The position numbers and the translations under genes were made by a program. From contig MGVE01000020.1 of NCBI GenBank assembly GCA_001800315.1, positions 30,641 to 94,640 on the forward strand: 64,000 nt of DNA. The letters are read 5' to 3'. Positions within the stretch are counted from its first letter, which is position 1. The number at the start of each line of letters is the position of its first letter. The DNA comes from Elusimicrobia bacterium RIFOXYA2_FULL_47_53 (lineage in GTDB: Bacteria > Elusimicrobiota > Endomicrobiia > Endomicrobiales > XYA2-FULL-47-53). Below, piece by piece: positions 1-64,000 of the stretch. The notes under the pieces are model-generated. The model searched no databases. It was not told where the DNA came from and worked only from the letters and a program-made list of their open reading frames with translations.

Positions 1-357
1 GTCGCGGCCTGGCTGCCGGTTGCCGCCTGGTGCGGGCTGATATTTTATTTTTCCTCAATACCCGACCTGAAAACTTCGCTGGGATTATGGGATTTAATTT
101 TAAGAAAAGCCGCTCACGCGTTTGAATATTTTGTGCTGTTCGCTCTTTCTTTCAGGGCGTTTAAGGCCGGCGCCGTTTCCGGCAGGAAGTTGTTTTTTTT
201 CGCTTTTGTATTTACGGTTCTCTATGCCTGCTCTGACGAGTTTCACCAGTCCTTTGTGGCCGACAGGGTCGGTTCGGTAAAAGATGTAGGCATAGATTCC
301 TTCGGCGCTCTGCTGGGATTAATCACCATAAGGAAAATATATGATAAGTCAAAATAA
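1..357 (+). CDS. VanZ-like family membrane protein, 5'-truncated by window edge
   Basis: Frame 1 is open from nt 1 (VAAWLPVAAWCGLIFYFSSIPD...KAAHAFEYFVLFAL...ACSDEFHQSFVADRVGSVKDVGIDSFGA). The AHxxEY and SDExHQxFxxxR motifs and hydrophobic segments are typical of the VanZ family. Confidence 0.6.
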   Translation, partial: VAAWLPVAAWCGLIFYFSSIPDLKTSLGLWDLILRKAAHAFEYFVLFALSFRAFKAGAVSGRKLFFFAFVFTVLYACSDEFHQSFVADRVGSVKDVGIDSFGALLGLITIRKIYDKSK

Positions 358-1186
358 GGCATTGTTAGCAGTTGCGGCGGCCGCGCTTTTTCTCTCGGGC
401 TGCGGGGCTAAATACCAGTTTGAGAAAGCCAGAAAGCTTGAGGCCAAAGGGTATTTCGTTGAAGCGGCTATCCAATACGAGAATGTCAGCAAAAAGTATC
501 CGGAATTTGAGAAGTCACCGGAGGCGTTGCTCAGTATAGGCGATATTTACCGCAAAAGGCTTAAAATATATTCACACGCGCACAGATACTACAGAGAGCT
601 TCTGGAAAAATACCCGAATTCAAAACCCTGGGCGGGGCTGGCTAAAGAGGGGCTGTTAAACTCGCCGGATTATTATCCGCTTAGAGCCGGAAGTTTCTGG
701 ATAGAGGGAGATTCGGCTTCGGGCGGCAGGAATATGCGTTCGGAATGGAACTGCGCGGAAGTTTCCACGGGAGTTTACTCGGTCCAGAGGCGGATTTTCG
801 CCGGAGCGCGCAAGGTCACGGAGATAACCAGATATTTTAAGAAAAGCGGCTATGAGCTGCTGGAGTCGGTGACTAATTCTTTTAATGATTCGTCGGTAAT
901 ACTGGCTTACCCCCTGGTTACGGGCCGCCAGTGGGAAACAAATAAGGACGGCAGCACGGTGGTATTCAGGGTGGAGGCCGAGAAGCTTCAGGTTACGGTA
1001 AAAGCGGGCAGTTTTGAAGGATGCCTGAAAATAAGCGAAGAGTCCCAGGCCGCCAGAGGCTCAAGAAAATATATTTACTACGCGCCCGAAGTAGGCTGGA
1101 TATTGACCTCGGTCGCCGCCGCGGGCGGAGAAGAACACAGAAATACGGAACTGCTCTCGTACAAAATAAGCCAGCAGGAGAAATAA
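341..1186 (+). CDS. Lipoprotein with TPR/YbgF-like N-terminal region
   Basis: Signal peptide with lipobox (LLAVAAAALFLSGC). TPR-like helix pairs (AIQYENVSKKYPEFEKSPEALLSIGDIYRK...YYRELLEKYPNS). The ATG overlaps the upstream stop. Confidence 0.55.
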   Translation: MISQNKALLAVAAAALFLSGCGAKYQFEKARKLEAKGYFVEAAIQYENVSKKYPEFEKSPEALLSIGDIYRKRLKIYSHAHRYYRELLEKYPNSKPWAGLAKEGLLNSPDYYPLRAGSFWIEGDSASGGRNMRSEWNCAEVSTGVYSVQRRIFAGARKVTEITRYFKKSGYELLESVTNSFNDSSVILAYPLVTGRQWETNKDGSTVVFRVEAEKLQVTVKAGSFEGCLKISEESQAARGSRKYIYYAPEVGWILTSVAAAGGEEHRNTELLSYKISQQEK

Positions 1187-1188
1187 GA

Positions 1189-1461
1189 ATGGATTTAAAA
1201 ACGCTGTTAAGCGCGTTTGGCCTCATCTTTCTCGCCGAACTGGGCGACAAGACACAGCTCGCCGCGATAAGCCTTGTGAGCTCAACGAAAAAACCCCTTG
1301 AGGTATTTTTAGGCGCCGCGGCCGCTCTGGCCGCTGTAACCGCCATAGGAGTGCTTTTCGGGGAAGGGCTTGTTAAGCTTGTGCCCGAGAATATCATTCA
1401 TTCCGGCGCCGCGGTTCTCTTTATAGCGATAGGCGTGCTTATGCTGACGGGCAAGTTTTAA
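1189..1461 (+). CDS. UPF0016 (GDT1/TMEM165-type) single-domain cation transporter subunit
   Basis: ATG at 1189 is in frame inside tracked ORF 1021..1461. The part upstream of 1189 overlaps the lipoprotein gene. E-x-G-D-K-T motif (LAELGDKTQLA); about 90 aa with 3 hydrophobic helices. Confidence 0.75.
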   Translation: MDLKTLLSAFGLIFLAELGDKTQLAAISLVSSTKKPLEVFLGAAAALAAVTAIGVLFGEGLVKLVPENIIHSGAAVLFIAIGVLMLTGKF

Positions 1462-1484
1462 TTTTTGTTTAAAAAGGATTACCG

Positions 1485-1901
1485 ATGGCATTTCCCAAAA
1501 TAATTTTCCCGGGCATTTTTAAAAATAAAAATACGGTAAAAATAGCCCGAAGCGACCGCGAAAGAAGAAATTCTCTGCGCGTTGACATGATCGCCCCCCT
1601 GGTGCTTAGAAGGCCGGCCGGGAAACAGCATGATATTATGCGCGACATCAGCGAAGTGGGACTGCGCCTTGAGTCGGAGGCCGACCTCGGCATAAACGGC
1701 GTATACGATTTTGAGATAAGCCTGCCCGAGGGGCCCAAAATAAAGCTCGGCGGCGAGGTTAAGTGGAAAAAAGACCGCGGCGGCACTATTTTTTACGGTA
1801 TCAAATTTAACAATGTCGGGTTTCTTTCCGGAGTAAGGCTGAAATCATACTTAAGGAAACACGAGAAAAGCGCCATAAAGGAAACCAACAGAAGAAAATG
1901 A
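1485..1901 (+). CDS. PilZ domain protein (c-di-GMP receptor)
   Basis: RxxxR motif (RERRNSLRVD) followed by D/NxSxxG (DISEVGLRL), a beta-rich core and a basic C-terminal tail. Confidence 0.75.
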   Translation: MAFPKIIFPGIFKNKNTVKIARSDRERRNSLRVDMIAPLVLRRPAGKQHDIMRDISEVGLRLESEADLGINGVYDFEISLPEGPKIKLGGEVKWKKDRGGTIFYGIKFNNVGFLSGVRLKSYLRKHEKSAIKETNRRK

Positions 1902-2452
1902 AAACGCTTGACGAAATAATCAAAGAAAGACGAAGCATAAGAAAGTATTCGGACAAGCCCGTGGAAACCGAGAAAATACAACAGGCGCTTGAAGCGGCAA
2001 GGCTCGCTCCTTCGGCCTGCAACGAACAGCCCTGGCGTTTTGTCGCGGTCAGCGAGAAAAGTTTAAGAGACAGCCTCATTGAAAACGGGCTCGGCGTTAT
2101 CGTCCCGAACAAATGGGCAAGATCGGCCCCGGCCGTAATAGTTGTCTGCAGTGAGCTTAAACTCTTTACTCATAAAATCGCCGAACAGGTTCAGGGGGTC
2201 CATTACCATCTTATAGATATTGGAATAGCCTGTGAACACCTGGTTCTGAAAGCCGCGGAGCTGGGGCTTGGCACCTGCTATATCGGCTGGTTTAACGCCA
2301 AAGGCGTTTCCAAAGTTCTGGGCCTGCCTTCGTCATGGAAAGTTGAGTGCCTTATAACGCTCGGCTACCCGGCCGACACGCCCGACGCGTCCCCGAGAAA
2401 GCCGCTTGATAAAATCTCCTTCATAAACCCTGATAAAAACAGTTTTAAATAA
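1898..2452 (+). CDS. Nitroreductase family protein
   Basis: N-terminus RRSIRKYSDKPV...LEAARLAPSACNEQPWRFVAV is the classic nitroreductase signature. ATGA overlap with the PilZ gene. Confidence 0.85.
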   Translation: MKTLDEIIKERRSIRKYSDKPVETEKIQQALEAARLAPSACNEQPWRFVAVSEKSLRDSLIENGLGVIVPNKWARSAPAVIVVCSELKLFTHKIAEQVQGVHYHLIDIGIACEHLVLKAAELGLGTCYIGWFNAKGVSKVLGLPSSWKVECLITLGYPADTPDASPRKPLDKISFINPDKNSFK

Positions 2453-2507
2453 ATTCCGCCAGCCGGCGCGGTTGACGCGCCGCCGCGAATATTTCCGCCG
2501 GTTAAAT

Positions 2508-5450
2508 ATGAAAAACAATCCCTCTGCGAAACCCGCCGCGAAAACCGAAATCCTCAAAGAAATCCTGACGGGATTAAATCCGCTGCAAAAAAAAGCCGTC
2601 AAGTTTTCCGACGGCCCTCTGCTGATAGTCGCGGGCGCAGGCACGGGCAAAACCACGGTTATTACCCGCCGCATAGCTTACCTGATATCTTCAAAAAAGG
2701 CCAAACCCTCCGAGATACTCGCGCTGACATTTACGGATAAAGCTGCTTCCGAGATGGAAGAGCGCGTGGATATGCTGGTCCCTTACGGGTTCAACGATGT
2801 CTGGATATCCACATTCAACGCTTTCGGCGACAGGGTGCTGAGGGAAAACGCGCTTGAAATAGGGCTCTCAACGGATTACAGGCTGCTTGCCGCGCCGGAA
2901 GCCGCGGTGCTCATAAAGGAAAATCTTTTTTCGTTCCCTTTAAAACATTACAGGCCTCTCGGCAACCCGTCCCAGTATATCGCTTCGCTTTTAGAGGTTT
3001 TTTCCAGGGCCAAGGACGAAAACATCGGGCCCGACGAATACATAAAGTTCGCGGAAACCGCGCTGGCCGCGGCCAGAGAACCCGAAGCCGTGGAGAACTG
3101 CGAGAAACAGCTTGAGGCGGCTCTTTCCTACAAACGCTACGAGGAAATAAAAGACAAAGGCGGTTTTCTGGATTTCGGAGACCAGGTCGTAAAGACTTTA
3201 AAGCTCTTCAGCGAAAAGCCTTCGGTGCTGGAAAAATACACGGGTATGTTTAAGTATGTTCTTATTGACGAGTTTCAGGATACCAACTACTCCCAGTTTG
3301 AAATGATAAAGCTCCTCTGCTCAAAACACGGAAACATCACTGTCGTAGGCGATGACGATCAGTCTATTTACAAATTTCGCGGAGCCTGCCTGTCCAATAT
3401 TTTAAACTTTAAAAAGACTTATCCCGCGGCGGCCCAGGTGGTTCTGCGCGACAACTACCGTTCCACCCAGCCTATATTGGACTCGTCTTACAAACTCATA
3501 AACCACAACAATCCCGACCGCCTTGAGGTAAGGAACAAAATAGTCAAGAAGCTCAAATCACAGCTCCAGGGCGGGCACGAGGTCAAGCACCTTCACTACG
3601 ATACGCTTTCAAGCGAGGCCGACGAGATAGCAAAAATGATAAAAGAAAAACACGGCTCCGGAAAATACGCGTACAAAGATTTTGCCGTGCTCGTGCGCCT
3701 CAACAGTTCGGCCGCTCCGTTCATAAAATCATTTAATCTCTTCGGCATACCCTGGCGTTTCTCAGGAAACAGCGGGCTTTATAACAGGGAAGAGATAAGG
3801 CTTCTTCTCTCATTTTTAAGGGTCATGGCAAACCCCGAGGATTCCCTGAGCCTGCATTACCTTGCCTCTTCGCCGGTTTACACTTTTAACGCGGTGGACC
3901 TGGCATTGCTCAACCATGCCGCGAGCCATTACAGGCGTTCGCTCTATTTCGTGCTTGAAAACCGCGAGAAATTCAAGGAGCTTGAAAATATATCCGAGCA
4001 CAGCCTGGCGAACATTGAAAAACTTAAGGCGGACCTCGCTGAATATTATGCCATGGCCCAGAACTGCCGCACGGGCGAGCTGCTCTACACCTTTTTAAAG
4101 AAAAGCAAAATACTTGAGCGGCTTTACAACGCGACGGAGATAAAAGAAATAGAGCAGGCCCAGAACATAGCCAAGTTTTTCTCAATAATTTCAAGGTTCG
4201 GGGATTTCGCTCCTTACGACAGGGTCCAGCGGTTTGTGGAACACTTAGACACCCTTGCTTCCTGCGGAGACGACCCTTCAGTGGCGGAAGCGGATTTTGA
4301 CATTGACGCCGTCAACATTATGACTATCCATAAGGCCAAGGGGCTTGAGTTTCCCGTGGTGTTTATGGTAACGCTGGTGGAACAAAAATTTCCCCTGCCC
4401 GATAAAGGCTCAAAGATTGAACTTCCCGAGGGGCTTATCAAAGACATCCTGCCGGAAGGCGAATTCCACATTCAGGAAGAGAGAAGGCTTTTCTATGTGG
4501 GAATGACCAGGGCCAAGGACGAGCTTTACCTTACAAGCGGCAGGGATTACGGCGGAAAGAAGGCCAGAAAAATATCCCGTTTTGTTCTGGAAGCCGTTGA
4601 CAGGCCTCAGGCCGACGCCGCGGTTTTTAAAGCCGGCATTAAAGAGACCATTGAACGCTTTGCTCCGCCCTTCGTCGCGGCCGACGCCAATCTCGTGCTT
4701 CCGGGCGACCGGGGAATATTAAACCTCTCTCCCTACGCCATTGACGACTATATTACCTGCCCGCAGAAATACAAATATGTGCATATACTTAAAGTCCCGC
4801 TCCTGCGCCACCACGCCATTGTCTTCGGCGACGCCGTTCACAAGGTTTTGCGGGAATACTATATGGCAAAGAAAAATTCGCGCGATTTTACCGAGCAGGA
4901 CCTGGTCAGGGCCTATGAGGCCGCGTGGTCTCCCGCAGGCTTTTTAAGCCGCGAGCACGAAGACGAAAGGTTCCGCGCCGGCCGCGAAGTGCTTATTAAA
5001 TATTTCCGTTCCGAGGAAAAATCGGGCATAGTGCCGGTATCGGTAGAAGAGGATTTTAAATTTTTATTAAACGACAAAGTCCGCGTGAAGGGCCGCTGGG
5101 ACCGCCTTGACGAGAGAGGAAAAGAAAGGGTTATAGTGGATTTTAAGACCACCGGCAGGATAAAAGACCAGGAAGACGCCGACGCGGAAATTAAAAAAAC
5201 CAAGCAGCTGTTAATCTATGCCATGGGCCACGAGGCGAAATACGGTTCCCTGCCCGACTACCTGGAACTGCATTTTCTTGAGCCGGGCCTGATATCAAGA
5301 ATTAAACCCGATTTGGAAGCCATAGTAAAGCTTAAAGCCGAGATAATCAAAGTAGCCGAAGGGATTTCCTCGCGGAACTTCACCGCAAAGCCCGCCTATA
5401 TGGCCTGCCAGTACTGCGCTTATTCAAACATCTGCCCTGAACAGGATTAA
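2508..5450 (+). CDS. UvrD/PcrA-type helicase fused to PD-(D/E)XK (Cas4/AddB-like) nuclease with Cys cluster
   Basis: Walker A AGAGTGKTTV, motif II DEFQDT, motif III VGDDDQSIYKFRGA, TIHKAKGLEFPVVF. The C-terminus has CPQKYKY ... DFK ... QLLIYA ... CQYCAYSNIC (C...CxxCx5C). ATG 2508 preferred over the tracked TTG 2472. Confidence 0.85.
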   Translation: MKNNPSAKPAAKTEILKEILTGLNPLQKKAVKFSDGPLLIVAGAGTGKTTVITRRIAYLISSKKAKPSEILALTFTDKAASEMEERVDMLVPYGFNDVWISTFNAFGDRVLRENALEIGLSTDYRLLAAPEAAVLIKENLFSFPLKHYRPLGNPSQYIASLLEVFSRAKDENIGPDEYIKFAETALAAAREPEAVENCEKQLEAALSYKRYEEIKDKGGFLDFGDQVVKTLKLFSEKPSVLEKYTGMFKYVLIDEFQDTNYSQFEMIKLLCSKHGNITVVGDDDQSIYKFRGACLSNILNFKKTYPAAAQVVLRDNYRSTQPILDSSYKLINHNNPDRLEVRNKIVKKLKSQLQGGHEVKHLHYDTLSSEADEIAKMIKEKHGSGKYAYKDFAVLVRLNSSAAPFIKSFNLFGIPWRFSGNSGLYNREEIRLLLSFLRVMANPEDSLSLHYLASSPVYTFNAVDLALLNHAASHYRRSLYFVLENREKFKELENISEHSLANIEKLKADLAEYYAMAQNCRTGELLYTFLKKSKILERLYNATEIKEIEQAQNIAKFFSIISRFGDFAPYDRVQRFVEHLDTLASCGDDPSVAEADFDIDAVNIMTIHKAKGLEFPVVFMVTLVEQKFPLPDKGSKIELPEGLIKDILPEGEFHIQEERRLFYVGMTRAKDELYLTSGRDYGGKKARKISRFVLEAVDRPQADAAVFKAGIKETIERFAPPFVAADANLVLPGDRGILNLSPYAIDDYITCPQKYKYVHILKVPLLRHHAIVFGDAVHKVLREYYMAKKNSRDFTEQDLVRAYEAAWSPAGFLSREHEDERFRAGREVLIKYFRSEEKSGIVPVSVEEDFKFLLNDKVRVKGRWDRLDERGKERVIVDFKTTGRIKDQEDADAEIKKTKQLLIYAMGHEAKYGSLPDYLELHFLEPGLISRIKPDLEAIVKLKAEIIKVAEGISSRNFTAKPAYMACQYCAYSNICPEQD

Positions 5451-5457
5451 TATCAGT

Positions 5458-5569
5458 GGTAAGGGGTAAGGGATATGCGGTAAGTGAGGGGCTTTTTTCT
5501 CAGGCTGATCGGCCCGCGTTTTTACTTACCCCTTACCACCTACCACATACCACCTACCCCTTACCCCTG
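5458..5569. terminator. Long imperfect palindrome of GGTAAGG/CCTTACC units between convergent genes (probable bidirectional terminator)
   Basis: ggtaaggggtaag (5458-5470) is the exact reverse complement of cttaccccttacc (5525-5537). There is further ggtaagt/acttacc pairing, and gaggggcttttttctc supplies a T-run. Confidence 0.5.
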
Positions 5570-6466
5570 CTACTTCTGTGATATTATATATTTCTCGGCG
5601 AAATGGTGGGGATAATAGGACATCTTGGCTTTTCTCAGGCCGTCGTCGCCCATGTCCTGCTCTCTGTTCACAAATTTAAAACTTTTCAGCTTCTCCGAAC
5701 AGAAAAAATTGTTTATAGCCTGGTAAATACCGCGGAAGTGAGTGTTGGCCTTCTCAATGTGTATCACGGCGGTGCTGTCGTCTAAAGCTTCCCCGACGGC
5801 AAACGCCTCCACCTCGTCGTTGATAATTATGGCGGCGCCCAGGAGTTTAAGCTTGTGGTAATTGCTCAAAATCTTGAATACAAACCTGCTTTCCATGGAC
5901 ATGGATTCATCCATCAGGCAGGATTTAATGTTGCACCATTTCTCCTGCAGCTGCATGCAGGCGAAGAGCACGCGCTTATCCATTTCAACGAGCCTGTAAT
6001 CGTAATTTCTCTTAAACTGCGCGACAAGGTTTCGTTTCGCCTGGTACTTTGAGCCCGGCAGGTCAATAAGGTCTTTCGTCAGGTAGGTATAATCAAAATT
6101 ATTCCGGTCGCTTTCAATTTCGTAGCGCGGGTTGTCCTGGAAGCGGCGCAGAAACTCTTTTGGCGCGGCGACAAAACGCCCGCCGCCGTATTTTTCTTTG
6201 AGGTGTTTAAAGCAGGTATTAACAGTTTCGTTTATTTTATTTGAGCCGAGGGGCGGCAGAAAAAAATGTTTTTTCAGGTAGCGCCCGAAAATACAGATGT
6301 TGCCGTTTATTTTGGACGCCTCAAGCTCCAGGCTTTCCAGGTACCCGAAAATAAATCCCGTTGAAAATTCGGAGAGGCCGTAAGCCGTCTGCCGGGCCGC
6401 TGTTTCAATCTCGGCGAGGTCTTCAATTGACGGGGCGCGAACAGCCGGGTAATCTGGTATCGCCAT
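5570..6466 (-). CDS. DUF2156 protein (MprF/LPG-synthase C-terminal domain-like, putative aminoacyl-tRNA-dependent transferase)
   Basis: About 300 aa with the family layout: SKYQAKRNLVAQFKRNY, GAAIIINDEVEAFAVGE, IHIEKANTHFRGIYQ, REQDMGDDGLRKAKMSYYP. Confidence 0.7.
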   Translation of the reverse strand: MAIPDYPAVRAPSIEDLAEIETAARQTAYGLSEFSTGFIFGYLESLELEASKINGNICIFGRYLKKHFFLPPLGSNKINETVNTCFKHLKEKYGGGRFVAAPKEFLRRFQDNPRYEIESDRNNFDYTYLTKDLIDLPGSKYQAKRNLVAQFKRNYDYRLVEMDKRVLFACMQLQEKWCNIKSCLMDESMSMESRFVFKILSNYHKLKLLGAAIIINDEVEAFAVGEALDDSTAVIHIEKANTHFRGIYQAINNFFCSEKLKSFKFVNREQDMGDDGLRKAKMSYYPHHFAEKYIISQK

Positions 6467-6470
6467 AATT

Positions 6471-7265
6471 TTACTCCGATAGCCGCAGTATCATGCCGCT
6501 TTTCCTGGCTTTTTCAAAGGCAAAGCCCAGGAGCCAGAAGAGCAAAAACACATAGGCCGCGCTGAGCGTAAAACCGGTTAAAAGCGAGTTTGAAAAAACC
6601 GGCGTATAGCCGTAAAAGGACCTGTAATATTCCAGAAAATGAGTCAGCGGGATAGCCGCGGCCAGCAGCGCGAAAGGTTTGGGCAGAAAACTCACGGGAT
6701 AGTATATGCCGCTGACAAGCATTAACAGGGTGGAAAGAGACCAGGCCGTCACTTCAACCCTCTGGCCGTAAAGCATGATAAGCAGGCAGACCAGCATTCC
6801 TATCACCAGCGCGCTTAAAAAAATCCCGCAGGCAAAAATCAGTGTCGGAACGGCGCCGGCAAGCCTGAAATGAAAGGCCCACATGGCGAAAACCCCGAGC
6901 ATGGCAAAAACTATCGCGCCGCGCAGAACGCCTATTATCCACGAGCCGATAATGTAGTCAAACTGGCTGACCGGCGCCATAAAAGTGTGCTTTATGCTTT
7001 TAGACCAGATGTCGTAGAGCAGGCTGTAGGAAACATCCAGCTGGGCCACCTGCACCACGCCGGCTGTTATCGCGCCCGTCAGAATAAAGGCGAGCGCGTC
7101 GCCGTCTAATTTGAGGAAAGAGCCCATGATGCCGATGGACAGGAGGCTCACAATTGGCCAGAAAAGAATTTCCATGAACGCGAAGAAATTTCTTTTGGCG
7201 AAAATATAGTTTCTGTAGGAAAAGGCATAAGTTTTATTCAGCAAGCTCAATGAACGCCTCCTCAA
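6471..7265 (-). CDS. ABC-2 type transporter permease
   Basis: About 6 hydrophobic helices. Overlaps the upstream ATPase gene by 32 nt, which is typical of an ABC-2 exporter pair. Confidence 0.75.
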   Translation of the reverse strand: MRRRSLSLLNKTYAFSYRNYIFAKRNFFAFMEILFWPIVSLLSIGIMGSFLKLDGDALAFILTGAITAGVVQVAQLDVSYSLLYDIWSKSIKHTFMAPVSQFDYIIGSWIIGVLRGAIVFAMLGVFAMWAFHFRLAGAVPTLIFACGIFLSALVIGMLVCLLIMLYGQRVEVTAWSLSTLLMLVSGIYYPVSFLPKPFALLAAAIPLTHFLEYYRSFYGYTPVFSNSLLTGFTLSAAYVFLLFWLLGFAFEKARKSGMILRLSE

Positions 7266-7980
7266 GGTTATGGCCTTCCGTAAGAGCTACAATCTCGCTT
7301 CTGGTGCCGACGGCTTTAATAATCCCGTCTTTTATGAAGGCTATCCTGCCGCAGAGCTCCTCGGCTTCTTTCATGTAATGGGTAGTGAGTATTATGGTAA
7401 TGTCCCTCTCGCCGTGAATTTTTCTTATAAGTTCGCGGATTTTCTTGGCTATATCCGGGTCCAGGCCTATGGTGGGCTCGTCTAAAAACAGCAGTTTGGG
7501 GTTGTTTATCATGGATTTTGCCAGAGCGAGCTTCTGCTTGTTTCCCGAGGAGAGCTGGTCGTAGCGGACGGAGCGGTATTTTTCCAGAGAAAACATCTTG
7601 ATGCAGTTTTGAATGATATCGCCGCAGTCTTTGTCGCAGATGCCGTAAAGGAGCGAGTAGAATTTCAGGTTTTCCTCTACGGTAAGGCTCCACGGGAAGT
7701 TGGGTATGCCCGAGCACATGTTTAATTCTTCTTTAAGGCTTACCGGCATCTTTTTTGAGATGTCGTGCCCCAGGACCTCCACGAAACCCGAGTCGGCGGC
7801 GAGCTGGCCCGAAAAAATATTCAAAAGCGTGGTTTTGCCGGCCCCGTTGGTTCCGAGCAGGCCGAAAATCTCGCCTTTATTTACGGAGAGCTCCACGCCC
7901 TTGAGCGCGTGATTTTTTTTGCGCCCCATGAATCCGGAGCGGTATGTTTTATGGATATCCCTGGCGTTTATGCTTAACAT
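7234..7980 (-). CDS. ABC transporter ATP-binding protein
   Basis: Walker A GTNGAGKTT, signature LSSGNKQKL, Walker B LLFLDEPTIGLD, H-loop TTHYM. Confidence 0.9.
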   Translation of the reverse strand: MLSINARDIHKTYRSGFMGRKKNHALKGVELSVNKGEIFGLLGTNGAGKTTLLNIFSGQLAADSGFVEVLGHDISKKMPVSLKEELNMCSGIPNFPWSLTVEENLKFYSLLYGICDKDCGDIIQNCIKMFSLEKYRSVRYDQLSSGNKQKLALAKSMINNPKLLFLDEPTIGLDPDIAKKIRELIRKIHGERDITIILTTHYMKEAEELCGRIAFIKDGIIKAVGTRSEIVALTEGHNLEEAFIELAE

Positions 7981-8052
7981 ATATATAGTCCCTGCTGAGT
8001 TTTATTCTAACAAATATTGCTTATCCGGACAATAGCATATATTTCCCCAAAT

Positions 8053-8098
8053 CCTCAGATAGCGACCAAGTCCTGACGGTGAAGATTTGACCAGACAG
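8053..8098 (-). repeat. Repeat unit sharing a 15-nt identical core with 63188-63232
   Basis: The reverse complement ctgtctggtcaaatcttcaccgtcagg... matches cctgtccggtaaaatcttcaccgtcaat... at 63188-63232. Core AAATCTTCACCGTCA is identical. Confidence 0.6.
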
Positions 8099-8290
8099 CT
8101 AAAGTCACCCTGAACGAAGTGAAGGGTCTCGTTTTTCATTCAACGACGAAGTTCTTCGTTCGCCACGGGTCGTCATTGCAGAATTGTTTAGTCAGAAGAC
8201 ACCAAAGTAACTGATTTTAAAGCAGTGATTATATATTGATATACCGAGAAGCGGCTTAACTGCCGGTGAGTCGGATATTCCAACACCTGA

Positions 8291-8568
8291 TTTTAACTTT
8301 CTTTGAGCGCTCAAAGAAAGTTAATAAAGAAACGCGCCCCCGCGAGCCATTCGCAAAAGTATTTTAGGCAGTCTTGCAAACTCCCTGCCTTGTCGGCAGG
8401 TCAAACAGGCAAGACTGAAGACCTCCAAAAAAACTTTTGCTCATAACCGGCCCGGAAGGGGTGTGACGACACAAAGAAGTCCGCCGTTCACTTACAACTA
8501 AAACTTATAACCTAAATGTTTGTCTACAATCCACAAAAACCCAGAACGACCACGCCACCTTACCGGAG
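8291..8568 (+). repeat. Structured interspersed element, copy A1 (palindromic head plus nested stem-loop body plus tail)
   Basis: Perfect 28-nt palindrome 8295-8322 (aactttctttgagc/gctcaaagaaagtt). Block 8336-8413 is identical over 78 nt to 29666-29743. The tail agaacgaccacgccaccttaccgg recurs at 29861-29886 and inverted at 62738-62764. Confidence 0.8.
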
Positions 8569-8596
8569 GATTAGGTATTTTCAGGCGAAATCCCTC

Positions 8597-8625
8597 TTGA
8601 CAATCGTCAATAATTGAGTTAGAAT
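8597..8625 (+). promoter_or_regulatory. Sigma70-like promoter upstream of flbD-motAB
   Basis: TTGACA (8597-8602), 17-nt spacer, TAGAAT (8620-8625), 45 nt upstream of the flbD ATG. Confidence 0.5.
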
Positions 8626-8670
8626 TAGCCCTGAAGCCTGGACAAAACCAGCCTGAAGAAATACCAAATA

Positions 8671-8868
8671 ATGATAAAACTAACTAAATTAAACGGCCAG
8701 GAAATCTATATTAACCCGGATCTTATGGGTAATATGGAGGCCCAGCCTCATACCATAATTCATATGACCACGGGCGAGAGAATAATAGTCAAGGAAGGCA
8801 CCGCTCAGGTCGCGGATTTAATAATCAGTTACAAAAGAAAAATATACCTGGAAAATAAAAGCGTTTAA
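8671..8868 (+). CDS. flbD: Flagellar protein FlbD
   Basis: MIKLTKLNGQEIYINPDLM...IIHMTTGERIIVKE matches the small FlbD family. Sits directly upstream of motA/motB as in other flbD-motAB operons. Confidence 0.8.
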   Translation: MIKLTKLNGQEIYINPDLMGNMEAQPHTIIHMTTGERIIVKEGTAQVADLIISYKRKIYLENKSV

Positions 8869-8914
8869 GCATACTGTTTGGGCGCTTAAGAGCCGCATTT
8901 AAGGGAGATTTTCA

Positions 8915-9721
8915 ATGGATTTAGCAACAATCTCGGGCATAATAGTCTTCCTCGGATTTGTATTTGTCTCAATTTTCGTTCAGGAGGGGCTCGGCGGGTT
9001 CGCGCCCTTTATCAATCTGGAAGCTTTCATGATTGTTATCGGAGGCACTTTTTGCGCTCTGCTGGTCAACTATCCCATGAGCCAGGTTTTAGGGCTGGGC
9101 AAGGTTATAAAAAAGGTAATGCTTACCCAGGGCGAAGATACCACCGAGATAGTCAGCACTTTCGTGGAGTTCACGAAAAAGTCCAGGACAGAAGGCCTGC
9201 TCGCGCTTGAAAATAATGTAAGAAATGTCAGAAACGACTTTATGAAACGAGGCGTCCAGCTGGTTATTGACGGCTTTGACTCCGAGTTTATCAGAAACAT
9301 GTTGGAGACCGAGATAGGCTTTATCCGCGAACGGCACAAAGTAGGCCAGGAAATATTCAACTCGCTCGGAACTTACGCGCCCGCCTTCGGTATTATCGGC
9401 ACGGTGCTCGGAATGATACTGCTTCTTAAGGGCGTTGATGATGTGGCGATGATCCCCAAGAGAATGGCGCTTGCTCTCGCGGCCGCGTTTTACGGCCTCT
9501 CGGCGGGATACCTTCTGTTTTACCCCATGGCGGGTAAACTGCGCCGCCGCTCGGAAGAAGAGCTTCTGGTAAAGGAAATTATTATCCGCGGCGTGCTGCT
9601 CCTGCAGTCCGGCGTCAGCCCAACGATAATGGAATCAAATTTGAAAGCGTACATAGAGCCGGCTCAGAGGCTCGCCATAAAAACCGCGGGGCCCGCCGCG
9701 AAAGCCGGACCCAGAACATAA
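8915..9721 (+). CDS. motA: Flagellar motor stator protein MotA/PomA family
   Basis: 4-TM MotA/TolQ/ExbB-type layout with a large cytoplasmic loop. C-terminal channel helices PAFGIIGTVLGMI ... ALAAAFYGLSAGYLLFYPMAGKL. Confidence 0.85.
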   Translation: MDLATISGIIVFLGFVFVSIFVQEGLGGFAPFINLEAFMIVIGGTFCALLVNYPMSQVLGLGKVIKKVMLTQGEDTTEIVSTFVEFTKKSRTEGLLALENNVRNVRNDFMKRGVQLVIDGFDSEFIRNMLETEIGFIRERHKVGQEIFNSLGTYAPAFGIIGTVLGMILLLKGVDDVAMIPKRMALALAAAFYGLSAGYLLFYPMAGKLRRRSEEELLVKEIIIRGVLLLQSGVSPTIMESNLKAYIEPAQRLAIKTAGPAAKAGPRT

Positions 9722-9748
9722 GCGGAAGTTGTTTGATACGGAGAAATA

Positions 9749-10390
9749 ATGGCTTCATCTTTCAGGCCGCCAAGAGGATATATTTCCGAGAGTGACCCGC
9801 GCGTTTCCCAGGTGGGACACGCGGCGCCGCCCTGGCTTATCAACTATGCCGACTTAATGACGGAACTGGCCTGCTTCTTTCTTATGATCTACGCGCTTTC
9901 AGCGGCGATGTCCGGCACTTTGCAGAAAGTCAGCCAGGAAGTCAAAGAAGCGATGAAAGAAGAGCAGATCGCGGGCCAGGTCAAGATGACCAAAGAGGGC
10001 CTGCAGATAACTTTTGAGGAAAAAGAAAGCGTTTCCTTATTTCTTTCGGGCAGCGCCGAACTGACGCCGACAATGAAAGAATATATTGATAAAATAGTCC
10101 CGCCCCTGCGCCAGGGAGTGGATGTAAAAAGCAATCTTCTGGTGATAGAAGGGCATACGGACAATGTGCCGATAGCTACAAGCAGGTACGCTTCAAACTG
10201 GGAACTTTCCACGGCCCGCGCCACTACGGTGGTGCGGTATCTGGTTGATATCCATAAATTCCCTCCTGACAAAGCCGCGGCCATAGGCTACGGCGAGTTT
10301 AAACCCATCGCTGCAAATGACGCCGACGCGAACAGGGCTAAAAACCGAAGGGTTGTGTTTCTTATCAAAGTTTCGCCTCAGGGAGCCTGA
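9749..10390 (+). CDS. motB: Flagellar motor stator protein MotB (OmpA-like C-terminal domain)
   Basis: N-terminal PPWLINYADLMTELACFF with the channel Asp (codon 9851-9853). C-terminal OmpA-like peptidoglycan-binding motifs (NWELSTARATTVVRYL, NRRVVFLI). Confidence 0.85.
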   Translation: MASSFRPPRGYISESDPRVSQVGHAAPPWLINYADLMTELACFFLMIYALSAAMSGTLQKVSQEVKEAMKEEQIAGQVKMTKEGLQITFEEKESVSLFLSGSAELTPTMKEYIDKIVPPLRQGVDVKSNLLVIEGHTDNVPIATSRYASNWELSTARATTVVRYLVDIHKFPPDKAAAIGYGEFKPIAANDADANRAKNRRVVFLIKVSPQGA

Positions 10391-10506
10391 AGTCCGGGTA
10401 GTTGAGGCCGGGGCTGAAAAAAGAAACGCGGTTCCTTCGCGGGTGTGTTTTGTTGACGCATAAAGCGGAAAAAAAGCTGTAAAAAATAGAAAAGGAGAAA
10501 AAGACA

Positions 10507-13260
10507 ATGGCAAAGAAGAATGTGTACTTTTTCGGCGGCGGAAAAGCCGACGGAAACGAATCAATGAAGAACCTGCTGGGCGGCAAAGGCGCCAACTTAG
10601 CGGAGATGGCCGGCCACAAAGCGTTGAAGCTTCCGGTTCCACCGGGTTTCACGATCACGACTGAGGTTTGCACCCATTATTACGCGAACAAACGGAGATA
10701 TCCCGCAACCCTCAAAGCCGAAGTTAACGCGGCTATGAAGAAAATAGAAGCCATTATGGGCAAAAAGTTCGGCGATGTAAAAGATCCGCTTCTTATGTCC
10801 GTTCGTTCGGGCGCCCGCAAATCCATGCCGGGAATGATGGACACGGTGCTTAATGTCGGTCTTAACGACGACACCATAAAAGGGCTTATTGAAAAAACCG
10901 GCAGCGAGCGTTTTGCTTACGACGCTTACCGCAGGCTTATAATGATGTATGCCGATGTCGTTATGGAAAAAGCCGAAGGCAGAGCTCCGGCGCGCGGCAA
11001 GGGCATCCGTAAACTGATGGACGAAAAACTCGTAGAACTTAAAAATAAAAAAGGCGTAAAGAGCGACACAGAGCTTACCGCGGAAGACCTCAAAGGCCTT
11101 GTAGCGGTATTTAAGGAAATGGTCAAAACCGAAATGGGCCAGCCATTCCCCGAGAAACCCGAAGATCAGCTCTGGGGCGGCATCGGAGCCGTGTTTATGT
11201 CCTGGAACGGCAAACGCGCCATAGAGTACCGCCGCATTGAAAGAATTCCCGACGAATGGGGAACCGCGGTGAATGTGCAGGCCATGGTGTTCGGCAATAT
11301 GGGCAACGATTGCGCGACCGGAGTCGCTTTCACAAGGAACCCCGGCAACGGCGAGAAGTACTTCTACGGCGAATACCTTGTCAACGCGCAGGGCGAAGAT
11401 GTGGTTGCCGGCATCCGCACGCCGTCTCCTATCAACGAGCAGTCAAAGAACGACCACTCAAGAAACCTTCCCACGCTTGAAAAAACAATGCCGCAGGTTT
11501 ACAAGGAACTCAATGATATCCAGAAACGCCTTGAGAACCACTACAAGGACATGCAGGACATAGAGTTCACCATAGAGAAAGGCAAACTATTCATGCTTCA
11601 GTGCCGTATCGGCAAACGCAACGGCACCGCGGCAGTGAAAATAGCGGCCGACATGTACAAGGAAAAATTTATTGACGCGAAAACAGCCATTATGCGCGTT
11701 AACCCGCAGCAGCTCGTTGAGCTTCTGCTCCCGATGATAGAGCCGAAATTTGAAGCCACAAGCAAAGTCATAGCCAAAGGGCTTCCCGCGGGCCCCGGCG
11801 GAGCGGTAGGCAGAGTGGTCTTTACATCGCACGAAGCGGTACAATGGGGAGAAAGAGGCGAGAAAGTTATTCTTGTCCGCGAAGAAACATCCCCTGAAGA
11901 TGTTGACGGAATGCATAAATCCCAGGCTATACTTACCTCCAAGGGCGGCATGACCTCGCACGCGGCGCTTGTAGCGCGCGGCTGGGGAAAATGCTGCATA
12001 GTCGGATGCGAAGGGCTTGAAATAGCCGACGACGAAAAGAGCTTCACGACAAAGTCGGGCGTAACCGTAAAAGAAGGCGACTGGATAACGCTGAACGGAA
12101 CCAAAGGTACCGTTTATGCCGGTAAGCTTGAACTTATGGACCCGAACCTGGAGCACAATACATCATACACCGAGCTTATGAAGCTCGTTGACAAAACGCG
12201 CACCTTAAAGGTCCGCACCAACGCCGACACTCCCAAAGATACGCAGAAAGCAATAGATTTCGGCGCCGAAGGCATCGGCCTTTTCCGCATAGAACATATG
12301 TTCTACGGCGAAGGATCGGACAAGCCGCTGTTCCTGCTGCGTAAAATGATAATGTCAAAAACTCTTGAAGAGCGCAAAGCCGCCCTCAAAGAGTTGTCAG
12401 TATTCGTCAAGTCGGATGTCAAGGCGACCATGGAAGTTCTTAACGGCTTCCCGCTTACCATCAGGCTTATAGATCCCCCGCTTCACGAGTTCGTGCCGCA
12501 CTCGGCCGACAAAGTAGCCGACATGGCAAAAGAACTCGGCATAAGCGTTGAAGACGCGAAAAGGCGCGGAGAAGCGCTTAAGGAAAACAATCCGATGCTT
12601 GGCCATCGCGGCGTCCGCCTCGGCGTCACCTATCCCGAAGTAACCGAGATGCAGGTGCGCGCGATACTGGAAGCGGCCGGCGAGCTCATTAAATCGGGCA
12701 AAAAAGCGGTTCCCGAAATAATGATACCGGTCACCTGCTCGGTAAACGAACTCAACGACCAGAAAGTATTGGTTGATGCCATCCTCGCGGATGTCCAGAA
12801 GTCGCTTGGCGTCAAGATACCGATGTCCTACGGCACCATGATAGAAATTCCGCGCGCGGCTCTGCTTGCCGATAAAATGGCGGAAACCGCTCAGTTCTTC
12901 TCGTTCGGCACCAACGACCTTACGCAGATGACCTTCGGTTTCTCAAGAGACGATATAGGCGGTTTCCTTCCTTCATATCTTGAAAGAAAGATATTGCCCT
13001 ACGACCCGTTCCAGACCGTTGATTTTGACGGCGTCGGCCAGCTGATGCAGTATGGAATTGAGCGCGGCAGAAAGACGAAAAAGGACCTTAAGATCGGAAT
13101 CTGCGGCGAACACGGCGGCGATCCGGCTTCGGTGGAGTTCTGCCACAACATCGGCATGAACTATGTCTCCTGCTCGCCGTTCCGCGTGCCCATAGCTCGC
13201 CTTGCGGCGGCTCAGGCGGCGCTTAAATACGGCGCAGGCAAAAAAGCAAAAAAGAAATAA
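10507..13260 (+). CDS. ppdK: Pyruvate, phosphate dikinase
   Basis: 917 aa. N-terminal ATP-grasp (GGKGANLAEM), phospho-His swivel motif GGMTSHAALVARGWGKCCIVG, C-terminal PEP-utilizer barrel (FFSFGTNDLTQMTFG, GICGEHGGDP). Strong RBS aaaaggag. Confidence 0.95.
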   Translation: MAKKNVYFFGGGKADGNESMKNLLGGKGANLAEMAGHKALKLPVPPGFTITTEVCTHYYANKRRYPATLKAEVNAAMKKIEAIMGKKFGDVKDPLLMSVRSGARKSMPGMMDTVLNVGLNDDTIKGLIEKTGSERFAYDAYRRLIMMYADVVMEKAEGRAPARGKGIRKLMDEKLVELKNKKGVKSDTELTAEDLKGLVAVFKEMVKTEMGQPFPEKPEDQLWGGIGAVFMSWNGKRAIEYRRIERIPDEWGTAVNVQAMVFGNMGNDCATGVAFTRNPGNGEKYFYGEYLVNAQGEDVVAGIRTPSPINEQSKNDHSRNLPTLEKTMPQVYKELNDIQKRLENHYKDMQDIEFTIEKGKLFMLQCRIGKRNGTAAVKIAADMYKEKFIDAKTAIMRVNPQQLVELLLPMIEPKFEATSKVIAKGLPAGPGGAVGRVVFTSHEAVQWGERGEKVILVREETSPEDVDGMHKSQAILTSKGGMTSHAALVARGWGKCCIVGCEGLEIADDEKSFTTKSGVTVKEGDWITLNGTKGTVYAGKLELMDPNLEHNTSYTELMKLVDKTRTLKVRTNADTPKDTQKAIDFGAEGIGLFRIEHMFYGEGSDKPLFLLRKMIMSKTLEERKAALKELSVFVKSDVKATMEVLNGFPLTIRLIDPPLHEFVPHSADKVADMAKELGISVEDAKRRGEALKENNPMLGHRGVRLGVTYPEVTEMQVRAILEAAGELIKSGKKAVPEIMIPVTCSVNELNDQKVLVDAILADVQKSLGVKIPMSYGTMIEIPRAALLADKMAETAQFFSFGTNDLTQMTFGFSRDDIGGFLPSYLERKILPYDPFQTVDFDGVGQLMQYGIERGRKTKKDLKIGICGEHGGDPASVEFCHNIGMNYVSCSPFRVPIARLAAAQAALKYGAGKKAKKK

Positions 13261-14060
13261 GAACAGATGTTGTCTTTGTAGCTGCCGAGCTTGCTCGGCT
13301 GATGTTGAACTTGCCGTCATTCCCGAGGTAGTAGTCGGGAATCCAGAATATAAAGAATGGCCCCTTGGGATTGTGGAAACCAGGGGGCCTTTTCTTTTCC
13401 GCATCTGGCAAAACAGACCATCCTGTCGCCTCTGTGCCGTCATCCTGAGCGCAGCGAAGGATCTTGCAGTTGCCGTCATTCCGGAATTGTTCTGTCCGGA
13501 ATCCATTAGCGCAAACGCTCGGAATCTGTTTTCCTGCCGGACGGCGTTGTTCGCGGGGCTTTGCCCCAGCACCCCGTTTTAACTTTCTTTGGATGTGCAA
13601 AGAAAGTTATAAAGAAACACACCCCGCGGACTATTTGCCTCATATTTTTTGGAAGCTGTGGAACTCGCCCGTCGGCTTCGCCAGGACGGGCTCAAACAGT
13701 CCTCGCTTAATTCCCAAAAAATAATCGGCGCATAAACAGTCCGAAAGGGGGTGAAAAACGCTTTACCCCCTCGCAATGAAACACAAAAAAACGCAATATG
13801 CCCCCGCCGTCATTCCTGCAGAAGCAGGAATCCAGAGGCGTGTCGTTTCTGTGCCGTCATCCTTTCATCTTTTGTAGCCGCCGAGCTTGCTCGGCTGACA
13901 TTGCCCTTGCCGTCATCCTGAGTCGGCTGCAACAGACGAAGGATCTCGCAGTTGCCGGGTCCATGTTTGTTTTTGCCGTCATTGCGAGTTGAGCGAAGCA
14001 ATCTCCAAGTTAACACTCGCAATATGTTTCTTTGTCGTAGAGGTGCCCCTTATCCCTTAC
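13261..14060. repeat. Non-coding hub packed with REP-like hairpin units (CCGTCAT leader family and others)
   Basis: Units start at about 13313, 13437, 13473, 13807, 13851 (truncated), 13909 and 13976. Each is ccgtcat(t/c) followed by a hairpin whose arms differ but stay complementary (attcccga/tcgggaat; attcctgc/gcaggaat; attccgga/tccggaat; atcct/aggat; attgc/gcaat). Also gccgagcttgctcggc hairpins at 13284 and 13880. Confidence 0.8.
13472..13790 (+). repeat. Composite element copy (C-unit plus palindromic head plus diverged A-type body, copy A3)
   Basis: 13472-13580 aligns with 29458-29567 (gccgtcattcc...cgcaaacgctcggaat.tgttttcctgcc...cgcggggcttt...cagcaccccgttttaactttctttgg). The body keeps TCAAACAG, CCAAAAAA and GGGGTG landmarks but has a different hairpin (gcccgtc/gacgggc, 13667-13691). 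Confidence 0.65.
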
Positions 14061-14097
14061 CGCTTACCCCTGCTCAATTCATTTGTTTCGCACCTCG

Positions 14098-14126
14098 TTG
14101 ACAACGCTTTTTAACCTTGTTATAAT
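14098..14126 (+). promoter_or_regulatory. Consensus sigma70 promoter upstream of the RAYT gene
   Basis: TTGACA (14098-14103), exact 17-nt spacer, TATAAT (14121-14126), with TGn extended -10 (tgttataat). Confidence 0.55.
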
Positions 14127-14186
14127 CCGCTTAGTTGCACACCTATCTCAATGGGCGGGGTAGCGGGGGAAATACATATCTTTAGG
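14117..14186 (+). repeat. 70-nt module R1 (promoter/5' leader-like), direct repeat of 14915-14984
   Basis: ttgttataatccgcttagttgcacacctatctcaatgggcggggtagcggggg... is near-identical to R2, with a few substitutions and indels. A truncated third copy lies at 15340-15375. Confidence 0.8.
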
Positions 14187-14197
14187 CGAACATAAGT

Positions 14198-14213
14198 GGG
14201 GACGGTTCTATTT
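14198..14213 (+). repeat. Left arm of perfect 16-bp inverted repeat bracketing the RAYT gene
   Basis: GGGGACGGTTCTATTT is the exact reverse complement of AAATAGAACCGTCCCC at 14892-14907. Confidence 0.85.
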
Positions 14214-14234
14214 AATTAAAATTATGGGGGGGAT

Positions 14235-14897
14235 ATGCCGCGTGGCGCAAGGATATTGCCTGAAATCGGAGTGCTTCACATTATAACTCGCGGGAATAAC
14301 AGGCAGAAAGTATTTAAAGATGATGCTGATTATAAAAAGTATCTTTGGTTGTTAGGGCTTTATAAGGAAGAACATGGTTTCAAATTGTACCACTATTGCC
14401 TTATGAGCAATCATGTCCACCTTATTATTGAGACCTCTCGGAAAACCAATCTTCCGAAAATGATGAAGCAGATTAATTTATCTTACATGCATCACTTCAG
14501 AAAGAAATATAAATACTTCGGGCATTTTTGGCAAGATAGATATAAAAGTTTATTGATCGAAAAAGACAGCTATCTTCTATCATGTGGAAAATATATTGAA
14601 CTTAACCCTGTGCGTGCAAGGATTGTTTCGAGGCCCGATGAATACCGGTGGCACAGCTATAATGTATATTCCGGAATGGGAGAAGATAAACTAATTGCTT
14701 TTGATCCGGTATACGAGAGCTTGGGAAAGACGCAAAATGAACGAGCTGAAAAATACAAAGAATTGACTTGTGAGAATATAAATTTAAATAGCCGTTTCAT
14801 AGGTAGCGAATCGTTTGTAAAAGATCAGGAAGAAAAGTTTGGTGTAAGGAATATTGGGGTCAGGAAAGGAAGACCATCCAAAGTTAAAAATAAATAG
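14235..14897 (+). CDS. REP-associated tyrosine transposase (RAYT) / IS200-like Y1 HUH transposase
   Basis: HUH motif (SNHVHLIIE), catalytic-Tyr helix (GKYIELNPVRARIV), N-terminal HIITRGNNRQKVF, FWQDRY. About 220 aa, typical of COG1943-type RAYTs. Confidence 0.85.
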   Translation: MPRGARILPEIGVLHIITRGNNRQKVFKDDADYKKYLWLLGLYKEEHGFKLYHYCLMSNHVHLIIETSRKTNLPKMMKQINLSYMHHFRKKYKYFGHFWQDRYKSLLIEKDSYLLSCGKYIELNPVRARIVSRPDEYRWHSYNVYSGMGEDKLIAFDPVYESLGKTQNERAEKYKELTCENINLNSRFIGSESFVKDQEEKFGVRNIGVRKGRPSKVKNK

Positions 14898-14907
14898 AAC
14901 CGTCCCC
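14892..14907 (+). repeat. Right arm of the 16-bp inverted repeat (overlaps the RAYT stop codon)
   Basis: AAATAGAACCGTCCCC. The stop TAG at 14895-14897 lies inside the arm. Confidence 0.85.
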
Positions 14908-14914
14908 TTTAATA

Positions 14915-14984
14915 TTGTTATAATCCGCTTAGTTGCACACCTATCTCAATCGGCGGGGAGCGGGGAAAACACATATCTATAAGG
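14915..14984 (+). repeat. 70-nt module R2
   Basis: ttgttataatccgcttagttgcacacctatctcaatcggcggggagcggggaaaacacatatctataagg, ending 8 nt before the ATG of the next ORF (RBS aaggggg). Confidence 0.8.
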
Positions 14985-14991
14985 GGGTATC

Positions 14992-15315
14992 ATGTCACAG
15001 CTTGTATTGTCAAATGGTTTCTGGGTATTTGCATGCGGTGTAAGCGCGATATGGGCAGCGTATGGCGGATTTTGTGAATATGAAGAGAAAAAAGAACATG
15101 AAGTTAATATTTGTCCACATGTCTTTGTCGCAATAGTATCAGAATTGCTCGGAGCTTTCGCGGGATTTTGTTGTGTTAGAATATTGGCAAGAAGACTAAT
15201 GATTACTGGTTTATCATTTGGAGTATTTGAAGTTGCTTTGCTAATAGGAGCATTTGTCGGAATAACCGGATATACATACAAAATAGGTGAAATAATAGAA
15301 AAGTACGCAGAGTAA
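14992..15315 (+). CDS. Small hydrophobic protein (about 3 TM), unknown function
   Basis: 107-aa ORF with an RBS. Hydrophobic segments FWVFACGVSAIWAAYGGF, VFVAIVSELLGAFAGFCCV, LSFGVFEVALLIGAFVGI. AT-rich codon usage like the island. Confidence 0.5.
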   Translation: MSQLVLSNGFWVFACGVSAIWAAYGGFCEYEEKKEHEVNICPHVFVAIVSELLGAFAGFCCVRILARRLMITGLSFGVFEVALLIGAFVGITGYTYKIGEIIEKYAE

Positions 15316-15339
15316 ACGCAAAGAACCCACAATGTAAGC

Positions 15340-15375
15340 GCACACCTATCTCAATGGGCGGGTAAGCGGGGAAAA
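15340..15375 (+). repeat. Truncated module R3
   Basis: gcacacctatctcaatgggcgggtaagcggggaaaa matches the core of R1/R2. Confidence 0.7.
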
Positions 15376-15658
15376 TAATTATAATTAAGTTAATAAATTC
15401 TGCATATTGCATGTTACAATAAACAAAAAAACTGTTCTAATAGTTTGTTAAGTTAGTGAAGCCTGACACCATTTACAAGCGCACTCCCTCATACCGCATT
15501 AAAGTCGCTCAAAGCAAATTCCTGAACGCTTTGGCATGAAGATGCACTAATCATTAAAACATTTATTAGATTTGCTATGTCCATTTTAGTTGCCAAACCT
15601 TCCAACTAGGCGGTGAATTAAAATACAAAAAATAAAGTTACTAAAGTAAAAATAAATG

Positions 15659-15696
15659 TTGACAAAACGATACATTTATAATATGATAAATGTATC
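15659..15696 (+). promoter_or_regulatory. Promoter with overlapping palindromic operator for the cassette genes
   Basis: TTGACA (15659-15664), 17 nt, TATGAT (15682-15687). Inverted repeat gatacatttat (15669-15679) / ataaatgtatc (15686-15696). A third GATACA half-site lies downstream (atgatacac). Confidence 0.5.
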
Positions 15697-15743
15697 ATTT
15701 ATAACTATAATGATACACTAAATGAATTAAAGGAGAATGTGTT

Positions 15744-16241
15744 ATGCAATTTGAACCAGAGTTGAATGCCATGAACGACATTTTGAAGGCTTTAAAGGAA
15801 CTTGAGCCCGAGGCTCAAGAAAGAGTTGTTAATTGGGTGACTGGAAAACTTAATTTGCCTAAGGCCTCGGCTATTTTAAATAAGGGGCAAAAACCGAAAG
15901 AAAATATTATTGAAGACAATATTAACAATAATACCCTTGCGGAGGTATTTGCAGCAACAAATCCAAATAGTGACTCGGACAAAGTGCTTGTGGTTGCCAC
16001 TTATATTCAAAATAGGGATAGTAAAGATGAGTTAACAGGGCGTGAAATCAATAAAGAGTTGGTACATCTTGGACATGGGGTAGGGAATATTACAAATGCA
16101 ATATCAGGATTAATGAATAGAACTCCAAAACTTATGATACAAACACGTAAAGATGGCAGTACTAAACAAGCACAGAAAAAGTACAAAGTTACAATAGAGG
16201 GTTTAAATGCTTATAAAAAGATGTTCGGGAAGGCTGAATAA
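15744..16241 (+). CDS. Hypothetical protein with C-terminal winged-helix-like module
   Basis: 165 aa. N-terminal helix, Asn-rich linker, then DKVLVVATYIQ...LTGREINKEL...NITNAISGL...KKYKVTIEGLNAYKKMF (wHTH-like pattern). RBS aaaggag. Confidence 0.55.
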   Translation: MQFEPELNAMNDILKALKELEPEAQERVVNWVTGKLNLPKASAILNKGQKPKENIIEDNINNNTLAEVFAATNPNSDSDKVLVVATYIQNRDSKDELTGREINKELVHLGHGVGNITNAISGLMNRTPKLMIQTRKDGSTKQAQKKYKVTIEGLNAYKKMFGKAE

Positions 16242-16274
16242 TAAGATTAAAAACAATATATTTTGGAGTAAATT

Positions 16275-16970
16275 ATGATTCCGATGGAAAAATTAAGTGA
16301 CTATGTTCATAAGAGTTCTCTATCTCAATTAGATAAATTACTTCTTATTTTAGCTGTTGAGCATACAAAACCAAAGCAGATTGGCGAGATAAGGAACATT
16401 GGGCGAAACGCAGGGCTTGTTAAAATATACAAGTGGAATATTCCCGATGCCCTTACAAAATCACGAGACAAAGCGATCCACCTGCCTAAGGGTTGGATCA
16501 TCAAAGGTCCAGGAAAAGACAGAGTACGAAATATCATAAATGTTTTGGAAATTCCCAAGACAGAGGAAACCCTTATTGGTACATATGTAGATAAAAAAAG
16601 AATTGTCGAATTAAAAAATATTAAATGCCATTACGATTTGACTAGATTAGTTCAAATGCTTTACGAGTTAGATGATGCTTCTAGTCGTAATAATTATATT
16701 TCAGTTATTATGTTAGTAAGAGCAATATTAGATCACGTGCCTCCATTATTTGGCAATAAAAATTTCCTTGAATTTGCAAATAACTATAATGGTGGAAGGA
16801 GCTTTAAGGAATCGATGGTAAGGTTGCAAGAGTCATGTCGTAAAATTGCAGACAGTTATCTGCATGGACAGATTAGAACGAAGGAAAGTTTGCCTAATAG
16901 AATACAAATAAATTTTTCAAATGATATTGATTTGCTATTATCAGAAATAATAAGAATAAATAGTCAATAG
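16275..16970 (+). CDS. Hypothetical protein: N-terminal wHTH paralogous to the upstream ORF plus helical C-terminal domain
   Basis: 231 aa. DKLLLILAVEH...IGEIRNIGRNAG resembles DKVLVVATYIQ...LTGREINKEL of ORF 15744. The C-terminus is helical (YISVIMLVRAILDHVPPLFG ... LQESCRKIADSYLHGQIR). I recognise no family. Confidence 0.55.
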   Translation: MIPMEKLSDYVHKSSLSQLDKLLLILAVEHTKPKQIGEIRNIGRNAGLVKIYKWNIPDALTKSRDKAIHLPKGWIIKGPGKDRVRNIINVLEIPKTEETLIGTYVDKKRIVELKNIKCHYDLTRLVQMLYELDDASSRNNYISVIMLVRAILDHVPPLFGNKNFLEFANNYNGGRSFKESMVRLQESCRKIADSYLHGQIRTKESLPNRIQINFSNDIDLLLSEIIRINSQ

Positions 16971-17099
16971 GTGCAAAACAATGGAGGCGCTTCTATTTGT
17001 AGCAATGGTGTCAGGCTTCACTAACTTAACTAACTTATTGGAACTAACTGAACTACAATGCAACACAATGGAATTTGAAGCCGAAGTTAAGGAGTTAAA

Positions 17100-17513
17100 G
17101 TGAAAAACAAGAGTATAATAATTCCAAAGGGTGAGTCTGGGTGCAGCGGGTGCCCGTCATATTGCTGTCACGATCTTGCCATGGTTATAACCAGGCCAAC
17201 AAATGCGACGGAAATAGACGAATTGAGATGGTATTTGCATTACGATACCATAAATATCTTTATAACTAACCACCGGTGGCATATACTGGTTAAAGGCAGA
17301 TGCATTTACCTTAACAAACAGAATCTGTGCGATATTTATAATAAGCGTTCTCGCCGCTGCAGGGCGCATAAAGCTCCCGATTGTGAACGCCATGGCGATT
17401 ATCATGATGTTATGCTTAAAACTCCGGAAGAGCTGGACAAATATTTGATGTCGGAAAAAGCTAAACGCGCCAGGCGGGCAAAAGCCCGGTCCAGAAAGGC
17501 GCTAAAGAAATAG
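17100..17513 (+). CDS. YkgJ-family cysteine-cluster protein (CxxCxxCC, UPF0153)
   Basis: CSGCPSYCCHD plus later CIYL...LCDIY...RCRAH...C. Basic C-terminal tail. GTG start with RBS aaggag. Confidence 0.7.
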   Translation: MKNKSIIIPKGESGCSGCPSYCCHDLAMVITRPTNATEIDELRWYLHYDTINIFITNHRWHILVKGRCIYLNKQNLCDIYNKRSRRCRAHKAPDCERHGDYHDVMLKTPEELDKYLMSEKAKRARRAKARSRKALKK

Positions 17514-17676
17514 CCAGCGGCATGGCGCAACAAACCTCTTTTTAATTCGCCTGTTCCTTTCCCGCATCGGAACGGGCGAATATATTAGTCTGTTGCGCTG
17601 GTTCGCTCTTGATTTGTACCATAAATTATGGTAACACTACCATTATTTATGGTAATAACATTTTACCGGGGGCATA

Positions 17677-18171
17677 ATGGCAGAAAATTCTAAGCACAAA
17701 AGATCCGAAATTTTGTTCTGGCTCGCGCTGGCGTTCGGCGCGGCGCATTTTATCGGCATTTCGCTTGAAATAGCGGGGCAGGTTTCCGGTTTTGTTCTTG
17801 ATAAGTTTCCGCTCAAATCGTCCTTATTCCTGGGCAACATTTATCTGGCCCTGCTTTCGGCTTACGCGGGACAAAAGGAGTTTTCCCGCTGGCAGTCCGA
17901 TCCGGACAGTACCGTTCTTGGGTCAAAAACAATAAAGAAAATATCGCGCGGGGAGATTATCATAGGGCTCTGGACGCTTCTTTTGGGCGCCGCGGTTCTG
18001 CTGGTAATTACCGCGCATATAACCGCTGTCTCCGAAAACCTGCTGATAACTGTCGGCGAGGTGGTTATTATATATTTTGGCACCGGCGCGTCAAAATACT
18101 TAAAAAACAAGAAAACCGCCCGAGCCGGGAAGCCGGCCGCGGAACCTGTCAAGCCGGAAACCGCGGATTAA
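17677..18171 (+). CDS. Membrane protein, unknown function
   Basis: 164 aa with 4 hydrophobic helices. No motif recognised. Confidence 0.5.
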   Translation: MAENSKHKRSEILFWLALAFGAAHFIGISLEIAGQVSGFVLDKFPLKSSLFLGNIYLALLSAYAGQKEFSRWQSDPDSTVLGSKTIKKISRGEIIIGLWTLLLGAAVLLVITAHITAVSENLLITVGEVVIIYFGTGASKYLKNKKTARAGKPAAEPVKPETAD

Positions 18172-18180
18172 GGAGCAGAA

Positions 18181-18492
18181 ATGAATACCGAAATAGTTGT
18201 GGCAAGGTGCGGGCTGATTTGTTCCAAATGCGGGGCGTATCTTAAAAAGAAATGTCAGGGATGCCATAGCGATAAGCCGATGTTTAAAGGCTGTCCGGTA
18301 AAAAAGTGCGCGATTGAGAAGAATATACTTACCTGCGCAGACTGCAAGGATTTTTCCGACCTTAAAGAATGCAGAAAATTAAATAACATGATTTCTAAAA
18401 TAATTTCACTTTTCACAAAATCCAACAGAGTCGGTTCACTTTGCCGCATCCGCGAAATCGGCCTTGATAAATTCAAATCCGAAAACGCTTGA
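18181..18492 (+). CDS. DUF3795-like Cys-rich protein
   Basis: CGLICSKCGAY..KKCQGCHS......GCPVKKCA.EK....CADC..F is the DUF3795 cysteine pattern. RBS aaggag. Confidence 0.7.
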   Translation: MNTEIVVARCGLICSKCGAYLKKKCQGCHSDKPMFKGCPVKKCAIEKNILTCADCKDFSDLKECRKLNNMISKIISLFTKSNRVGSLCRIREIGLDKFKSENA

Positions 18493-18583
18493 CGCTTTAC
18501 CTCGTCTAAAACCACAAATATTTTGCTACAATTGAAACTATAAAGCGGTCTGCTTTGTCTAATTTTTGAACGGGAGGCGGGCG

Positions 18584-19141
18584 ATGGCAAACAATACAGT
18601 AAAAACTACAGCCGGATCATTGCTTCTGGTTGCGTTGGTTTTGGGAGCCTGGATTTATCTCGGAGCCGACGAGCGGAAGAGCGGCGGCATGACGCTTGCC
18701 GAAGCGGTAAACCTCGCCCGTGAGGGAAAACAGAACGAGGCTGTTGAGGCGATAAAGAAAATTATCGCGGGTATGCCCGAACAGGAAAGCCTTGAGGCTC
18801 ATTTAAGCCTGGGGCTGGTTTATTTTAAGGGCAATCAGCACGAGAACGCCCTGTCGGAGTTCTCAAAAAGCGTGGAAATAAAAAAAGATACGCCCATGGC
18901 ATATTATTTCATGGGCTTGATTTATGAGTCTAAGGCGCTGGAGTCCGGGCTCTCTGCCGGCGCTTCCGGGGATTTAAAAAGAAAGGCGCTTGCCCAGTGG
19001 GAGTCTTATCTGGAGGCAAGCGAGAAATCGGAAATAAGCCGGTCGCACAGGCATTTAGGAATATCAAGGGAAGAAAGCATTCAGCGCGCTCAAAAACACA
19101 TACATATATTAAAGGAGGAGCTTGAGTATGAGAATAAATAA
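18584..19141 (+). CDS. TPR-repeat protein with N-terminal membrane anchor
   Basis: ATG 18584 follows RBS gggagg (the tracked TTG 18566 is less likely). TPR-like pairs (AHLSLGLVYFKGNQHENALSEFSKSVEI, AYYFMGLIYESKA). Confidence 0.6.
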   Translation: MANNTVKTTAGSLLLVALVLGAWIYLGADERKSGGMTLAEAVNLAREGKQNEAVEAIKKIIAGMPEQESLEAHLSLGLVYFKGNQHENALSEFSKSVEIKKDTPMAYYFMGLIYESKALESGLSAGASGDLKRKALAQWESYLEASEKSEISRSHRHLGISREESIQRAQKHIHILKEELEYENK

Positions 19142-19697
19142 ATTAAGCCTCCTCTTCGCGCTGGCCTTCGCCGTATTTTTCTCTTCCTGCGCCACGCAGA
19201 CGCTGGTTCTCAAGCAGGGTTACGATTTCAGCAAAGTAAAACGCGTTGCCGTGCTTCCCTTCAGCGGCGATATATATTCCAACTCGGGCCAGATGGTTTC
19301 CGAGATATTCATGAAACACCTCCTCGGAGCGGGTTATAATGTCGTGGAAAGAAACGAGCTTGACGCTATAATGAAAGAATATAACCTCTCAAAATCAGGG
19401 CTGATGAACCCCGAACAGATAAAGCAGTTAAAACTCTCGGGAGTTGACGCTCTTGTAGCAGGTTCCATTACCAAAGATACCCCCGAAATGAATCTTTTTG
19501 AGAACGGTTACCCGCGTTTTGTAGCGGCGCAGGCGGGCATAACCTGCAGAATGATAGATGTTGAGACAGGCGAGCTTCTCTGGGCCGGTTCCGACACTTA
19601 CGACGGCATGACACAGCAGACGGCTTTTGATTATCTGGCTGAATCCATTGTGCGCCAGCTTGTCAGAGACATACGAAACGCGAAAAAAATTGAGTAA
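19128..19697 (+). CDS. Lipoprotein with LpoB/CsgG/FlgO-like domain
   Basis: ATG 19128 follows RBS aaaggaggag. Lipobox FFSSC. VAVLPFSG...ERNELDAIMKE...LSGVDALVAGSIT is the pattern of this periplasmic lipoprotein fold. Confidence 0.6.
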   Translation: MRINKLSLLFALAFAVFFSSCATQTLVLKQGYDFSKVKRVAVLPFSGDIYSNSGQMVSEIFMKHLLGAGYNVVERNELDAIMKEYNLSKSGLMNPEQIKQLKLSGVDALVAGSITKDTPEMNLFENGYPRFVAAQAGITCRMIDVETGELLWAGSDTYDGMTQQTAFDYLAESIVRQLVRDIRNAKKIE

Positions 19698-19698
19698 G

Positions 19699-19797
19699 TT
19701 GAAAAAGGTGTCTTTGCGAGGCCGCAGGCCGAGGCAATCTCGCTGTTTCGTCGGAAAGACGAGATTGCTTCTCTCCCTTCGGGAGTTCGCAATGACA
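19699..19797 (+). repeat. MITE-like element copy B1 (relative of 62989-63134)
   Basis: Shares ttgaaaaag, gtctttgcgagg, gcaatctcg...cgagattgcttc (a 10-12 bp hairpin) and gttcgcaatgaca with the element at 62989-63134. Confidence 0.7.
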
Positions 19798-19914
19798 AAC
19801 GCGGCAAATATGATCCCGAATTACACCCCGGGGGTGTAATAAGGTTATGGCTCTTATCTGGTGAGTTGACAGAAATTACAGGTTATAGTAAAATTACCGC
19901 ATTGAAAACTTAAT

Positions 19915-20010
19915 AGTTCACGAGGGAGGCCGTAAAACGGCCTGAGAGTTCCGCACTTTAAGCGGATTACCTTAAGAACCTGATCTGGTTAATACCAGCG
20001 TAGGGAGGTG
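19915..20010 (+). promoter_or_regulatory. TPP (THI-box) riboswitch aptamer
   Basis: Hallmark blocks ggcctgagag and aacctgatctggttaataccagcgtagggag (consensus CUGAGA ... ACCUGAUCUGGAUAAUACCAGCGUAGGGA), upstream of thi4. Confidence 0.85.
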
Positions 20011-20050
20011 ATAAATGATTTTTGGGGCCGTCGGCCCAGCTTTCAGAACT

Positions 20051-20080
20051 CCTCGTACCGCTCAGGTATGAGGTTTTTTT
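20051..20080 (+). terminator. Intrinsic terminator (riboswitch expression platform)
   Basis: Stem CCTCGTAC (20051-20058) / GTATGAGG (20066-20073) with one G-U pair, followed by T7 (20074-20080). Confidence 0.7.
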
Positions 20081-20152
20081 ATTTGCAGTGTTCAAACGCC
20101 ATATTTCAGCAGGATAACCTGGGAAAAACCCCGCAAAAAGGAGAGTATATTT

Positions 20153-20932
20153 ATGTTAGACGAAGTCGTCATTTCAAGAGCGATTACGGAAAGTTTCATG
20201 AAGGTGTTTATGGATTACATGGATGTGGATGTTGCCATAGCCGGAGCCGGGCCCGCCGGTCTTGTCTGCGCGTATTACCTGGCCCGGGCAGGCAAAAAAG
20301 TAGCGGTGTACGAGAGGCACCTTAAAGTCGGGGGTGGAATGCCCGGCGGAGGAATGATGTTTAATCGCATAGTAATACAAGATGAAGCCAGGCCGATACT
20401 CCAGGGAGAGATTGGCGTTGATATAGAAAGCTATAAGGACGGCATGTATATAGCCGACTCGGTTGAGGCCATAGCGACCATAACTTCAAAAGCCATTAAG
20501 GCGGGCGTTAAGATATTTAACCTTATGAGCGTTGAGGATGTTATGATAAGGGAAAACAAAGTTTCAGGTGTTGTGCTTAACTGGAGCTCGGTCGGCTGGT
20601 CCAAGCTCCATGTGGACCCGCTTTGCGTGCGCGCCAAAGCCGTGGTTGACGCGACCGGCCACGATACCGAGGTCTGCAAAATAGTTGAGCGCAAGTCGGG
20701 CCCGGTTCTTAACACAAAAACCGGCGGCGTGCTGGGTGAAAAATCCATGTGGGCCGAGGTTGGCGAGGGTGTAATAATGGATAATACAAAAGAAGTTTAT
20801 CCCGGGCTTTATGTCTGCGGCATGGCCTCAAACGGGGTTTACGGTTCGCCCCGCATGGGCGCGATTTTCGGCGGCATGATTCTGTCCGGCAAAAAGGCCG
20901 CGACCCTGATTTTGCAGAATATAAGCCGCTAA
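20153..20932 (+). CDS. thi4: Thiazole synthase Thi4 family (ADP-thiazole synthase)
   Basis: VDVAIAGAGPAGLVCAYYLA dinucleotide fold, VYERHLKVGGGM.GGGMMF, HDTEV. About 260 aa. Controlled by the TPP riboswitch. Confidence 0.9.
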   Translation: MLDEVVISRAITESFMKVFMDYMDVDVAIAGAGPAGLVCAYYLARAGKKVAVYERHLKVGGGMPGGGMMFNRIVIQDEARPILQGEIGVDIESYKDGMYIADSVEAIATITSKAIKAGVKIFNLMSVEDVMIRENKVSGVVLNWSSVGWSKLHVDPLCVRAKAVVDATGHDTEVCKIVERKSGPVLNTKTGGVLGEKSMWAEVGEGVIMDNTKEVYPGLYVCGMASNGVYGSPRMGAIFGGMILSGKKAATLILQNISR

Positions 20933-20962
20933 GGCCCCAATTTGCATCGCGTAAACGCGAAT

Positions 20963-21008
20963 GAATCGCTTTCCGGAGGCGCGCCTTCCGGGAGGCGATT
21001 CTTTTTTT
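20963..21008 (+). terminator. Rho-independent terminator after thi4
   Basis: gaatcgctttccggagg / ccttccgggaggcgattc long stem followed by T7 (21002-21008). Confidence 0.8.
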
Positions 21009-21017
21009 GCCGCGCGT

Positions 21018-21047
21018 TTGGAACTTCCCGTCCAAAATTGTTATAAT
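21018..21047 (+). promoter_or_regulatory. Sigma70-like promoter
   Basis: TTGGAA (21018-21023), 18 nt, TATAAT (21042-21047) with TGn extended -10. Confidence 0.5.
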
Positions 21048-21081
21048 TAATCTGATGCTAATCCCGTATAATGAGGTACAA

Positions 21082-22362
21082 ATGAAACTTTTTAGAATTA
21101 TCGCATTAATTTTTGTGGGTGTAACCTTCGCGGCCGGTATTTCTTTTGCCGACTCCTACGACAGGCTTGCCTCGGAACTTTCCCAGTCCGCCCAGCTTTT
21201 AAAAAACCCCAAGGTCGCCATAATTCCGTTTAGCTATGTTGATAAAAGGAAATCCGACGGCGGCGCGATAGTCGTTGAGCGCCTGACGACGCGTATCGTC
21301 AAGCTTAAAAAGTTTCAGGTTATTGAACGCCAGCTTCTTGAAAATGTTCTTCAGGAACTCCATCTTGAAACCACGGGGGTCGTGGACGCGGAGACGACCA
21401 GGCAACTCGGCAAAGTGCTCGGAGTTGATGCCATAGTGGCGGGAACTCTGCTGGATGTGGAAAACGGCATGGTGGAACTCAACGCCCGCGTGATTAAGAC
21501 TGAAACCGCCGAGGTTATAGGAACAGCCTCGGTTGAAATAGAAAAAATATGGCAGGACATCAGCACGGCCCAGGCTCAACAGCCCGCCGCGCCGCAGCAG
21601 CAACAGCAGCAGCCGTCGGCTCAGCAGGTTTACTACGCGCCGCCGCCAAAAGCCGCGCCAAAGGTAAAGCAGGATGTATTCTTTGACCTCTTTTTTGCCG
21701 GAGGAAGCGGCAAGGCCACTATAACTTTTAACAATTATTCCTTTCCGGTGAGGGAAACCGATCTGAATATTGATTTTGACGGCGACGGCACGCTTGAAAA
21801 CGCGGTTTCTTACACAAAAATAATCATCAATGACGCCGCTACCGATAATTCGTCCACGCTGTTTGGCGGCAGGATGGTGGCTTTCTCAAGGAATTTCGGC
21901 TTCAGCTTTGAGATGTCAAATTTTGCCCAGGTGACAACCAGGCAGAAAACGACTATCTCGCTCGGTTCGTCCAGCAAGGCGCTGAGCATTAATTCCGATG
22001 ACTATATTAAAGTAAATTCCTTTGCCCTTCTGTCGGGAGATCTGCTCTTGAGGTTCGCGAAAAAGAAGTTTCAGCCTTATGTGGGCATAGGCCTGGGCCT
22101 GGCTATCAATAACATCAGCTCGCCGTACATATACGCGTATTCCGGCTCCGTGTATACAAAGCCGATGAACGAAACAGTCGCGGGATTCCTTTTCAGGGTG
22201 CCGATGGGCGCGAGAATAGTGCTTGGCGACGACGCTTCGGCGTTTATTGAGTATCGGCCGGTAGTAAACAGTTTCAATTTCACGAGAGGCATAAAAAATG
22301 AAACCGATTCGGTGGCGCTTACCGCGGGGTTTCTGCTTCTCGGAGCCGGATTTAAATTCTAA
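21082..22362 (+). CDS. Outer-membrane protein: LpoB/FlgO-like N-domain, Q-rich linker, C-terminal beta-barrel
   Basis: ATG 21082 gives signal peptide MKLFRIIALIFVGVTFAAGISFA. VAIIPFSY...IERQLLENVLQE...LGVDAIVAGTL is paralogous to gene 19128. PQQQQQQPSAQQ linker. Alternating beta-strand pattern ending ...LLLGAGFKF. Confidence 0.6.
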   Translation: MKLFRIIALIFVGVTFAAGISFADSYDRLASELSQSAQLLKNPKVAIIPFSYVDKRKSDGGAIVVERLTTRIVKLKKFQVIERQLLENVLQELHLETTGVVDAETTRQLGKVLGVDAIVAGTLLDVENGMVELNARVIKTETAEVIGTASVEIEKIWQDISTAQAQQPAAPQQQQQQPSAQQVYYAPPPKAAPKVKQDVFFDLFFAGGSGKATITFNNYSFPVRETDLNIDFDGDGTLENAVSYTKIIINDAATDNSSTLFGGRMVAFSRNFGFSFEMSNFAQVTTRQKTTISLGSSSKALSINSDDYIKVNSFALLSGDLLLRFAKKKFQPYVGIGLGLAINNISSPYIYAYSGSVYTKPMNETVAGFLFRVPMGARIVLGDDASAFIEYRPVVNSFNFTRGIKNETDSVALTAGFLLLGAGFKF

Positions 22363-22440
22363 AAACAGCGCCGACAGCCCTTTCCCCCTGCCTTCACCTC
22401 TGCTGAAACTACGAAGAGGCGGAGCCAGGGGGACAATTTT

Positions 22441-23808
22441 ATGGAACGCTCAAGCAAAAAAATACTGCTGATAGTAACCGCGATGGGTTCGTTTCTCGCG
22501 CCGTTTATGGGCTCGGCCATTGTCGTCGCTTTGCCCGTGCTCGGCGCCGAATTCTCCATGAGCGCGGTCTCGCTCACCTGGGTAGCGATGTCTTACCTGC
22601 TCTCCGCCGCGGTTTTTCTTCTGCCGGCGGGTAGGCTCTCCGATATTTTCGGCAGAAAGCATATGTTTGCCGGAGGGATAGCGCTTTTCGGCGCGTCCTC
22701 TCTGCTCTCGGCCTTTTCAAATTCGGTATCCCTTCTGCTTGTTTCAAGATTTATTCAGGGTATTTCCGGAGCGATGATATTTTCCAGCCCCATGGCCATG
22801 CTCATGACTGCTTTTAAGCCTGACGAGCGCGGGAAAGCCATAGGCATTAATGTCGCCTCGGTTTATATCGGCCTTTCCGCGGGGCCGTTTGTCGGAGGGA
22901 TTTTTACGGGGCAGTTCGGCTGGCGCAGTATTTTTATTTTGCAGTCGGCGCTCGCTTTCATTACTCTTGTCCCCGCGGTTTTTATGCTTGAAAAAGAAAC
23001 GCCGGCCGCAAGCGGAGAAAAATTTGACTGGAAGGGGTCGCTGGTCTACTGCGCGGTGCTGGCGGCTTTGATGTTCGGAGTCACTCATCTGACGCTTTCG
23101 TACGGAGCGGCGCTGGCGGTGGCGGGTTTTCTGGGATTATTCGTTTTCTGGCAGATAGAAGAGAGGGTTGAATTCCCGGTATTTAACGCCCGTCTTTTCA
23201 TGCAGAACAGGGTTTTCGCGTTCTCAAATCTCGCCGCTCTCATTAATTACAGCGCCACGGCGGCTGTTGGTTTTATCCTCAGCCTTTACCTGCAATATAT
23301 AAAGGGGTTCAGCCCGCAGGTTTCCGGGCTGCTGCTCGTGGTGCAGCCGGTTATCCAGGCGGTTTTTTCGCCGTTCGCGGGAAGGTTGTCGGACAAAAAG
23401 GAGCCGCAGCTTATAGCTTCCTTTGGCATGGCGCTGACTGCCGCCGGGCTTTTTATACTTATTTTTCTTGATAACTCCACTCCGCTGTGGCTGATAGTTT
23501 TTTGTCTCGCGCTCATGGGCTTTGGATTCGCGCTGTTTTCTTCGCCCAACACTAACGCTGTTATGAGTTCTGTTGACAGGAAATTTTACGGTGTTGCTTC
23601 CGGAATCCTCGGGACGATGCGTCTGACAGGGCAGATGATGAGCATGGCAGTGGCAACGCTTGTCTTCTCTATTGTGATAGGCGGTTTGCGGATAACCCCC
23701 GAAAGCCATCACCTTTTTCTAAAAAGCTCAAGGATAGTTATTACCGTCCTGGCCGCGATGTGTGTCAGCGGCATATTCGCGTCGTTGGCGCGCGGCAAAG
23801 TCCGTTGA
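22441..23808 (+). CDS. MFS transporter (DHA2/EmrB-like, about 14 TM)
   Basis: GRLSDIFGRK motif A; 14 hydrophobic segments; 455 aa. Confidence 0.85.
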   Translation: MERSSKKILLIVTAMGSFLAPFMGSAIVVALPVLGAEFSMSAVSLTWVAMSYLLSAAVFLLPAGRLSDIFGRKHMFAGGIALFGASSLLSAFSNSVSLLLVSRFIQGISGAMIFSSPMAMLMTAFKPDERGKAIGINVASVYIGLSAGPFVGGIFTGQFGWRSIFILQSALAFITLVPAVFMLEKETPAASGEKFDWKGSLVYCAVLAALMFGVTHLTLSYGAALAVAGFLGLFVFWQIEERVEFPVFNARLFMQNRVFAFSNLAALINYSATAAVGFILSLYLQYIKGFSPQVSGLLLVVQPVIQAVFSPFAGRLSDKKEPQLIASFGMALTAAGLFILIFLDNSTPLWLIVFCLALMGFGFALFSSPNTNAVMSSVDRKFYGVASGILGTMRLTGQMMSMAVATLVFSIVIGGLRITPESHHLFLKSSRIVITVLAAMCVSGIFASLARGKVR

Positions 23809-23869
23809 CACCGCGAGTCGGAATTTGTATAAATAGAAATATAAAATAATAACTTAAGGAGGAATTACA

Positions 23870-24070
23870 ATGGTAATAGACCCGGTTTGCAAGATGGAGA
23901 TTGAAGAGTCAACCGCAGTGGCGACCAGCGAATACAACGGTAAAAAGTATTATTTCTGCGCCAAGGGCTGCAAAATAGCGTTTGATAAAAACCCGGATAA
24001 ATATGTGGCCGGAACCGAGAAAGGCAAAGGCGGCTGCGGTTGCTGCGGCGGAGGAAATTGCGGGGAATAA
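23870..24070 (+). CDS. YHS/TRASH-domain metal-binding protein
   Basis: DPVCKM....TA....YNGKKYYFCAKGCK..F..NP..Y, plus a Cys/Gly-rich tail GCGCCGGGNCGE. RBS aaggagg. Confidence 0.75.
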   Translation: MVIDPVCKMEIEESTAVATSEYNGKKYYFCAKGCKIAFDKNPDKYVAGTEKGKGGCGCCGGGNCGE

Positions 24071-24150
24071 TCCGCGGCGGGGCGGCGCGAGCGTCCGGGC
24101 GAAATTCGGATCGCGTTAGCAGTTTAATTTTAAAGCGGAGGAATATATTT

Positions 24151-24627
24151 ATGGCAGACAAAATAGCCGTGCTTGAAACCAACCAGGGAACCATTGAGAT
24201 AAAGCTTATGCCCGAAATCGCGCCCAAGGCCTGCGAAAATTTTGAGGGCCTTATAAAAAAGGGCTACTATGACGGCATAATATTTCACCGTGTCATAAAA
24301 AACTTCATGATTCAGGGTGGAGACCCGACGGGCACCGGCACCGGCGGCAAATCCATATGGGGAAAAGCTTTTGCCGACGAATTTTCCAAGGATGTCGCGT
24401 TTACCAAGGCCGGCCTGCTCGCCATGGCAAACGCCGGGCCAAATACGAACGGCAGCCAGTTTTTTATCACGACCGCCAAAACCCCCTGGCTTAACAACCA
24501 TCATACGATATTCGGCGAAGTGATTTCCGGCTACGACGCGGTGGCAAAAATTGAAAATACCTATACCGATTCGGACGATGTCCCGCGCGAAACACAGTCC
24601 ATTAAACGCGCTTACATGAAAAGCTGA
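24151..24627 (+). CDS. Peptidyl-prolyl cis-trans isomerase (cyclophilin type)
   Basis: FHRVIKNFMIQGGDPTGTGTGG, MANAGPNTNGSQFFIT, HTIFGEV. ATG 24151 lies within tracked ORF 24040. Confidence 0.9.
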   Translation: MADKIAVLETNQGTIEIKLMPEIAPKACENFEGLIKKGYYDGIIFHRVIKNFMIQGGDPTGTGTGGKSIWGKAFADEFSKDVAFTKAGLLAMANAGPNTNGSQFFITTAKTPWLNNHHTIFGEVISGYDAVAKIENTYTDSDDVPRETQSIKRAYMKS

Positions 24628-24629
24628 AA

Positions 24630-25520
24630 ATGTTTGAGGGCGCGGTAAGCTATGAGGGCGTGGTGATTCGCCCGCCGAGCGAGGCGGGAAGCCTGATCCT
24701 GCAGGCCACTCTGGGCTGCTCGGACAACGGGTGTATTTTCTGCCCCGCCTATAAAGAAAAACAATTCAGAATTAAGGATTTTGCGGTTTTTGAAAGAGAG
24801 GTTTCGGCGGCCGCAAAAGTTATGCCGGATATCCGCCGGGTTTTCCTAGCCGACGGAGACGCCCTGGCTATTCCCGCGGCCGGATTTCTAAAAATACTTG
24901 ACCTGCTCTCTGAAAAATTCAAGGCTCTCTCGCGGGTTTCCGCTTACGGTTCCGTCAAAAGCCTTGAAAATAAAACGCTTGCCGAACTCAGGGAATTTAA
25001 AGCGCGCAAGCTCGGCACGGTGTATCTCGGCTTTGAAACCGGCGATGAGAAAGTCTATAGGCTGATAAATAAATACGGTTCGCCCGGGGGCAATGTTGAA
25101 ACCTGCCTCAAGGTAAAAGAGGCCGGCCTGACAGCTAATGTTACGGTAATTCTGGGGCTCGGCGGCAAAGCGCTTTCCGAAGCGCACGCGGTAAATACGG
25201 CCAGAGTTTTGACCCTGGCAGCACCTTCCCAGGTGGCGGCGCTTACCCTTATGATAGAGCCGGGCACGCCGCTCCATGATTTGCGGGCCAGCGGCGAATT
25301 CCGGGAGATAGACGAGTTTGAAATTCTCAGCGAACAGAAAATTATGCTTGAGAATATGGGCGATTTCAGGTGCCAGTATTTTTCAAACCACGCCTCAAAC
25401 TTTTTACCGGTAGCCGCGAGGTTTCCGAAAGACAAGGCCGCGGTTATAGACGCCTTAAACCAGATATTGCTTTCTCGGAATAAGTCCGGCCTCACGCCGG
25501 ATTTTATGAGAGGTTTATAG
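24630..25520 (+). CDS. Radical SAM domain protein
   Basis: VIRPPSEA.SLILQATLGCSDNGCIFCP cluster near the N-terminus (spacing here is Cx4Cx2C rather than the canonical Cx3Cx2C). GDALAIP, GFETGDE. TIM-barrel-like length. Confidence 0.6.
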   Translation: MFEGAVSYEGVVIRPPSEAGSLILQATLGCSDNGCIFCPAYKEKQFRIKDFAVFEREVSAAAKVMPDIRRVFLADGDALAIPAAGFLKILDLLSEKFKALSRVSAYGSVKSLENKTLAELREFKARKLGTVYLGFETGDEKVYRLINKYGSPGGNVETCLKVKEAGLTANVTVILGLGGKALSEAHAVNTARVLTLAAPSQVAALTLMIEPGTPLHDLRASGEFREIDEFEILSEQKIMLENMGDFRCQYFSNHASNFLPVAARFPKDKAAVIDALNQILLSRNKSGLTPDFMRGL

Positions 25521-25529
25521 GGGATATTC

Positions 25530-26027
25530 ATGACAAAAAAACTAAAAATCAAAAATCTTCTCATCGCATCTTTGGTCGCGCTCTCTCTGGGCGGATGGCT
25601 GCTTCACTTAAAAGTGCACGCCCCGTCCTCTGATGCCGCCGACTACATCCCGTTTTTATCCGGCATATTCAGCGTTTTTATTCTTCCGGTGATGTTTTAT
25701 TTCAGGGCTTCTTTGCCTTACGCTTATGTGTTAAACGGCATGACCGTCATAATCGGGACAATAACCATGGCTCATTTTTCAATCGCGCACATGGCTTTTC
25801 CGGTTACAATCGGCGATATTATCCTGCGCACCACGCTTGCCGATATACTGCTTCTGTGGGGAAAGTTTTTCGCCGGGAAAGCCGTATTTGACCTGGAATA
25901 TTTAAAGAACGATACCGACCCGGCCCAGAAGGGCAGGTACTTCCGCTACCCGAATATGGGCTGGTGGCTGGTTCACTTGATCCTGATGGCCGCGGTTTAC
26001 GCTTTGGGCAACATATATTGGTTATAA
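25530..26027 (+). CDS. Membrane protein, unknown function
   Basis: 165 aa with 4-5 hydrophobic helices. No motif recognised. Confidence 0.45.
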   Translation: MTKKLKIKNLLIASLVALSLGGWLLHLKVHAPSSDAADYIPFLSGIFSVFILPVMFYFRASLPYAYVLNGMTVIIGTITMAHFSIAHMAFPVTIGDIILRTTLADILLLWGKFFAGKAVFDLEYLKNDTDPAQKGRYFRYPNMGWWLVHLILMAAVYALGNIYWL

Positions 26028-26087
26028 CGCTTCATGCCCGCTACTTGACGGCTGGCGGGCCAGCTGAAGTGTCGGCGGGAGGCTGCC

Positions 26088-26183
26088 ATGTTCAGATTTA
26101 TGCTGTTTAAACCGTTGTGGTGGGTGCTTCATATAGCCGCGGTAGTTTTTATGTTCTGGCTCGGGCACATTGTGAGGTTCTAA
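26088..26183 (+). CDS. Possible 31-aa hydrophobic micro-protein
   Basis: ATG preceded by gggagg 6 nt upstream. MFRFMLFKPLWWVLHIAAVVFMFWLGHIVRF. Too short for the ORF track and unverified. Confidence 0.3.
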   Translation: MFRFMLFKPLWWVLHIAAVVFMFWLGHIVRF

Positions 26184-26186
26184 TCC

Positions 26187-26642
26187 ATGAAAAAGTTTTT
26201 CCTAACCTGGCTGGTGAACTCGGCCGCGCTTATTGTCGCGGCTAATATTTATTCCGGCATCAGGGCCGAAAGCTGGCAGATACTTATTGTGGCGGCTCTT
26301 GTCCTGGGCCTGCTCAACGCTTTTATTAAGCCGGTGATAATGCTGGCGACGCTGCCGTTAAATATTATGTCGCTTGGCATTTTCACTTTGTTTATTAACG
26401 GCGCTATGTTTTACGCGCTGTCTCGGCTGGTAAACGGTTTTTATGTCAACGGTTTCTGGGGAGCTTTCTGGGGAGCTCTGCTTTTCAGCGTTATAAACAC
26501 GGTTTTCAGCGGCATGGCGAAGGTTTCGGTGCACAGTTCGCGCGTTGCTCCGGAGCCGCGGCCGGTGCATACGGGTAAAGTAATAGATACCGAGATCGTG
26601 GATACACCGGGGGAAGACAGGCGGATACTCGAAAAAAAATGA
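26187..26642 (+). CDS. DUF360 / 'phage holin family 4' (YvlD-like) membrane protein
   Basis: LVNSAALIVAANI..GI...SW..LIVAALVLGLLNAFIKPVIMLATLPLNIMSLGIFTLFINGAMF is the conserved family core. Confidence 0.7.
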   Translation: MKKFFLTWLVNSAALIVAANIYSGIRAESWQILIVAALVLGLLNAFIKPVIMLATLPLNIMSLGIFTLFINGAMFYALSRLVNGFYVNGFWGAFWGALLFSVINTVFSGMAKVSVHSSRVAPEPRPVHTGKVIDTEIVDTPGEDRRILEKK

Positions 26643-26655
26643 GAGGTTTTGGCCG

Positions 26656-27252
26656 ATGGGTAAAACCGAAAAACTGATAACGGGTTTTGTGCTGGCTGTC
26701 TTTGTGCCCGTAGTATTTTCAATGTTCGGCTGGTGGGCCGCGACGCTTCTATACATGATGAAAAGCGGTTCTCTTAAATCCGCGGTGATATTCAACGGCG
26801 CCATGATAGGCCTGGGCGCCGGCATTATCATTAATCTTTTATACCTCTCCGGAATGGTAAAAAAACTCTACGAAATAAACGATAAACTCCTCACGCTGGC
26901 CTTTTTATTCCTGTCTTTCATGGTGCTGATGTTTTTTAAGGGTTTTGTGCTCGGCAATATTCTGCTCGGTTCGGCCGCGGGCATTTATTACGGCCGAAGA
27001 GCGCATTTTCGGGCGCTTTCCGACGGCGCCCTGAGCCTTGAATCCTCAAGGGTCTCAAAATTTTTCGGTATTATTACGGCTCTGGCTGTTATGTTTGTGG
27101 GGTTTACTTCGGAGGGCGCCGCAACGAGGCTGAAAGACCTTCTCTACATAGCGACTCTGCTTCTTGCCGGCGGGGCCAGCGGCATATTCCAGTACTGGGT
27201 TTCAAAATACAGCATTTATTCGGCGTTTAATCTGACCGGCGATATTTCCTAA
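26656..27252 (+). CDS. Membrane protein, unknown function
   Basis: 198 aa with about 6 hydrophobic helices. The stop overlaps the convergent PBP1A stop. Confidence 0.45.
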   Translation: MGKTEKLITGFVLAVFVPVVFSMFGWWAATLLYMMKSGSLKSAVIFNGAMIGLGAGIIINLLYLSGMVKKLYEINDKLLTLAFLFLSFMVLMFFKGFVLGNILLGSAAGIYYGRRAHFRALSDGALSLESSRVSKFFGIITALAVMFVGFTSEGAATRLKDLLYIATLLLAGGASGIFQYWVSKYSIYSAFNLTGDIS

Positions 27253-29369
27253 AATCCGCCTTCCACGCTTCCGTCATCTATTGTTTCGTTTGGAACCACA
27301 TTTATGTTTTCTTCCGGTATCGGCAGGTCTTCTTCCGGTTTGGCGTAAAAATCTTTTGGTTCGGCGCCTTTGGTGAAGGCTTCAAGGTAAGCGCCCGGAG
27401 TTTTGCTAAGCGCGAGCAGTCCTGTTTTCGGGTCCACCAGCGTGAACACAATGCCGTCGGGCGGAGTGAAGTTCATGACCTGCTCGTTTACCAGAGCGTC
27501 GCGCATGAAATTTGTCCAGATGGGGCAGGATATGCGGCCGCCGGTATTTTTGTTGCCCAGCTGAGTCCTGTCGTCGTAACCTACCCAGACGCCCGCCGCC
27601 AGCTGGGGCGTAAAACCGACAAACCAGGCGTCGGTGAAATCGTTGGTGGTTCCGGTCTTTCCGGCGCAGGGCCTGCCCAGCGCCCGCGCGGCTACGCCGG
27701 TGCCGCGTTTGACAACCCCCGTGAGCAGGTGAGTCATAATAAATGATGTCTGCGGCGACAGCGCCTCCTGTTCCCGCGGAAGATTTTCCTCAAGCACTCT
27801 CCCGTTTTTATCTTCAACCCTGGTAATCGCGTAAGGTTCAGTAGCTATCCCTCCGGAGGCGAGCACCGACATGGCTCTTGTCATCTCAAGCAGGGTCACA
27901 TCGCTTGAGCCTAAGGCCAGTGAAAGCGTATTTGTCAGCGGGCTGGAGATGCCCATTTTTCTGGCGTATTCTATGGCGCGCGCCGGCCCGACAGCGTCTA
28001 AAAGCTGTATGGAGCACATGTTAAGCGAATGCTCCAGCGCCGAGCGGAGCAACACGCTCCCGAAATACTTGTTATTGTAGTTTTCCGGAACCCAGACCTT
28101 CATGGGGTCTTTTAAATCTTCCGGCGGCAGAGTTGAAAGAAAATCTGTCGTTCTTGAGGAAAGCCTCCAGTCCCTGCCGTCGTTTACAAATATCATCGGC
28201 CTGTCGTCAAGAACCGAAACGGGAGAAAAACCGTTTTCAATGGCGGCGGTATATATGATAGGTTTAAAGGACGATCCCGGCTGGCGCTTGGCGCTGGTCG
28301 CCCTGTTGAACTGCGATTCTTTAAAAGATCTGCCGCCAACCATGGCCCTTATCGCGCCGGTTTTCGGGTCCAGCGCTATCAGGCTTCCCTGAACGCTGGT
28401 GGGAGTGGATTTTTTAAGCTCAAAAAAAGGAATCCTCTCGCTGTCAAAAGCCGTCAGGCCCTCGCCCATGGCTTTTTCGGCGGCCAGCTGAGCCTGAATA
28501 TCCAGGGTGGTGTGTATGGAAAGCCCGCCTTTGTAGATCATCTGGTTGCCGTATTTTGGTTCAAGCTGAAGCCTGACATATTCAATGAAATACGCTCCGA
28601 GCCCGACGGGTATGCCGACTTTCTGCGTTTCAATGGGGAAGGCGTTGGCTTGCTTTTCCTCTTCCTCTGTGATATATTTAAGCTCCCTCATCTTGCGAAG
28701 CACCGTCGCGCGGCGCGCCAGGGCTCTCTCGGGATTGTTCAGCGGAGAATAATAGTTGGGAGCTCTCGGAAGCCCGGCTATCATGGCGCATTCGGCAAGG
28801 TTTAAATCTTTGGTGTGCTTGGAAAAGTATATCCTGGAGGCGGCCTCAACGCCGTAGGCGCCGGAGCCGAAATAAATCTGGTTTAAGTAATACTGGAGAA
28901 TTTCTTCTTTTGTGAAGTTGTGCTCCAGCTGGACAGTAAGCAAAAGTTCTTTGATTTTTCTGTTAAATGTGCGTTCCGGTGTCAGGAAAATAGCTTTTGC
29001 GAGCTGCTGGGTAATGGTTGAGCCGCCCTGGAGCCCGCGGTGCTTGAGAGCGTTGTTAATCGCGGCGCGCGTTATGCCTTTTGGCGAAATGCCCCAGTGC
29101 TTAAAGAAATCGTTGTCTTCAATGGACAATATGGCGTTTTGGAGGTCTATAGGAATGTCTTTGAGCGGTGTCAGGGTCCTGCGCTCGGTAAAGAGCTCGG
29201 TTATAATATTGCCTCTGAAATCATACACTTTTGTAACAAGGCTTGGAGTGTAATCATCAAGAATGTGAATAGATGGTATATCCTTAACAAGGCCTCTCAG
29301 GTGGGCGGAAGAAGCTGCGAAAAAAATAAGAACAAGAGCGATTATCCACACAAAACGGTTATTTTTCAT
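27249..29369 (-). CDS. Penicillin-binding protein 1A (bifunctional glycosyltransferase/transpeptidase)
   Basis: GT51 motifs EDNDFFKHWG, GGSTITQQLAK, RKIKE. Transpeptidase SSFKP (SxxK) and KTGTTND. ATG 29369 (MKNNRFVWIIALV, signal anchor) preferred over the tracked TTG 29405. Confidence 0.9.
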   Translation of the reverse strand: MKNNRFVWIIALVLIFFAASSAHLRGLVKDIPSIHILDDYTPSLVTKVYDFRGNIITELFTERRTLTPLKDIPIDLQNAILSIEDNDFFKHWGISPKGITRAAINNALKHRGLQGGSTITQQLAKAIFLTPERTFNRKIKELLLTVQLEHNFTKEEILQYYLNQIYFGSGAYGVEAASRIYFSKHTKDLNLAECAMIAGLPRAPNYYSPLNNPERALARRATVLRKMRELKYITEEEEKQANAFPIETQKVGIPVGLGAYFIEYVRLQLEPKYGNQMIYKGGLSIHTTLDIQAQLAAEKAMGEGLTAFDSERIPFFELKKSTPTSVQGSLIALDPKTGAIRAMVGGRSFKESQFNRATSAKRQPGSSFKPIIYTAAIENGFSPVSVLDDRPMIFVNDGRDWRLSSRTTDFLSTLPPEDLKDPMKVWVPENYNNKYFGSVLLRSALEHSLNMCSIQLLDAVGPARAIEYARKMGISSPLTNTLSLALGSSDVTLLEMTRAMSVLASGGIATEPYAITRVEDKNGRVLEENLPREQEALSPQTSFIMTHLLTGVVKRGTGVAARALGRPCAGKTGTTNDFTDAWFVGFTPQLAAGVWVGYDDRTQLGNKNTGGRISCPIWTNFMRDALVNEQVMNFTPPDGIVFTLVDPKTGLLALSKTPGAYLEAFTKGAEPKDFYAKPEEDLPIPEENINVVPNETIDDGSVEGGF

Positions 29370-29457
29370 GCTGGTAATTATAGCCCAAAATAATGGCTTT
29401 GTCAAAACGACGGGACGGCCGAGTTATAACGAAATAGATATCTCTAATCATGTGCTG

Positions 29458-29886
29458 CCCGTCATTCCCGAGTTTCTTTGTCGGGAATCCAATGTCGCAA
29501 ACGCTCGGAATATGTTTTCCTGCCGAACAGCGTTTGTCGCGGGGCTTTTGACCCAGCACCCCGTTTTAACTTTCTTTGGGCGCCCAAAGAAAGTTAATAA
29601 AGAAAGGCGACGCCTCACCATCTCGGCGTCCTCATGGAAGTCCGCACTTATTCGTGCGGACATTCGCCCCCGCGAGCCATTCGCAAAAGTATTTTAGGCA
29701 GTCTTGCAAACTCCCTGCCTTGTCGGCAGGTCAAACAGGCAAGCCTGAAAGCATCCAAAAATACTTTTGCTCATAACCGGCTCGGAAGGGGTGTGACGAC
29801 ACAAGAAGTCCATTGTTCACTTATAACCTAAATGTTATGTCTGGAATCCACAAAAACCAAGAACGACCGCGCCGCCTTACCGCAGG
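29458..29886 (+). repeat. Composite element copy (C-unit plus palindromic head plus A-type body, copy A2, with a 60-nt extra hairpin insert)
   Basis: 29458-29567 aligns with 13472-13580. Palindrome 29568-29595. Insert 29603-29662 includes hairpin tccgcac/gtgcgga (29641-29660). 29666-29743 is identical to 8336-8413. Confidence 0.8.
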
Positions 29887-29939
29887 TTTGGGGGTTCTTT
29901 TGCGGGCATGATAATTCACAAAAAATTTTCAAAAAAACC

Positions 29940-29968
29940 TTGCGGCTGTCACATATTGCAGTTATAAT
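29940..29968 (+). promoter_or_regulatory. Sigma70-like promoter for the ORF208-giant gene pair
   Basis: TTGCGG (29940-29945), 17 nt, TATAAT (29963-29968). Confidence 0.5.
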
Positions 29969-30013
29969 TATCATGCAGTAAAGAAATGCTCGGAATATAT
30001 TTAAAAGAGCGCG

Positions 30014-30640
30014 ATGCCTATGAACAAAAATATGCGCAAACTAATCGCGGTTTTTGTGGTTTTTATCCAGCTTTCAATGCCGGCTTTTTCTTCTTTTGGG
30101 GCCGGCTCTCCGGCTTCTGCGCCGGGAGAAGAGACGGCCTCGGTGCAGCAGGTGGACGGAATTTCAGCGGTTTTTGTCATAATTAATTCCAATATAAGCC
30201 AGCAGATGAGAAGGCTGGTAGATCTTGCCTGCCTCGCTGCAAGCCTCGCGCATACCCCCAAACCAATCAGCCACGAAAATACCAGGAATACAGGGGCGGA
30301 TGGTTCCGTTTCGCCGTCAATAGTTATTTCCAATTCCTTTTCCGCCGACAATTCAGTCAAAAATTTCGCGCCCGGCAATGACATAGACGGCCGGATGCTT
30401 GTCAGTATCGTGCTTCTCTGCGCTCTTTTTGCCGCGGTATTTTTCACCGGGCTAATGAAGTGGAAGAGGTTTTTTTACCTTTTGCCCAGAGGAAGTATTG
30501 ACGATATTATAATCAATTTTAACAGTATGGGTAAAACCCTCATTGAGCTGAATCCAATGAGGGTTTTTCTTTTGCCCGCAGAAGATAATAAATCACTATA
30601 TCCTGGAGGATCTTATGTTCCGCGAAAACAAGTTCGTTAA
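30014..30640 (+). CDS. Secreted/membrane protein, unknown function, overlapping the start of the giant ORF
   Basis: Signal-peptide-like N-terminus (MRKLIAVFVVFIQLSMPAFS), a C-proximal TM (MLVSIVLLCALFAAVFFTGLM), and a 26-nt overlap with the giant ORF start. Confidence 0.5.
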   Translation: MPMNKNMRKLIAVFVVFIQLSMPAFSSFGAGSPASAPGEETASVQQVDGISAVFVIINSNISQQMRRLVDLACLAASLAHTPKPISHENTRNTGADGSVSPSIVISNSFSADNSVKNFAPGNDIDGRMLVSIVLLCALFAAVFFTGLMKWKRFFYLLPRGSIDDIIINFNSMGKTLIELNPMRVFLLPAEDNKSLYPGGSYVPRKQVR

Positions 30641-33600
30641 ATTTATCGCCTGCACGATCGTAGCGTGTTTCAGCTACAGCTTTGTGCTTTTTGAGCCGCT
30701 CTACGGCGCGGTGCAGGAATACCGTGACGGGGCGCTCGCTCGGGCTATGTCCTCCAAGATGGAGCGTTTTGTCCTGCCGTACCGCTATGGCCGGGTTATG
30801 GGCGGCAGCTATTCCGGAGGAGAGAGGCTGGTGGTGTTTGTTCAGGATCTCCACTGCCATCCCGAGGTTCAGAGAAACATAAGCGAAATTGAAAACCTTC
30901 TTGACAAGCGGTACGGTCTGGAAAAGATATTCGTTGAAGGCGCCCCGATGGGCAGGGTGGACACAAAGGTGCTTGACACAATGCCCGCCCGCATCAAGGA
31001 TAAAGTGTTGGAGAGCTTATTAGACCAGGGGCTGCTGAGCGGAAGCGAATATTACGCCGTAAAAAATAAACAGGATAAGCTCTACGGCCTTGAAGAGTGG
31101 GGAACCTATCTCGGGAACTACAACAGGATAAAAAGATTAATAGAGAGCAGGGACGGCCGCGTGAAAGCCGCTCAGGATGTCGCGGCGCGCATTGAGGCCA
31201 TAAAAAGAGAACACCTCTCGCCCGAACTCAGGAAGCTTGAGCGGTATATCAAAAAAGCCGAAGCGCCGGGCGCCGATAAGTCCGCGCTGGCAAAAACCGG
31301 CAAGAAAAGCGAAGAGCACTATTTTGAGCTGGAAAAGCTCGGAGCCAAAGTCAACGAGGATGTAAGCCAGTATCCGAACCTGAAGAAATTTATTGATATG
31401 GCGCGCTTCGGCCGGGAAATAAATTATAAAAAACTTCCCACTCAGATGCAGGAATATGTGGAAGAGCTGAAAAAAGTCGTGCCCTTCGGCGTTTACCGCC
31501 AGCTGACAAAAAAACTTGAGGAGGGAAACCGCGAGGAAGAGTACTATTTCGCCATGAGCGAGATCGCGGCGCAGTACGCGCCTTTATTAAACACAAGATA
31601 CCCGGAAGTAAATAAATTCCTGGCTTACATAAGATTAAACTACAGCATAAATCCCATATACCTGGTAAACGAGGAGAAGGGTTTCGGGGAGAGAATACTT
31701 GATAAAACCGCCAAACGCCTCGTGGACAAAGAGCTAATATTTTTAAGCCGCATGAGCGAGGCTTTCGCGGGCATGGCCGATCTTAAAGTTACGCCGGAGG
31801 AATACGGCTATTTTAAGGAAAATGTCGGCAGGTACCGCGCCCTGCTTCAAAAATACATAAGCAGGGATGAGCTTTCTGATGCCATGGCGGTTATGGGCGA
31901 TGAGGATTTATATAAATATTTTGAAGTCAATATAGGCAGAAATGACATATTCAGCTCGGTCATTATTGACAAGGAGCAGGGATCCGGCGGCGCCGCGGCA
32001 ACCCTCGGTTATGAGGCCGTGCTCTCCAACATAAACAAGTTTTCAAAGATTGATGTGGTTGTCACGGGAGGCTTTCACAGCGAGGTCGTCAAGGCCCTGG
32101 ATAAAGCCGGCATTTCTTATGTCGCGGTAACGCCAAACGCCACAAAGATGTTTGATGAAGGCGTGTACGAAAGGCTGATGGTAGGCAGGCTTGAGGCAAA
32201 AGATATTATGCGCGCTTCTTTAGCCCCGGCGCTCATTTCCGCGGGAGCTACGCCACAGCAGGCAAACGCTCTTGTTACAATGCTGGCCGGGCTTACATTT
32301 TCAGAAAATTCCTCAAAAAACCGGGCTGAGATAGACAGAGGAATAAATGAGCTTGTTGAGTGGTTTGAAAGCGCGAACCTGCAGGCAAAAACCACCCTTG
32401 AAATAGACCGAAGCAAAAACGCGGTTACCATCGGCATAGGGTTGGATAAATGGCTTGTTTCAGCTGACCCGGGCAACGGCAAAAAAATTAAGATGGTCAG
32501 GAAAACCCCGGAATTCAAAAATAAAATTGGGGAATTGCTGTATAAAGTTGATGTTTCCCGCAACGGGAGAACCATTGGATTTGATGCATCGGCGCAGTCA
32601 ACGGCAGAAGATGATGTGCCGCTTGACCCAAGGAAGAAAGTATTCGCGAAGACAAGCGCGGTTGAGGATAAATTCTACAATGAGTTCAGCAAAATGAGCG
32701 AGTTGGAAATACAGGATTACCTGAGAAATAAGATGGACTCATCATCAGGCGACCCTCTTGCCGCTGTTACGACTCAAATTGAAAAAGTTATGGACACGGA
32801 TACAAATAATAAGTTTGCTTTATTGGAGGCCTTCTTTCGCGTTCTTGAGGCCAATGACGGTTACCTGATAGGACATTACCTGGGTAATATTAAAGCAAAT
32901 ATTGAACAGATGACCGACGGACCGATTGTGACCCGCCTTTACAGCCTGCAAGACCAGGAAAAAATAATGGAAGACCTGTTCAAGCAGAGGGCTTTTGCCC
33001 GCAGGATTTTTGAGATATGGGAAACCAGCCTTGCTTCGCAAGGCAGAGTTAAGACTGACAGCTCCCAAAGCGGTTTCGCGGATCCCCTTTTGCTTATGGG
33101 GCTTGCCGGCGCCGCCCTGCTGTTTGGCGCGCTTGGTTTCGTGGGCCTGGGAATAATTTCTTCGGCTTTACTGCATGACATTTATTATTTTTACATGCAA
33201 AACGGATCCTTAAACGGTTACGGTTTTGCCGGACTGCCGCGGCGGGTAGCGAAGCGTTTTACCGTACTGCTGGCCCTTGCCAGGGGAAAGCCGGAAATAA
33301 TATCCGGTGAAAAAGTTCCCGGTATAAACGCGGCCCTCCTGAGCTTAAAATTGTCACCCGAAAAATTTAATGAAATGGTGCGCGGAAAGCTGGTTGCAGG
33401 TATAACCGCTCTGGGGCAGATGAAAGACAGATCACACGGTATTTATGTCAGAATGCCGGTTGAAACTGCCATGGGTGTTTTATCAGACGAAGACGGCTTT
33501 GCGGCGATAAGGGAAAAATTTAGTAATTTGAAGAATCCGTATATAGGGGTTGCGGAATGCGGCGGTGTCAGTGAAATGAATTATGGTTATCATAACGCAA

Positions 33601-36600
33601 TTCCTGATTTGCTGATACCTTTACAGGTTGCGATAGTCAACGAGTTTCTTAAACCGCTTGGAGGCATGGCGGTTCGCTCTTCCGGGACAAGGATTTATTT
33701 TGTGTGCCCCGGTAATATAAGGCCCGAGAAAATGGAAGCCGTAAGAAATGGGTTGCGGGAAATACTAGCGCGCTCAATAGATGATTTGCTCGCGTATGAC
33801 GAGGTAACATTTGATGAAGCTGTGGTTGACCCAAAAAATTCAGAACAGGTCAAAGCGGCTGTGGCCGGGGTTTCATCCGTGCTGGCCGGACAGGATAAAA
33901 TCGCGGGAGTCTTTCAGTCCCGGGACGGAGTTTTCCTGTTGTATGAGCAAAAATACCGCGGAGATGTTTTAAACGCCCTGAATCTCAATAAAAATGGCGG
34001 CGCGGCGCTCAGGCTGGTGAATAAATCCGGCGGCAGCAGTAACACAGGAAGCATTAGAAATATGGTTACGGATTTTACGGTTGTGAAGGCACAGGGCACG
34101 GATAGTCTGGAAACCGCGATAGTAAAGGCGGAAATAATCCAACAGTCCCTGCCATCCGGAATTGTGTTGCCGGAAGGCAGCAGAAATGAGTTCACCGTTG
34201 ATAGGGATGCCGTGTCAAATCTGGACAGGATTGAAACCGAGGCTGTTTCCCGCAGGATCGCGGCAAATGAAGGGAATGATTATATCAAGCGCCTGGTGAA
34301 TAACGACGGCAGCGGATGGTTTGAAAACGGGCTGGTCAGCGGTTCAAGGTTGAATGATGTGCTCGCAAGCTTCCTGAAATATGAAAACCCTCCGCAATTT
34401 TTTAAAGCCCAGATGAAGTTCAGAATAACCGATAATTCCATAGTGGGAACCAAACAGAGCAGGGCAGGCTGGGATGATGTTAAGTGTACCGATTACGGTT
34501 ACGACAAGGAAACCGATACATTCAATTACAGGATTTTCCGCAGGCTTTACGGCGCATTTGTCAGTCAGAAAATAATCCGGGCGCTGACGAGCGCAATAGA
34601 CAGTGAAGTGCTGAAGATAAAACGAAATGAGGTGCCTCTTGTCAGCGGAACCGAATACTTTTCATTTATTCCCACGCAGGAAGGTTTTGGCGGTTTGACC
34701 GAAAAGCAGTTTTCCGTAATAGCGGATAAAAGCACAAACGCTATCAGAAATCTCTTGTCCGGCGAAATCGGTTTGTCCGGGATAGAGCCGGAAATATCCA
34801 TGCATGTAATTAATGCCGGTGACGCGGGCCGTTTCCAGCTCGCGGATGTTGCTAACAGACTGTCGGAGGCAGGCGAAAGCGATGATCTTTTTGACGAGGT
34901 TAAGAGTCCCTCCGGAAATATCATAAGACTGTTTAATGTTAGCAAGGCCGGCGCTCTCATGAGAAATACCGAGAGGATAAGATTAGTTAAGCGTTATCTT
35001 GGCCGCGTGGCTCAGCTGCACCGCCATATGTATCTTGTCAGAAATAAATTAAGAAGTTCTCGTGAAAGTACGGAGCGTTTACAGCTTAACAATGAGCTTA
35101 AGGATTTAGAGCTTGAGGAAAAAGATCTCAAGCTTGAATTAACCGGCAAGATTAACTCAAGGCTTGAAGAAGAAAAGGCGAGCCTCAAATCCGAGGGCAT
35201 AAAAGACGCCATGACCGGAAACCTTGTGGAAGGCAAGATAACATACAGCAAGGCGCATTTTGAAAACATAGTCCTAAGGGACGCTATCGGGAACGCGAAA
35301 CGAAACAATAAAAATATTTTCTTTTCAATGTTTGACGGCGATAATTTCAAGTCCATCAACGATAAATACGGGCACGAAGCCGGCGACATTGTGATCAAGG
35401 CTTTCGCGATAGTGGCCAGAAAAGTCTTAAGGTCAACAGATCAGCTCGCCAGGTTTGGGGGCGATGAGTTTGCCGCTATTGTTGAGTCCGGCGATCATGA
35501 TTTTGATTCCTCGGACGCCGAAAACCGCCTGACGGCAGCAGAGAGGCTCAGAAAGGCATTTTCTGATTCGGATTCTGTCATGCTTTATGCTGAAATAGAG
35601 AAAATGGACAGGGCTTTGGCGGACAAAATGAGGGCTGATAAGCGCACTTTTTCCATCAGTGTTGGCGTAGTGCGCTATGATCCTCAGGATAAATCTTTGG
35701 CGAATATGGGAGTCAAAGAAATCGCAAGTATTTTAAAGAAGCGCGCTGATGTGGCGTTATATTACGCCAAGGAAGGAAAATATGTTAAAGACGGTGAAAT
35801 GCACCCCTCGGCAAATGGCGGCAGGAATAACAGTTTGGTTTGGGATCCTGTCATGGGTGACAAAACACCGGAGGAGAAACGCAGGGAAGAAAGGGGCTTG
35901 CTGATAAACGAGATCTCAAAAATATTGCCAGAAGGCCTTGTTGCGGATGTTGTCAGCGGTGTCCCCGAGGAGGTTACGCGCATTCAGCAGAAAATGTCGC
36001 GGTATAATTTCGGAGTATTCTATTCGGGCGGAAAGATATGGATTTCCAGTGAAGCGGATGAAAAGATTGTATTGGGAAGCGCTCAACTCGCGAAAAATAC
36101 CGATAAGTCCCTGGGGTTTCTTAAAGACAAAAATGACCTCAATGAACTTTTGCGTGACAATATAGAATTGTATTATATAACAAATACGGATATATTGCTG
36201 ATTTCGGAAAAAGAACCGGACGAGAAGTCCGTTTTTGATTCAATATCCGGTGATGAAGGTTTAATAGGAATAGGTTTGCTGGCGGAAATGTCGCTGGTTG
36301 TCATTGGGATCGGTTTATTCCTGGCGGGCAACCCGATAACCGCGGGGTTTGTTGGATTTGCGGCGGCCGGTTTGTTCGTTCTTGAATTTGTCGTAAGCCG
36401 TGGAAAAAAATCCGCTCCGGCCCGTTCTTCCGCGCTAAGCCCCGAGGCGTTAAGGCAGAGAGCCGTTGAAAGAGCCGTGCTGGCCAGCGGCGAAAAGCTT
36501 CCCCGTGCAAGAATTTTAGGCCTGGTAGGCGACCTGGCCAGCCGCACTCCGTCAAAGAAACAAGCAGGCGTATTGGGCAACGAGAAAGGAAATACAGTTT

Positions 36601-39600
36601 TGTACTTAACCGGCCTCACGCTTACCGGCGTCGCGATAGCGATCATTGCGGCGGGTAATTATTTTACCGGAGGGGCATTGGCCGCTGTAACTTTGGGAGC
36701 ATTTGCCATTTTTAAAGGCAGAAACTTCCTTGTCGCCCGTTCGGAAAACTCCGCCAACGCAAAATTACTTGACCAGGGTATTAATGAACTGGCCGCGGAA
36801 ATAAAAAACAGTAATCCCGCTGTCAGCCTCGCCGCGAAGAAGGCCGTCGCTGGAATATTCGCGGCAAGAGCTTTAAAGGAAAATATTGATATTCAACAGC
36901 TGGCCGATATGCTGGGAGACGAGGCAGAGCTCGGCCCTGTATACGCCGCGATGGTGAACAGCGGGCAGATGAAAATTGAGGACCTCAAGGCTTTGCCTAA
37001 AAACGAGAAATGGCAGGTTCGCCGCGCGGCTGTTGCCGCGCTGGGTATTTACTACTCGGATAAAGACCCGAGAAAAGTGAAGTTTGCCGTTGGCGAAATA
37101 AGCGACATGCTCATTGACAAGAATAAGGAAGTGCGCGACTCGGCCGGCGAGTCTTTCGCGGCGCTGTTGGCAACATTGGTCAGGAACGGCAGAATGGAAA
37201 CATCGGCCCTGATCGCTACTTCCAGAGAAATAAGCGGATTGAGCATAATAGTGTCCGCTTCAATGGCGTCGGACGATACGAGCGGTTTTAAAAACGCGAT
37301 AGCTGACATGAAAAACTACAAAGAAGCTGTCAGGAAGAACAGCGGTTTGGATAGTTTGTTGCTCGGCAGCGGTTTTGAGTCAATGAATGACGATCTGGCC
37401 GCGGTAGCGTTCAGGGCTTATGGAATGCATCGCGCTTTAAGCCTGGCCTTAGCTCAGTTATATGCCGAGCAGGAAGCCGGCGGCGCCGATATAAATGTGG
37501 GCGTAGCCGAGAAAATAGTAAGAGACAACGGGTTTAATGCAGCCAATCCGGTAGGTTTGGATGCTTTATACGCCGCCATGGTTGCAAGAGGCCGCATGAC
37601 GATAGACGACCTTATGGCTATGAGAAACAGCGGGAAGCAATTACTTATTCGCGATGCCGGCAAGGCGCTTATAACCGTATTCGCCGATAAGGCTTCAAGA
37701 GGCGAAATTTCTTTCAACAGAGAAACAGGCGAGATAGGTGTTCCCGAAACTCTGGATAAAGCCTCGCTCGGGCCGGTGTACGCGGCTATGGCGCTCAGAG
37801 GCGATATTTCAACGGAATATCTCAGAGAGCTCGCGCAGAATAGCAAAACCCGCGCGGTTGCGCTGGAAGCCTTGGGTGTTGTGTACATGGATCTGGCCTC
37901 CCGAGTTGAGAAACCTGGCATTATTGACAGAGCTATTTCTTCCCAAAGAACCCCGGGCAGTTTCCTAAGCGGTTTTTTCACCCGCCGTGGTATAACTCGC
38001 GGCTCGCCTGAAGTTGTAAGTTTAACAAATGGGCAGAAGGCAGAATTATGGCGAGCGAAGGTATGGGGTAATATAGAGGCGAACCTGTCGCAGGAGGATA
38101 GTGAGTTTCAGAGGACAGTAAGAGATAATCTGAAGCACGCGATAGACCAGATAGCCGAGAACATGGCAAATGGCGAGGCTAATCCTGAGCTGGTCAACCT
38201 GAAGGTCAATGAGTATGACACAATAAAGCCGAGTGTGAAGGGAGACAGGCGAGTTGGAGCATTTGCGCTGGCCGGGAACCCGCTGCACTGGGGGCAGCTA
38301 GTAACGGCATTGGAAGCGATGGCGCAGAAGAAACTGGACAAGGTGGTATTTATATTACAGGGTCCTGGTGATCCGGACAAGCCGGAGATGGATGTGACAT
38401 TAAAAGAGCGGGCCGAGATGGGGCGCGAGCTTTTAAAGATATTTGAAGGGATATGCGAGGTATCAGAGGTATCGTACGCGACGCAGGGAAGGGGCGAGAA
38501 GACAGTATTTGACTTAAGCGAATGGAACCAGGGCGCGGTAGAAGGGAAAGGTAGTTTAACATTTGCGTATTTAGTTGGTAGCGACCACCAGCACTACTGG
38601 GCGCCGAAGGTGATAGAGGCGAATAAAAATAACCCTGAATTTTTCAATCAGAAGATAGAGGATTTGATAAAAGCGGATATAGCTGATAATCCGGATGCGC
38701 AGAAACGAGGTGATGGGAAGAGGTTTAACGAGCTTGATACGATAGGGAAGTTTGATTACAACCTTACGCAGTACGCGCAAGACTTAAAAAAGCGTGGGCA
38801 CGCGATGGAAGTGCATTTCAATGTGCGTCCCGGATTTGAGTCTGAGTATATGGATCAGGAGAAGACGAGGATAGAAGAGGTTGGCAGTAAATTCCAGTTT
38901 GCGTCGTTTGTGGGGCAGAGGTTTGAGGCGTCATCAACAGCGATAAGGAACTGGATAACGGGGAAGGCGAGCCCTGAGGCTGAGATAATACTACCGAAGA
39001 CGATAAAGAGGATGATAGAATCGGAGGCATACAAGCAGTATCGGGCTGTATTGTTCATGCTGGCATACATAAAGGATAAAGGCAAGGCGAATCCTGAGCT
39101 GAAGAAGGTGCCGCTTGTTGAGATGGCGCATCGTAAGATGATGCTTGACAGTATTGGTAAAGAGATAACGCCAGAGAACCTGTTGGCGGCTGAAACAACA
39201 AGCAAGGTAATTAATAATCAAAAAGGTTATATTTCACTCAAATTTAGTGTTGGGATTTTAAGTGCAACTATTGGTGTTTTGATTGGATTGCTATTAGGTG
39301 TACAGTATGGAGCGATAACATTTTTAATATCATATTTGACAATTTTGAGCTTTAGAAAAGCTTTGGATATGTCGATAAAAGTTTTATTCAATAAAAAATA
39401 TGACAAAAATCCAGCTGATAACTATAATGAAATTTCTGATGAGGAAAGAGCGCTGATTGTAGAATTAAACTGGCTAAAAGATAGAATTGCACGGGTAGAA
39501 CCAATCATAAAAAGAGTTGAAATTGAGGAAGGTGATTTTGAGCCAATATGGTGGACCCACCTTGAAATTAAAAAAGTAGTTGAAGAAAGTAATCCCGAGT

Positions 39601-42600
39601 ATTGGAGTTTAAGAAACGAAATAACCAGGGTAGAACAACTTTTAAATTCAGAAAGAGAAAAAAGAAAACAAAATATAAAGGCCGGAGCTACTTCAACCCT
39701 CAAGAGCATTTTCCTCGCGGCGGCGCTTAGCGCGACAATGCTTGTTGTTGGTTTTACTAATGCTCAGGCCGGACAGAATATGGCTAGCGGAATGCCCATG
39801 CCCGTCACGGCTTCGTCGGTGCAGTTAGAAACCAGAAGCGCGGTTTCCGCCATAGCGGACGCTTACAGGCAGTCTGAAGAATTGCCCGCGCCTATAATTG
39901 GCATGCAAACCTCAAAAATAAGGGAGGAATTATCCAGCCTGCTTGAGAACTGCAGAAATGATGTAATAAAGACTAAAATTAGCTCAGATGGCAAATTTTC
40001 TGAGAGACGGGTGACCGGCCGGATTAAAAATGTGAACGCAGTAGTAGAGAAGCTGTATGAGGAAATGCGAGTATCCGGCCACTTGGATACATATATGTTG
40101 CAGATGGATCCGGAAATAGCAAAGGCCCTAGTTTTGTATTCCATTGCCGATCCGGTTGATTATCAAGCGTGGAAGAATCAAAATATTACAATTGAAATGA
40201 AGGCCAATCTGGGAGGTATGGCCAGTACCGGCGGAGACGAGTTTGGCGGTTTCTATGGCAATCCTTCGGTATTTATTCGGAAGGACAATAATATCAACCC
40301 CTTTATGCTGTTTACGATGATGTTGCACGAGTTCTCACATGTTGAGGAATCTGCGGCTAACTTTATTGAATTCAACTGGAAATACAATCTTTATCAGGCT
40401 GCTCTGGACTTCGTCAGTGATGTGCGCCCCGAAGAAAAGAGGGCATTTACAAGAATGTATGATAAATTAAAAACACAATTTGGTATAGAAGTTACAAATG
40501 CGGATGATGCTCAAATGAACGCGCAGAGGTCAATGCTGTATAACAAATGGCCATTTGTATTAATAGGTATATTTAATAGTATTTCCTTTCAGCTGCTGCC
40601 GATGTTTTTACTGTTCAAAGCGGCGTCATTCATTTTCCGGGGCGGCAAAAAAAATTCAGGGAAAAACATAAACCAAGCCCGCAGGTTACAGGGAAGCCCG
40701 AGAGCCAGAGTAACTACACCTGAGCCGGAGTATGAGGCCGCTGTAAAACAGGTTGAGCGGGAAATAAGTGAAAATGGGTCGGTCACAAAACTTCCTGCTA
40801 CAAAATCCTCAAAGCAGACTCTTAGAAAGATGATGTTAAGCATTGTCTTCTCGGCGGCTTTGTCGGTAACTGTTTTTATGGCAGGGTTCGCGAGTGCCCA
40901 GACGAGGTTATGGAATAATATTCCGGTTGGAGATTTTGCCGGAGTTGACGCGAGTTTAGACAAAGAAATCGCTTACTACCTTGATACCATCGCGGCTCAA
41001 TACGAGGAGAACGACCTGAATCAGGTGCAGAGAATCAAAACTGGGAATATTCTTCCGGGAGATTTTGAAGCGCTAAATAAAAAACTGAATGAAGAAACCG
41101 CTAACTACCTTAAAGTAAAAGCGGCCGAATACGAACGGAACATTGTGGAACCAAAGGTAGTTGAAAGCGAAACCTGGGATAGTGCGACTATTATTGGTAA
41201 TAGTATAGCGGCAATAATATTTGCCATACTAACCCATCGCTTTTTTTTGAGACTTTATTGGGCATCCGTGAGGACATACTATTCCATTTATTATTGGAAT
41301 TATGATAGAAAAATTATTAACGGACTGGAAAAGCCGAAACTTGGTAAAAAATACACCTTTGAAGCTTGGGGGTATACTCCGGGGCTGCTGCTTCTGTTTA
41401 GTCAAATGATTGAGCGAGCTCCGGACCTCGCAGTTCCAACGGGGAGGTTTAGAGTTTGGCAGGAAACAATAGTTACTTTTGAAGAATTCGCAAAAAATAA
41501 CGGAGGATTAGTTTTATTGCGCGGACATGGCGGTTGGCGGGATTTTAGCGGCGAATACACCCTGATATTCGGCAACAGGACACATTTAAAATTTACTGTT
41601 GAGAATGAACATAATGTAAGGGTAAAATGTACGGTTTATCTGCATAAAGACCTGCATAATAAAACTCTGAATGATTTTGGAACTGATCTTCGCAGGAAAT
41701 TTAATTTGGCGAATAGCGGTTATAGTAGGAAATGGTGGCGCGGGAGATATTTTGACCCATTAATAATTGTGGCCCTTTCGTCTATTCTATCTGTCCCGGG
41801 CTTAGCTTACGCTTCAGCTAATGCAAGTGATACTAAAGTTTTTACTATCGCGGGATTATTGGCTGTTAGTGTTGGCGCGGTCGCTGAACTGGCTTCAAGA
41901 ATAAAATCAAAAAAGCTTGAAACAGTGGTAGATAACAGTAAGCCCGAACCACAACCAACCGACCCCTTGGACGCCGCGCAGAAAATGGTGCAAAACGCGG
42001 TAAGCCCCAAGGACGCCGCCGGTTTAATAACCAACAGCATAGCCGGCGACAAGAGCTGGGTCGCAAAAAATATTCCACAGATTGCAGGAAAGAATAATAT
42101 TCTTGTTTATATGCCGGAGAATATGTCTAATGCCCAGACTCTTGCCGCAGAGCGTTCTAAATTGGGAATTCAAACGATCTCTATTGGTCTTTTAACCGGA
42201 CAAGTCAAAAATGATGTGCCGCTTGACTTCCTTGGGCTGTTCCCGATAAGGATTAAAGATGGATATATGTCAGTCCAGGTTTATTTTTTCAAATCGCAGT
42301 CAGGCCTTGAGTTGTATGTTGCTCCGGCTGATAAAGCGTATGCGCATTCAGGAGTAGCTGTCGGCAATATGGCAATGGCGATAGTTAATGAGCTTAACGA
42401 CAATAAAGCCGCGACTATTCAATCAAAAGCAATGCTTTCGTCCGCGCTCGTGGCAATCGTCAATGAACTGAAAGACGGTTACCTGAAGGACCGCTTTAAA
42501 GGCCTCGGTTTTGGCGGCGAAGCCTGGCAGATAGAGCTTGACAGTGATAAGGAAATGCTTGCCACTCTTGATTCTCTTATCGTTGATTCAAGCATGAGAC

Positions 42601-44939
42601 GCCGGGTGCTGTTGTCATTCTGGGCTGATCAGAATGCGGAAACCCCGGATTATTTCAAAGAAAAGGCGAACAGCTATTCAGCTTTAAACGAGGCGGCGCT
42701 CAAGGAAAGGAAAGAAAAGAAAGATTCCAAAGACGCAAGCTTTACAAACATTGGCTTTAATACCGCTATTGAGTCGTTGAGGGGAGAAACTGAAATGCTG
42801 CTCGGCAACACAGCCAATATTGAGCCGTTGGCTAAAAACCTGCAGGACTCCGGTGTAAGCAGGATAGTGCTTATGGCCGGTTTAAATCTGTCGGGGATAA
42901 CGGATCTGGTTCCGGAAATAAAGCTCTTAGTTAAGGATTATAAGCTTGATCCGGCCGCGGCCGACAGGCTTATTAACGGGCTAAAGGACATGAATATTTC
43001 CGACAATGTAATAAACGCGGAGACGGCGGGCGGTTTCAGGAACGCAGCCGGAGGAGTAGCGAGAGAAGCCTTAAAATTGAAATTCAACGGCAGCGATTCC
43101 GCGCTAAAGGACAGCTTGAACGCGAATGGCCGCGGCTATTATGAGCTGCTTATGAATATCGCCATGGAGAACTGGCTGGCGCTTAACCCGGGCAAGGGCA
43201 GCGAAAACAGAGAAGCCGTTTTGAGTAAATATTCAAAGGAAATAATGTTTGAGGCGTATCTCGCGGGATTGTTTATCGGCCAGTTAAAGATAGCAGCGAA
43301 AAATTCCAGAGAAAAATACGGCATAGATGTTATGCTGGATCTGGGAAAAGTTGACGCGGCGTTTATGGTATCGGCGGTGGAGAAAGCCGGCGCCTTGCTT
43401 GAAAATGGAGTCGTCAGCGGCCTGCAGTTCAGCATTTCCGGCTACGCGAATAATGAGGAAAAGGAACTGTTCCTGAGCGCTCTCAAAAACAGAATAGACA
43501 ATGGTGTCAGAATGGGGCTGATTGACAGAAATGTCCCGATAATAATAAGAAGCGGCCGTGAAGATATTTCGCTTGTAAAAAAATACGGTTTTGAGGCCGG
43601 CGTTGATGTCAAAGCTAAAACCGCCGCTGAGCTTGACCCTGATCTGGTCAGTGACGGCGCGTCTTTGTATGTAAGGCCGGGAGCCGAAAAATCCTCCGTG
43701 GGTTTGCTGGAAAAAGTGCTCGGTCTTGGCGCCGCGGGCGTAATGATTGAGCTTGGCGGAGTTGACGCAAATGGCAATGTCATAAAACTTCCCATGAAAG
43801 TTGAAGCGAGCGGAATGCTTGCTTTCAATGACCTGTTAGGTTTGCTGGATAATATTCCGTTTGTTGAGGTAATGACTCCGGAAGCCAGGGAGTTCGCCGG
43901 GGAGCGTTCAGGTAAAATCGCCTATTCGGCTATTACCGCAAAGACGGCGCCTGAAGAAAAACAAAAGCTTTTAGAGGGGCTTTACGCGCGCAAGGCCGAA
44001 GGTTATACGGCGATGAGGGATATCCTTGGCCTGCTTGTTTCGGTTCCCGAGAGCAGTAATCCCTCGGAATTAGATGCCTTTAGCGGCATGGTGTCTTCAA
44101 AATTAAAATCATCCGGTTTGCCCGAGAGCGTAAAGAGCGCGGTAAATGACAGTCTTAGCGAGATCGGAAAAAAAGTTAAGTCGGCAAAGGACCTGAAAGC
44201 TAAACAAATTTACGCCTGGGAAATTGTCGGTTTTGTTTACGGTTTTGCCGGTTCCCTGCTTGTGGACACAAGCCCGTCAAGAATCAATAAGAGCGAAGTC
44301 CGGTTGCCTGAGGTCTCAAGGCTTATGGTAAGAGCTTCCGAAAGCCTTGAGTTTGACAAAGACGGAAGGGCCGGCATTTCAGGCGACAGGGTTGATGTGA
44401 AGATAGGCCAGCTGGCCGGAATTCTTGCGCTTGCCGGAGAAAAACAAAAGATTGCGATAATAAATTCAATAGCCTCCGAGATCGGCAAAGCCGGTGTCAA
44501 TAATGCCTCACTCTGGGTTGAGCTTGGCGAAATAATACAATTGATAGATAACGCAGCCATTGATAAGGAGCTTAAAAACAATGGTATTGAAAACAGAATA
44601 ATTGAAGCCAGAAGGATAGCTCAGCCCAACAGAGACAGCGCGGCGAACAAGCTGGTTAATGAAATTGAAAAACTTAGAAACTCGCTTATCAACGCTGACG
44701 CCTACGAGGCCAGAATGGACGGCCTCGCGAATATAGTTCTCCGGGATTACGCCGGCGCGCTTTCAACCTCCGCGGGTTTTGAAGATAAAAAAGCCCTGAG
44801 TGTCGCCCTTGAAATTACAATTAAAAGGCTTATGTTAAAAACATTTGAATTGTCGGCGGACGAATTAAAAAAATCTGTTGAAGAAGGAGCCTCGGAAGCT
44901 TTCAGGAGAAATCTGCGGGCGGTGTTGTCGGCCGCGTAA
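30615..44939 (+). CDS. Giant polytopic multidomain protein (4,774 aa): N-terminal anchor, GGDEF, HEAT-like repeats, NadD-like nucleotidyltransferase, HExxH module, orphan C-terminal region
   Basis: Uninterrupted 14,325-nt ORF. RBS ggagga 6 nt before the ATG. Terminator at 44968. Motifs read directly from the translation (see sub-features). Hydrophobic clusters at about 30636-30704, 33070-33195, 36258-36398, 36596-36712, 39230-39352, 39700-39770, 40545-40640, 40830-40900, 41190-41250 and 41760-41900. Confidence 0.85.
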   Translation: MFRENKFVKFIACTIVACFSYSFVLFEPLYGAVQEYRDGALARAMSSKMERFVLPYRYGRVMGGSYSGGERLVVFVQDLHCHPEVQRNISEIENLLDKRYGLEKIFVEGAPMGRVDTKVLDTMPARIKDKVLESLLDQGLLSGSEYYAVKNKQDKLYGLEEWGTYLGNYNRIKRLIESRDGRVKAAQDVAARIEAIKREHLSPELRKLERYIKKAEAPGADKSALAKTGKKSEEHYFELEKLGAKVNEDVSQYPNLKKFIDMARFGREINYKKLPTQMQEYVEELKKVVPFGVYRQLTKKLEEGNREEEYYFAMSEIAAQYAPLLNTRYPEVNKFLAYIRLNYSINPIYLVNEEKGFGERILDKTAKRLVDKELIFLSRMSEAFAGMADLKVTPEEYGYFKENVGRYRALLQKYISRDELSDAMAVMGDEDLYKYFEVNIGRNDIFSSVIIDKEQGSGGAAATLGYEAVLSNINKFSKIDVVVTGGFHSEVVKALDKAGISYVAVTPNATKMFDEGVYERLMVGRLEAKDIMRASLAPALISAGATPQQANALVTMLAGLTFSENSSKNRAEIDRGINELVEWFESANLQAKTTLEIDRSKNAVTIGIGLDKWLVSADPGNGKKIKMVRKTPEFKNKIGELLYKVDVSRNGRTIGFDASAQSTAEDDVPLDPRKKVFAKTSAVEDKFYNEFSKMSELEIQDYLRNKMDSSSGDPLAAVTTQIEKVMDTDTNNKFALLEAFFRVLEANDGYLIGHYLGNIKANIEQMTDGPIVTRLYSLQDQEKIMEDLFKQRAFARRIFEIWETSLASQGRVKTDSSQSGFADPLLLMGLAGAALLFGALGFVGLGIISSALLHDIYYFYMQNGSLNGYGFAGLPRRVAKRFTVLLALARGKPEIISGEKVPGINAALLSLKLSPEKFNEMVRGKLVAGITALGQMKDRSHGIYVRMPVETAMGVLSDEDGFAAIREKFSNLKNPYIGVAECGGVSEMNYGYHNAIPDLLIPLQVAIVNEFLKPLGGMAVRSSGTRIYFVCPGNIRPEKMEAVRNGLREILARSIDDLLAYDEVTFDEAVVDPKNSEQVKAAVAGVSSVLAGQDKIAGVFQSRDGVFLLYEQKYRGDVLNALNLNKNGGAALRLVNKSGGSSNTGSIRNMVTDFTVVKAQGTDSLETAIVKAEIIQQSLPSGIVLPEGSRNEFTVDRDAVSNLDRIETEAVSRRIAANEGNDYIKRLVNNDGSGWFENGLVSGSRLNDVLASFLKYENPPQFFKAQMKFRITDNSIVGTKQSRAGWDDVKCTDYGYDKETDTFNYRIFRRLYGAFVSQKIIRALTSAIDSEVLKIKRNEVPLVSGTEYFSFIPTQEGFGGLTEKQFSVIADKSTNAIRNLLSGEIGLSGIEPEISMHVINAGDAGRFQLADVANRLSEAGESDDLFDEVKSPSGNIIRLFNVSKAGALMRNTERIRLVKRYLGRVAQLHRHMYLVRNKLRSSRESTERLQLNNELKDLELEEKDLKLELTGKINSRLEEEKASLKSEGIKDAMTGNLVEGKITYSKAHFENIVLRDAIGNAKRNNKNIFFSMFDGDNFKSINDKYGHEAGDIVIKAFAIVARKVLRSTDQLARFGGDEFAAIVESGDHDFDSSDAENRLTAAERLRKAFSDSDSVMLYAEIEKMDRALADKMRADKRTFSISVGVVRYDPQDKSLANMGVKEIASILKKRADVALYYAKEGKYVKDGEMHPSANGGRNNSLVWDPVMGDKTPEEKRREERGLLINEISKILPEGLVADVVSGVPEEVTRIQQKMSRYNFGVFYSGGKIWISSEADEKIVLGSAQLAKNTDKSLGFLKDKNDLNELLRDNIELYYITNTDILLISEKEPDEKSVFDSISGDEGLIGIGLLAEMSLVVIGIGLFLAGNPITAGFVGFAAAGLFVLEFVVSRGKKSAPARSSALSPEALRQRAVERAVLASGEKLPRARILGLVGDLASRTPSKKQAGVLGNEKGNTVLYLTGLTLTGVAIAIIAAGNYFTGGALAAVTLGAFAIFKGRNFLVARSENSANAKLLDQGINELAAEIKNSNPAVSLAAKKAVAGIFAARALKENIDIQQLADMLGDEAELGPVYAAMVNSGQMKIEDLKALPKNEKWQVRRAAVAALGIYYSDKDPRKVKFAVGEISDMLIDKNKEVRDSAGESFAALLATLVRNGRMETSALIATSREISGLSIIVSASMASDDTSGFKNAIADMKNYKEAVRKNSGLDSLLLGSGFESMNDDLAAVAFRAYGMHRALSLALAQLYAEQEAGGADINVGVAEKIVRDNGFNAANPVGLDALYAAMVARGRMTIDDLMAMRNSGKQLLIRDAGKALITVFADKASRGEISFNRETGEIGVPETLDKASLGPVYAAMALRGDISTEYLRELAQNSKTRAVALEALGVVYMDLASRVEKPGIIDRAISSQRTPGSFLSGFFTRRGITRGSPEVVSLTNGQKAELWRAKVWGNIEANLSQEDSEFQRTVRDNLKHAIDQIAENMANGEANPELVNLKVNEYDTIKPSVKGDRRVGAFALAGNPLHWGQLVTALEAMAQKKLDKVVFILQGPGDPDKPEMDVTLKERAEMGRELLKIFEGICEVSEVSYATQGRGEKTVFDLSEWNQGAVEGKGSLTFAYLVGSDHQHYWAPKVIEANKNNPEFFNQKIEDLIKADIADNPDAQKRGDGKRFNELDTIGKFDYNLTQYAQDLKKRGHAMEVHFNVRPGFESEYMDQEKTRIEEVGSKFQFASFVGQRFEASSTAIRNWITGKASPEAEIILPKTIKRMIESEAYKQYRAVLFMLAYIKDKGKANPELKKVPLVEMAHRKMMLDSIGKEITPENLLAAETTSKVINNQKGYISLKFSVGILSATIGVLIGLLLGVQYGAITFLISYLTILSFRKALDMSIKVLFNKKYDKNPADNYNEISDEERALIVELNWLKDRIARVEPIIKRVEIEEGDFEPIWWTHLEIKKVVEESNPEYWSLRNEITRVEQLLNSEREKRKQNIKAGATSTLKSIFLAAALSATMLVVGFTNAQAGQNMASGMPMPVTASSVQLETRSAVSAIADAYRQSEELPAPIIGMQTSKIREELSSLLENCRNDVIKTKISSDGKFSERRVTGRIKNVNAVVEKLYEEMRVSGHLDTYMLQMDPEIAKALVLYSIADPVDYQAWKNQNITIEMKANLGGMASTGGDEFGGFYGNPSVFIRKDNNINPFMLFTMMLHEFSHVEESAANFIEFNWKYNLYQAALDFVSDVRPEEKRAFTRMYDKLKTQFGIEVTNADDAQMNAQRSMLYNKWPFVLIGIFNSISFQLLPMFLLFKAASFIFRGGKKNSGKNINQARRLQGSPRARVTTPEPEYEAAVKQVEREISENGSVTKLPATKSSKQTLRKMMLSIVFSAALSVTVFMAGFASAQTRLWNNIPVGDFAGVDASLDKEIAYYLDTIAAQYEENDLNQVQRIKTGNILPGDFEALNKKLNEETANYLKVKAAEYERNIVEPKVVESETWDSATIIGNSIAAIIFAILTHRFFLRLYWASVRTYYSIYYWNYDRKIINGLEKPKLGKKYTFEAWGYTPGLLLLFSQMIERAPDLAVPTGRFRVWQETIVTFEEFAKNNGGLVLLRGHGGWRDFSGEYTLIFGNRTHLKFTVENEHNVRVKCTVYLHKDLHNKTLNDFGTDLRRKFNLANSGYSRKWWRGRYFDPLIIVALSSILSVPGLAYASANASDTKVFTIAGLLAVSVGAVAELASRIKSKKLETVVDNSKPEPQPTDPLDAAQKMVQNAVSPKDAAGLITNSIAGDKSWVAKNIPQIAGKNNILVYMPENMSNAQTLAAERSKLGIQTISIGLLTGQVKNDVPLDFLGLFPIRIKDGYMSVQVYFFKSQSGLELYVAPADKAYAHSGVAVGNMAMAIVNELNDNKAATIQSKAMLSSALVAIVNELKDGYLKDRFKGLGFGGEAWQIELDSDKEMLATLDSLIVDSSMRRRVLLSFWADQNAETPDYFKEKANSYSALNEAALKERKEKKDSKDASFTNIGFNTAIESLRGETEMLLGNTANIEPLAKNLQDSGVSRIVLMAGLNLSGITDLVPEIKLLVKDYKLDPAAADRLINGLKDMNISDNVINAETAGGFRNAAGGVAREALKLKFNGSDSALKDSLNANGRGYYELLMNIAMENWLALNPGKGSENREAVLSKYSKEIMFEAYLAGLFIGQLKIAAKNSREKYGIDVMLDLGKVDAAFMVSAVEKAGALLENGVVSGLQFSISGYANNEEKELFLSALKNRIDNGVRMGLIDRNVPIIIRSGREDISLVKKYGFEAGVDVKAKTAAELDPDLVSDGASLYVRPGAEKSSVGLLEKVLGLGAAGVMIELGGVDANGNVIKLPMKVEASGMLAFNDLLGLLDNIPFVEVMTPEAREFAGERSGKIAYSAITAKTAPEEKQKLLEGLYARKAEGYTAMRDILGLLVSVPESSNPSELDAFSGMVSSKLKSSGLPESVKSAVNDSLSEIGKKVKSAKDLKAKQIYAWEIVGFVYGFAGSLLVDTSPSRINKSEVRLPEVSRLMVRASESLEFDKDGRAGISGDRVDVKIGQLAGILALAGEKQKIAIINSIASEIGKAGVNNASLWVELGEIIQLIDNAAIDKELKNNGIENRIIEARRIAQPNRDSAANKLVNEIEKLRNSLINADAYEARMDGLANIVLRDYAGALSTSAGFEDKKALSVALEITIKRLMLKTFELSADELKKSVEEGASEAFRRNLRAVLSAA
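30800..32150 (+). other. N-terminal domain of giant ORF, possibly TraB/ChaN (Tiki-superfamily)-like
   Basis: LVVFVQDLHCHPEVQRNISEIENLL, then KIFVEGAP, then much later DVVVTGGFHSEVV. This recalls the GxxH...E...GxxH arrangement of TraB/ChaN proteins. By-eye resemblance only. Confidence 0.25.
35200..35800 (+). other. Canonical GGDEF (diguanylate cyclase) domain within giant ORF
   Basis: FFSMFDGDNFKSINDKYGHEAGDIVIKAF...VLRSTDQLARFGGDEFAAIV...SISVGVV...ADVALYYAKEGK. GGDEF codons at 35457-35471. RxxD (RSTD) lies exactly 5 residues upstream, giving an intact I-site. Confidence 0.85.
38240..38960 (+). other. NadD/cytidylyltransferase-like nucleotidyltransferase module within giant ORF
   Basis: RRVGAFALAGNPLHWGQL (position of the GxFxPxHxGH motif, but H-W-G-Q) ... 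YLVGSD ... FEASSTAIRNWI (ISSTxIR-type motif intact). Confidence 0.55.
40326..40340 (+). other. HExxH motif (putative zinc-metallopeptidase-like module) within giant ORF
   Basis: FMLFTMMLHEFSHVEESAANF. The codons cac gag ttc tca cat are in frame (aa 3238-3242), downstream of a signal-peptide-like segment. Confidence 0.35.
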
Positions 44940-44967
44940 GCGCGACAGAGTTTTAGTTGCTTCAAAA

Positions 44968-45008
44968 CAAACCCGCATTGTATAAGGCTTTGCGGGTTTG
45001 TTTTTTTT
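44968..45008 (+). terminator. Rho-independent terminator after giant ORF
   Basis: caaacccgca (44968-44977) / tgcgggtttg (44991-45000) followed by T8 (45001-45008). Confidence 0.85.
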
Positions 45009-45111
45009 GCCCTTGCGCCGGCCGTAAATATTTTGATTTTTCCGCGCTTATTTGCTAAAATCCTTTTGAAATCCCGCTTATTTTTAAATCATTTCTTTGT
45101 GAGGTGAGAAA

Positions 45112-47613
45112 ATGCAAGCCGTAATCATGGCAGGAGGTTTCGGTACCCGCCTTAGGCCGCTCAGCTGCAACATTCCAAAACCAATGGTTCCCATGGCAAA
45201 CAGGCCGATGCTCGCTCACATCATTGACCTTCTCAAAAAGCACGGTTTCAACGACATGACCATGATGCTATATTTCCAGCCCGAGGTTATTACGAACTAT
45301 TTCGGCGACGGGGATAATTTCGGCGTAAAGCTCCGCTATCATAAGCCTGAATCGGACCTTGGAACCGCCGGGAGCGTGAAATACGCGCAGAAGCATTTAA
45401 CCAATACTTTTGTAGTTATATCCGGCGATGTGCTAACCGACCTTGACCTCACCAAGGCCATAGAATACCACAAAAAGAAAAAAGCCATCGCGACGATGAT
45501 TCTTACCCGAGTTGCCAACCCGCTTCAGTACGGCGTAGTCATAACCGAGCCGGACGGAAAAATTGAAAGGTTTCTGGAAAAACCCTCCTGGGGCGAAGTG
45601 TTTTCTGACACAATCAACACCGGAATATATATTCTTGAGCCCGAGGTGCTTGACTACATCCCGCCGGACAAAGATTTTGATTTCTCCAAAGACCTCTATC
45701 CCCTTCTTTTAAAAGAAGGCAAGGGGCTTTACGGCTATATCGCCGAAGGCTACTGGAAAGATGTCGGCAACCTTGACGAATACCGCGTGGCCCACTACGA
45801 TATATTAGACGGCAAGATCAGCGTTAACACCACGGGCCGAAAAATAAAATTCAAGGATAACGAGATAACCGTGGGCGAAGGCACCGCCCTGGAAGATGAT
45901 GTTGATATCTACGGCGATGTTATTATCGGAAGCAACTGCGTCATAGAAAAGGGCGCCAAAATAGGGCACAGCGTTATCGGTTCCGGGGTCAGAATCCGCG
46001 CCGGCGCGCAGGTCGTCGGCTCGGTGCTGTGGGATAATGTGGACCTGGGCCGCGAGGCTCGCCTTAAAGAAACAGTCATAGCCAACGGAACACGCATAGG
46101 CGACAAAAGCGTTGTGCAGGTCGGCACCGTTATAGCGGAGCAATGCAATATAGGGGCTGACGCGGTCATTAGAGCAAACCTTAAAATATGGCCTCATAAA
46201 TCCATTGAAGAGGGCGCTATTCTTTCCACGAGCCTTGTCTGGGGCGAGAAATGGAACAAAGCCCTTTTCGGAGCGTACGGCATTACCGGGCTTGGCAATG
46301 TGGAGATAACTCCCGAATTCGCGACGAAAGTCGGCGCGGCGTACGGCGCGTATCTCGGCAAAGGCGCCTATGTAATTACCTCAAGAGACGCGCATCTCGC
46401 CAACAGGATGATAAAGCGCACCATGATATCCGGGCTTCTTTCGGCGGGTGTTAAGGTAGGCGACCTGCAGACCATGCCGATACCAATAGTGCGCTACGCG
46501 ACCGGCAAGGAAGGCGAGGCCGGCGGTATTCATGTCCGCATGTCGCCCTACGATCCGCGCCTTATAGACATAAAATTTTTCAACGCTTCCGGCAGCGATA
46601 TAACCGTTCAGCAGGAAAAGGCCATTGAACAGCTTTTTCTCAGAGAAGATTTCAAGAGGGCCAACCTCAACGAGATAGGCGATATAACGGTCCCTTCCAG
46701 GGCCCAGGAATATTACAAGACCGGGTACCTTAAGGCCATCAACGCCGACCTGATCCGTTCTTCGGATTTTAAAGTCGTGCTTGACTACGCCTACTCCTCG
46801 GCCTCCATGGTCTTCCCCGCGATTATCGGAAATCTCGGCATGGAAATCGTCGCTTTAAACGCCTTCATCAACCCGAATAAAATAACGAAGACCGAAAAAG
46901 AGTTTACCCACTCGCTGGAGCAGCTTTCGGATATTGTCACCACGCTTAAAGGCGATATCGGCTTTCTTATAGATACCGGAGCGGAAAAGGTGTTTCTTGT
47001 GGACGAGCGCGGCAGGATAATACCCGACGATATGGCTCTTGTGCTGGTGGCGGACCTCGTTATGAAGACCTGCCAGAAAGGAACCATAGCCGTCCCCATA
47101 CACACCTCTTCGGTGATAGACGAGATCGCGAAAAAATACAAAAATATAAAAATAAAAAGGACGGCCACAAATTCCAGGCAGATTATGTCGGCCGCCAAAG
47201 AAAAAGATATTGTTTTTGTGGGAGACGGTTACGGCGGTTTCATCTTCCCGGAGTTTCAGCCCACTTTTGACGCCATGTACGCCATTGGCAAGATACTTGA
47301 GATGATGGCAAAGGAAAAGATACATCTTAACCGGCTTTCGCGCGATATACCCTCCTTTGAAGTTCTGCACAAGAAGCTCCCGTGCCCGTGGGATAAAAAG
47401 GGGCAGGCGATGCGCCGGGCCATAGAAGAGGCCAAGGGCAAAAAATCCGAACTTGTTGACGGAGTAAAGATTTTCTCCGACCATGGCTGGGTTTTGCTTC
47501 TGCCGGACGCCGATGAGGCCTATTTCCATGTCTGGGCGGAATCCGAAGACGAGAAAACAGCCAAAGAACTGATTAAGGAATATTCGGATAAAGTAAAGAA
47601 GTGGCAGGAGTGA
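45112..47613 (+). CDS. Sugar-phosphate nucleotidyltransferase (NTP-transferase plus LbH) fused to a PGM/PMM-like domain
   Basis: MAGGFGTRLRPLS..IPKPMVP, hexapeptide-repeat region (about 45850-46200), C-terminal four-domain PGM-like region. The PGM catalytic motifs look degenerate (RMSPYDP for TASHNP; DTGAEK for DGDADR). Confidence 0.8.
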   Translation: MQAVIMAGGFGTRLRPLSCNIPKPMVPMANRPMLAHIIDLLKKHGFNDMTMMLYFQPEVITNYFGDGDNFGVKLRYHKPESDLGTAGSVKYAQKHLTNTFVVISGDVLTDLDLTKAIEYHKKKKAIATMILTRVANPLQYGVVITEPDGKIERFLEKPSWGEVFSDTINTGIYILEPEVLDYIPPDKDFDFSKDLYPLLLKEGKGLYGYIAEGYWKDVGNLDEYRVAHYDILDGKISVNTTGRKIKFKDNEITVGEGTALEDDVDIYGDVIIGSNCVIEKGAKIGHSVIGSGVRIRAGAQVVGSVLWDNVDLGREARLKETVIANGTRIGDKSVVQVGTVIAEQCNIGADAVIRANLKIWPHKSIEEGAILSTSLVWGEKWNKALFGAYGITGLGNVEITPEFATKVGAAYGAYLGKGAYVITSRDAHLANRMIKRTMISGLLSAGVKVGDLQTMPIPIVRYATGKEGEAGGIHVRMSPYDPRLIDIKFFNASGSDITVQQEKAIEQLFLREDFKRANLNEIGDITVPSRAQEYYKTGYLKAINADLIRSSDFKVVLDYAYSSASMVFPAIIGNLGMEIVALNAFINPNKITKTEKEFTHSLEQLSDIVTTLKGDIGFLIDTGAEKVFLVDERGRIIPDDMALVLVADLVMKTCQKGTIAVPIHTSSVIDEIAKKYKNIKIKRTATNSRQIMSAAKEKDIVFVGDGYGGFIFPEFQPTFDAMYAIGKILEMMAKEKIHLNRLSRDIPSFEVLHKKLPCPWDKKGQAMRRAIEEAKGKKSELVDGVKIFSDHGWVLLLPDADEAYFHVWAESEDEKTAKELIKEYSDKVKKWQE

Positions 47614-47704
47614 GCGCGGAAAACCGAAATCTCATAACGCAGTTTTAGTCTGACCGTGCTGTACGGATAGACGCGTAATAATCCGAATATATGGAGTTAA
47701 GAGT

Positions 47705-49129
47705 ATGATTAAATTTGGGACATCAGGCTGGAGAGGAATAATAGCAGACGAGTTTACCTTTGACAATGTGCGCCTGGTAAGCCAGGCCATAGCGGACTAT
47801 GTAAAATCGCAGAAAATGTCGTCCGCCGGCGTTGTTGTGGGCTACGATACAAGGTTTTTGTCCGAGGATTTTGCCCGTGCTACCGTTGAGGTGCTTGCCG
47901 GCAACGGCATAAAAGCCTTCCTTTGCAAAAGAGACACCCCGACCCCCGTCATAGCGTTTGAAATTATAAGAAGAAAGGCCGGAGGCGGCGTGAACTTTAC
48001 CGCGAGTCATAATCCTCCCCAGTATAACGGCATAAAATTTTCGCCGGCCTGGGGCGGCCCCGCTTTGCCGGAGACGACAAGGGCCATTGAAGCCAGCTGC
48101 GGCGGCATGGATATATCGCAGGTCAAGCGCCTCAACCTTGGAACAGCCGTCAAAGACGGCCTGGTTGATTACATTGACCCCAGGGCGCTTTATTTCAAGC
48201 GCATTAAAGAGCTTGTTGATTTTAAGGCCATAAAAAAAGCAAACCTTAAGATAGCGACCGACGACCTTTACGGCACGGCCATTGGTTATTTGGACGAAAT
48301 GCTGGATATGGCCGGCGTGAGGCAGAAAGTAATAAATAATAAAAGGGATGTTTTGTTCGGAGGGCACGCTCCCGAGCCGTCCATAGACAACCTGAAAGAT
48401 TTAAAAGCTATCGTGAGAAAAGAATCCTGCCACCTCGGCCTTTCGGCTGACGGAGATGCCGACCGTTTCGGCATAATTGATTCTGACGGCGCCTTTATAA
48501 ATCCGAACCAGGTTGTTTCGCTTCTGTTTTACCACCTCGTTAAGAGCCGCGGCTGGAACGGCGTTGTGGCAAGAAGCGTTATGACGACACATCTTATTGA
48601 CCGCCTCGCCGAAAAATTCGGGGTTAAACTTTACGAAACCCCCGTCGGATTTAAGTACATCGGCGAAGTGATGATGAAAGAGTGGGATAAATTTATCATA
48701 GGCGGGGAGGAATCAGGCGGCCTGACCATTCGCGGGCATGTTCCCGAGAAGGACGGCATTCTCGCCTGCCTGCTGGTAGCAGAAATGGTCGCTGTAATGA
48801 AAAAGCCCGTCAAAAAAATTCTGCAGGACATTGAAAAACTGGTCGGCCCGGTTTATTCCGAACGCCTGAATTTCCACTTAAGCCTCACGGAGATGGCCGC
48901 GTTCCGCGAGAGGCTCGCGGAACGCGGCCTGCCTTCGGAAATAGGCGGCCAAAAGATTGAAAAAACCGTGACTCTTGACGGGTACAAGTTTATTCTTGCC
49001 GACGGCTCATGGTTCGGAGTAAGGCTTTCCGGCACGGAGCCGGTTGTAAGGGTTTATCTTGAAACCGACTCCGCCGCGAAAATGAAAAAACTGGAATCTG
49101 CCGGAATGAAGTTTGTAAAAGGCAGGTAA
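47705..49129 (+). CDS. Phosphoglucomutase/phosphomannomutase
   Basis: FGTSGWRG, phosphoserine loop FTASHNPPQYNGIKF, metal loop SADGDADRFGIID, GGEESGG, RLSGTEPVVRVY. Confidence 0.85.
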   Translation: MIKFGTSGWRGIIADEFTFDNVRLVSQAIADYVKSQKMSSAGVVVGYDTRFLSEDFARATVEVLAGNGIKAFLCKRDTPTPVIAFEIIRRKAGGGVNFTASHNPPQYNGIKFSPAWGGPALPETTRAIEASCGGMDISQVKRLNLGTAVKDGLVDYIDPRALYFKRIKELVDFKAIKKANLKIATDDLYGTAIGYLDEMLDMAGVRQKVINNKRDVLFGGHAPEPSIDNLKDLKAIVRKESCHLGLSADGDADRFGIIDSDGAFINPNQVVSLLFYHLVKSRGWNGVVARSVMTTHLIDRLAEKFGVKLYETPVGFKYIGEVMMKEWDKFIIGGEESGGLTIRGHVPEKDGILACLLVAEMVAVMKKPVKKILQDIEKLVGPVYSERLNFHLSLTEMAAFRERLAERGLPSEIGGQKIEKTVTLDGYKFILADGSWFGVRLSGTEPVVRVYLETDSAAKMKKLESAGMKFVKGR

Positions 49130-49172
49130 TACCGCCCGCGGCCGATAGCTGTCAGCTGTTAACTGGTTAATT

Positions 49173-50720
49173 ATGGATATAACCGCACAGAAATTCCAAA
49201 GGCTTCTTGAGGTCAGCCGCATACTTTCCTCAACCCTCAATCTATCCGAACTATTGCACAAGGTTATGAGTCTTGCCACCGAGGTCGCCGACGCCGAGAC
49301 CTCCTCCCTGCTTCTTTACGACGAAAAAACCAATGAACTTGTCTTTGATGTGGCAATAAGCGATAAAGAATCTCAGCTTAAGGAGATAAGGCTTGGCCTT
49401 GACGAGGGCATCGCCGGCTGGGTGGCTCGCGAGAGGAAACCCCAGATAATAAGCGATGTGTCAAAAGAGCCGCGCTGGCAGAAAAGGTCCGACGAAAAGA
49501 TAAATTTCCGGACAAAATCACTGCTGGCGGTTCCCATGCTTTACAAGGGGAAGCTTTTAGGCGTCATTGAGGCGATCAACAAAAAAAAGGGTGACTTCAA
49601 CCAGGAAGATGTTCAGGCTCTGGAAATCTTTGCCATACAGGCCTGCGTCGCGATTGAAAACGCCAGGATATTTGAAAGCCTGCAGGAGGCGAAAGAAAAG
49701 ATTGAAGCCGTATTTACCCAGATGTCCGACGGCGCGATTTTTACCGATTCCGGCGGGCGCAAACTTCTCGCGAACAAATCTGCGGAAAAACTCCTGGGGC
49801 CGGAAAGTATTTCCAAAGATAAGCTGCCTGAAATATTCTCGGAATTCCATTCCAGCATACCTCTCGGCGACCTTATCGCGCTGAGCGAACGATCCTCGCT
49901 TGTGGATTTGTCCCGCGCTTCAGGGAAAAGCCTTTATCTCTCGGGCGTATTAAACAGGATCTTCAGCTCAAAAGGCGACCTGCTCGGACTGACTCTCATT
50001 TTCCGCGATGTAACCGAGGAGAGGAAAGATACGCTTATTAAAAGGAATTTTCTTTCGCTTATTAGCCATAAGCTTAAAACCCCTCTTGTGACGGTCATAG
50101 GCTATACTCCTCTTCTTTTAAGCGAGCCCACTTTAAACGATTTCCAGAAAAAAGCCATCAGAAGCATCCAGCATCAGGGCAATAACCTGTTAAGCCTGGT
50201 GGAAAAACTGCTTTACTTTTCAACCGCCGAAAGCGAAAGCCTCTCGCTGGCAAAAACTCCGTGCCTTTTTTCCATGCTGGTGGAAAAATCAATCGCCGGC
50301 GCGCGCCCCATAATTGATGAAAAAGCCGCGACAGTCTCGGTAAGCAAAGATATAGAAAAGCTGCCCCCCGTAAAAATGGATTTGGACAAAATGGACGCGG
50401 TTTTAAAAAATCTTATTGAGAACGCCCTTAAATTCAGCAAGGGGAACCAGGTCCACATAGAGATAAAACCCTGTTTTAAAGACGACTTTGCCGGCCTGGC
50501 CGTCAAAGACAACGGGCCGGGCATCCCTCCCGAAGAAAGAGACAAAATATTCCAGAAATTTTATCAGATTGAAGAATCTTTCACCGGCCAGGTGGAAGGG
50601 GCGGGCCTGGGGCTGGCGCTGGTAAAGCAGATTGTTGAGGCGCACGGTGGTTCCGTGGGGCTGGAAAGCCTTCTGGGCCGAGGCTCCACTTTTTATTTTC
50701 TTCTGCCGGTGAACGCGTAG
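49173..50720 (+). CDS. GAF-PAS sensor histidine kinase
   Basis: GAF (DVAISDKES...GIAGWVA...LLAVPM), H-box FLSLISHKLKTPL, N-box LIENALKFS, D/G boxes VKDNGPGIP and GAGLGLALV. Confidence 0.85.
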   Translation: MDITAQKFQRLLEVSRILSSTLNLSELLHKVMSLATEVADAETSSLLLYDEKTNELVFDVAISDKESQLKEIRLGLDEGIAGWVARERKPQIISDVSKEPRWQKRSDEKINFRTKSLLAVPMLYKGKLLGVIEAINKKKGDFNQEDVQALEIFAIQACVAIENARIFESLQEAKEKIEAVFTQMSDGAIFTDSGGRKLLANKSAEKLLGPESISKDKLPEIFSEFHSSIPLGDLIALSERSSLVDLSRASGKSLYLSGVLNRIFSSKGDLLGLTLIFRDVTEERKDTLIKRNFLSLISHKLKTPLVTVIGYTPLLLSEPTLNDFQKKAIRSIQHQGNNLLSLVEKLLYFSTAESESLSLAKTPCLFSMLVEKSIAGARPIIDEKAATVSVSKDIEKLPPVKMDLDKMDAVLKNLIENALKFSKGNQVHIEIKPCFKDDFAGLAVKDNGPGIPPEERDKIFQKFYQIEESFTGQVEGAGLGLALVKQIVEAHGGSVGLESLLGRGSTFYFLLPVNA

Positions 50721-50741
50721 TTTTTATTTCGGAGGCAGCGT

Positions 50742-51416
50742 ATGGACGCGAAAACATTTCTAAAAAATGTTCCTATTTTTTCCGGCCTTGGAAGTTCGGA
50801 CCTCTCAAAGATCCGCAATATCGGGAAAGTCCAGAAATTTAAAAAAGGCCAGTTGATTTTTGACGAAAATACGGCGGGTAATTATTTTTATGTCGTAATT
50901 TTCGGCAGTGTCAAAATTTACGCGTCTTCCCAGAAGAAAAGAAAGACCCTTGCTTATCTGAGCCGCGGCGAATTTTTCGGAGAGATGGCTCTGCTTGACG
51001 CGGAAAAGCGTTCGGCCTCAAGCAGGGCTCAGGAAGACTGCGAGCTTTTAGTGATAAATAAAAAAGATTTCAGAAAACTTCTCGTAAAATATCCAAACAT
51101 ATCTTTCCTTTTGATGAAGGCGCTTTCCTGCCGGCTCCGCCAGGCTAACAGGGATATTGAAGCGCTGTCGTTTGAAAATGTTATAGGGCGGGTGGCTAAA
51201 GCGCTTCTGGATATTTCGGAAAAATATGGTGTCAACACGCCGCTGGGCAGGAAGAATAAAATAAATGTGAACCAGGAAGAGATAGCCGAGCTGGCCGGAA
51301 CCAGCAGGGAAATGGTTTCAAGGATGCTCAACAGAATGCGCCGCCTGAAAGTTATTTCCTACGACAAACAGCAGATGACTATAACAAATATGCAGAAACT
51401 CAGGGAATGGGTTTAA
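50742..51416 (+). CDS. Crp/Fnr family transcriptional regulator
   Basis: cNMP-binding barrel (GEFFGEMALLD...RSASSRA) and C-terminal HTH (QEEIAELAGTSREMVSRMLNRM). Confidence 0.85.
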   Translation: MDAKTFLKNVPIFSGLGSSDLSKIRNIGKVQKFKKGQLIFDENTAGNYFYVVIFGSVKIYASSQKKRKTLAYLSRGEFFGEMALLDAEKRSASSRAQEDCELLVINKKDFRKLLVKYPNISFLLMKALSCRLRQANRDIEALSFENVIGRVAKALLDISEKYGVNTPLGRKNKINVNQEEIAELAGTSREMVSRMLNRMRRLKVISYDKQQMTITNMQKLREWV

Positions 51417-51496
51417 TTTAAGCCGGATTTTGAGCAGCCGTTTTTTGCAGCTGCCGGGCTTGCCCGGCTCAATACGGAACATTAAAGGAATATTAA

Positions 51497-52759
51497 ATGA
51501 AATTCAGCGCGCCAAGAGGAACACACGATCTCTGGGCCCAGGACGCGGCCCGCCTGAACAACCTGGAGCTAATCGCAAGGGAAGTTTTTGAACGGTATAA
51601 TTTTTCTGAAATAAAATTTCCCGCGTTTGAGGACGCGGGGCTTTTCACGAGGTCCATCGGCGAAGCGACCGATATAGTTGAGAAAGAGATGTATGTGTTT
51701 GAAGACAGGAAAGGAAGAAAGCTCGCGCTCAGGCCCGAGGGGACGGCATCGGTAGTCCGCTCGCTTGTAGAAAACCAGCTGCTTCAGAAACTGCCGGTCT
51801 CAAAATTATTTTATTGCGGTTCAATGTTCCGCTACGAACGCCCCCAGGCGGGAAGATACAGGGAATTCTACCAGATAGGCGCGGAGTATTTCGGCAACGC
51901 TGGCCCGTCGGCTGACGCCGAGGTGATTATTCTTAACAAAGAGATCCTTTCAAGGGCCGGGATCGCGAATTTTAACATTCATATCAATTCTTTAGGATGC
52001 CGGGAATGCCGGCCGGTATTCCGGAAATCGCTCACGGAGTACTTCGGTGAGGCCGGTAAATCCGCGGATCTGTGTTCGGACTGCCAGCGCAGGATAGATA
52101 AAAACCCGCTTAGGGTGCTTGACTGCAAAGTGGACGGCCATAAATTCGGCGGTGTCCCTAAAATGTACGATTCCCTCTGCCCTTCCTGCCTTGAGCATTT
52201 CAAAAGAGTCCGGGGCTTATTAGATGCCGCCGGCTGCGGTTACGAGATTGACCACAAGCTTGTCAGGGGCCTTGATTATTACACCCGCACAATTTTTGAG
52301 ATCCGCTCCTCGGCCCTGGGCGCCCAGGACGCGATTTCCGCCGGCGGAAGATACGACAATCTGGTTGAAGAACTCGGAGGCGCCAAAACCCCTGCCGTTG
52401 GTTTCGCGCTTGGCTCAGAAAGAGTCATAACAGCGGCGACAGCCTCTTCAAAAAATCTTGAACCCGGAGCGCCCGAAAAAATATTTGTCGCGGTTTCATC
52501 GCCGGTTCTGGAAAATGAGGCCTTTTCAGTCGCGGCCGCCCTCAGAGGCCTCTCCCCGCAGGTTGTTATAGAAGGGCCCTTTGCCGACAAAAGCCTTAAG
52601 TCCCAGTTTAAGCTTGCCGACAGGTTTGGCGCCGGCAAGGTTGTGATAGTCGGCGAAGAAGAATTCAGGCGCGGCTGCCTGACTGTGCGGGACATGGCCA
52701 CAAAACAGCAGTCGGAAGCCGGCATAGAAGGCGTCAAAAATGGAACATACAGAATCTAA
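51497..52759 (+). CDS. hisS: Histidine--tRNA ligase
   Basis: Class II motifs: LRPEGTASVVR, MFRYERPQAGRYREFYQIG, AISAGGRYDNLV, GFALG.ER. About 420 aa. Confidence 0.95.
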   Translation: MKFSAPRGTHDLWAQDAARLNNLELIAREVFERYNFSEIKFPAFEDAGLFTRSIGEATDIVEKEMYVFEDRKGRKLALRPEGTASVVRSLVENQLLQKLPVSKLFYCGSMFRYERPQAGRYREFYQIGAEYFGNAGPSADAEVIILNKEILSRAGIANFNIHINSLGCRECRPVFRKSLTEYFGEAGKSADLCSDCQRRIDKNPLRVLDCKVDGHKFGGVPKMYDSLCPSCLEHFKRVRGLLDAAGCGYEIDHKLVRGLDYYTRTIFEIRSSALGAQDAISAGGRYDNLVEELGGAKTPAVGFALGSERVITAATASSKNLEPGAPEKIFVAVSSPVLENEAFSVAAALRGLSPQVVIEGPFADKSLKSQFKLADRFGAGKVVIVGEEEFRRGCLTVRDMATKQQSEAGIEGVKNGTYRI

Positions 52760-53894
52760 GCCCATAGAAAGAAGGGGCATAAGAATATTTTTCGGGACCG
52801 TGCTTCCCGCGATGCTGAGCCTCTCCGTGGGGTTCGGGATGTTTTTTCACTTCCTGTACCCTTCGCTGGCCGCGGTGGCGGCTCAGCTTGAAATCGGCCA
52901 TATTAAACCTGTTTACTCGCCCGGAGAAAAAATTGTAATACCCGCCGAACTTGTTAATACAACGGAGCGCACTCTGACTTATCTGGTGGACTCAAATATA
53001 CGCTCAGCCGTAAATAAGGCCAGCCTTGAGCAAAAACGCTATGTGCTTCCCGGCGGCGCCAGGCAAAAATTTAACTTTAATTACGATATACCCTCCGACT
53101 CAGAAAAAGGCGATTTCAGCCTGAGCGTGCTTGTCCGCGCGGAAAAGCAGAGCGGGGTCTCTACCTCGCTTGCCGGAGCTCAGAGATACTTTGAGGTCGC
53201 GGTTTCAAAACCTGCCGAACCGGAAGCGCTAAAGCAGGCTTCCAAAGAACCTGCCGAACAGCTGCTGGGTATAATAAGATCGGCGTCAATATCCGGAACC
53301 GCGGATTATGGAGCCGTTCCGGCGATAGAGCTGGTAATTCAGAACAAATCCCGCCGTTCGGGCGAGTTCACTATTATTGCCGAGATAAAAAATCCGGCCG
53401 GGGCAAAAGAGCAGATATCAAGAAATCTGATAATCGCGGCTAATAAAGAAAAAAAAGTGAGATTCCCTTACCACATCACGGATGATAAGCCCGAAGGCGG
53501 TTATTCGGTAAGGGTGTATTTCATAGCCGAAAGGTCCCAAGCTCCCTCGGCGTCTAAAACAGTATATTTTAATGTGGTTGACCGCCCGCCCGCGGTAAAA
53601 TATAAATCCCTTGTCTTAAGCGGCGGCGGCGAGTTCGGCCTGGATTTTAACGCTGATGTCTCTGATGACAGGGCTGTCAGAGAAGTGTATTTTATTTATA
53701 AGCCTGCCGGAAGCCCGGAACCGAGGTATTTTGCCATGGACCTGACTTCAGGAAACAGGCACAGCGGAATCTGGACCTTTCACATTGACGAGCATCCCAG
53801 AAGCAAAAAAATAGCGTTCTCTCTGCTTGCGATAGACTCCAAGGGGCAGGAACTTAAAACGCTGGATCAGGCTATTGAGCTTCCCCTTAAGTAA
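52740..53894 (+). CDS. Membrane-anchored protein with repeated Ig/CARDB-like beta domains
   Basis: N-terminal TM (IFFGTVLPAMLSLSVGFGMFF). Repeated beta-sandwich-like units (GEKIVIPAELVNTTERTLTY...; AIELVIQNKSRRSGEFTIIAEIKN...). 20-nt overlap with hisS. Confidence 0.5.
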   Translation: MEHTESKPIERRGIRIFFGTVLPAMLSLSVGFGMFFHFLYPSLAAVAAQLEIGHIKPVYSPGEKIVIPAELVNTTERTLTYLVDSNIRSAVNKASLEQKRYVLPGGARQKFNFNYDIPSDSEKGDFSLSVLVRAEKQSGVSTSLAGAQRYFEVAVSKPAEPEALKQASKEPAEQLLGIIRSASISGTADYGAVPAIELVIQNKSRRSGEFTIIAEIKNPAGAKEQISRNLIIAANKEKKVRFPYHITDDKPEGGYSVRVYFIAERSQAPSASKTVYFNVVDRPPAVKYKSLVLSGGGEFGLDFNADVSDDRAVREVYFIYKPAGSPEPRYFAMDLTSGNRHSGIWTFHIDEHPRSKKIAFSLLAIDSKGQELKTLDQAIELPLK

Positions 53895-53989
53895 TAAAGA
53901 AAACACTTGAAAAAGGCCTAAAAAAGAGTAATGATGTATTTGGCAGGCACATAAGCAATATTCAACGGCCTTAAACGCGGAGGTCTGTT

Positions 53990-55519
53990 ATGAAAGGATT
54001 ATTAATCGTATTGTCAGGACTTGCCCTCGCAGTTTCCTATCCCCAAGCCGCTAAAATCATTGCGGTAAAAGGCGACCCCGAAGTTTTCAAATCAGTAAAA
54101 AACGAATGGACTAAAACCGCAAAAGGCTCCGAAGTGCGCTCTACGGATAAAGTGCGCTGCGGCAAGGACTCGCGCGCCGATATTCTGCTGGACAACGGAC
54201 ACAGGGTAAGAATGTGGCCAAAATCCGAGATTTCCTTAAACAAGATAGAAAGCGGGCAGACGGATATAAAACTAATTTTCGGCCGGATCCGCTCCTTTGT
54301 AAAAAAACTCCGCCCCAGGGAAAAATTTGAGGTTAAAACGCCTGTCGCTGTCTGTTCCGTGCGCGGAACCGATTTCAGCGTTGAGGTCGGAGAGGACAAC
54401 AAAGTGATGGTTGAGGTTTATGAAGGCCAGGTTGCCGCCAGGGAAGAGTTGACGGGTTCCGAGGTGCTGGTAAATCCTGGAGAATTCACTTCTATTGTGA
54501 CCAATATGGCTCCGCAGACTCCGCGGGAGATTCCGCGGGAAACCGAGCAGGGTTCCGGCATGACCCCCGAGGAAGCGATTAAGGAAGAGTCAAAACGCGA
54601 AATATTCCAGGAGATTTCAAAAGAGGATGTGCTTTCACGGGCGGCCGAAGAGATCAAGCTTGCGGAGTACCAGAACGGCAAGGCGATGATTGATGTCAGC
54701 GGAAACCGCGTCAGGCTTGAGGAATATATTGTCCGATCGCAGCCCAACGAATTTAAATATGTGGTTTTAAACACCCGGGAGGACCGTTTTGATTTCGGGA
54801 AGATACTGTTTACATTTAACAAAACCCTGCCCGAAGACCTTACCGAAGCCACGAGAAATATGTTCCTTGCCGAAGGGGAAACCCAGCCGGCGCTTTGGCT
54901 GACGGATGTGGTATCGGTGATGTCTAACACTATTGACCAGGTAAACGAGGAAGCTACCGGCGGGCAGATGTTCGCCGACAATCAATATAATCCGAAATAC
55001 TGGACGCTCGGATTCGCGAGCTACAAGTTCTCGGTCAACAACAAGACCTGGTGGGAATTCAACGATACAAACATAAACGGTATCCTGGACTCAGGAGAAA
55101 TATCATACTACAACATAGCCACGGGAGCGAAAATAAATTTTGCCAGCGATTTTCAGTACGATTCCACGCTCGGCAAATATTACTATATGGACGGAGCGGC
55201 AAAGGTCTATTTTAATGAGCTGACCCAGCCGAGCGGCGAAGAGTCCATGCACTTTCTATCCAAAAACAATTACGCCAACGGCCAGTGGATAACCGCGGAT
55301 GACTATGTGATATCCGACGAGGGAAAAATCATTACTCTTTCAGACCTCCAGGGCCTGTCTTCCGCCGAACTGGAAAAGAAGGCCTACGAATCCAATTTTG
55401 AAAGAGTCTATTCGTGCTCCGCTTTCAACGGCAGAAAGATTGACCTGGTTTTCAGCGCCAAGCTTCTGATAGATTCGGGCATGCTCAACCTGCCGAACCC
55501 CAAGAATGTGGAAAAATAG
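53990..55519 (+). CDS. FecR-domain protein with large unknown C-terminal region
   Basis: Signal peptide. FecR pattern ADILLDNGHRVRMWPKSEISL...FEVKTPVAVCSVRGTDFSVEV...VEVYEGQV. Confidence 0.65.
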   Translation: MKGLLIVLSGLALAVSYPQAAKIIAVKGDPEVFKSVKNEWTKTAKGSEVRSTDKVRCGKDSRADILLDNGHRVRMWPKSEISLNKIESGQTDIKLIFGRIRSFVKKLRPREKFEVKTPVAVCSVRGTDFSVEVGEDNKVMVEVYEGQVAAREELTGSEVLVNPGEFTSIVTNMAPQTPREIPRETEQGSGMTPEEAIKEESKREIFQEISKEDVLSRAAEEIKLAEYQNGKAMIDVSGNRVRLEEYIVRSQPNEFKYVVLNTREDRFDFGKILFTFNKTLPEDLTEATRNMFLAEGETQPALWLTDVVSVMSNTIDQVNEEATGGQMFADNQYNPKYWTLGFASYKFSVNNKTWWEFNDTNINGILDSGEISYYNIATGAKINFASDFQYDSTLGKYYYMDGAAKVYFNELTQPSGEESMHFLSKNNYANGQWITADDYVISDEGKIITLSDLQGLSSAELEKKAYESNFERVYSCSAFNGRKIDLVFSAKLLIDSGMLNLPNPKNVEK

Positions 55520-55557
55520 CGCCGAGCGCGACTACAAAATATTAAATGGGAGTTTGT

Positions 55558-56787
55558 ATGAACCGTAATGTTCTGGGATTGTTGCTGGGAGCTGTTTTGC
55601 TTGTGACTCCTGATTTGTCGGCCGAGATAAAGGTTTCCCCGGTGGGCAGCTTTACTCTGCTTGGCGGCCAGTATTGGATGACAAACTCCGTCCCGACGGC
55701 GCTTGCCGGTAATGCCAATGCTTTCTTTTCGCCGGTCATAAATTTTTCCGCTTCCTCGGCGCTTCTGCCGATTTACACGGGCAGCTACAGGGGGACAAAG
55801 GATGTCCGCGAACTTGTCGGAGGCGGAACCCTGACCCAGGAATCTCAGGACCACTCGCTCTCTCTTAAATATGTGTACAAGCTATCCCCTCAGCTGAGGC
55901 TTAAGGCCCGCGGAGGATATAAGATAGAGTTTCTTAAGGAAACCAAAGACGAAACCTGGGGCAAAGGCCTTTTTGACTACAAAAAAATTATCGGCGGCGT
56001 AGAGGTGGAAAGGTTCTGGAACAGCGCGAACATCAGGGCCGGCGCGGATTATTATACAATGGTATACCCGAATTATCAGTCGCTGGTCACTCAGGACGAG
56101 TTTCAGACTTCCATTGACACCATGACTTATGCCGAGCTGTCAACCCAGGCCGGCACGAATATTCTGGATTATTCCGCTGTTTCCGTAACGGCCGAATATA
56201 CGAGGCTGCTTCCGAAAAACTTAAATCTCACCGCCCGCTACGATTTGGCTCTGAAGAATTTCGTTGACCAGAAAATAGTGGACGAAACCGGCGAGTTTAC
56301 TTCGGATTTAAGAAAGGACGCGGCTCACTATCTGACTCTCTCGGCAAATCTGGGGACGCCGCGGGCGGCGCTGTCAATCGCCGATTCCATTCAATACTAT
56401 GCTTCTAATCAGAACTCATTTGACGCCGCGAATTCCAAATATACCTCCAAGTACTACGATTTTATCCAGAATGCAGTTACCCCTTCGGTAAGCTTCGCGC
56501 TCGGCGCTAAGGACGCCCCGGTAAAATTTTCGCTTTTATGGGAACTTTCCTACAGGCTTTACGCCCAGCGGCTGGCGCAGAACGACGACGCTTCCTATAA
56601 AGATTCCAAAGTTAATCAGCTTGTAAACACCATGGGCTTTTCTATCAGCTACCCGCTTACAAAAAATATCTCGGCAAGGCTTTCCTCCAGCTATTCCGAC
56701 TCCTCTTCTAATATGCGGTACGAGAAGAATTATAAATACAATTATTACTCGTTTAACTATTTCGCGGGAGTCACGCTGGAACTCTAA
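55558..56787 (+). CDS. Putative outer-membrane beta-barrel protein
   Basis: ATG 55558 follows RBS gggag. Signal peptide MNRNVLGLLLGAVLLVTPDLSA. Alternating-hydrophobicity strands rich in Y/S/N throughout. Confidence 0.5.
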   Translation: MNRNVLGLLLGAVLLVTPDLSAEIKVSPVGSFTLLGGQYWMTNSVPTALAGNANAFFSPVINFSASSALLPIYTGSYRGTKDVRELVGGGTLTQESQDHSLSLKYVYKLSPQLRLKARGGYKIEFLKETKDETWGKGLFDYKKIIGGVEVERFWNSANIRAGADYYTMVYPNYQSLVTQDEFQTSIDTMTYAELSTQAGTNILDYSAVSVTAEYTRLLPKNLNLTARYDLALKNFVDQKIVDETGEFTSDLRKDAAHYLTLSANLGTPRAALSIADSIQYYASNQNSFDAANSKYTSKYYDFIQNAVTPSVSFALGAKDAPVKFSLLWELSYRLYAQRLAQNDDASYKDSKVNQLVNTMGFSISYPLTKNISARLSSSYSDSSSNMRYEKNYKYNYYSFNYFAGVTLEL

Positions 56788-56895
56788 GCGGCGTGTGCCA
56801 AAAATCACAGGCATTTTGTATTGCGGTAAAGGCGTTGTTTGGACTATATTAGTGTCGTGAGAATAGCGCTTTTTTGTATGTCAGGGAGGATTTCA

Positions 56896-59800
56896 ATGCG
56901 TAAATTCCTATTTCTGGTTCTTAGCATTCTTTCGCTCGGCGCGTCATCAGCGCTTAACGCGGCTGTGCTTACCGTAAGGGTTAGCGACACCGCGGGATCG
57001 CCGGTCTCAGGCGCGCTTGTCGCGGCCATAGCTTTCAACAATCAGGTGGGAGGCACGGGCGAACCGGATGGAGCCAAGTCGGCTATTGGGGAGACCGGAG
57101 CCTCGGGGTCCATAGACTTAACCATAGTGGAAAACTACGATTATATGCTTTTTGTTTCCAAGCAGGGAATGTCTCCTTCAATCAAGGATCAGATGTCCAA
57201 CCCCATTTACGCTCCGGTAAGAACCAGCGCGGCGAATATATCGGCTAACAGGGTTCTCTCAACCGACAATTCTCTGACAACGCTATCGGGAGAGATAGAT
57301 GTTTCAGCCAACTTTCCATCGGGAACAATGATTTTCTGTGATGTGCGCAATATTACTACCGACGAGCCGGTTGCGTTTTCTGCGAACAAAACTCCGGGCG
57401 CGGTAAAAATATTCAATGTTCCCTCCGCGGCCGCAGGAACTTACAGGGTTTTTGTGGGTGTTCCTGAAAGCGGCATCGGTTACGCCGTTGATTCAGTCGC
57501 GGCTGTCACGGCGGGCCAGGCCGTCAGCATCTCGGTCAGTTCAACATCCTTCGCGGGCGTGGGCAAAGTAGACAGGCAGGACCAGCCGGCGGGAAACATT
57601 TCTTTTGAGTCTGTGGTAAAAGATCAGAATGGCAATGGACTCAAGGATTGCGTTGTTGTTCTAAAAAAGAAAAATCCCCTGAACCTCTCATCCTACGAGT
57701 GGGACAGAGCCGAGGACTACAGAGAAGTAAGGACTGACTTCAGCGGCCACTTTGCTTTTTACGATGTCGCGGTGGATTCCTACGCAGTGCAGATATCAAA
57801 AGACGGCTATGAGGGCAGGTTTATTACGGGCCGTTACGGCGCCCTCAGGCCCGACAGGCTTGAAGACAGGCAGATAACGGACAGTTATGATGCCGGCCAG
57901 GTTGTGCTTCCTCCGGCGAAGGGCAGGCTCAAAGGCCGCGCGAAAATATTTACCGGAACCGGATATATTAACGCTCCCAATACTCATGTTAATGTGTGGC
58001 CAGACTGGTCATTGTGGCCGGCAATAGCGACAAGCTCCAGGACATCGGACGCCGGCGGATACAACAATTACTATACAACCGGACAGGACAGGGCCGCGAG
58101 AGGCAATGCTTTCGCAAATACCGACGCCGCCGGAAATTTTGAGATAACGGGCCTTTCCGCGGGCAACTACAATATGCAGATATGGAGTGAGTTTGTGAAT
58201 ATTCCCGGAGGCTACAGCGTAAACAAAGGCGCTCCGCAGGGAGATTCGTGGAGCTGGGATAGAGTTTCAACAGACCTCAGGATAACCGTTACAACCGGCG
58301 CGGCCAATGCCGACTGGGTATGCGACATATATGATTCAAGCGGAGCTGCCGTAAGACAGGATCTCTGGTCTAACCCTCTTGAGGTATGCATAGCCACTCA
58401 AGCGGCGCAGAGCGGGCTGATAAGCGGTACCATTACCTTTGATGTGCCGGGAGAATCGGTGGTCATTTCTTCAATGGATGCCATTATGATTTTTGCCTAC
58501 GAGCAGAATACCGGCGGTTGGGAACAAATGCGGTTTTTCACGGCCATAACCGGAACAGTTTCCAGGCAGGTTACTTACAGCATCGGCGTGATGCCTGAAA
58601 AGAAGTACTGGGTTGAGCTTAGAAGCCGCAACTGGGGCGTTGTTGACAGGATGGACACAAACGCCGACCTCACCGGAAAAACCGCGCTTACGGGGCTTAA
58701 TTTTAAACTTGTTCCTTCGGGTACAGTAAAAGGAATTGTGCGTCAGCCCGACGGTAATATTTTTAAGAAAAAATCAGGCCAGGGTTTTGAGGAAAGAATA
58801 GAGCTTAACGCGCAGGGGATAAACACAAAATCCTGGGGCTGGGGAGAGGTAAACGACAAGGGAAATTTTGAGATTTCTGGCCTTGCCCCTGGGCTTTACA
58901 GGATTGACACTAAGAACGGGAAATACACCTTTTCCACTACCAGCGGCCAGACAGGTTCTCCGTTGGAATGGCCCGATACCTGGGTTGACGGCGTCAGGGT
59001 AAAGGCCGGGTCCGAAACCTATTTAGAAATTCAGCTTAAAAACGGCGCGCTGGTTTCTCCGAAGACTCCCTCACTGCCGCCGGTGGCCGCCGCTCCGGCG
59101 CCGTATCAGAAGCCGTATACTCAGTACGGCATAATTAAATTTTCGTCGTCGGAAGGCGCTACCCGCGATGCCTTTGCACAGTTTATGGGAGGTCCGGAGG
59201 GTTTTGAAAGAAGCGTCGCCTTTAAATACGATCAGAGTTCATCCGACCCCTGGGACGGCGCCCGCAGGATACTGCCCGGCAGGTACGATTTTTACTTAAG
59301 CCGCGTGGATCTTTTCACTGCCGGCAATAAAGACACATTTATGCAGCCTAACGCGCACTTTTGCGTTACTTTTATAAGCAACCTGAAAAATGTTGAGATC
59401 AACTACGACGCCCTTAAGCCCAACGCCACAAGCTATCTTGAGTTTGAATCCGGAACCCTCGGCCAGTCGGTGCTGACCGGCAAAGTGAAGGGCGGCGAGA
59501 TGTTTACCCAGGAAGATGTGGATATAATCGTAAGAAGCGGCATGGATAAATTTTTAACTTATATACCGTCCGTGATGCTCTACGATTCCGAAGGCCAGCT
59601 CAAGGCGTACAGCATGGCTCTGCCTACTACGGAAAGAATATTTGAATGGGATAAAAGAATAAACGAGAATTCATTTACTCTTGAGTGGTTTAAAAAAGAG
59701 CTTGCCGATTATCCTATAATTTACAGGATAGAACGGTTGCCCGCGGGGAATTATGTGGCTGTTTTTGAAACGCCAAACTACCCGCCGATGATGAAAAAGG

Positions 59801-61758
59801 TTGTTCTCGCCTCAGGCGAAAACCAGTTTGATGTTGATTTTGACAGCAATTCTATCATTGGTAGCAGCGTCAACGGCGTGGTCGTAAGCACGGGCGGCGT
59901 TCCGTTGACCGATGCCGTCATAAGCCTGGTTCACCGCACTATAACGAAATCTATAACCACTGACGCTAACGGAGAGTTCAAAATATCCGGGCTTCCCCCG
60001 GGCACTTACAGGATGACCGTCAATAAAGCCGGATACGCGCCTGCCGCCGAAAAGTTCGGCCTCGGCAGGAACCCGAAGCGTTTCACCGGTGATGACGCCA
60101 TAATAATGACGGCCGCGGACACTTCCATTGAAGGCACCGTGTTCTCGCAAAAAATTCCGTCAACAAAAGTCATAGTGGGGGCGAAAGTTGTGGCCTATAA
60201 CGAAACCTATAATACAACTAACCCCTCAAAGATGCTCCCGGTGCTGTCTGCCAAAACGGACGAGCAGGGAAAATATTTTATAGATGGAATGATTTCAGGC
60301 AACATATATAAGGTATATGTGCTTTCACCCGGAAAACTTTTGGAGTGGAAAACACTGGGCACTACCCTGAATCCACTGCCAGCGGGGGCCAACAGAAATG
60401 TGGACTTCCTGTTGAGATCGCTTCCGCCGCGCATGAAAATCACCATGTCAAAAATATTTGAGAATAACCGTTTCCTTTATAAGTTCTTTGTGGAAAGCCC
60501 AAAGAAAATAATCAACCCATCAAATCCCTCGTCTCTGGCGGCGCCCTACTGCAGGTACAGCCCCGTGGACGGAGCTGACGGCAGTTTTGTTGAGGCCAGG
60601 GCTGTTGAAGTGCTGCCTAATATCGGCCCCGAGATTTCCAATCCCGACGGCGGGAAAATATACACTTACAGTCTGAAGATACCAGTAATGGACGACAGTG
60701 AATATTATAAGTTAAGAGTGCAGGCCACCGACGGCTCGGTGGATTTCTCCGAGGATTTGCTTTTCGGGCCCAAGATTGAAGCAAAGGCAAAAAAGGATAT
60801 AAAAGAAGAGCTGGCTGAAGGCGGAGACATAAGCCTTGATGACACCGGTTTTGATACTACTCAGATCACGGTGGATCCGGGCGCGCTTACTCCCACAGGA
60901 GAAGAGACCAGCAATATGGTGCAAAACGGAGTTGATGTGCCCATAGGCGGTTTTTTAAGCGCGATGCCAAACTTCAATCTTTCCAGAACCGGAACGGCCA
61001 AATCCGTAGCTATGTCTAAGATAGTTGACAGCATTGTGGCGAGCGATGTTTATGAGATAAACCTGGCGGCGGCTCAGATCAACAAGTCGCTCTCGCTTAA
61101 CCTTAAATTTGACTACGACAAAGTAAACGACGCCGAAATGGCTGATCTTTCAATTTATCAGTACAACAGTTTCAGCGAGCAGTGGGAAGTTGTCCCAGGC
61201 GCCGTAACGGTGGACCCGATAAGCGGGGTGGTCAGCGTTGATGTGGACTCGGTGCAGAAGGCCGCCAACGGCTCCAACGCGCCTGCCGCGGGCAGATCTG
61301 TTATCAGAAACGGCATGTACGCCGTAAACAGGGCGGCTTCTACTGATCAGAGCGGAGTTTTCGCGGTATTTAAGCAGGATCCGGCCACAGCCAAGGCTTA
61401 TACAGGCGCCGAGTTTGAGGTATATAACTTCCCGAATCCGTTTAATTTAAAATCCAAGAATATTCATATGACGGATGTCTATTCCGCGGCTGATCAGGCG
61501 GTCAGCGGCACCATGATCAAGTACGCTCTGCCTGCCGCTATGGGCGGTAGAATAAAGTTTTACATTTACAACCTCGCCGCCGAGTTTGTCAGAGAGCTTG
61601 ACGAAGGAACAAAAGACGGCGGATATTACTATTACACGGAATGGGACGGGAAAAACGACAACGGAGAGGAGTGCGCTTCCGGAGTGTATTTCCTGCTGGC
61701 AAAATCCGACGGCAAGAAAATAAACGCCAAACCGCTTAAGATGGCTATATTGAAATAA
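56896..61758 (+). CDS. Large surface protein with multiple CarboxypepD_reg-like domains and a T9SS-type (FlgD-Ig/Por_Secre_tail-like) C-terminal domain
   Basis: ATG 56896 follows RBS gggagga. Signal peptide MRKFLFLVLSILSLGASSALNA. Repeated motifs such as TDANGEFKISGLPPGTYRMTVNKAGYAP, NDKGNFEISGLAPGLYRI, DAAGNFEITGLSAGNYNM. C-terminus VYNFPNPFN...IKFYIYNLAAEFVREL...WDGKNDNGEECASGVYFLL. Confidence 0.75.
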   Translation: MRKFLFLVLSILSLGASSALNAAVLTVRVSDTAGSPVSGALVAAIAFNNQVGGTGEPDGAKSAIGETGASGSIDLTIVENYDYMLFVSKQGMSPSIKDQMSNPIYAPVRTSAANISANRVLSTDNSLTTLSGEIDVSANFPSGTMIFCDVRNITTDEPVAFSANKTPGAVKIFNVPSAAAGTYRVFVGVPESGIGYAVDSVAAVTAGQAVSISVSSTSFAGVGKVDRQDQPAGNISFESVVKDQNGNGLKDCVVVLKKKNPLNLSSYEWDRAEDYREVRTDFSGHFAFYDVAVDSYAVQISKDGYEGRFITGRYGALRPDRLEDRQITDSYDAGQVVLPPAKGRLKGRAKIFTGTGYINAPNTHVNVWPDWSLWPAIATSSRTSDAGGYNNYYTTGQDRAARGNAFANTDAAGNFEITGLSAGNYNMQIWSEFVNIPGGYSVNKGAPQGDSWSWDRVSTDLRITVTTGAANADWVCDIYDSSGAAVRQDLWSNPLEVCIATQAAQSGLISGTITFDVPGESVVISSMDAIMIFAYEQNTGGWEQMRFFTAITGTVSRQVTYSIGVMPEKKYWVELRSRNWGVVDRMDTNADLTGKTALTGLNFKLVPSGTVKGIVRQPDGNIFKKKSGQGFEERIELNAQGINTKSWGWGEVNDKGNFEISGLAPGLYRIDTKNGKYTFSTTSGQTGSPLEWPDTWVDGVRVKAGSETYLEIQLKNGALVSPKTPSLPPVAAAPAPYQKPYTQYGIIKFSSSEGATRDAFAQFMGGPEGFERSVAFKYDQSSSDPWDGARRILPGRYDFYLSRVDLFTAGNKDTFMQPNAHFCVTFISNLKNVEINYDALKPNATSYLEFESGTLGQSVLTGKVKGGEMFTQEDVDIIVRSGMDKFLTYIPSVMLYDSEGQLKAYSMALPTTERIFEWDKRINENSFTLEWFKKELADYPIIYRIERLPAGNYVAVFETPNYPPMMKKVVLASGENQFDVDFDSNSIIGSSVNGVVVSTGGVPLTDAVISLVHRTITKSITTDANGEFKISGLPPGTYRMTVNKAGYAPAAEKFGLGRNPKRFTGDDAIIMTAADTSIEGTVFSQKIPSTKVIVGAKVVAYNETYNTTNPSKMLPVLSAKTDEQGKYFIDGMISGNIYKVYVLSPGKLLEWKTLGTTLNPLPAGANRNVDFLLRSLPPRMKITMSKIFENNRFLYKFFVESPKKIINPSNPSSLAAPYCRYSPVDGADGSFVEARAVEVLPNIGPEISNPDGGKIYTYSLKIPVMDDSEYYKLRVQATDGSVDFSEDLLFGPKIEAKAKKDIKEELAEGGDISLDDTGFDTTQITVDPGALTPTGEETSNMVQNGVDVPIGGFLSAMPNFNLSRTGTAKSVAMSKIVDSIVASDVYEINLAAAQINKSLSLNLKFDYDKVNDAEMADLSIYQYNSFSEQWEVVPGAVTVDPISGVVSVDVDSVQKAANGSNAPAAGRSVIRNGMYAVNRAASTDQSGVFAVFKQDPATAKAYTGAEFEVYNFPNPFNLKSKNIHMTDVYSAADQAVSGTMIKYALPAAMGGRIKFYIYNLAAEFVRELDEGTKDGGYYYYTEWDGKNDNGEECASGVYFLLAKSDGKKINAKPLKMAILK

Positions 61759-61792
61759 TTTCGGCATAAAGTCTACGGCCGGGAGGAATAAT

Positions 61793-62710
61793 ATGATAAG
61801 AAAATTATTAATTTCATCGCTTTGCCTGTTTTTCGCGGGCCTGGCATCCGCGGGCGTGGGCACGACCGGCGGCCAGTTCCTGAAGATCAGCCCGTCGGCG
61901 AGAGCCTCGGCAATGGGCAACGCCTTCGCGGCTGTTTCCGACGATGTATTTGCCCTTTACTCCAACCCCGCGGGCCTTTCTCAGTTGAAAGAATCGGAAC
62001 TCGCGGCCACCTATTTGAGCTATTTCGCAGATGTTAAGTACGGTTTCATAGGCTACGCTTCCAAAGTCAAGAATATGGGTGTTTTCGGCTTCGGATATAC
62101 TTACCTGCTTGTTGATCAGATAGAGAAAAGAGATGTCAACGAAACCAAGCTCGGGGAATTTAACGCCAAAGACACGAGCCTTACCGTTTCTTACGGCAAG
62201 GACGATGTTATCCCTTCTGTCCTTGAAAATGTGAGCCTGGGCGGCAGCGTGAAAATCATCAGTTCCGAGATTGATCAGGTAATTGCCTACACGGGAGCGC
62301 TTGATCTGGCGGCGATGTACAGCCCCATAGAAAATTTAAACACCGCGCTTGTCATTCAAAATATCGGGCCCGGAATAAAGTTTGTTGAGGTAACCGACAA
62401 GCTTCCGCTGAACATTAAATTCGGCGCCTCTTACAGGGCTTTTGAAAAACTGACGATATCCGCCGATATAGACGAGTATGTGTTTGACAATAAGTTTTAC
62501 GCCTCGCTCGGAGGCGAGTACTGGGTGATAAGTAAACTGGCGCTTCGCGCGGGCTATCGCTACGGCTACGACACTTCAAACCTCGGTTCCATAGTAGGTT
62601 TGGGGGCCGGTATAGGCTTTAGGATCTGGTCGGTCGGGCTTGATTACGCCTTTTTGCCGTTCGGCGAACTCGGCGACACGCACCGGGTGTCTTTTGTCGC
62701 TAAATTTTAA
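61793..62710 (+). CDS. PorV/PorQ-family-like outer-membrane beta-barrel
   Basis: Signal peptide, then GTTGGQFLKISPSARASAMGNAFAAVSDDVFALYSNPAGL (the family N-terminal signature). Beta-strand pattern ending ...HRVSFVAKF. Confidence 0.7.
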   Translation: MIRKLLISSLCLFFAGLASAGVGTTGGQFLKISPSARASAMGNAFAAVSDDVFALYSNPAGLSQLKESELAATYLSYFADVKYGFIGYASKVKNMGVFGFGYTYLLVDQIEKRDVNETKLGEFNAKDTSLTVSYGKDDVIPSVLENVSLGGSVKIISSEIDQVIAYTGALDLAAMYSPIENLNTALVIQNIGPGIKFVEVTDKLPLNIKFGASYRAFEKLTISADIDEYVFDNKFYASLGGEYWVISKLALRAGYRYGYDTSNLGSIVGLGAGIGFRIWSVGLDYAFLPFGELGDTHRVSFVAKF

Positions 62711-62988
62711 AACGCGATAGCTCCCCGGACCCCTGATCCTCCGGTAAGGCGGCGCGGTCGTTCTGATCTCCCGAAGGGAGAGAAGAATCTTGCTTTTCCG
62801 TCATTCCGGAGAGTTTCTGTCCGGAATCCATCAAGGACTGTCATCCCTGTAGTTGCAGTGCGGCGAATAAGCCGCACAAGCTTGCAACGGGTGCGAGATG
62901 TGAGCACACACAGGGATCCAGAAAAACCACTGGATACCAGCTTCCGCTGGTATGACGACACGAAGAAGTCCGCCGTTCACTTACAACT

Positions 62989-63134
62989 TGAGTCAATTGA
63001 AAAAGTGTTTCAGGCCGTCTTTGCGAGGAGTGCAACGACGAAGCAATCTCGTCGCTTCAGGCGGAAAAACGAGATTGCTTCACCCTGCGGGTTCGCAATG
63101 ACAGGGTCTTATTAAGGGTTTTTCAACTGACTCA
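62989..63134 (+). mobile_element. 146-bp MITE with 16-bp imperfect TIRs and 10-bp flanking direct repeat, nested in an A-type element fragment
   Basis: TIRs are tgagtcaattgaaaaa (62989-63004) and the reverse complement of tttttcaactgactca (63119-63134), 15/16 matching. ACTTACAACT occurs at 62979-62988 and again at 63135-63144. The core is homologous to 19699-19797. Confidence 0.65.
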
Positions 63135-63371
63135 ACTTACAACTTTCAACTTAAAACTTATTACTTGAAATGTTCAGGGTGGCCTTACCTGTCCGGTAAA
63201 ATCTTCACCGTCAATCCTGTGGCACTATTTGGCATTGCGTATTCTGTTGCATAATCCCGAATAAATTATGTATAATTCCCCTATGAATCCCTTCTCTCGC
63301 GAGGATATTCTTTTACCCGCCCGCTCGTTCCGCGACCCTTCAGAAAATATTTTTACCGGAGAAAATCCTGT

Positions 63372-64000
63372 ATGAAAAAGAAAAAAACAACTTTTTTTAT
63401 CGCTGTTTCCATCGGTTTCGCGGTATTTGTGCTTTGGTGGTTCGGAACATTGCAGGGATTTGAAAACAAAACCATTGATTACCGCTTCAAGCTGAGAGGC
63501 GCCGTAAAGCCGTTTGCCGACATCGCGATAGTATCTATTGACGAAGATTCAATAAAGCATTTTGGCCGCTGGCCCTGGACAAGAAGCGTTCACGCGAAGC
63601 TTATAGACAAGCTTGTTTCGTCCGGCGCCAAAACCGTCGTTTTTGATGTGCTTTTTACCGAACCGGACAAGGAGCATCTCGCGGCCGACAGAGAGCTTGG
63701 CAATGCGATAGCCAGGTCCAAAAATGTCGTGCTCAACTGCTTTTTTCAGATGAACAGGGGGAAAGCGGCCAATCCGCTATTCCCGATAAACGAAATAGCG
63801 AACGGGGCGCAGATCGGTTTTGCCAACGCCTTCCCGGAGATAGACGGAGTCAACAGAAAAGTTCCGGTAATAATGGATTACGAGGCCAAACTCTACCCGT
63901 CGCTGGCTCTGGCAGGCCTTTCGGTATATCTCGGGAAACCGTTCCAGCAGATTTTGACGGAGGCCTCCATACCGCTTGATTACAACGGCGAAATGCTTCT
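63372..64000 (+). CDS. CHASE2-domain sensor protein, 3'-truncated by window edge
   Basis: Open frame from ATG 63372 to the window end. TM, then IAIVSIDEDSIKHFGRWPWTRSVHAKLIDKLVSSGAKTVVFDVLFTEPD (CHASE2 signature). Absent from the ORF track because it has no stop in the window. Confidence 0.75.
   Translation, partial: MKKKKTTFFIAVSIGFAVFVLWWFGTLQGFENKTIDYRFKLRGAVKPFADIAIVSIDEDSIKHFGRWPWTRSVHAKLIDKLVSSGAKTVVFDVLFTEPDKEHLAADRELGNAIARSKNVVLNCFFQMNRGKAANPLFPINEIANGAQIGFANAFPEIDGVNRKVPVIMDYEAKLYPSLALAGLSVYLGKPFQQILTEASIPLDYNGEML

Follow-up and report, generated by a model that had tools for sequence, protein, structure and literature searches.

A mosaic cluster of CGTC-tagged hairpin repeats beside a Y1 transposase gene in an Elusimicrobia genome, with an Ssn-family nuclease as its likely partner

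Hairpin units upstream of the Y1 gene

The window analyzed here is a stretch of 64,000 nucleotides from Elusimicrobia bacterium RIFOXYA2_FULL_47_53, in which a spacer of 800 bp is found between ppdK and a gene for a Y1 transposase. Repetitive extragenic palindromes (REPs) with a CGTC tag form a mosaic cluster in this spacer; they belong to one family with Neisseria dRS3/NTS and the Ssn-related motifs (SRM). The sequence CCGTCAT was counted 19 times in the window, versus 5.3 ± 2.6 times in shuffled sequences (0 of 100 shuffles reached 19), and 7 of the 19 heads are located within 13314-13982, each on the + strand (13314, 13437, 13473, 13807, 13854, 13910, and 13976). The original prediction described at least seven units, each with a hairpin; all seven heads were recovered, but a hairpin continues from only six of them, the exception being the truncated head at 13854. 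The complementary arms that had been listed were found exactly as claimed in the six hairpins, namely ATTCCCGA/TCGGGAAT, ATCCT/AGGAT (twice), ATTCCGGA/TCCGGAAT, ATTCCTGC/GCAGGAAT, and ATTGC/GCAAT. The features of the cluster are as follows.

13275..13312 (+): GTAG-like hairpin module, TTTGTAGCTGCCGAGCTTGCTCGGCTGA..., running into unit 1
13314..13345 (+): CGTC unit 1; C-CGTC, ATTCCCGA, GGTAGTAG, TCGGGAAT, CCA; DNA fold -6.7 kcal/mol, z -3.3
13356..13400 (+): terminator-like hairpin with T-rich tail, read from the sequence; GGCCCCTTGG...CCAGGGGGCC TTTTCTTTT
13437..13465 (+): CGTC unit 2, short-stem; CGTC, ATCCT, GAGCGCAGCGA, AGGAT, CTT; fold no better than shuffles (nearest-neighbour model)
13473..13505 (+): CGTC unit 3; CGTC, ATTCCGGA, ATTGTTCTG, TCCGGAAT, CCA
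13807..13834 (+): CGTC unit 4, canonical CGTC-1 form; CGTC, ATTCCTGC, AGAA, GCAGGAAT, CCA; -11.6 kcal/mol, z -5.4
13854..13863 (+): truncated unit 5; 10-nt head CCGTCATCCT without a 3' arm
13871..13908 (+): GTAG-like hairpin module, copy 2, running into unit 6
13910..13947 (+): CGTC unit 6, short-stem, 20-nt loop; CGTC, ATCCT, ..., AGGAT, CTC
13976..14005 (+): CGTC unit 7, short-stem; CGTC, ATTGC, GAGTTGAGCGAA, GCAAT, CTC

Unit 1 is found in the 3' region of ppdK, ahead of the terminator-like hairpin, which is probably the end of the ppdK transcript and which was missed by a consensus scan because its loop is 11 nt. Unit 3 is the opening module of a composite repeat of ~330 nt that is also present at 29459-29892 and 8167-8575. 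The head of unit 5 is followed by the GTAG-like module and then by the identical 10 nt, repeated at 13910. A compensated variant of the GTAG-like module was located at 51445-51475; it is unlikely that this hairpin is the REP of the Y1 transposase, as there are 3 copies in ~110 kb of the organism and both of those near the gene are upstream. When folded as DNA, the three units with 8-bp stems greatly surpassed shuffles (z -2.7 to -5.4), and the three units with 5-bp stems did not (z +0.7 to -1.7). The loop of unit 2 could lengthen its stem via tandem G.A pairs and a GCA triloop.

At the Rfam gathering thresholds, the sole match was a TPP riboswitch away from the cluster, and at E <= 1 there was no match in the hairpin cluster or in the 8-kb spacer. 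A tRNA scan found none. In a strain comparison of the spacer, four further assemblies had 100% identity across 16-20 kb and therefore offer no polymorphism information.

The additional copies that had been predicted are real at 29459 and 62798, with a degenerate one at 8170, and further units were found at 8102, 19708, 19798(-), 62837, 62958(-), 63014, and 63104(-). These are described below.

8102 (+): variant unit AGTC ACCCT GAACGAAGTGA AGGGT CTC, within 8102..8206
8170 (+): degenerate unit CGTC ATTGCAGA..., opening the composite repeat at 8167-8575
19708-19798: tail-to-tail short-stem doublet, units 19708 and 19798(-), the second of two such doublets
29459..29491 (+): unit with no transposase nearby; CGTC, ATTCCCGA, GTTTCTTTG, TCGGGAAT, CCA
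62798..62958 (both strands): three-unit mosaic in a transposase-free neighbourhood
62798-62830 (+): mosaic member with stem ATTCCGGA
62837-62921 (+): mosaic member; TGTC ATCCCTGT, a 59-nt nested palindrome, ACAGGGAT CCA
62923-62958 (-): mosaic member; ATACCAGC GGAA GCTGGTAT
63014..63104: tail-to-tail short-stem doublet; CGTC TTTGC...GCAAT CTC (+) and TGTC ATTGC...GCAAT CTC (-)

In the 82 kb of the genome examined, ~25 units are spread over eight spacers, and no intergenic gap of 450 bp or more is without them. The largest cluster (7 of the ~25 units) abuts the Y1 gene. The other seven spacers hold units without a transposase, and the density of units in the spacer at 62.7-63.4 kb is equal to that of the cluster adjacent to the Y1 gene.

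Anatomy, covariation, and family membership of the units

The organism's own set of 23 distinct units with 8-bp stems was compared. Invariant in 23 of 23 are the GTC ahead of the stem, stem pairs 1 and 2, and the C-C-A past the stem, and the first base of the tag is C, T, or A; the tag is CGTC in all seven heads of the cluster. Compensatory changes were found in three of the eight stem pairs. The predicted covariation of the arms was confirmed, with 25 double-sided cells versus 6.2 ± 2.0 in shuffles (0 of 500 reached 25), and no one-sided G-T (G-U) change was found among the 184 stem cells. Double-sided changes of the Watson-Crick type, with no one-sided G-T changes, fit a constraint on DNA.

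It is unlikely that the hairpins act at the level of RNA, as 3'-end stabilizers, terminators, or processing sites for a transcript such as that of ppdK, with the covariation arising from RNA structure. Such a role would agree with the orientation of units 1-7, which is the same sense as ppdK, with the placement of unit 1 between the ppdK stop codon and the terminator-like hairpin, and with the report that many REPs are downstream of genes and probably transcribed (Di Nocera 2013, PMC3733652). However, six of the seven units are past the terminator-like hairpin, both orientations relative to the neighbouring genes are found elsewhere, G-U intermediates and Rfam matches are absent, and the RNA form of the related Neisseria hairpin, NTS, is not bound by the nuclease SsnA (PMC11893778).

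The CGTC-tagged REPs were previously arranged into families CGTC-1 to CGTC-4, which include Rickettsia RPE-4/RPE-6 and Neisseria dRS3, the latter equated with CGTC-1 (PMC3733652). The criteria given there are an unpaired CGTC (or TGTC/CCTC) 5' of the stem, a stem of 8-9 bp with A-T and T-A first, a loop of 4-5 nt, and a CCA tail; the repeats are extragenic and no RAYT was flanked by CGTC units. The expectation of REP-like extragenic hairpins with a leader other than GTAG was borne out, the tag being CGTC. The units described here have the unpaired CGTC/TGTC head, in part the 8-bp stem opening with A-T then T-A and the CCA tail, many copies outside of genes, several stem sequence types per genome, and no link to a RAYT. 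The 8-bp stems that open in this manner are those of units 1, 3, and 4 and those at 29459, 62798, and 62958(-), and all six of these window units have the CCA tail. The same tail was seen on 103 of 134 additional units from metagenome loci.

There are also differences. The loops are 4-5 nt in the published families and mostly 8-9 nt here (GGNNNNAG or RWKKTTCTG). Loops of 4 nt are found among the 8-bp-stem units of the window only at 13807 (AGAA) and 62958(-) (GGAA), the remainder being 8 or 9 nt, and the loop is 9 nt in 96 of 134 further tagged hairpins from the metagenome scan, which was seeded with units having loops of 8-9 nt. Units 2, 6, and 7 have outer stems of just 5 bp, which still open with AT, and a CTC or CTT tail. 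The units of the cluster follow one another head to tail, which PMC3733652 calls a negligible arrangement, and the Elusimicrobiota are absent from the five phyla listed there for CGTC repeats. The published SRM pattern, HGTCWYN(0-2)YYVSBRHN(0-5)WNVSBRGN(0-2)RNCYNB, fits none of the units; it gave one unrelated match in 82 kb, where 0.3 was expected.

The spacers resemble the Neisseria intergenic mosaic elements (NIME) and the enterobacterial BIMEs in that they are long and mix short hairpin repeats with repeated modules of other kinds, which in this case are the GTAG-like hairpin, the ~400 bp composite, and nested palindromes. Both the modules and the order in which they follow one another are particular to this lineage, however, and the BIMEs are made of GTAG REPs in alternating orientation.

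The Y1 transposase and its terminal inverted repeats

The presence of a Y1 (RAYT-like) gene adjoining the hairpins was also confirmed. The gene begins 230 bp past the last CGTC unit, and the surrounding features are as follows.

14098..14126 (+): perfect sigma-70-type promoter match, TTGACA-17-TATAAT, within the first copy of the 75-nt direct repeat
14110-14184, 14908-14982, 15340-15387: copies of a 75-nt direct repeat
14198..14217 (+): left terminal inverted repeat of the Y1 element, GGGGACGGTTCTATTTAATT
14235..14897 (+): Y1 (HUH) transposase, RAYT-like, of the TIR-flanked "TIRYT" kind, 220 aa; Pfam Y1_Tnp 1e-18
14888..14907 (-): right terminal inverted repeat, GGGGACGGTTCTATTTATTT, overlapping the stop codon; 19 of 20 positions match the left repeat

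The protein has the HUH motif H60-V-H62 and a putative catalytic tyrosine, Y120. It scored 68 bits against Pfam Y1_Tnp (cut-off 23) and 67 bits against NCBIfam REP_Tyr_transpos, which is under the cut-off of 80. The family profile matched E. coli TnpA-REP (4ER8) with an E value of 1.4e-5, and a single-sequence search of the PDB gave no match. The GC content is 31-41% across 14.0-17.0 kb, an AT-rich island that contains the Y1 gene, versus 52-54% in the hairpin cluster. The 75-nt direct repeat was rejected as the ends of a transposon because it is missing from all 80 homologous loci. The synteny of Y1 and ppdK is absent from the closest homologue (69% identity).

The inverted repeat GGGGACGGTTCTATTT brackets the Y1 gene in the arrangement known as a "TIRtron"; among 80 homologues, drawn from over 10 phyla, some three quarters are arranged likewise. 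An exact pair of GGGACGG, 700-890 bp apart, was found in ~61 of the 80 homologous loci, and GGGGACGGTTCT is present in 71 of 84 loci; in some genomes (L048, L060, and L038) the GGGGACGGTTCT repeats also occur as gene-less doublets. The TIRtrons were described by Di Nocera in 2013 (PMC3733652) as Y1 genes between terminal inverted repeats with the motif GGGGWSAS. The element in the window has the same construction, with 20-bp inverted repeats at a fixed distance on either side of the gene, the right one overlapping the stop codon, a core (GGGGACGG) that is close to the published motif, and gene-less doublets in some genomes. It differs in that the core fits GGGGWSAS at seven of eight positions (position 7 is G, not A; GGGGACAG at locus L081) and in that the 82 kb of the genome examined contained no further copy of the repeat.

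The original prediction was that the hairpins and the transposase are a REP-RAYT pair, in which the enzyme would recognize the CCGTCAT hairpins as single-stranded DNA and spread them, the cluster being its "home" array. The setting resembles the REPtron and REPIN-RAYT systems (E. coli TnpA-REP and the Pseudomonas RAYTs), where a RAYT-clade Y1 HUH enzyme is found beside extragenic hairpins with an unpaired 4-nt tag. The enzyme is intact and related to TnpA-REP, the largest cluster in 82 kb abuts its gene, CCGTC is common to the inverted repeat and the hairpin head, and copy-and-paste is inexplicable by a GIY-YIG nuclease alone. In addition, the homologous Y1 locus L021, from the Nitrospirota, has three CGTC/TGTC units in the same position, directly ahead of its left inverted repeat. 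The pairing is nevertheless very unlikely and was not sustained. The conserved flanks of the Y1 gene are different sequences from the hairpins, namely its own inverted GGGGACGGTTCT repeats, which are found at a fixed distance in ~61 of 80 homologues and as doublets of their own in some genomes. Bona fide CGTC units were found within 3 kb of the gene in 5 of 80 homologues, in the adjacent spacer in 2 of 80 (L021 and L070), and on both sides in 0 of 80. The units of the window are upstream of the gene only and in a single orientation, none being found in 14898-15743, and their tag is CGTC and not GTAG. Seven other spacers hold units without a transposase, one of them (62.7-63.4 kb) equally dense, and the AT-rich island of the Y1 gene differs in composition from the hairpins. 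When 120 metagenome loci were selected because they contain a CGTC unit, a Y1 ORF was found in 1 and the inverted repeat in 0, and Di Nocera (PMC3733652) saw no RAYT flanked by CGTC units. The position of the cluster beside a RAYT-like gene looks like a coincidence.

An Ssn-like nuclease and its pairing with the hairpins

Ssn was recently reported to be a site-specific GIY-YIG nuclease of ~94 aa that acts on single-stranded DNA only (PMC11893778, Nat Commun 2025). Its site, NTS, was defined as CGTCATTCCCGCG..GCGGGAATC and is cleaved only as single-stranded DNA; cleavage depends on the 3 nt just ahead of the palindrome and binding on the C directly behind it. The effect in N. meningitidis is that homologous single-stranded DNA is shortened and recombination is hence reduced. 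Homologues were taken in that work as proteins with E < 1e-10 to Neisseria SsnA. The GTC and the post-stem C that are invariant in 23 of 23 units coincide with the reported cleavage and binding determinants of SsnA.

A motif search found no GIY-YIG gene within the window. The candidate partner, P0136, is a protein of 95 aa with a Pfam GIY-YIG match of 3e-15, named [quoted passage not shown], with accessions in the same blocks as the window proteins and an assignment to the same MAG set, that of the RIFOXYA1_FULL_47_7 group. Its gene is on another contig, and the link to the genome of the window consists of MAG bins and shared repeat types, not a closed chromosome. When compared with the N. gonorrhoeae chromosome (a PLSDB entry mislabelled as a plasmid), P0136 matched a single place, the ssnA locus, with 51% identity and an E value of 5e-26, and the matched ORF has 7 exact NTS and 11 dRS3 within 1.3 kb. 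Residues Y7, Y18, and E65 of P0136 correspond to Y6, Y17, and E64 of SsnA, which were mutated in PMC11893778. A single-sequence search of the PDB with P0136 gave no match, and NCBIfam gave no significant family match.

The P0136 gene sits in a Tad-pilus gene cluster. At locus L209, 27 units are spread over 20 kb, and the nuclease gene (10001-10288) lies where they are densest, with upstream units at 9862(-), 9877(+), 9940(-), and 9960(+), all within 140 bp, and a downstream unit at 10322(-), 34 bp away. The short-stem units of the cluster, with their CTC or CTT tails, are unlike the units closest to the nuclease gene. A unit identical to unit 3 is found beside the ssn-like gene locus, hairpins with the stem type of unit 4 flank the Ssn homologue in a MAG from the Ignavibacteria, and metagenome locus L167 has the exact unit types of the window together with a GIY-YIG gene flanked by such units. 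Five further contexts of P0136 homologues (L212-L216), from digester and wastewater metagenomes, Zixibacteria, and Ignavibacteria, have (C/T)GTC hairpins on both sides.

The likeness to the NTS/SRM-Ssn system covers the HGTC-headed directional hairpin whose stem is followed by a C, the single-domain GIY-YIG protein of ~94 aa with its gene flanked on both sides by hairpins, and the concentration of hairpins around particular loci. The differences are that the units here are outside the published SRM pattern and in a different phylum, that the nuclease here is known from its sequence and is encoded in a Tad-pilus cluster, and that the hairpin cluster studied is beside an unrelated Y1 element.

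The explanation that we consider probable is that the spacer is a cluster of CGTC-REPs whose partner is the Ssn-family nuclease P0136 and that the Y1 transposase is a separate element. Each unit would act as a directional hairpin of single-stranded DNA, with an unpaired (C/T)GTC head, a stem that opens with A-T followed by T-A, and a C as the first base past the stem, and would be bound by a small Ssn-family nuclease with a single GIY-YIG domain. The single strand may come from incoming transforming DNA or from a replication or repair intermediate. The nuclease, which in this genome would be P0136, is expected to cut a few bases upstream of the head and to ignore duplex DNA and the opposite strand. 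We infer that P0136 binds and cuts these units, and by analogy with N. meningitidis the biological effect would be shorter homologous single-stranded DNA and less recombination. The short-stem units may answer to another protein. The Y1 element, with its own terminal inverted repeats, lies in an AT-rich island next to a spacer that was already full of hairpins.

Two other arrangements are both highly improbable. In one, the Y1 family with GGGGACGGTTCT ends is functionally coupled to the Ssn hairpins, either mobilizing them in trans or inserting into hairpin clusters; the Ssn nuclease only cuts, and another enzyme must therefore supply the strand transfer that multiplies the hairpins. A hairpin cluster abuts the left end of the Y1 element in two unrelated phyla (the Elusimicrobiota window and Nitrospirota L021), and the Y1 inverted repeat and the hairpins have a common CCGTC core. 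In the other, a site-specific recombinase or a transposase of the IS110 type uses the palindromes as sites of attachment or insertion. This would accord with dRS3 being the target of a phage recombinase of the Neisseria filamentous prophages (PMC11893778), with the 59-nt nested insertion in the loop of the unit at 62837-62921, and with the ~400 bp composite repeat, which runs from a unit at its start to a half unit at its end. However, gene calling turned up neither a recombinase nor an IS110-like gene across the 82 kb or the 20-kb ssn locus, and the conserved unpaired GTC head and post-stem C would be left unexplained.

For annotation, a RAYT-like gene beside hairpin repeats is insufficient to call a REP-RAYT system; the likely pairing came here from the gene's own inverted repeats and from a nuclease gene on another contig. 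The CGTC/NTS-Ssn system is extended to the Elusimicrobiota and to a widespread sub-type with loops of 8-9 nt. This sub-type is missed by the published SRM pattern, and pattern-based surveys therefore undercount the family. The host is a repeat-rich clonal groundwater population in which the copy number differs between MAGs, and this could help to explain how the hairpins multiply.

Hairpin units and the spacer that holds them

In the window, CCGTCAT was found 19 times where 5.3 copies were expected, a count reached in 0 of 100 shuffles. Seven copies lie between 13314 and 13982, all on the + strand, in a spacer that is a mosaic rather than a simple array.

Features of the cluster spacer and related units (window positions)
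10507-13260, ppdK, flanking the cluster spacer
13275-13312 and 13871-13908, GTAG-like hairpin module, two copies in the spacer
13356-13400, terminator-like hairpin in the spacer
13473-13800, partial copy of a composite repeat (~330-400 nt); other copies at 8167-8575 and 29456-29892
14198-14217 and 14888-14907, inverted repeats of the Y1 gene, matching at 19/20 positions
14235-14897 (+), Y1 transposase gene, flanking the cluster spacer
8102, 8170, 19708/19798, 29459, 62798, 62837, 62958 and 63014/63104, units elsewhere in the window

The original prediction that the CCGTCAT heads run into hairpins with the complementary arms it listed holds for six of the seven, the copy at 13854 being a 10-nt head alone, and the further copies it placed at 29458, 62799 and, as a variant, about 8170 were recovered at 29459, 62798 and 8170. 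The hairpin cluster is real. Folding as DNA gave the cluster's three 8-bp-stem units a far higher stability than shuffles (z -2.7 to -5.4) but no such advantage to its three 5-bp-stem units. By analogy with the well-known d(GCGAAGC) mini-hairpin, tandem G.A pairs and a GNA triloop could lengthen the stem of the short type (ATCCT-GA-GC-GCA-GC-GA-AGGAT). Some window units outside the cluster are paired tail to tail as doublets.

The GTAG-like hairpin, GTAGCYGCCGAGCTTGCTCGGC, has three copies in the window, at 13281, 13877 and 51450, the last with a compensated stem (GCCGGGC/GCCCGGC) and GCAG in place of GTAG. The composite repeat (~400 bp) begins with a CGTC unit and ends with a half unit; positions 8335-8474 and 29665-29804 of two copies are 96% identical across 140 nt. 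In a JGI contig (L206), window position ~8570 is joined directly to ~29665 through this repeat; the contig either represents a variant with a 21-kb deletion or was assembled as a chimera. A single ORF of 4774 aa occupies 30615-44939, and the cut-off product called from the same start in L206 (listed 3716 aa) has a GGDEF match. In the unit at 62837-62921, TGTC ATCCCTGT ... ACAGGGAT CCA, the loop contains an insert, a nested palindrome of 59 nt. Positions 19912-20024 hold a TPP riboswitch (Rfam RF00059, 77.8 bits), upstream of a Thi4-like gene, with the CGTC doublet 19708-19798 just ahead of it.

Covariation and family assignment

Covariation was determined for 23 distinct 8-bp-stem units of the organism. 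These were chosen with at most one mismatch, so that the percentage of paired positions is given by construction, and the information lies in how varied the compensated stems are. Both-sided changes were found in 3 of the 8 stem pairs, with all four Watson-Crick pairs at stem pair 6 and no one-sided G-T changes among the 23 units. The double-sided cells numbered 25, compared with 6.2 ± 2.0 in shuffles, and 25 was reached in 0 of 500. The positions without variation are the GTC preceding the stem, stem pairs 1 and 2, and the CCA following the stem, matching the determinants measured for the nuclease SsnA (PMC11893778). These data are compatible with selection on a DNA hairpin. The compensated stems behind the original argument for selection on structure stand, but arm-to-arm correction by template switching within palindromes would produce the identical pattern.

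Di Nocera et al. 2013 (PMC3733652) divided REPs into two super-families by their tag, GTAG or CGTC. In a CGTC repeat the head (CGTC or TGTC) is unpaired, the stem is 8-9 bp long and opens with AT, the loop measures 4-5 nt and the tail is CCA; the super-family includes Neisseria dRS3 and some Rickettsia RPEs (PMC3733652). This description suits the window's six units with 8-bp stems, down to the CCA tail, except that most of their loops are 8-9 nt long. Among the metagenome matches listed (L085-L204), the unit CCGTCATTCCCGA-N9-TCGGGAATCCA is very frequent in soil, sediment and groundwater, usually in a tail-to-tail heterodimer with GTCACCCCCGA or GTCATCCCCGA.

The Y1 element and the proposed pairing

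The gene beside the cluster matches Pfam Y1_Tnp (1e-18). Its protein has the HUH motif and the conserved tyrosine and, judged by sequence, looks active; the family profile matches E. coli TnpA-REP (4ER8) with E 1.4e-5, and the protein scores under the NCBIfam RAYT cut-off. Species-representative genomes of Elusimicrobiota, Omnitrophota, Nitrospirota, Thermodesulfobacteriota, Patescibacteria and others supplied 80 homologous loci. The gene is bracketed in ~61 of the 80 by an inverted repeat, (A)AAGGGGACGGTTCTATTT, whose left copy lies ~45 bp ahead of the start codon and whose reverse complement is found at, or overlapping, the stop codon; the 12-mer GGGGACGGTTCT occurs in 71 of 84 loci. TIRtron/TIRYT inverted repeats have GGGGWSAS in common, and the window gene with its repeats is the arrangement described under that name (Di Nocera et al. 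2013, PMC3733652). Across the Y1 flanks (L005-L084) the inverted repeat AAAGGGGACGGTTCTATTT is nearly invariant in more than 10 phyla, TTGACA often follows the left copy immediately, and L048, L060 and L038 carry REPIN-like, gene-less hairpin doublets of it.

This TIR-flanked Y1 element sits in an AT-rich island, probably acquired DNA, with a GC content of 31-41% across 14.0-17.0 kb compared with 48-54% in the surroundings; the hairpin cluster, at 52-54%, resembles the latter. Beside the element, the island (14000-17000) holds three ORFs (14992-15315, 15744-16241 and 16275-16970) that gave no match in Pfam or NCBIfam. A ~75-nt direct repeat with the core GCACACCTATCTCAATGGGCGGGGTAGCGGGG occurs before the Y1 gene (14110-14184), after the right inverted repeat (14908-14982) and after the next small ORF, 14992-15315 (15340-15387). 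The first copy bears a perfect TTGACA-17-TATAAT promoter (14098-14126), and the repeat, found in 0 of the 80 homologous loci, could be a repeated promoter/leader module.

CGTC repeats are reported to flank no RAYT gene and to form a family without a dedicated transposase (Di Nocera et al. 2013, PMC3733652). A pairing of the two would therefore be notable, and it was tested directly. The original prediction of a REP-RAYT pair was correct in that the Y1 gene adjoins the hairpins; the pairing itself is not supported. Bona fide CGTC units were found within 3 kb of the Y1 gene in just 5 of 80 loci, in the spacer next to it in two (L021 and L070) and on both sides in none, whereas the gene has its own bracketing repeats. 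Conversely, among at least 120 metagenome loci retrieved with the window unit pattern, a Y1 ORF was present in 1 of the 120 listed and the Y1 inverted repeat in 0. The window was extended by about 9.7 and 8.7 kb to 82 kb, in which ~25 units occupy eight spacers, with units in all gaps of at least 450 bp and in none below 420 bp; the spacer at 62.7-63.4 kb, between PorV-like and CHASE2 cyclase genes, is as unit-dense as that beside the transposase. The cluster is not peculiar to the transposase. The closest Y1 homologue (69% identity) does not adjoin ppdK.

In L021 (a Nitrospirota MAG), three CGTC/TGTC units, of which one is of the short-stem type and the others have 9-bp stems and 5-nt loops, stand at 2431-2570 immediately ahead of the Y1 left inverted repeat, the sole further such case among the 80 loci. 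Because the abutting arrangement is repeated there, we retain a small probability for a functional link between CGTC units and the Y1 element.

A putative Ssn-family partner

SsnA, a 94-aa single-domain GIY-YIG nuclease, binds and cuts NTS, a Neisseria repeat (CGTCATTCCCGCGMAVGCGGGAATCYRG) with dRS3 inside it, acting on single-stranded DNA only and on one strand only (PMC11893778, 2025). Cleavage is set by three bases upstream of the palindrome and binding by the C after it; ssnA homologues throughout bacteria have Ssn-related motifs on their flanks, and in N. meningitidis the system reduces integration of repeat-bearing transforming DNA (PMC11893778).

The metagenome scan returned a locus (L167) with the window's unit sequence types and a GIY-YIG gene flanked by such units. 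A protein identical to its product, P0136, is recorded as 'GIY-YIG nuclease [Elusimicrobia bacterium RIFOXYA1_FULL_47_7]'; the window's proteins come from this MAG group, and their accessions share number blocks with those of P0136. By MAG bins and shared repeat types, the P0136 gene is assigned to the window's genome. The 59-nt insert of unit 62837-62921 recurs in L167 (~1960-2040), in a unit with other, compensated arms (ATTCC/GGAAT).

P0136 matches an N. gonorrhoeae chromosome at one place (51% identity, E 5e-26), and since 7 exact NTS and 11 dRS3 surround the matching ORF, it is the gonococcal ssnA. PLSDB files two 2.17-Mb N. gonorrhoeae records (NZ_CP119142.1 and NZ_CP119140.1) as plasmids; they are evidently chromosomes. 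At locus L209 the ssn-like gene (10001-10288) lies inside a Tad-pilus cluster, with four units within 140 bp upstream, one 34 bp downstream and 27 over the 20-kb locus. In L209 and L210 it stands between the ATPase and membrane-platform genes (T2SSE/T2SSF families). An 83-bp indel and one copy of a tandem three-unit block of 344 bp distinguish the two MAGs, so the repeat arrays are changing within the population. Five further homologue contexts (L212-L216) have (C/T)GTC hairpins at both flanks; one of them, an Ignavibacteria gene, is bracketed by TGTC ATTCCTGC GAAA GCAGGAAT CCA, and window unit 4 has this stem type.

The units of the organism gave no match to the published search pattern for Ssn-related motifs and in the strict sense lie outside it; we file them, provisionally, under the NTS-Ssn kind by their architecture and the nuclease homologue they flank. 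P0136 is the putative Ssn-family protein partner that this genome has for its units; a different partner may serve the short-stem units that end in CTC. The window units are of the CGTC-REP / NTS-Ssn kind, longer-looped and in a phylum new for that kind.
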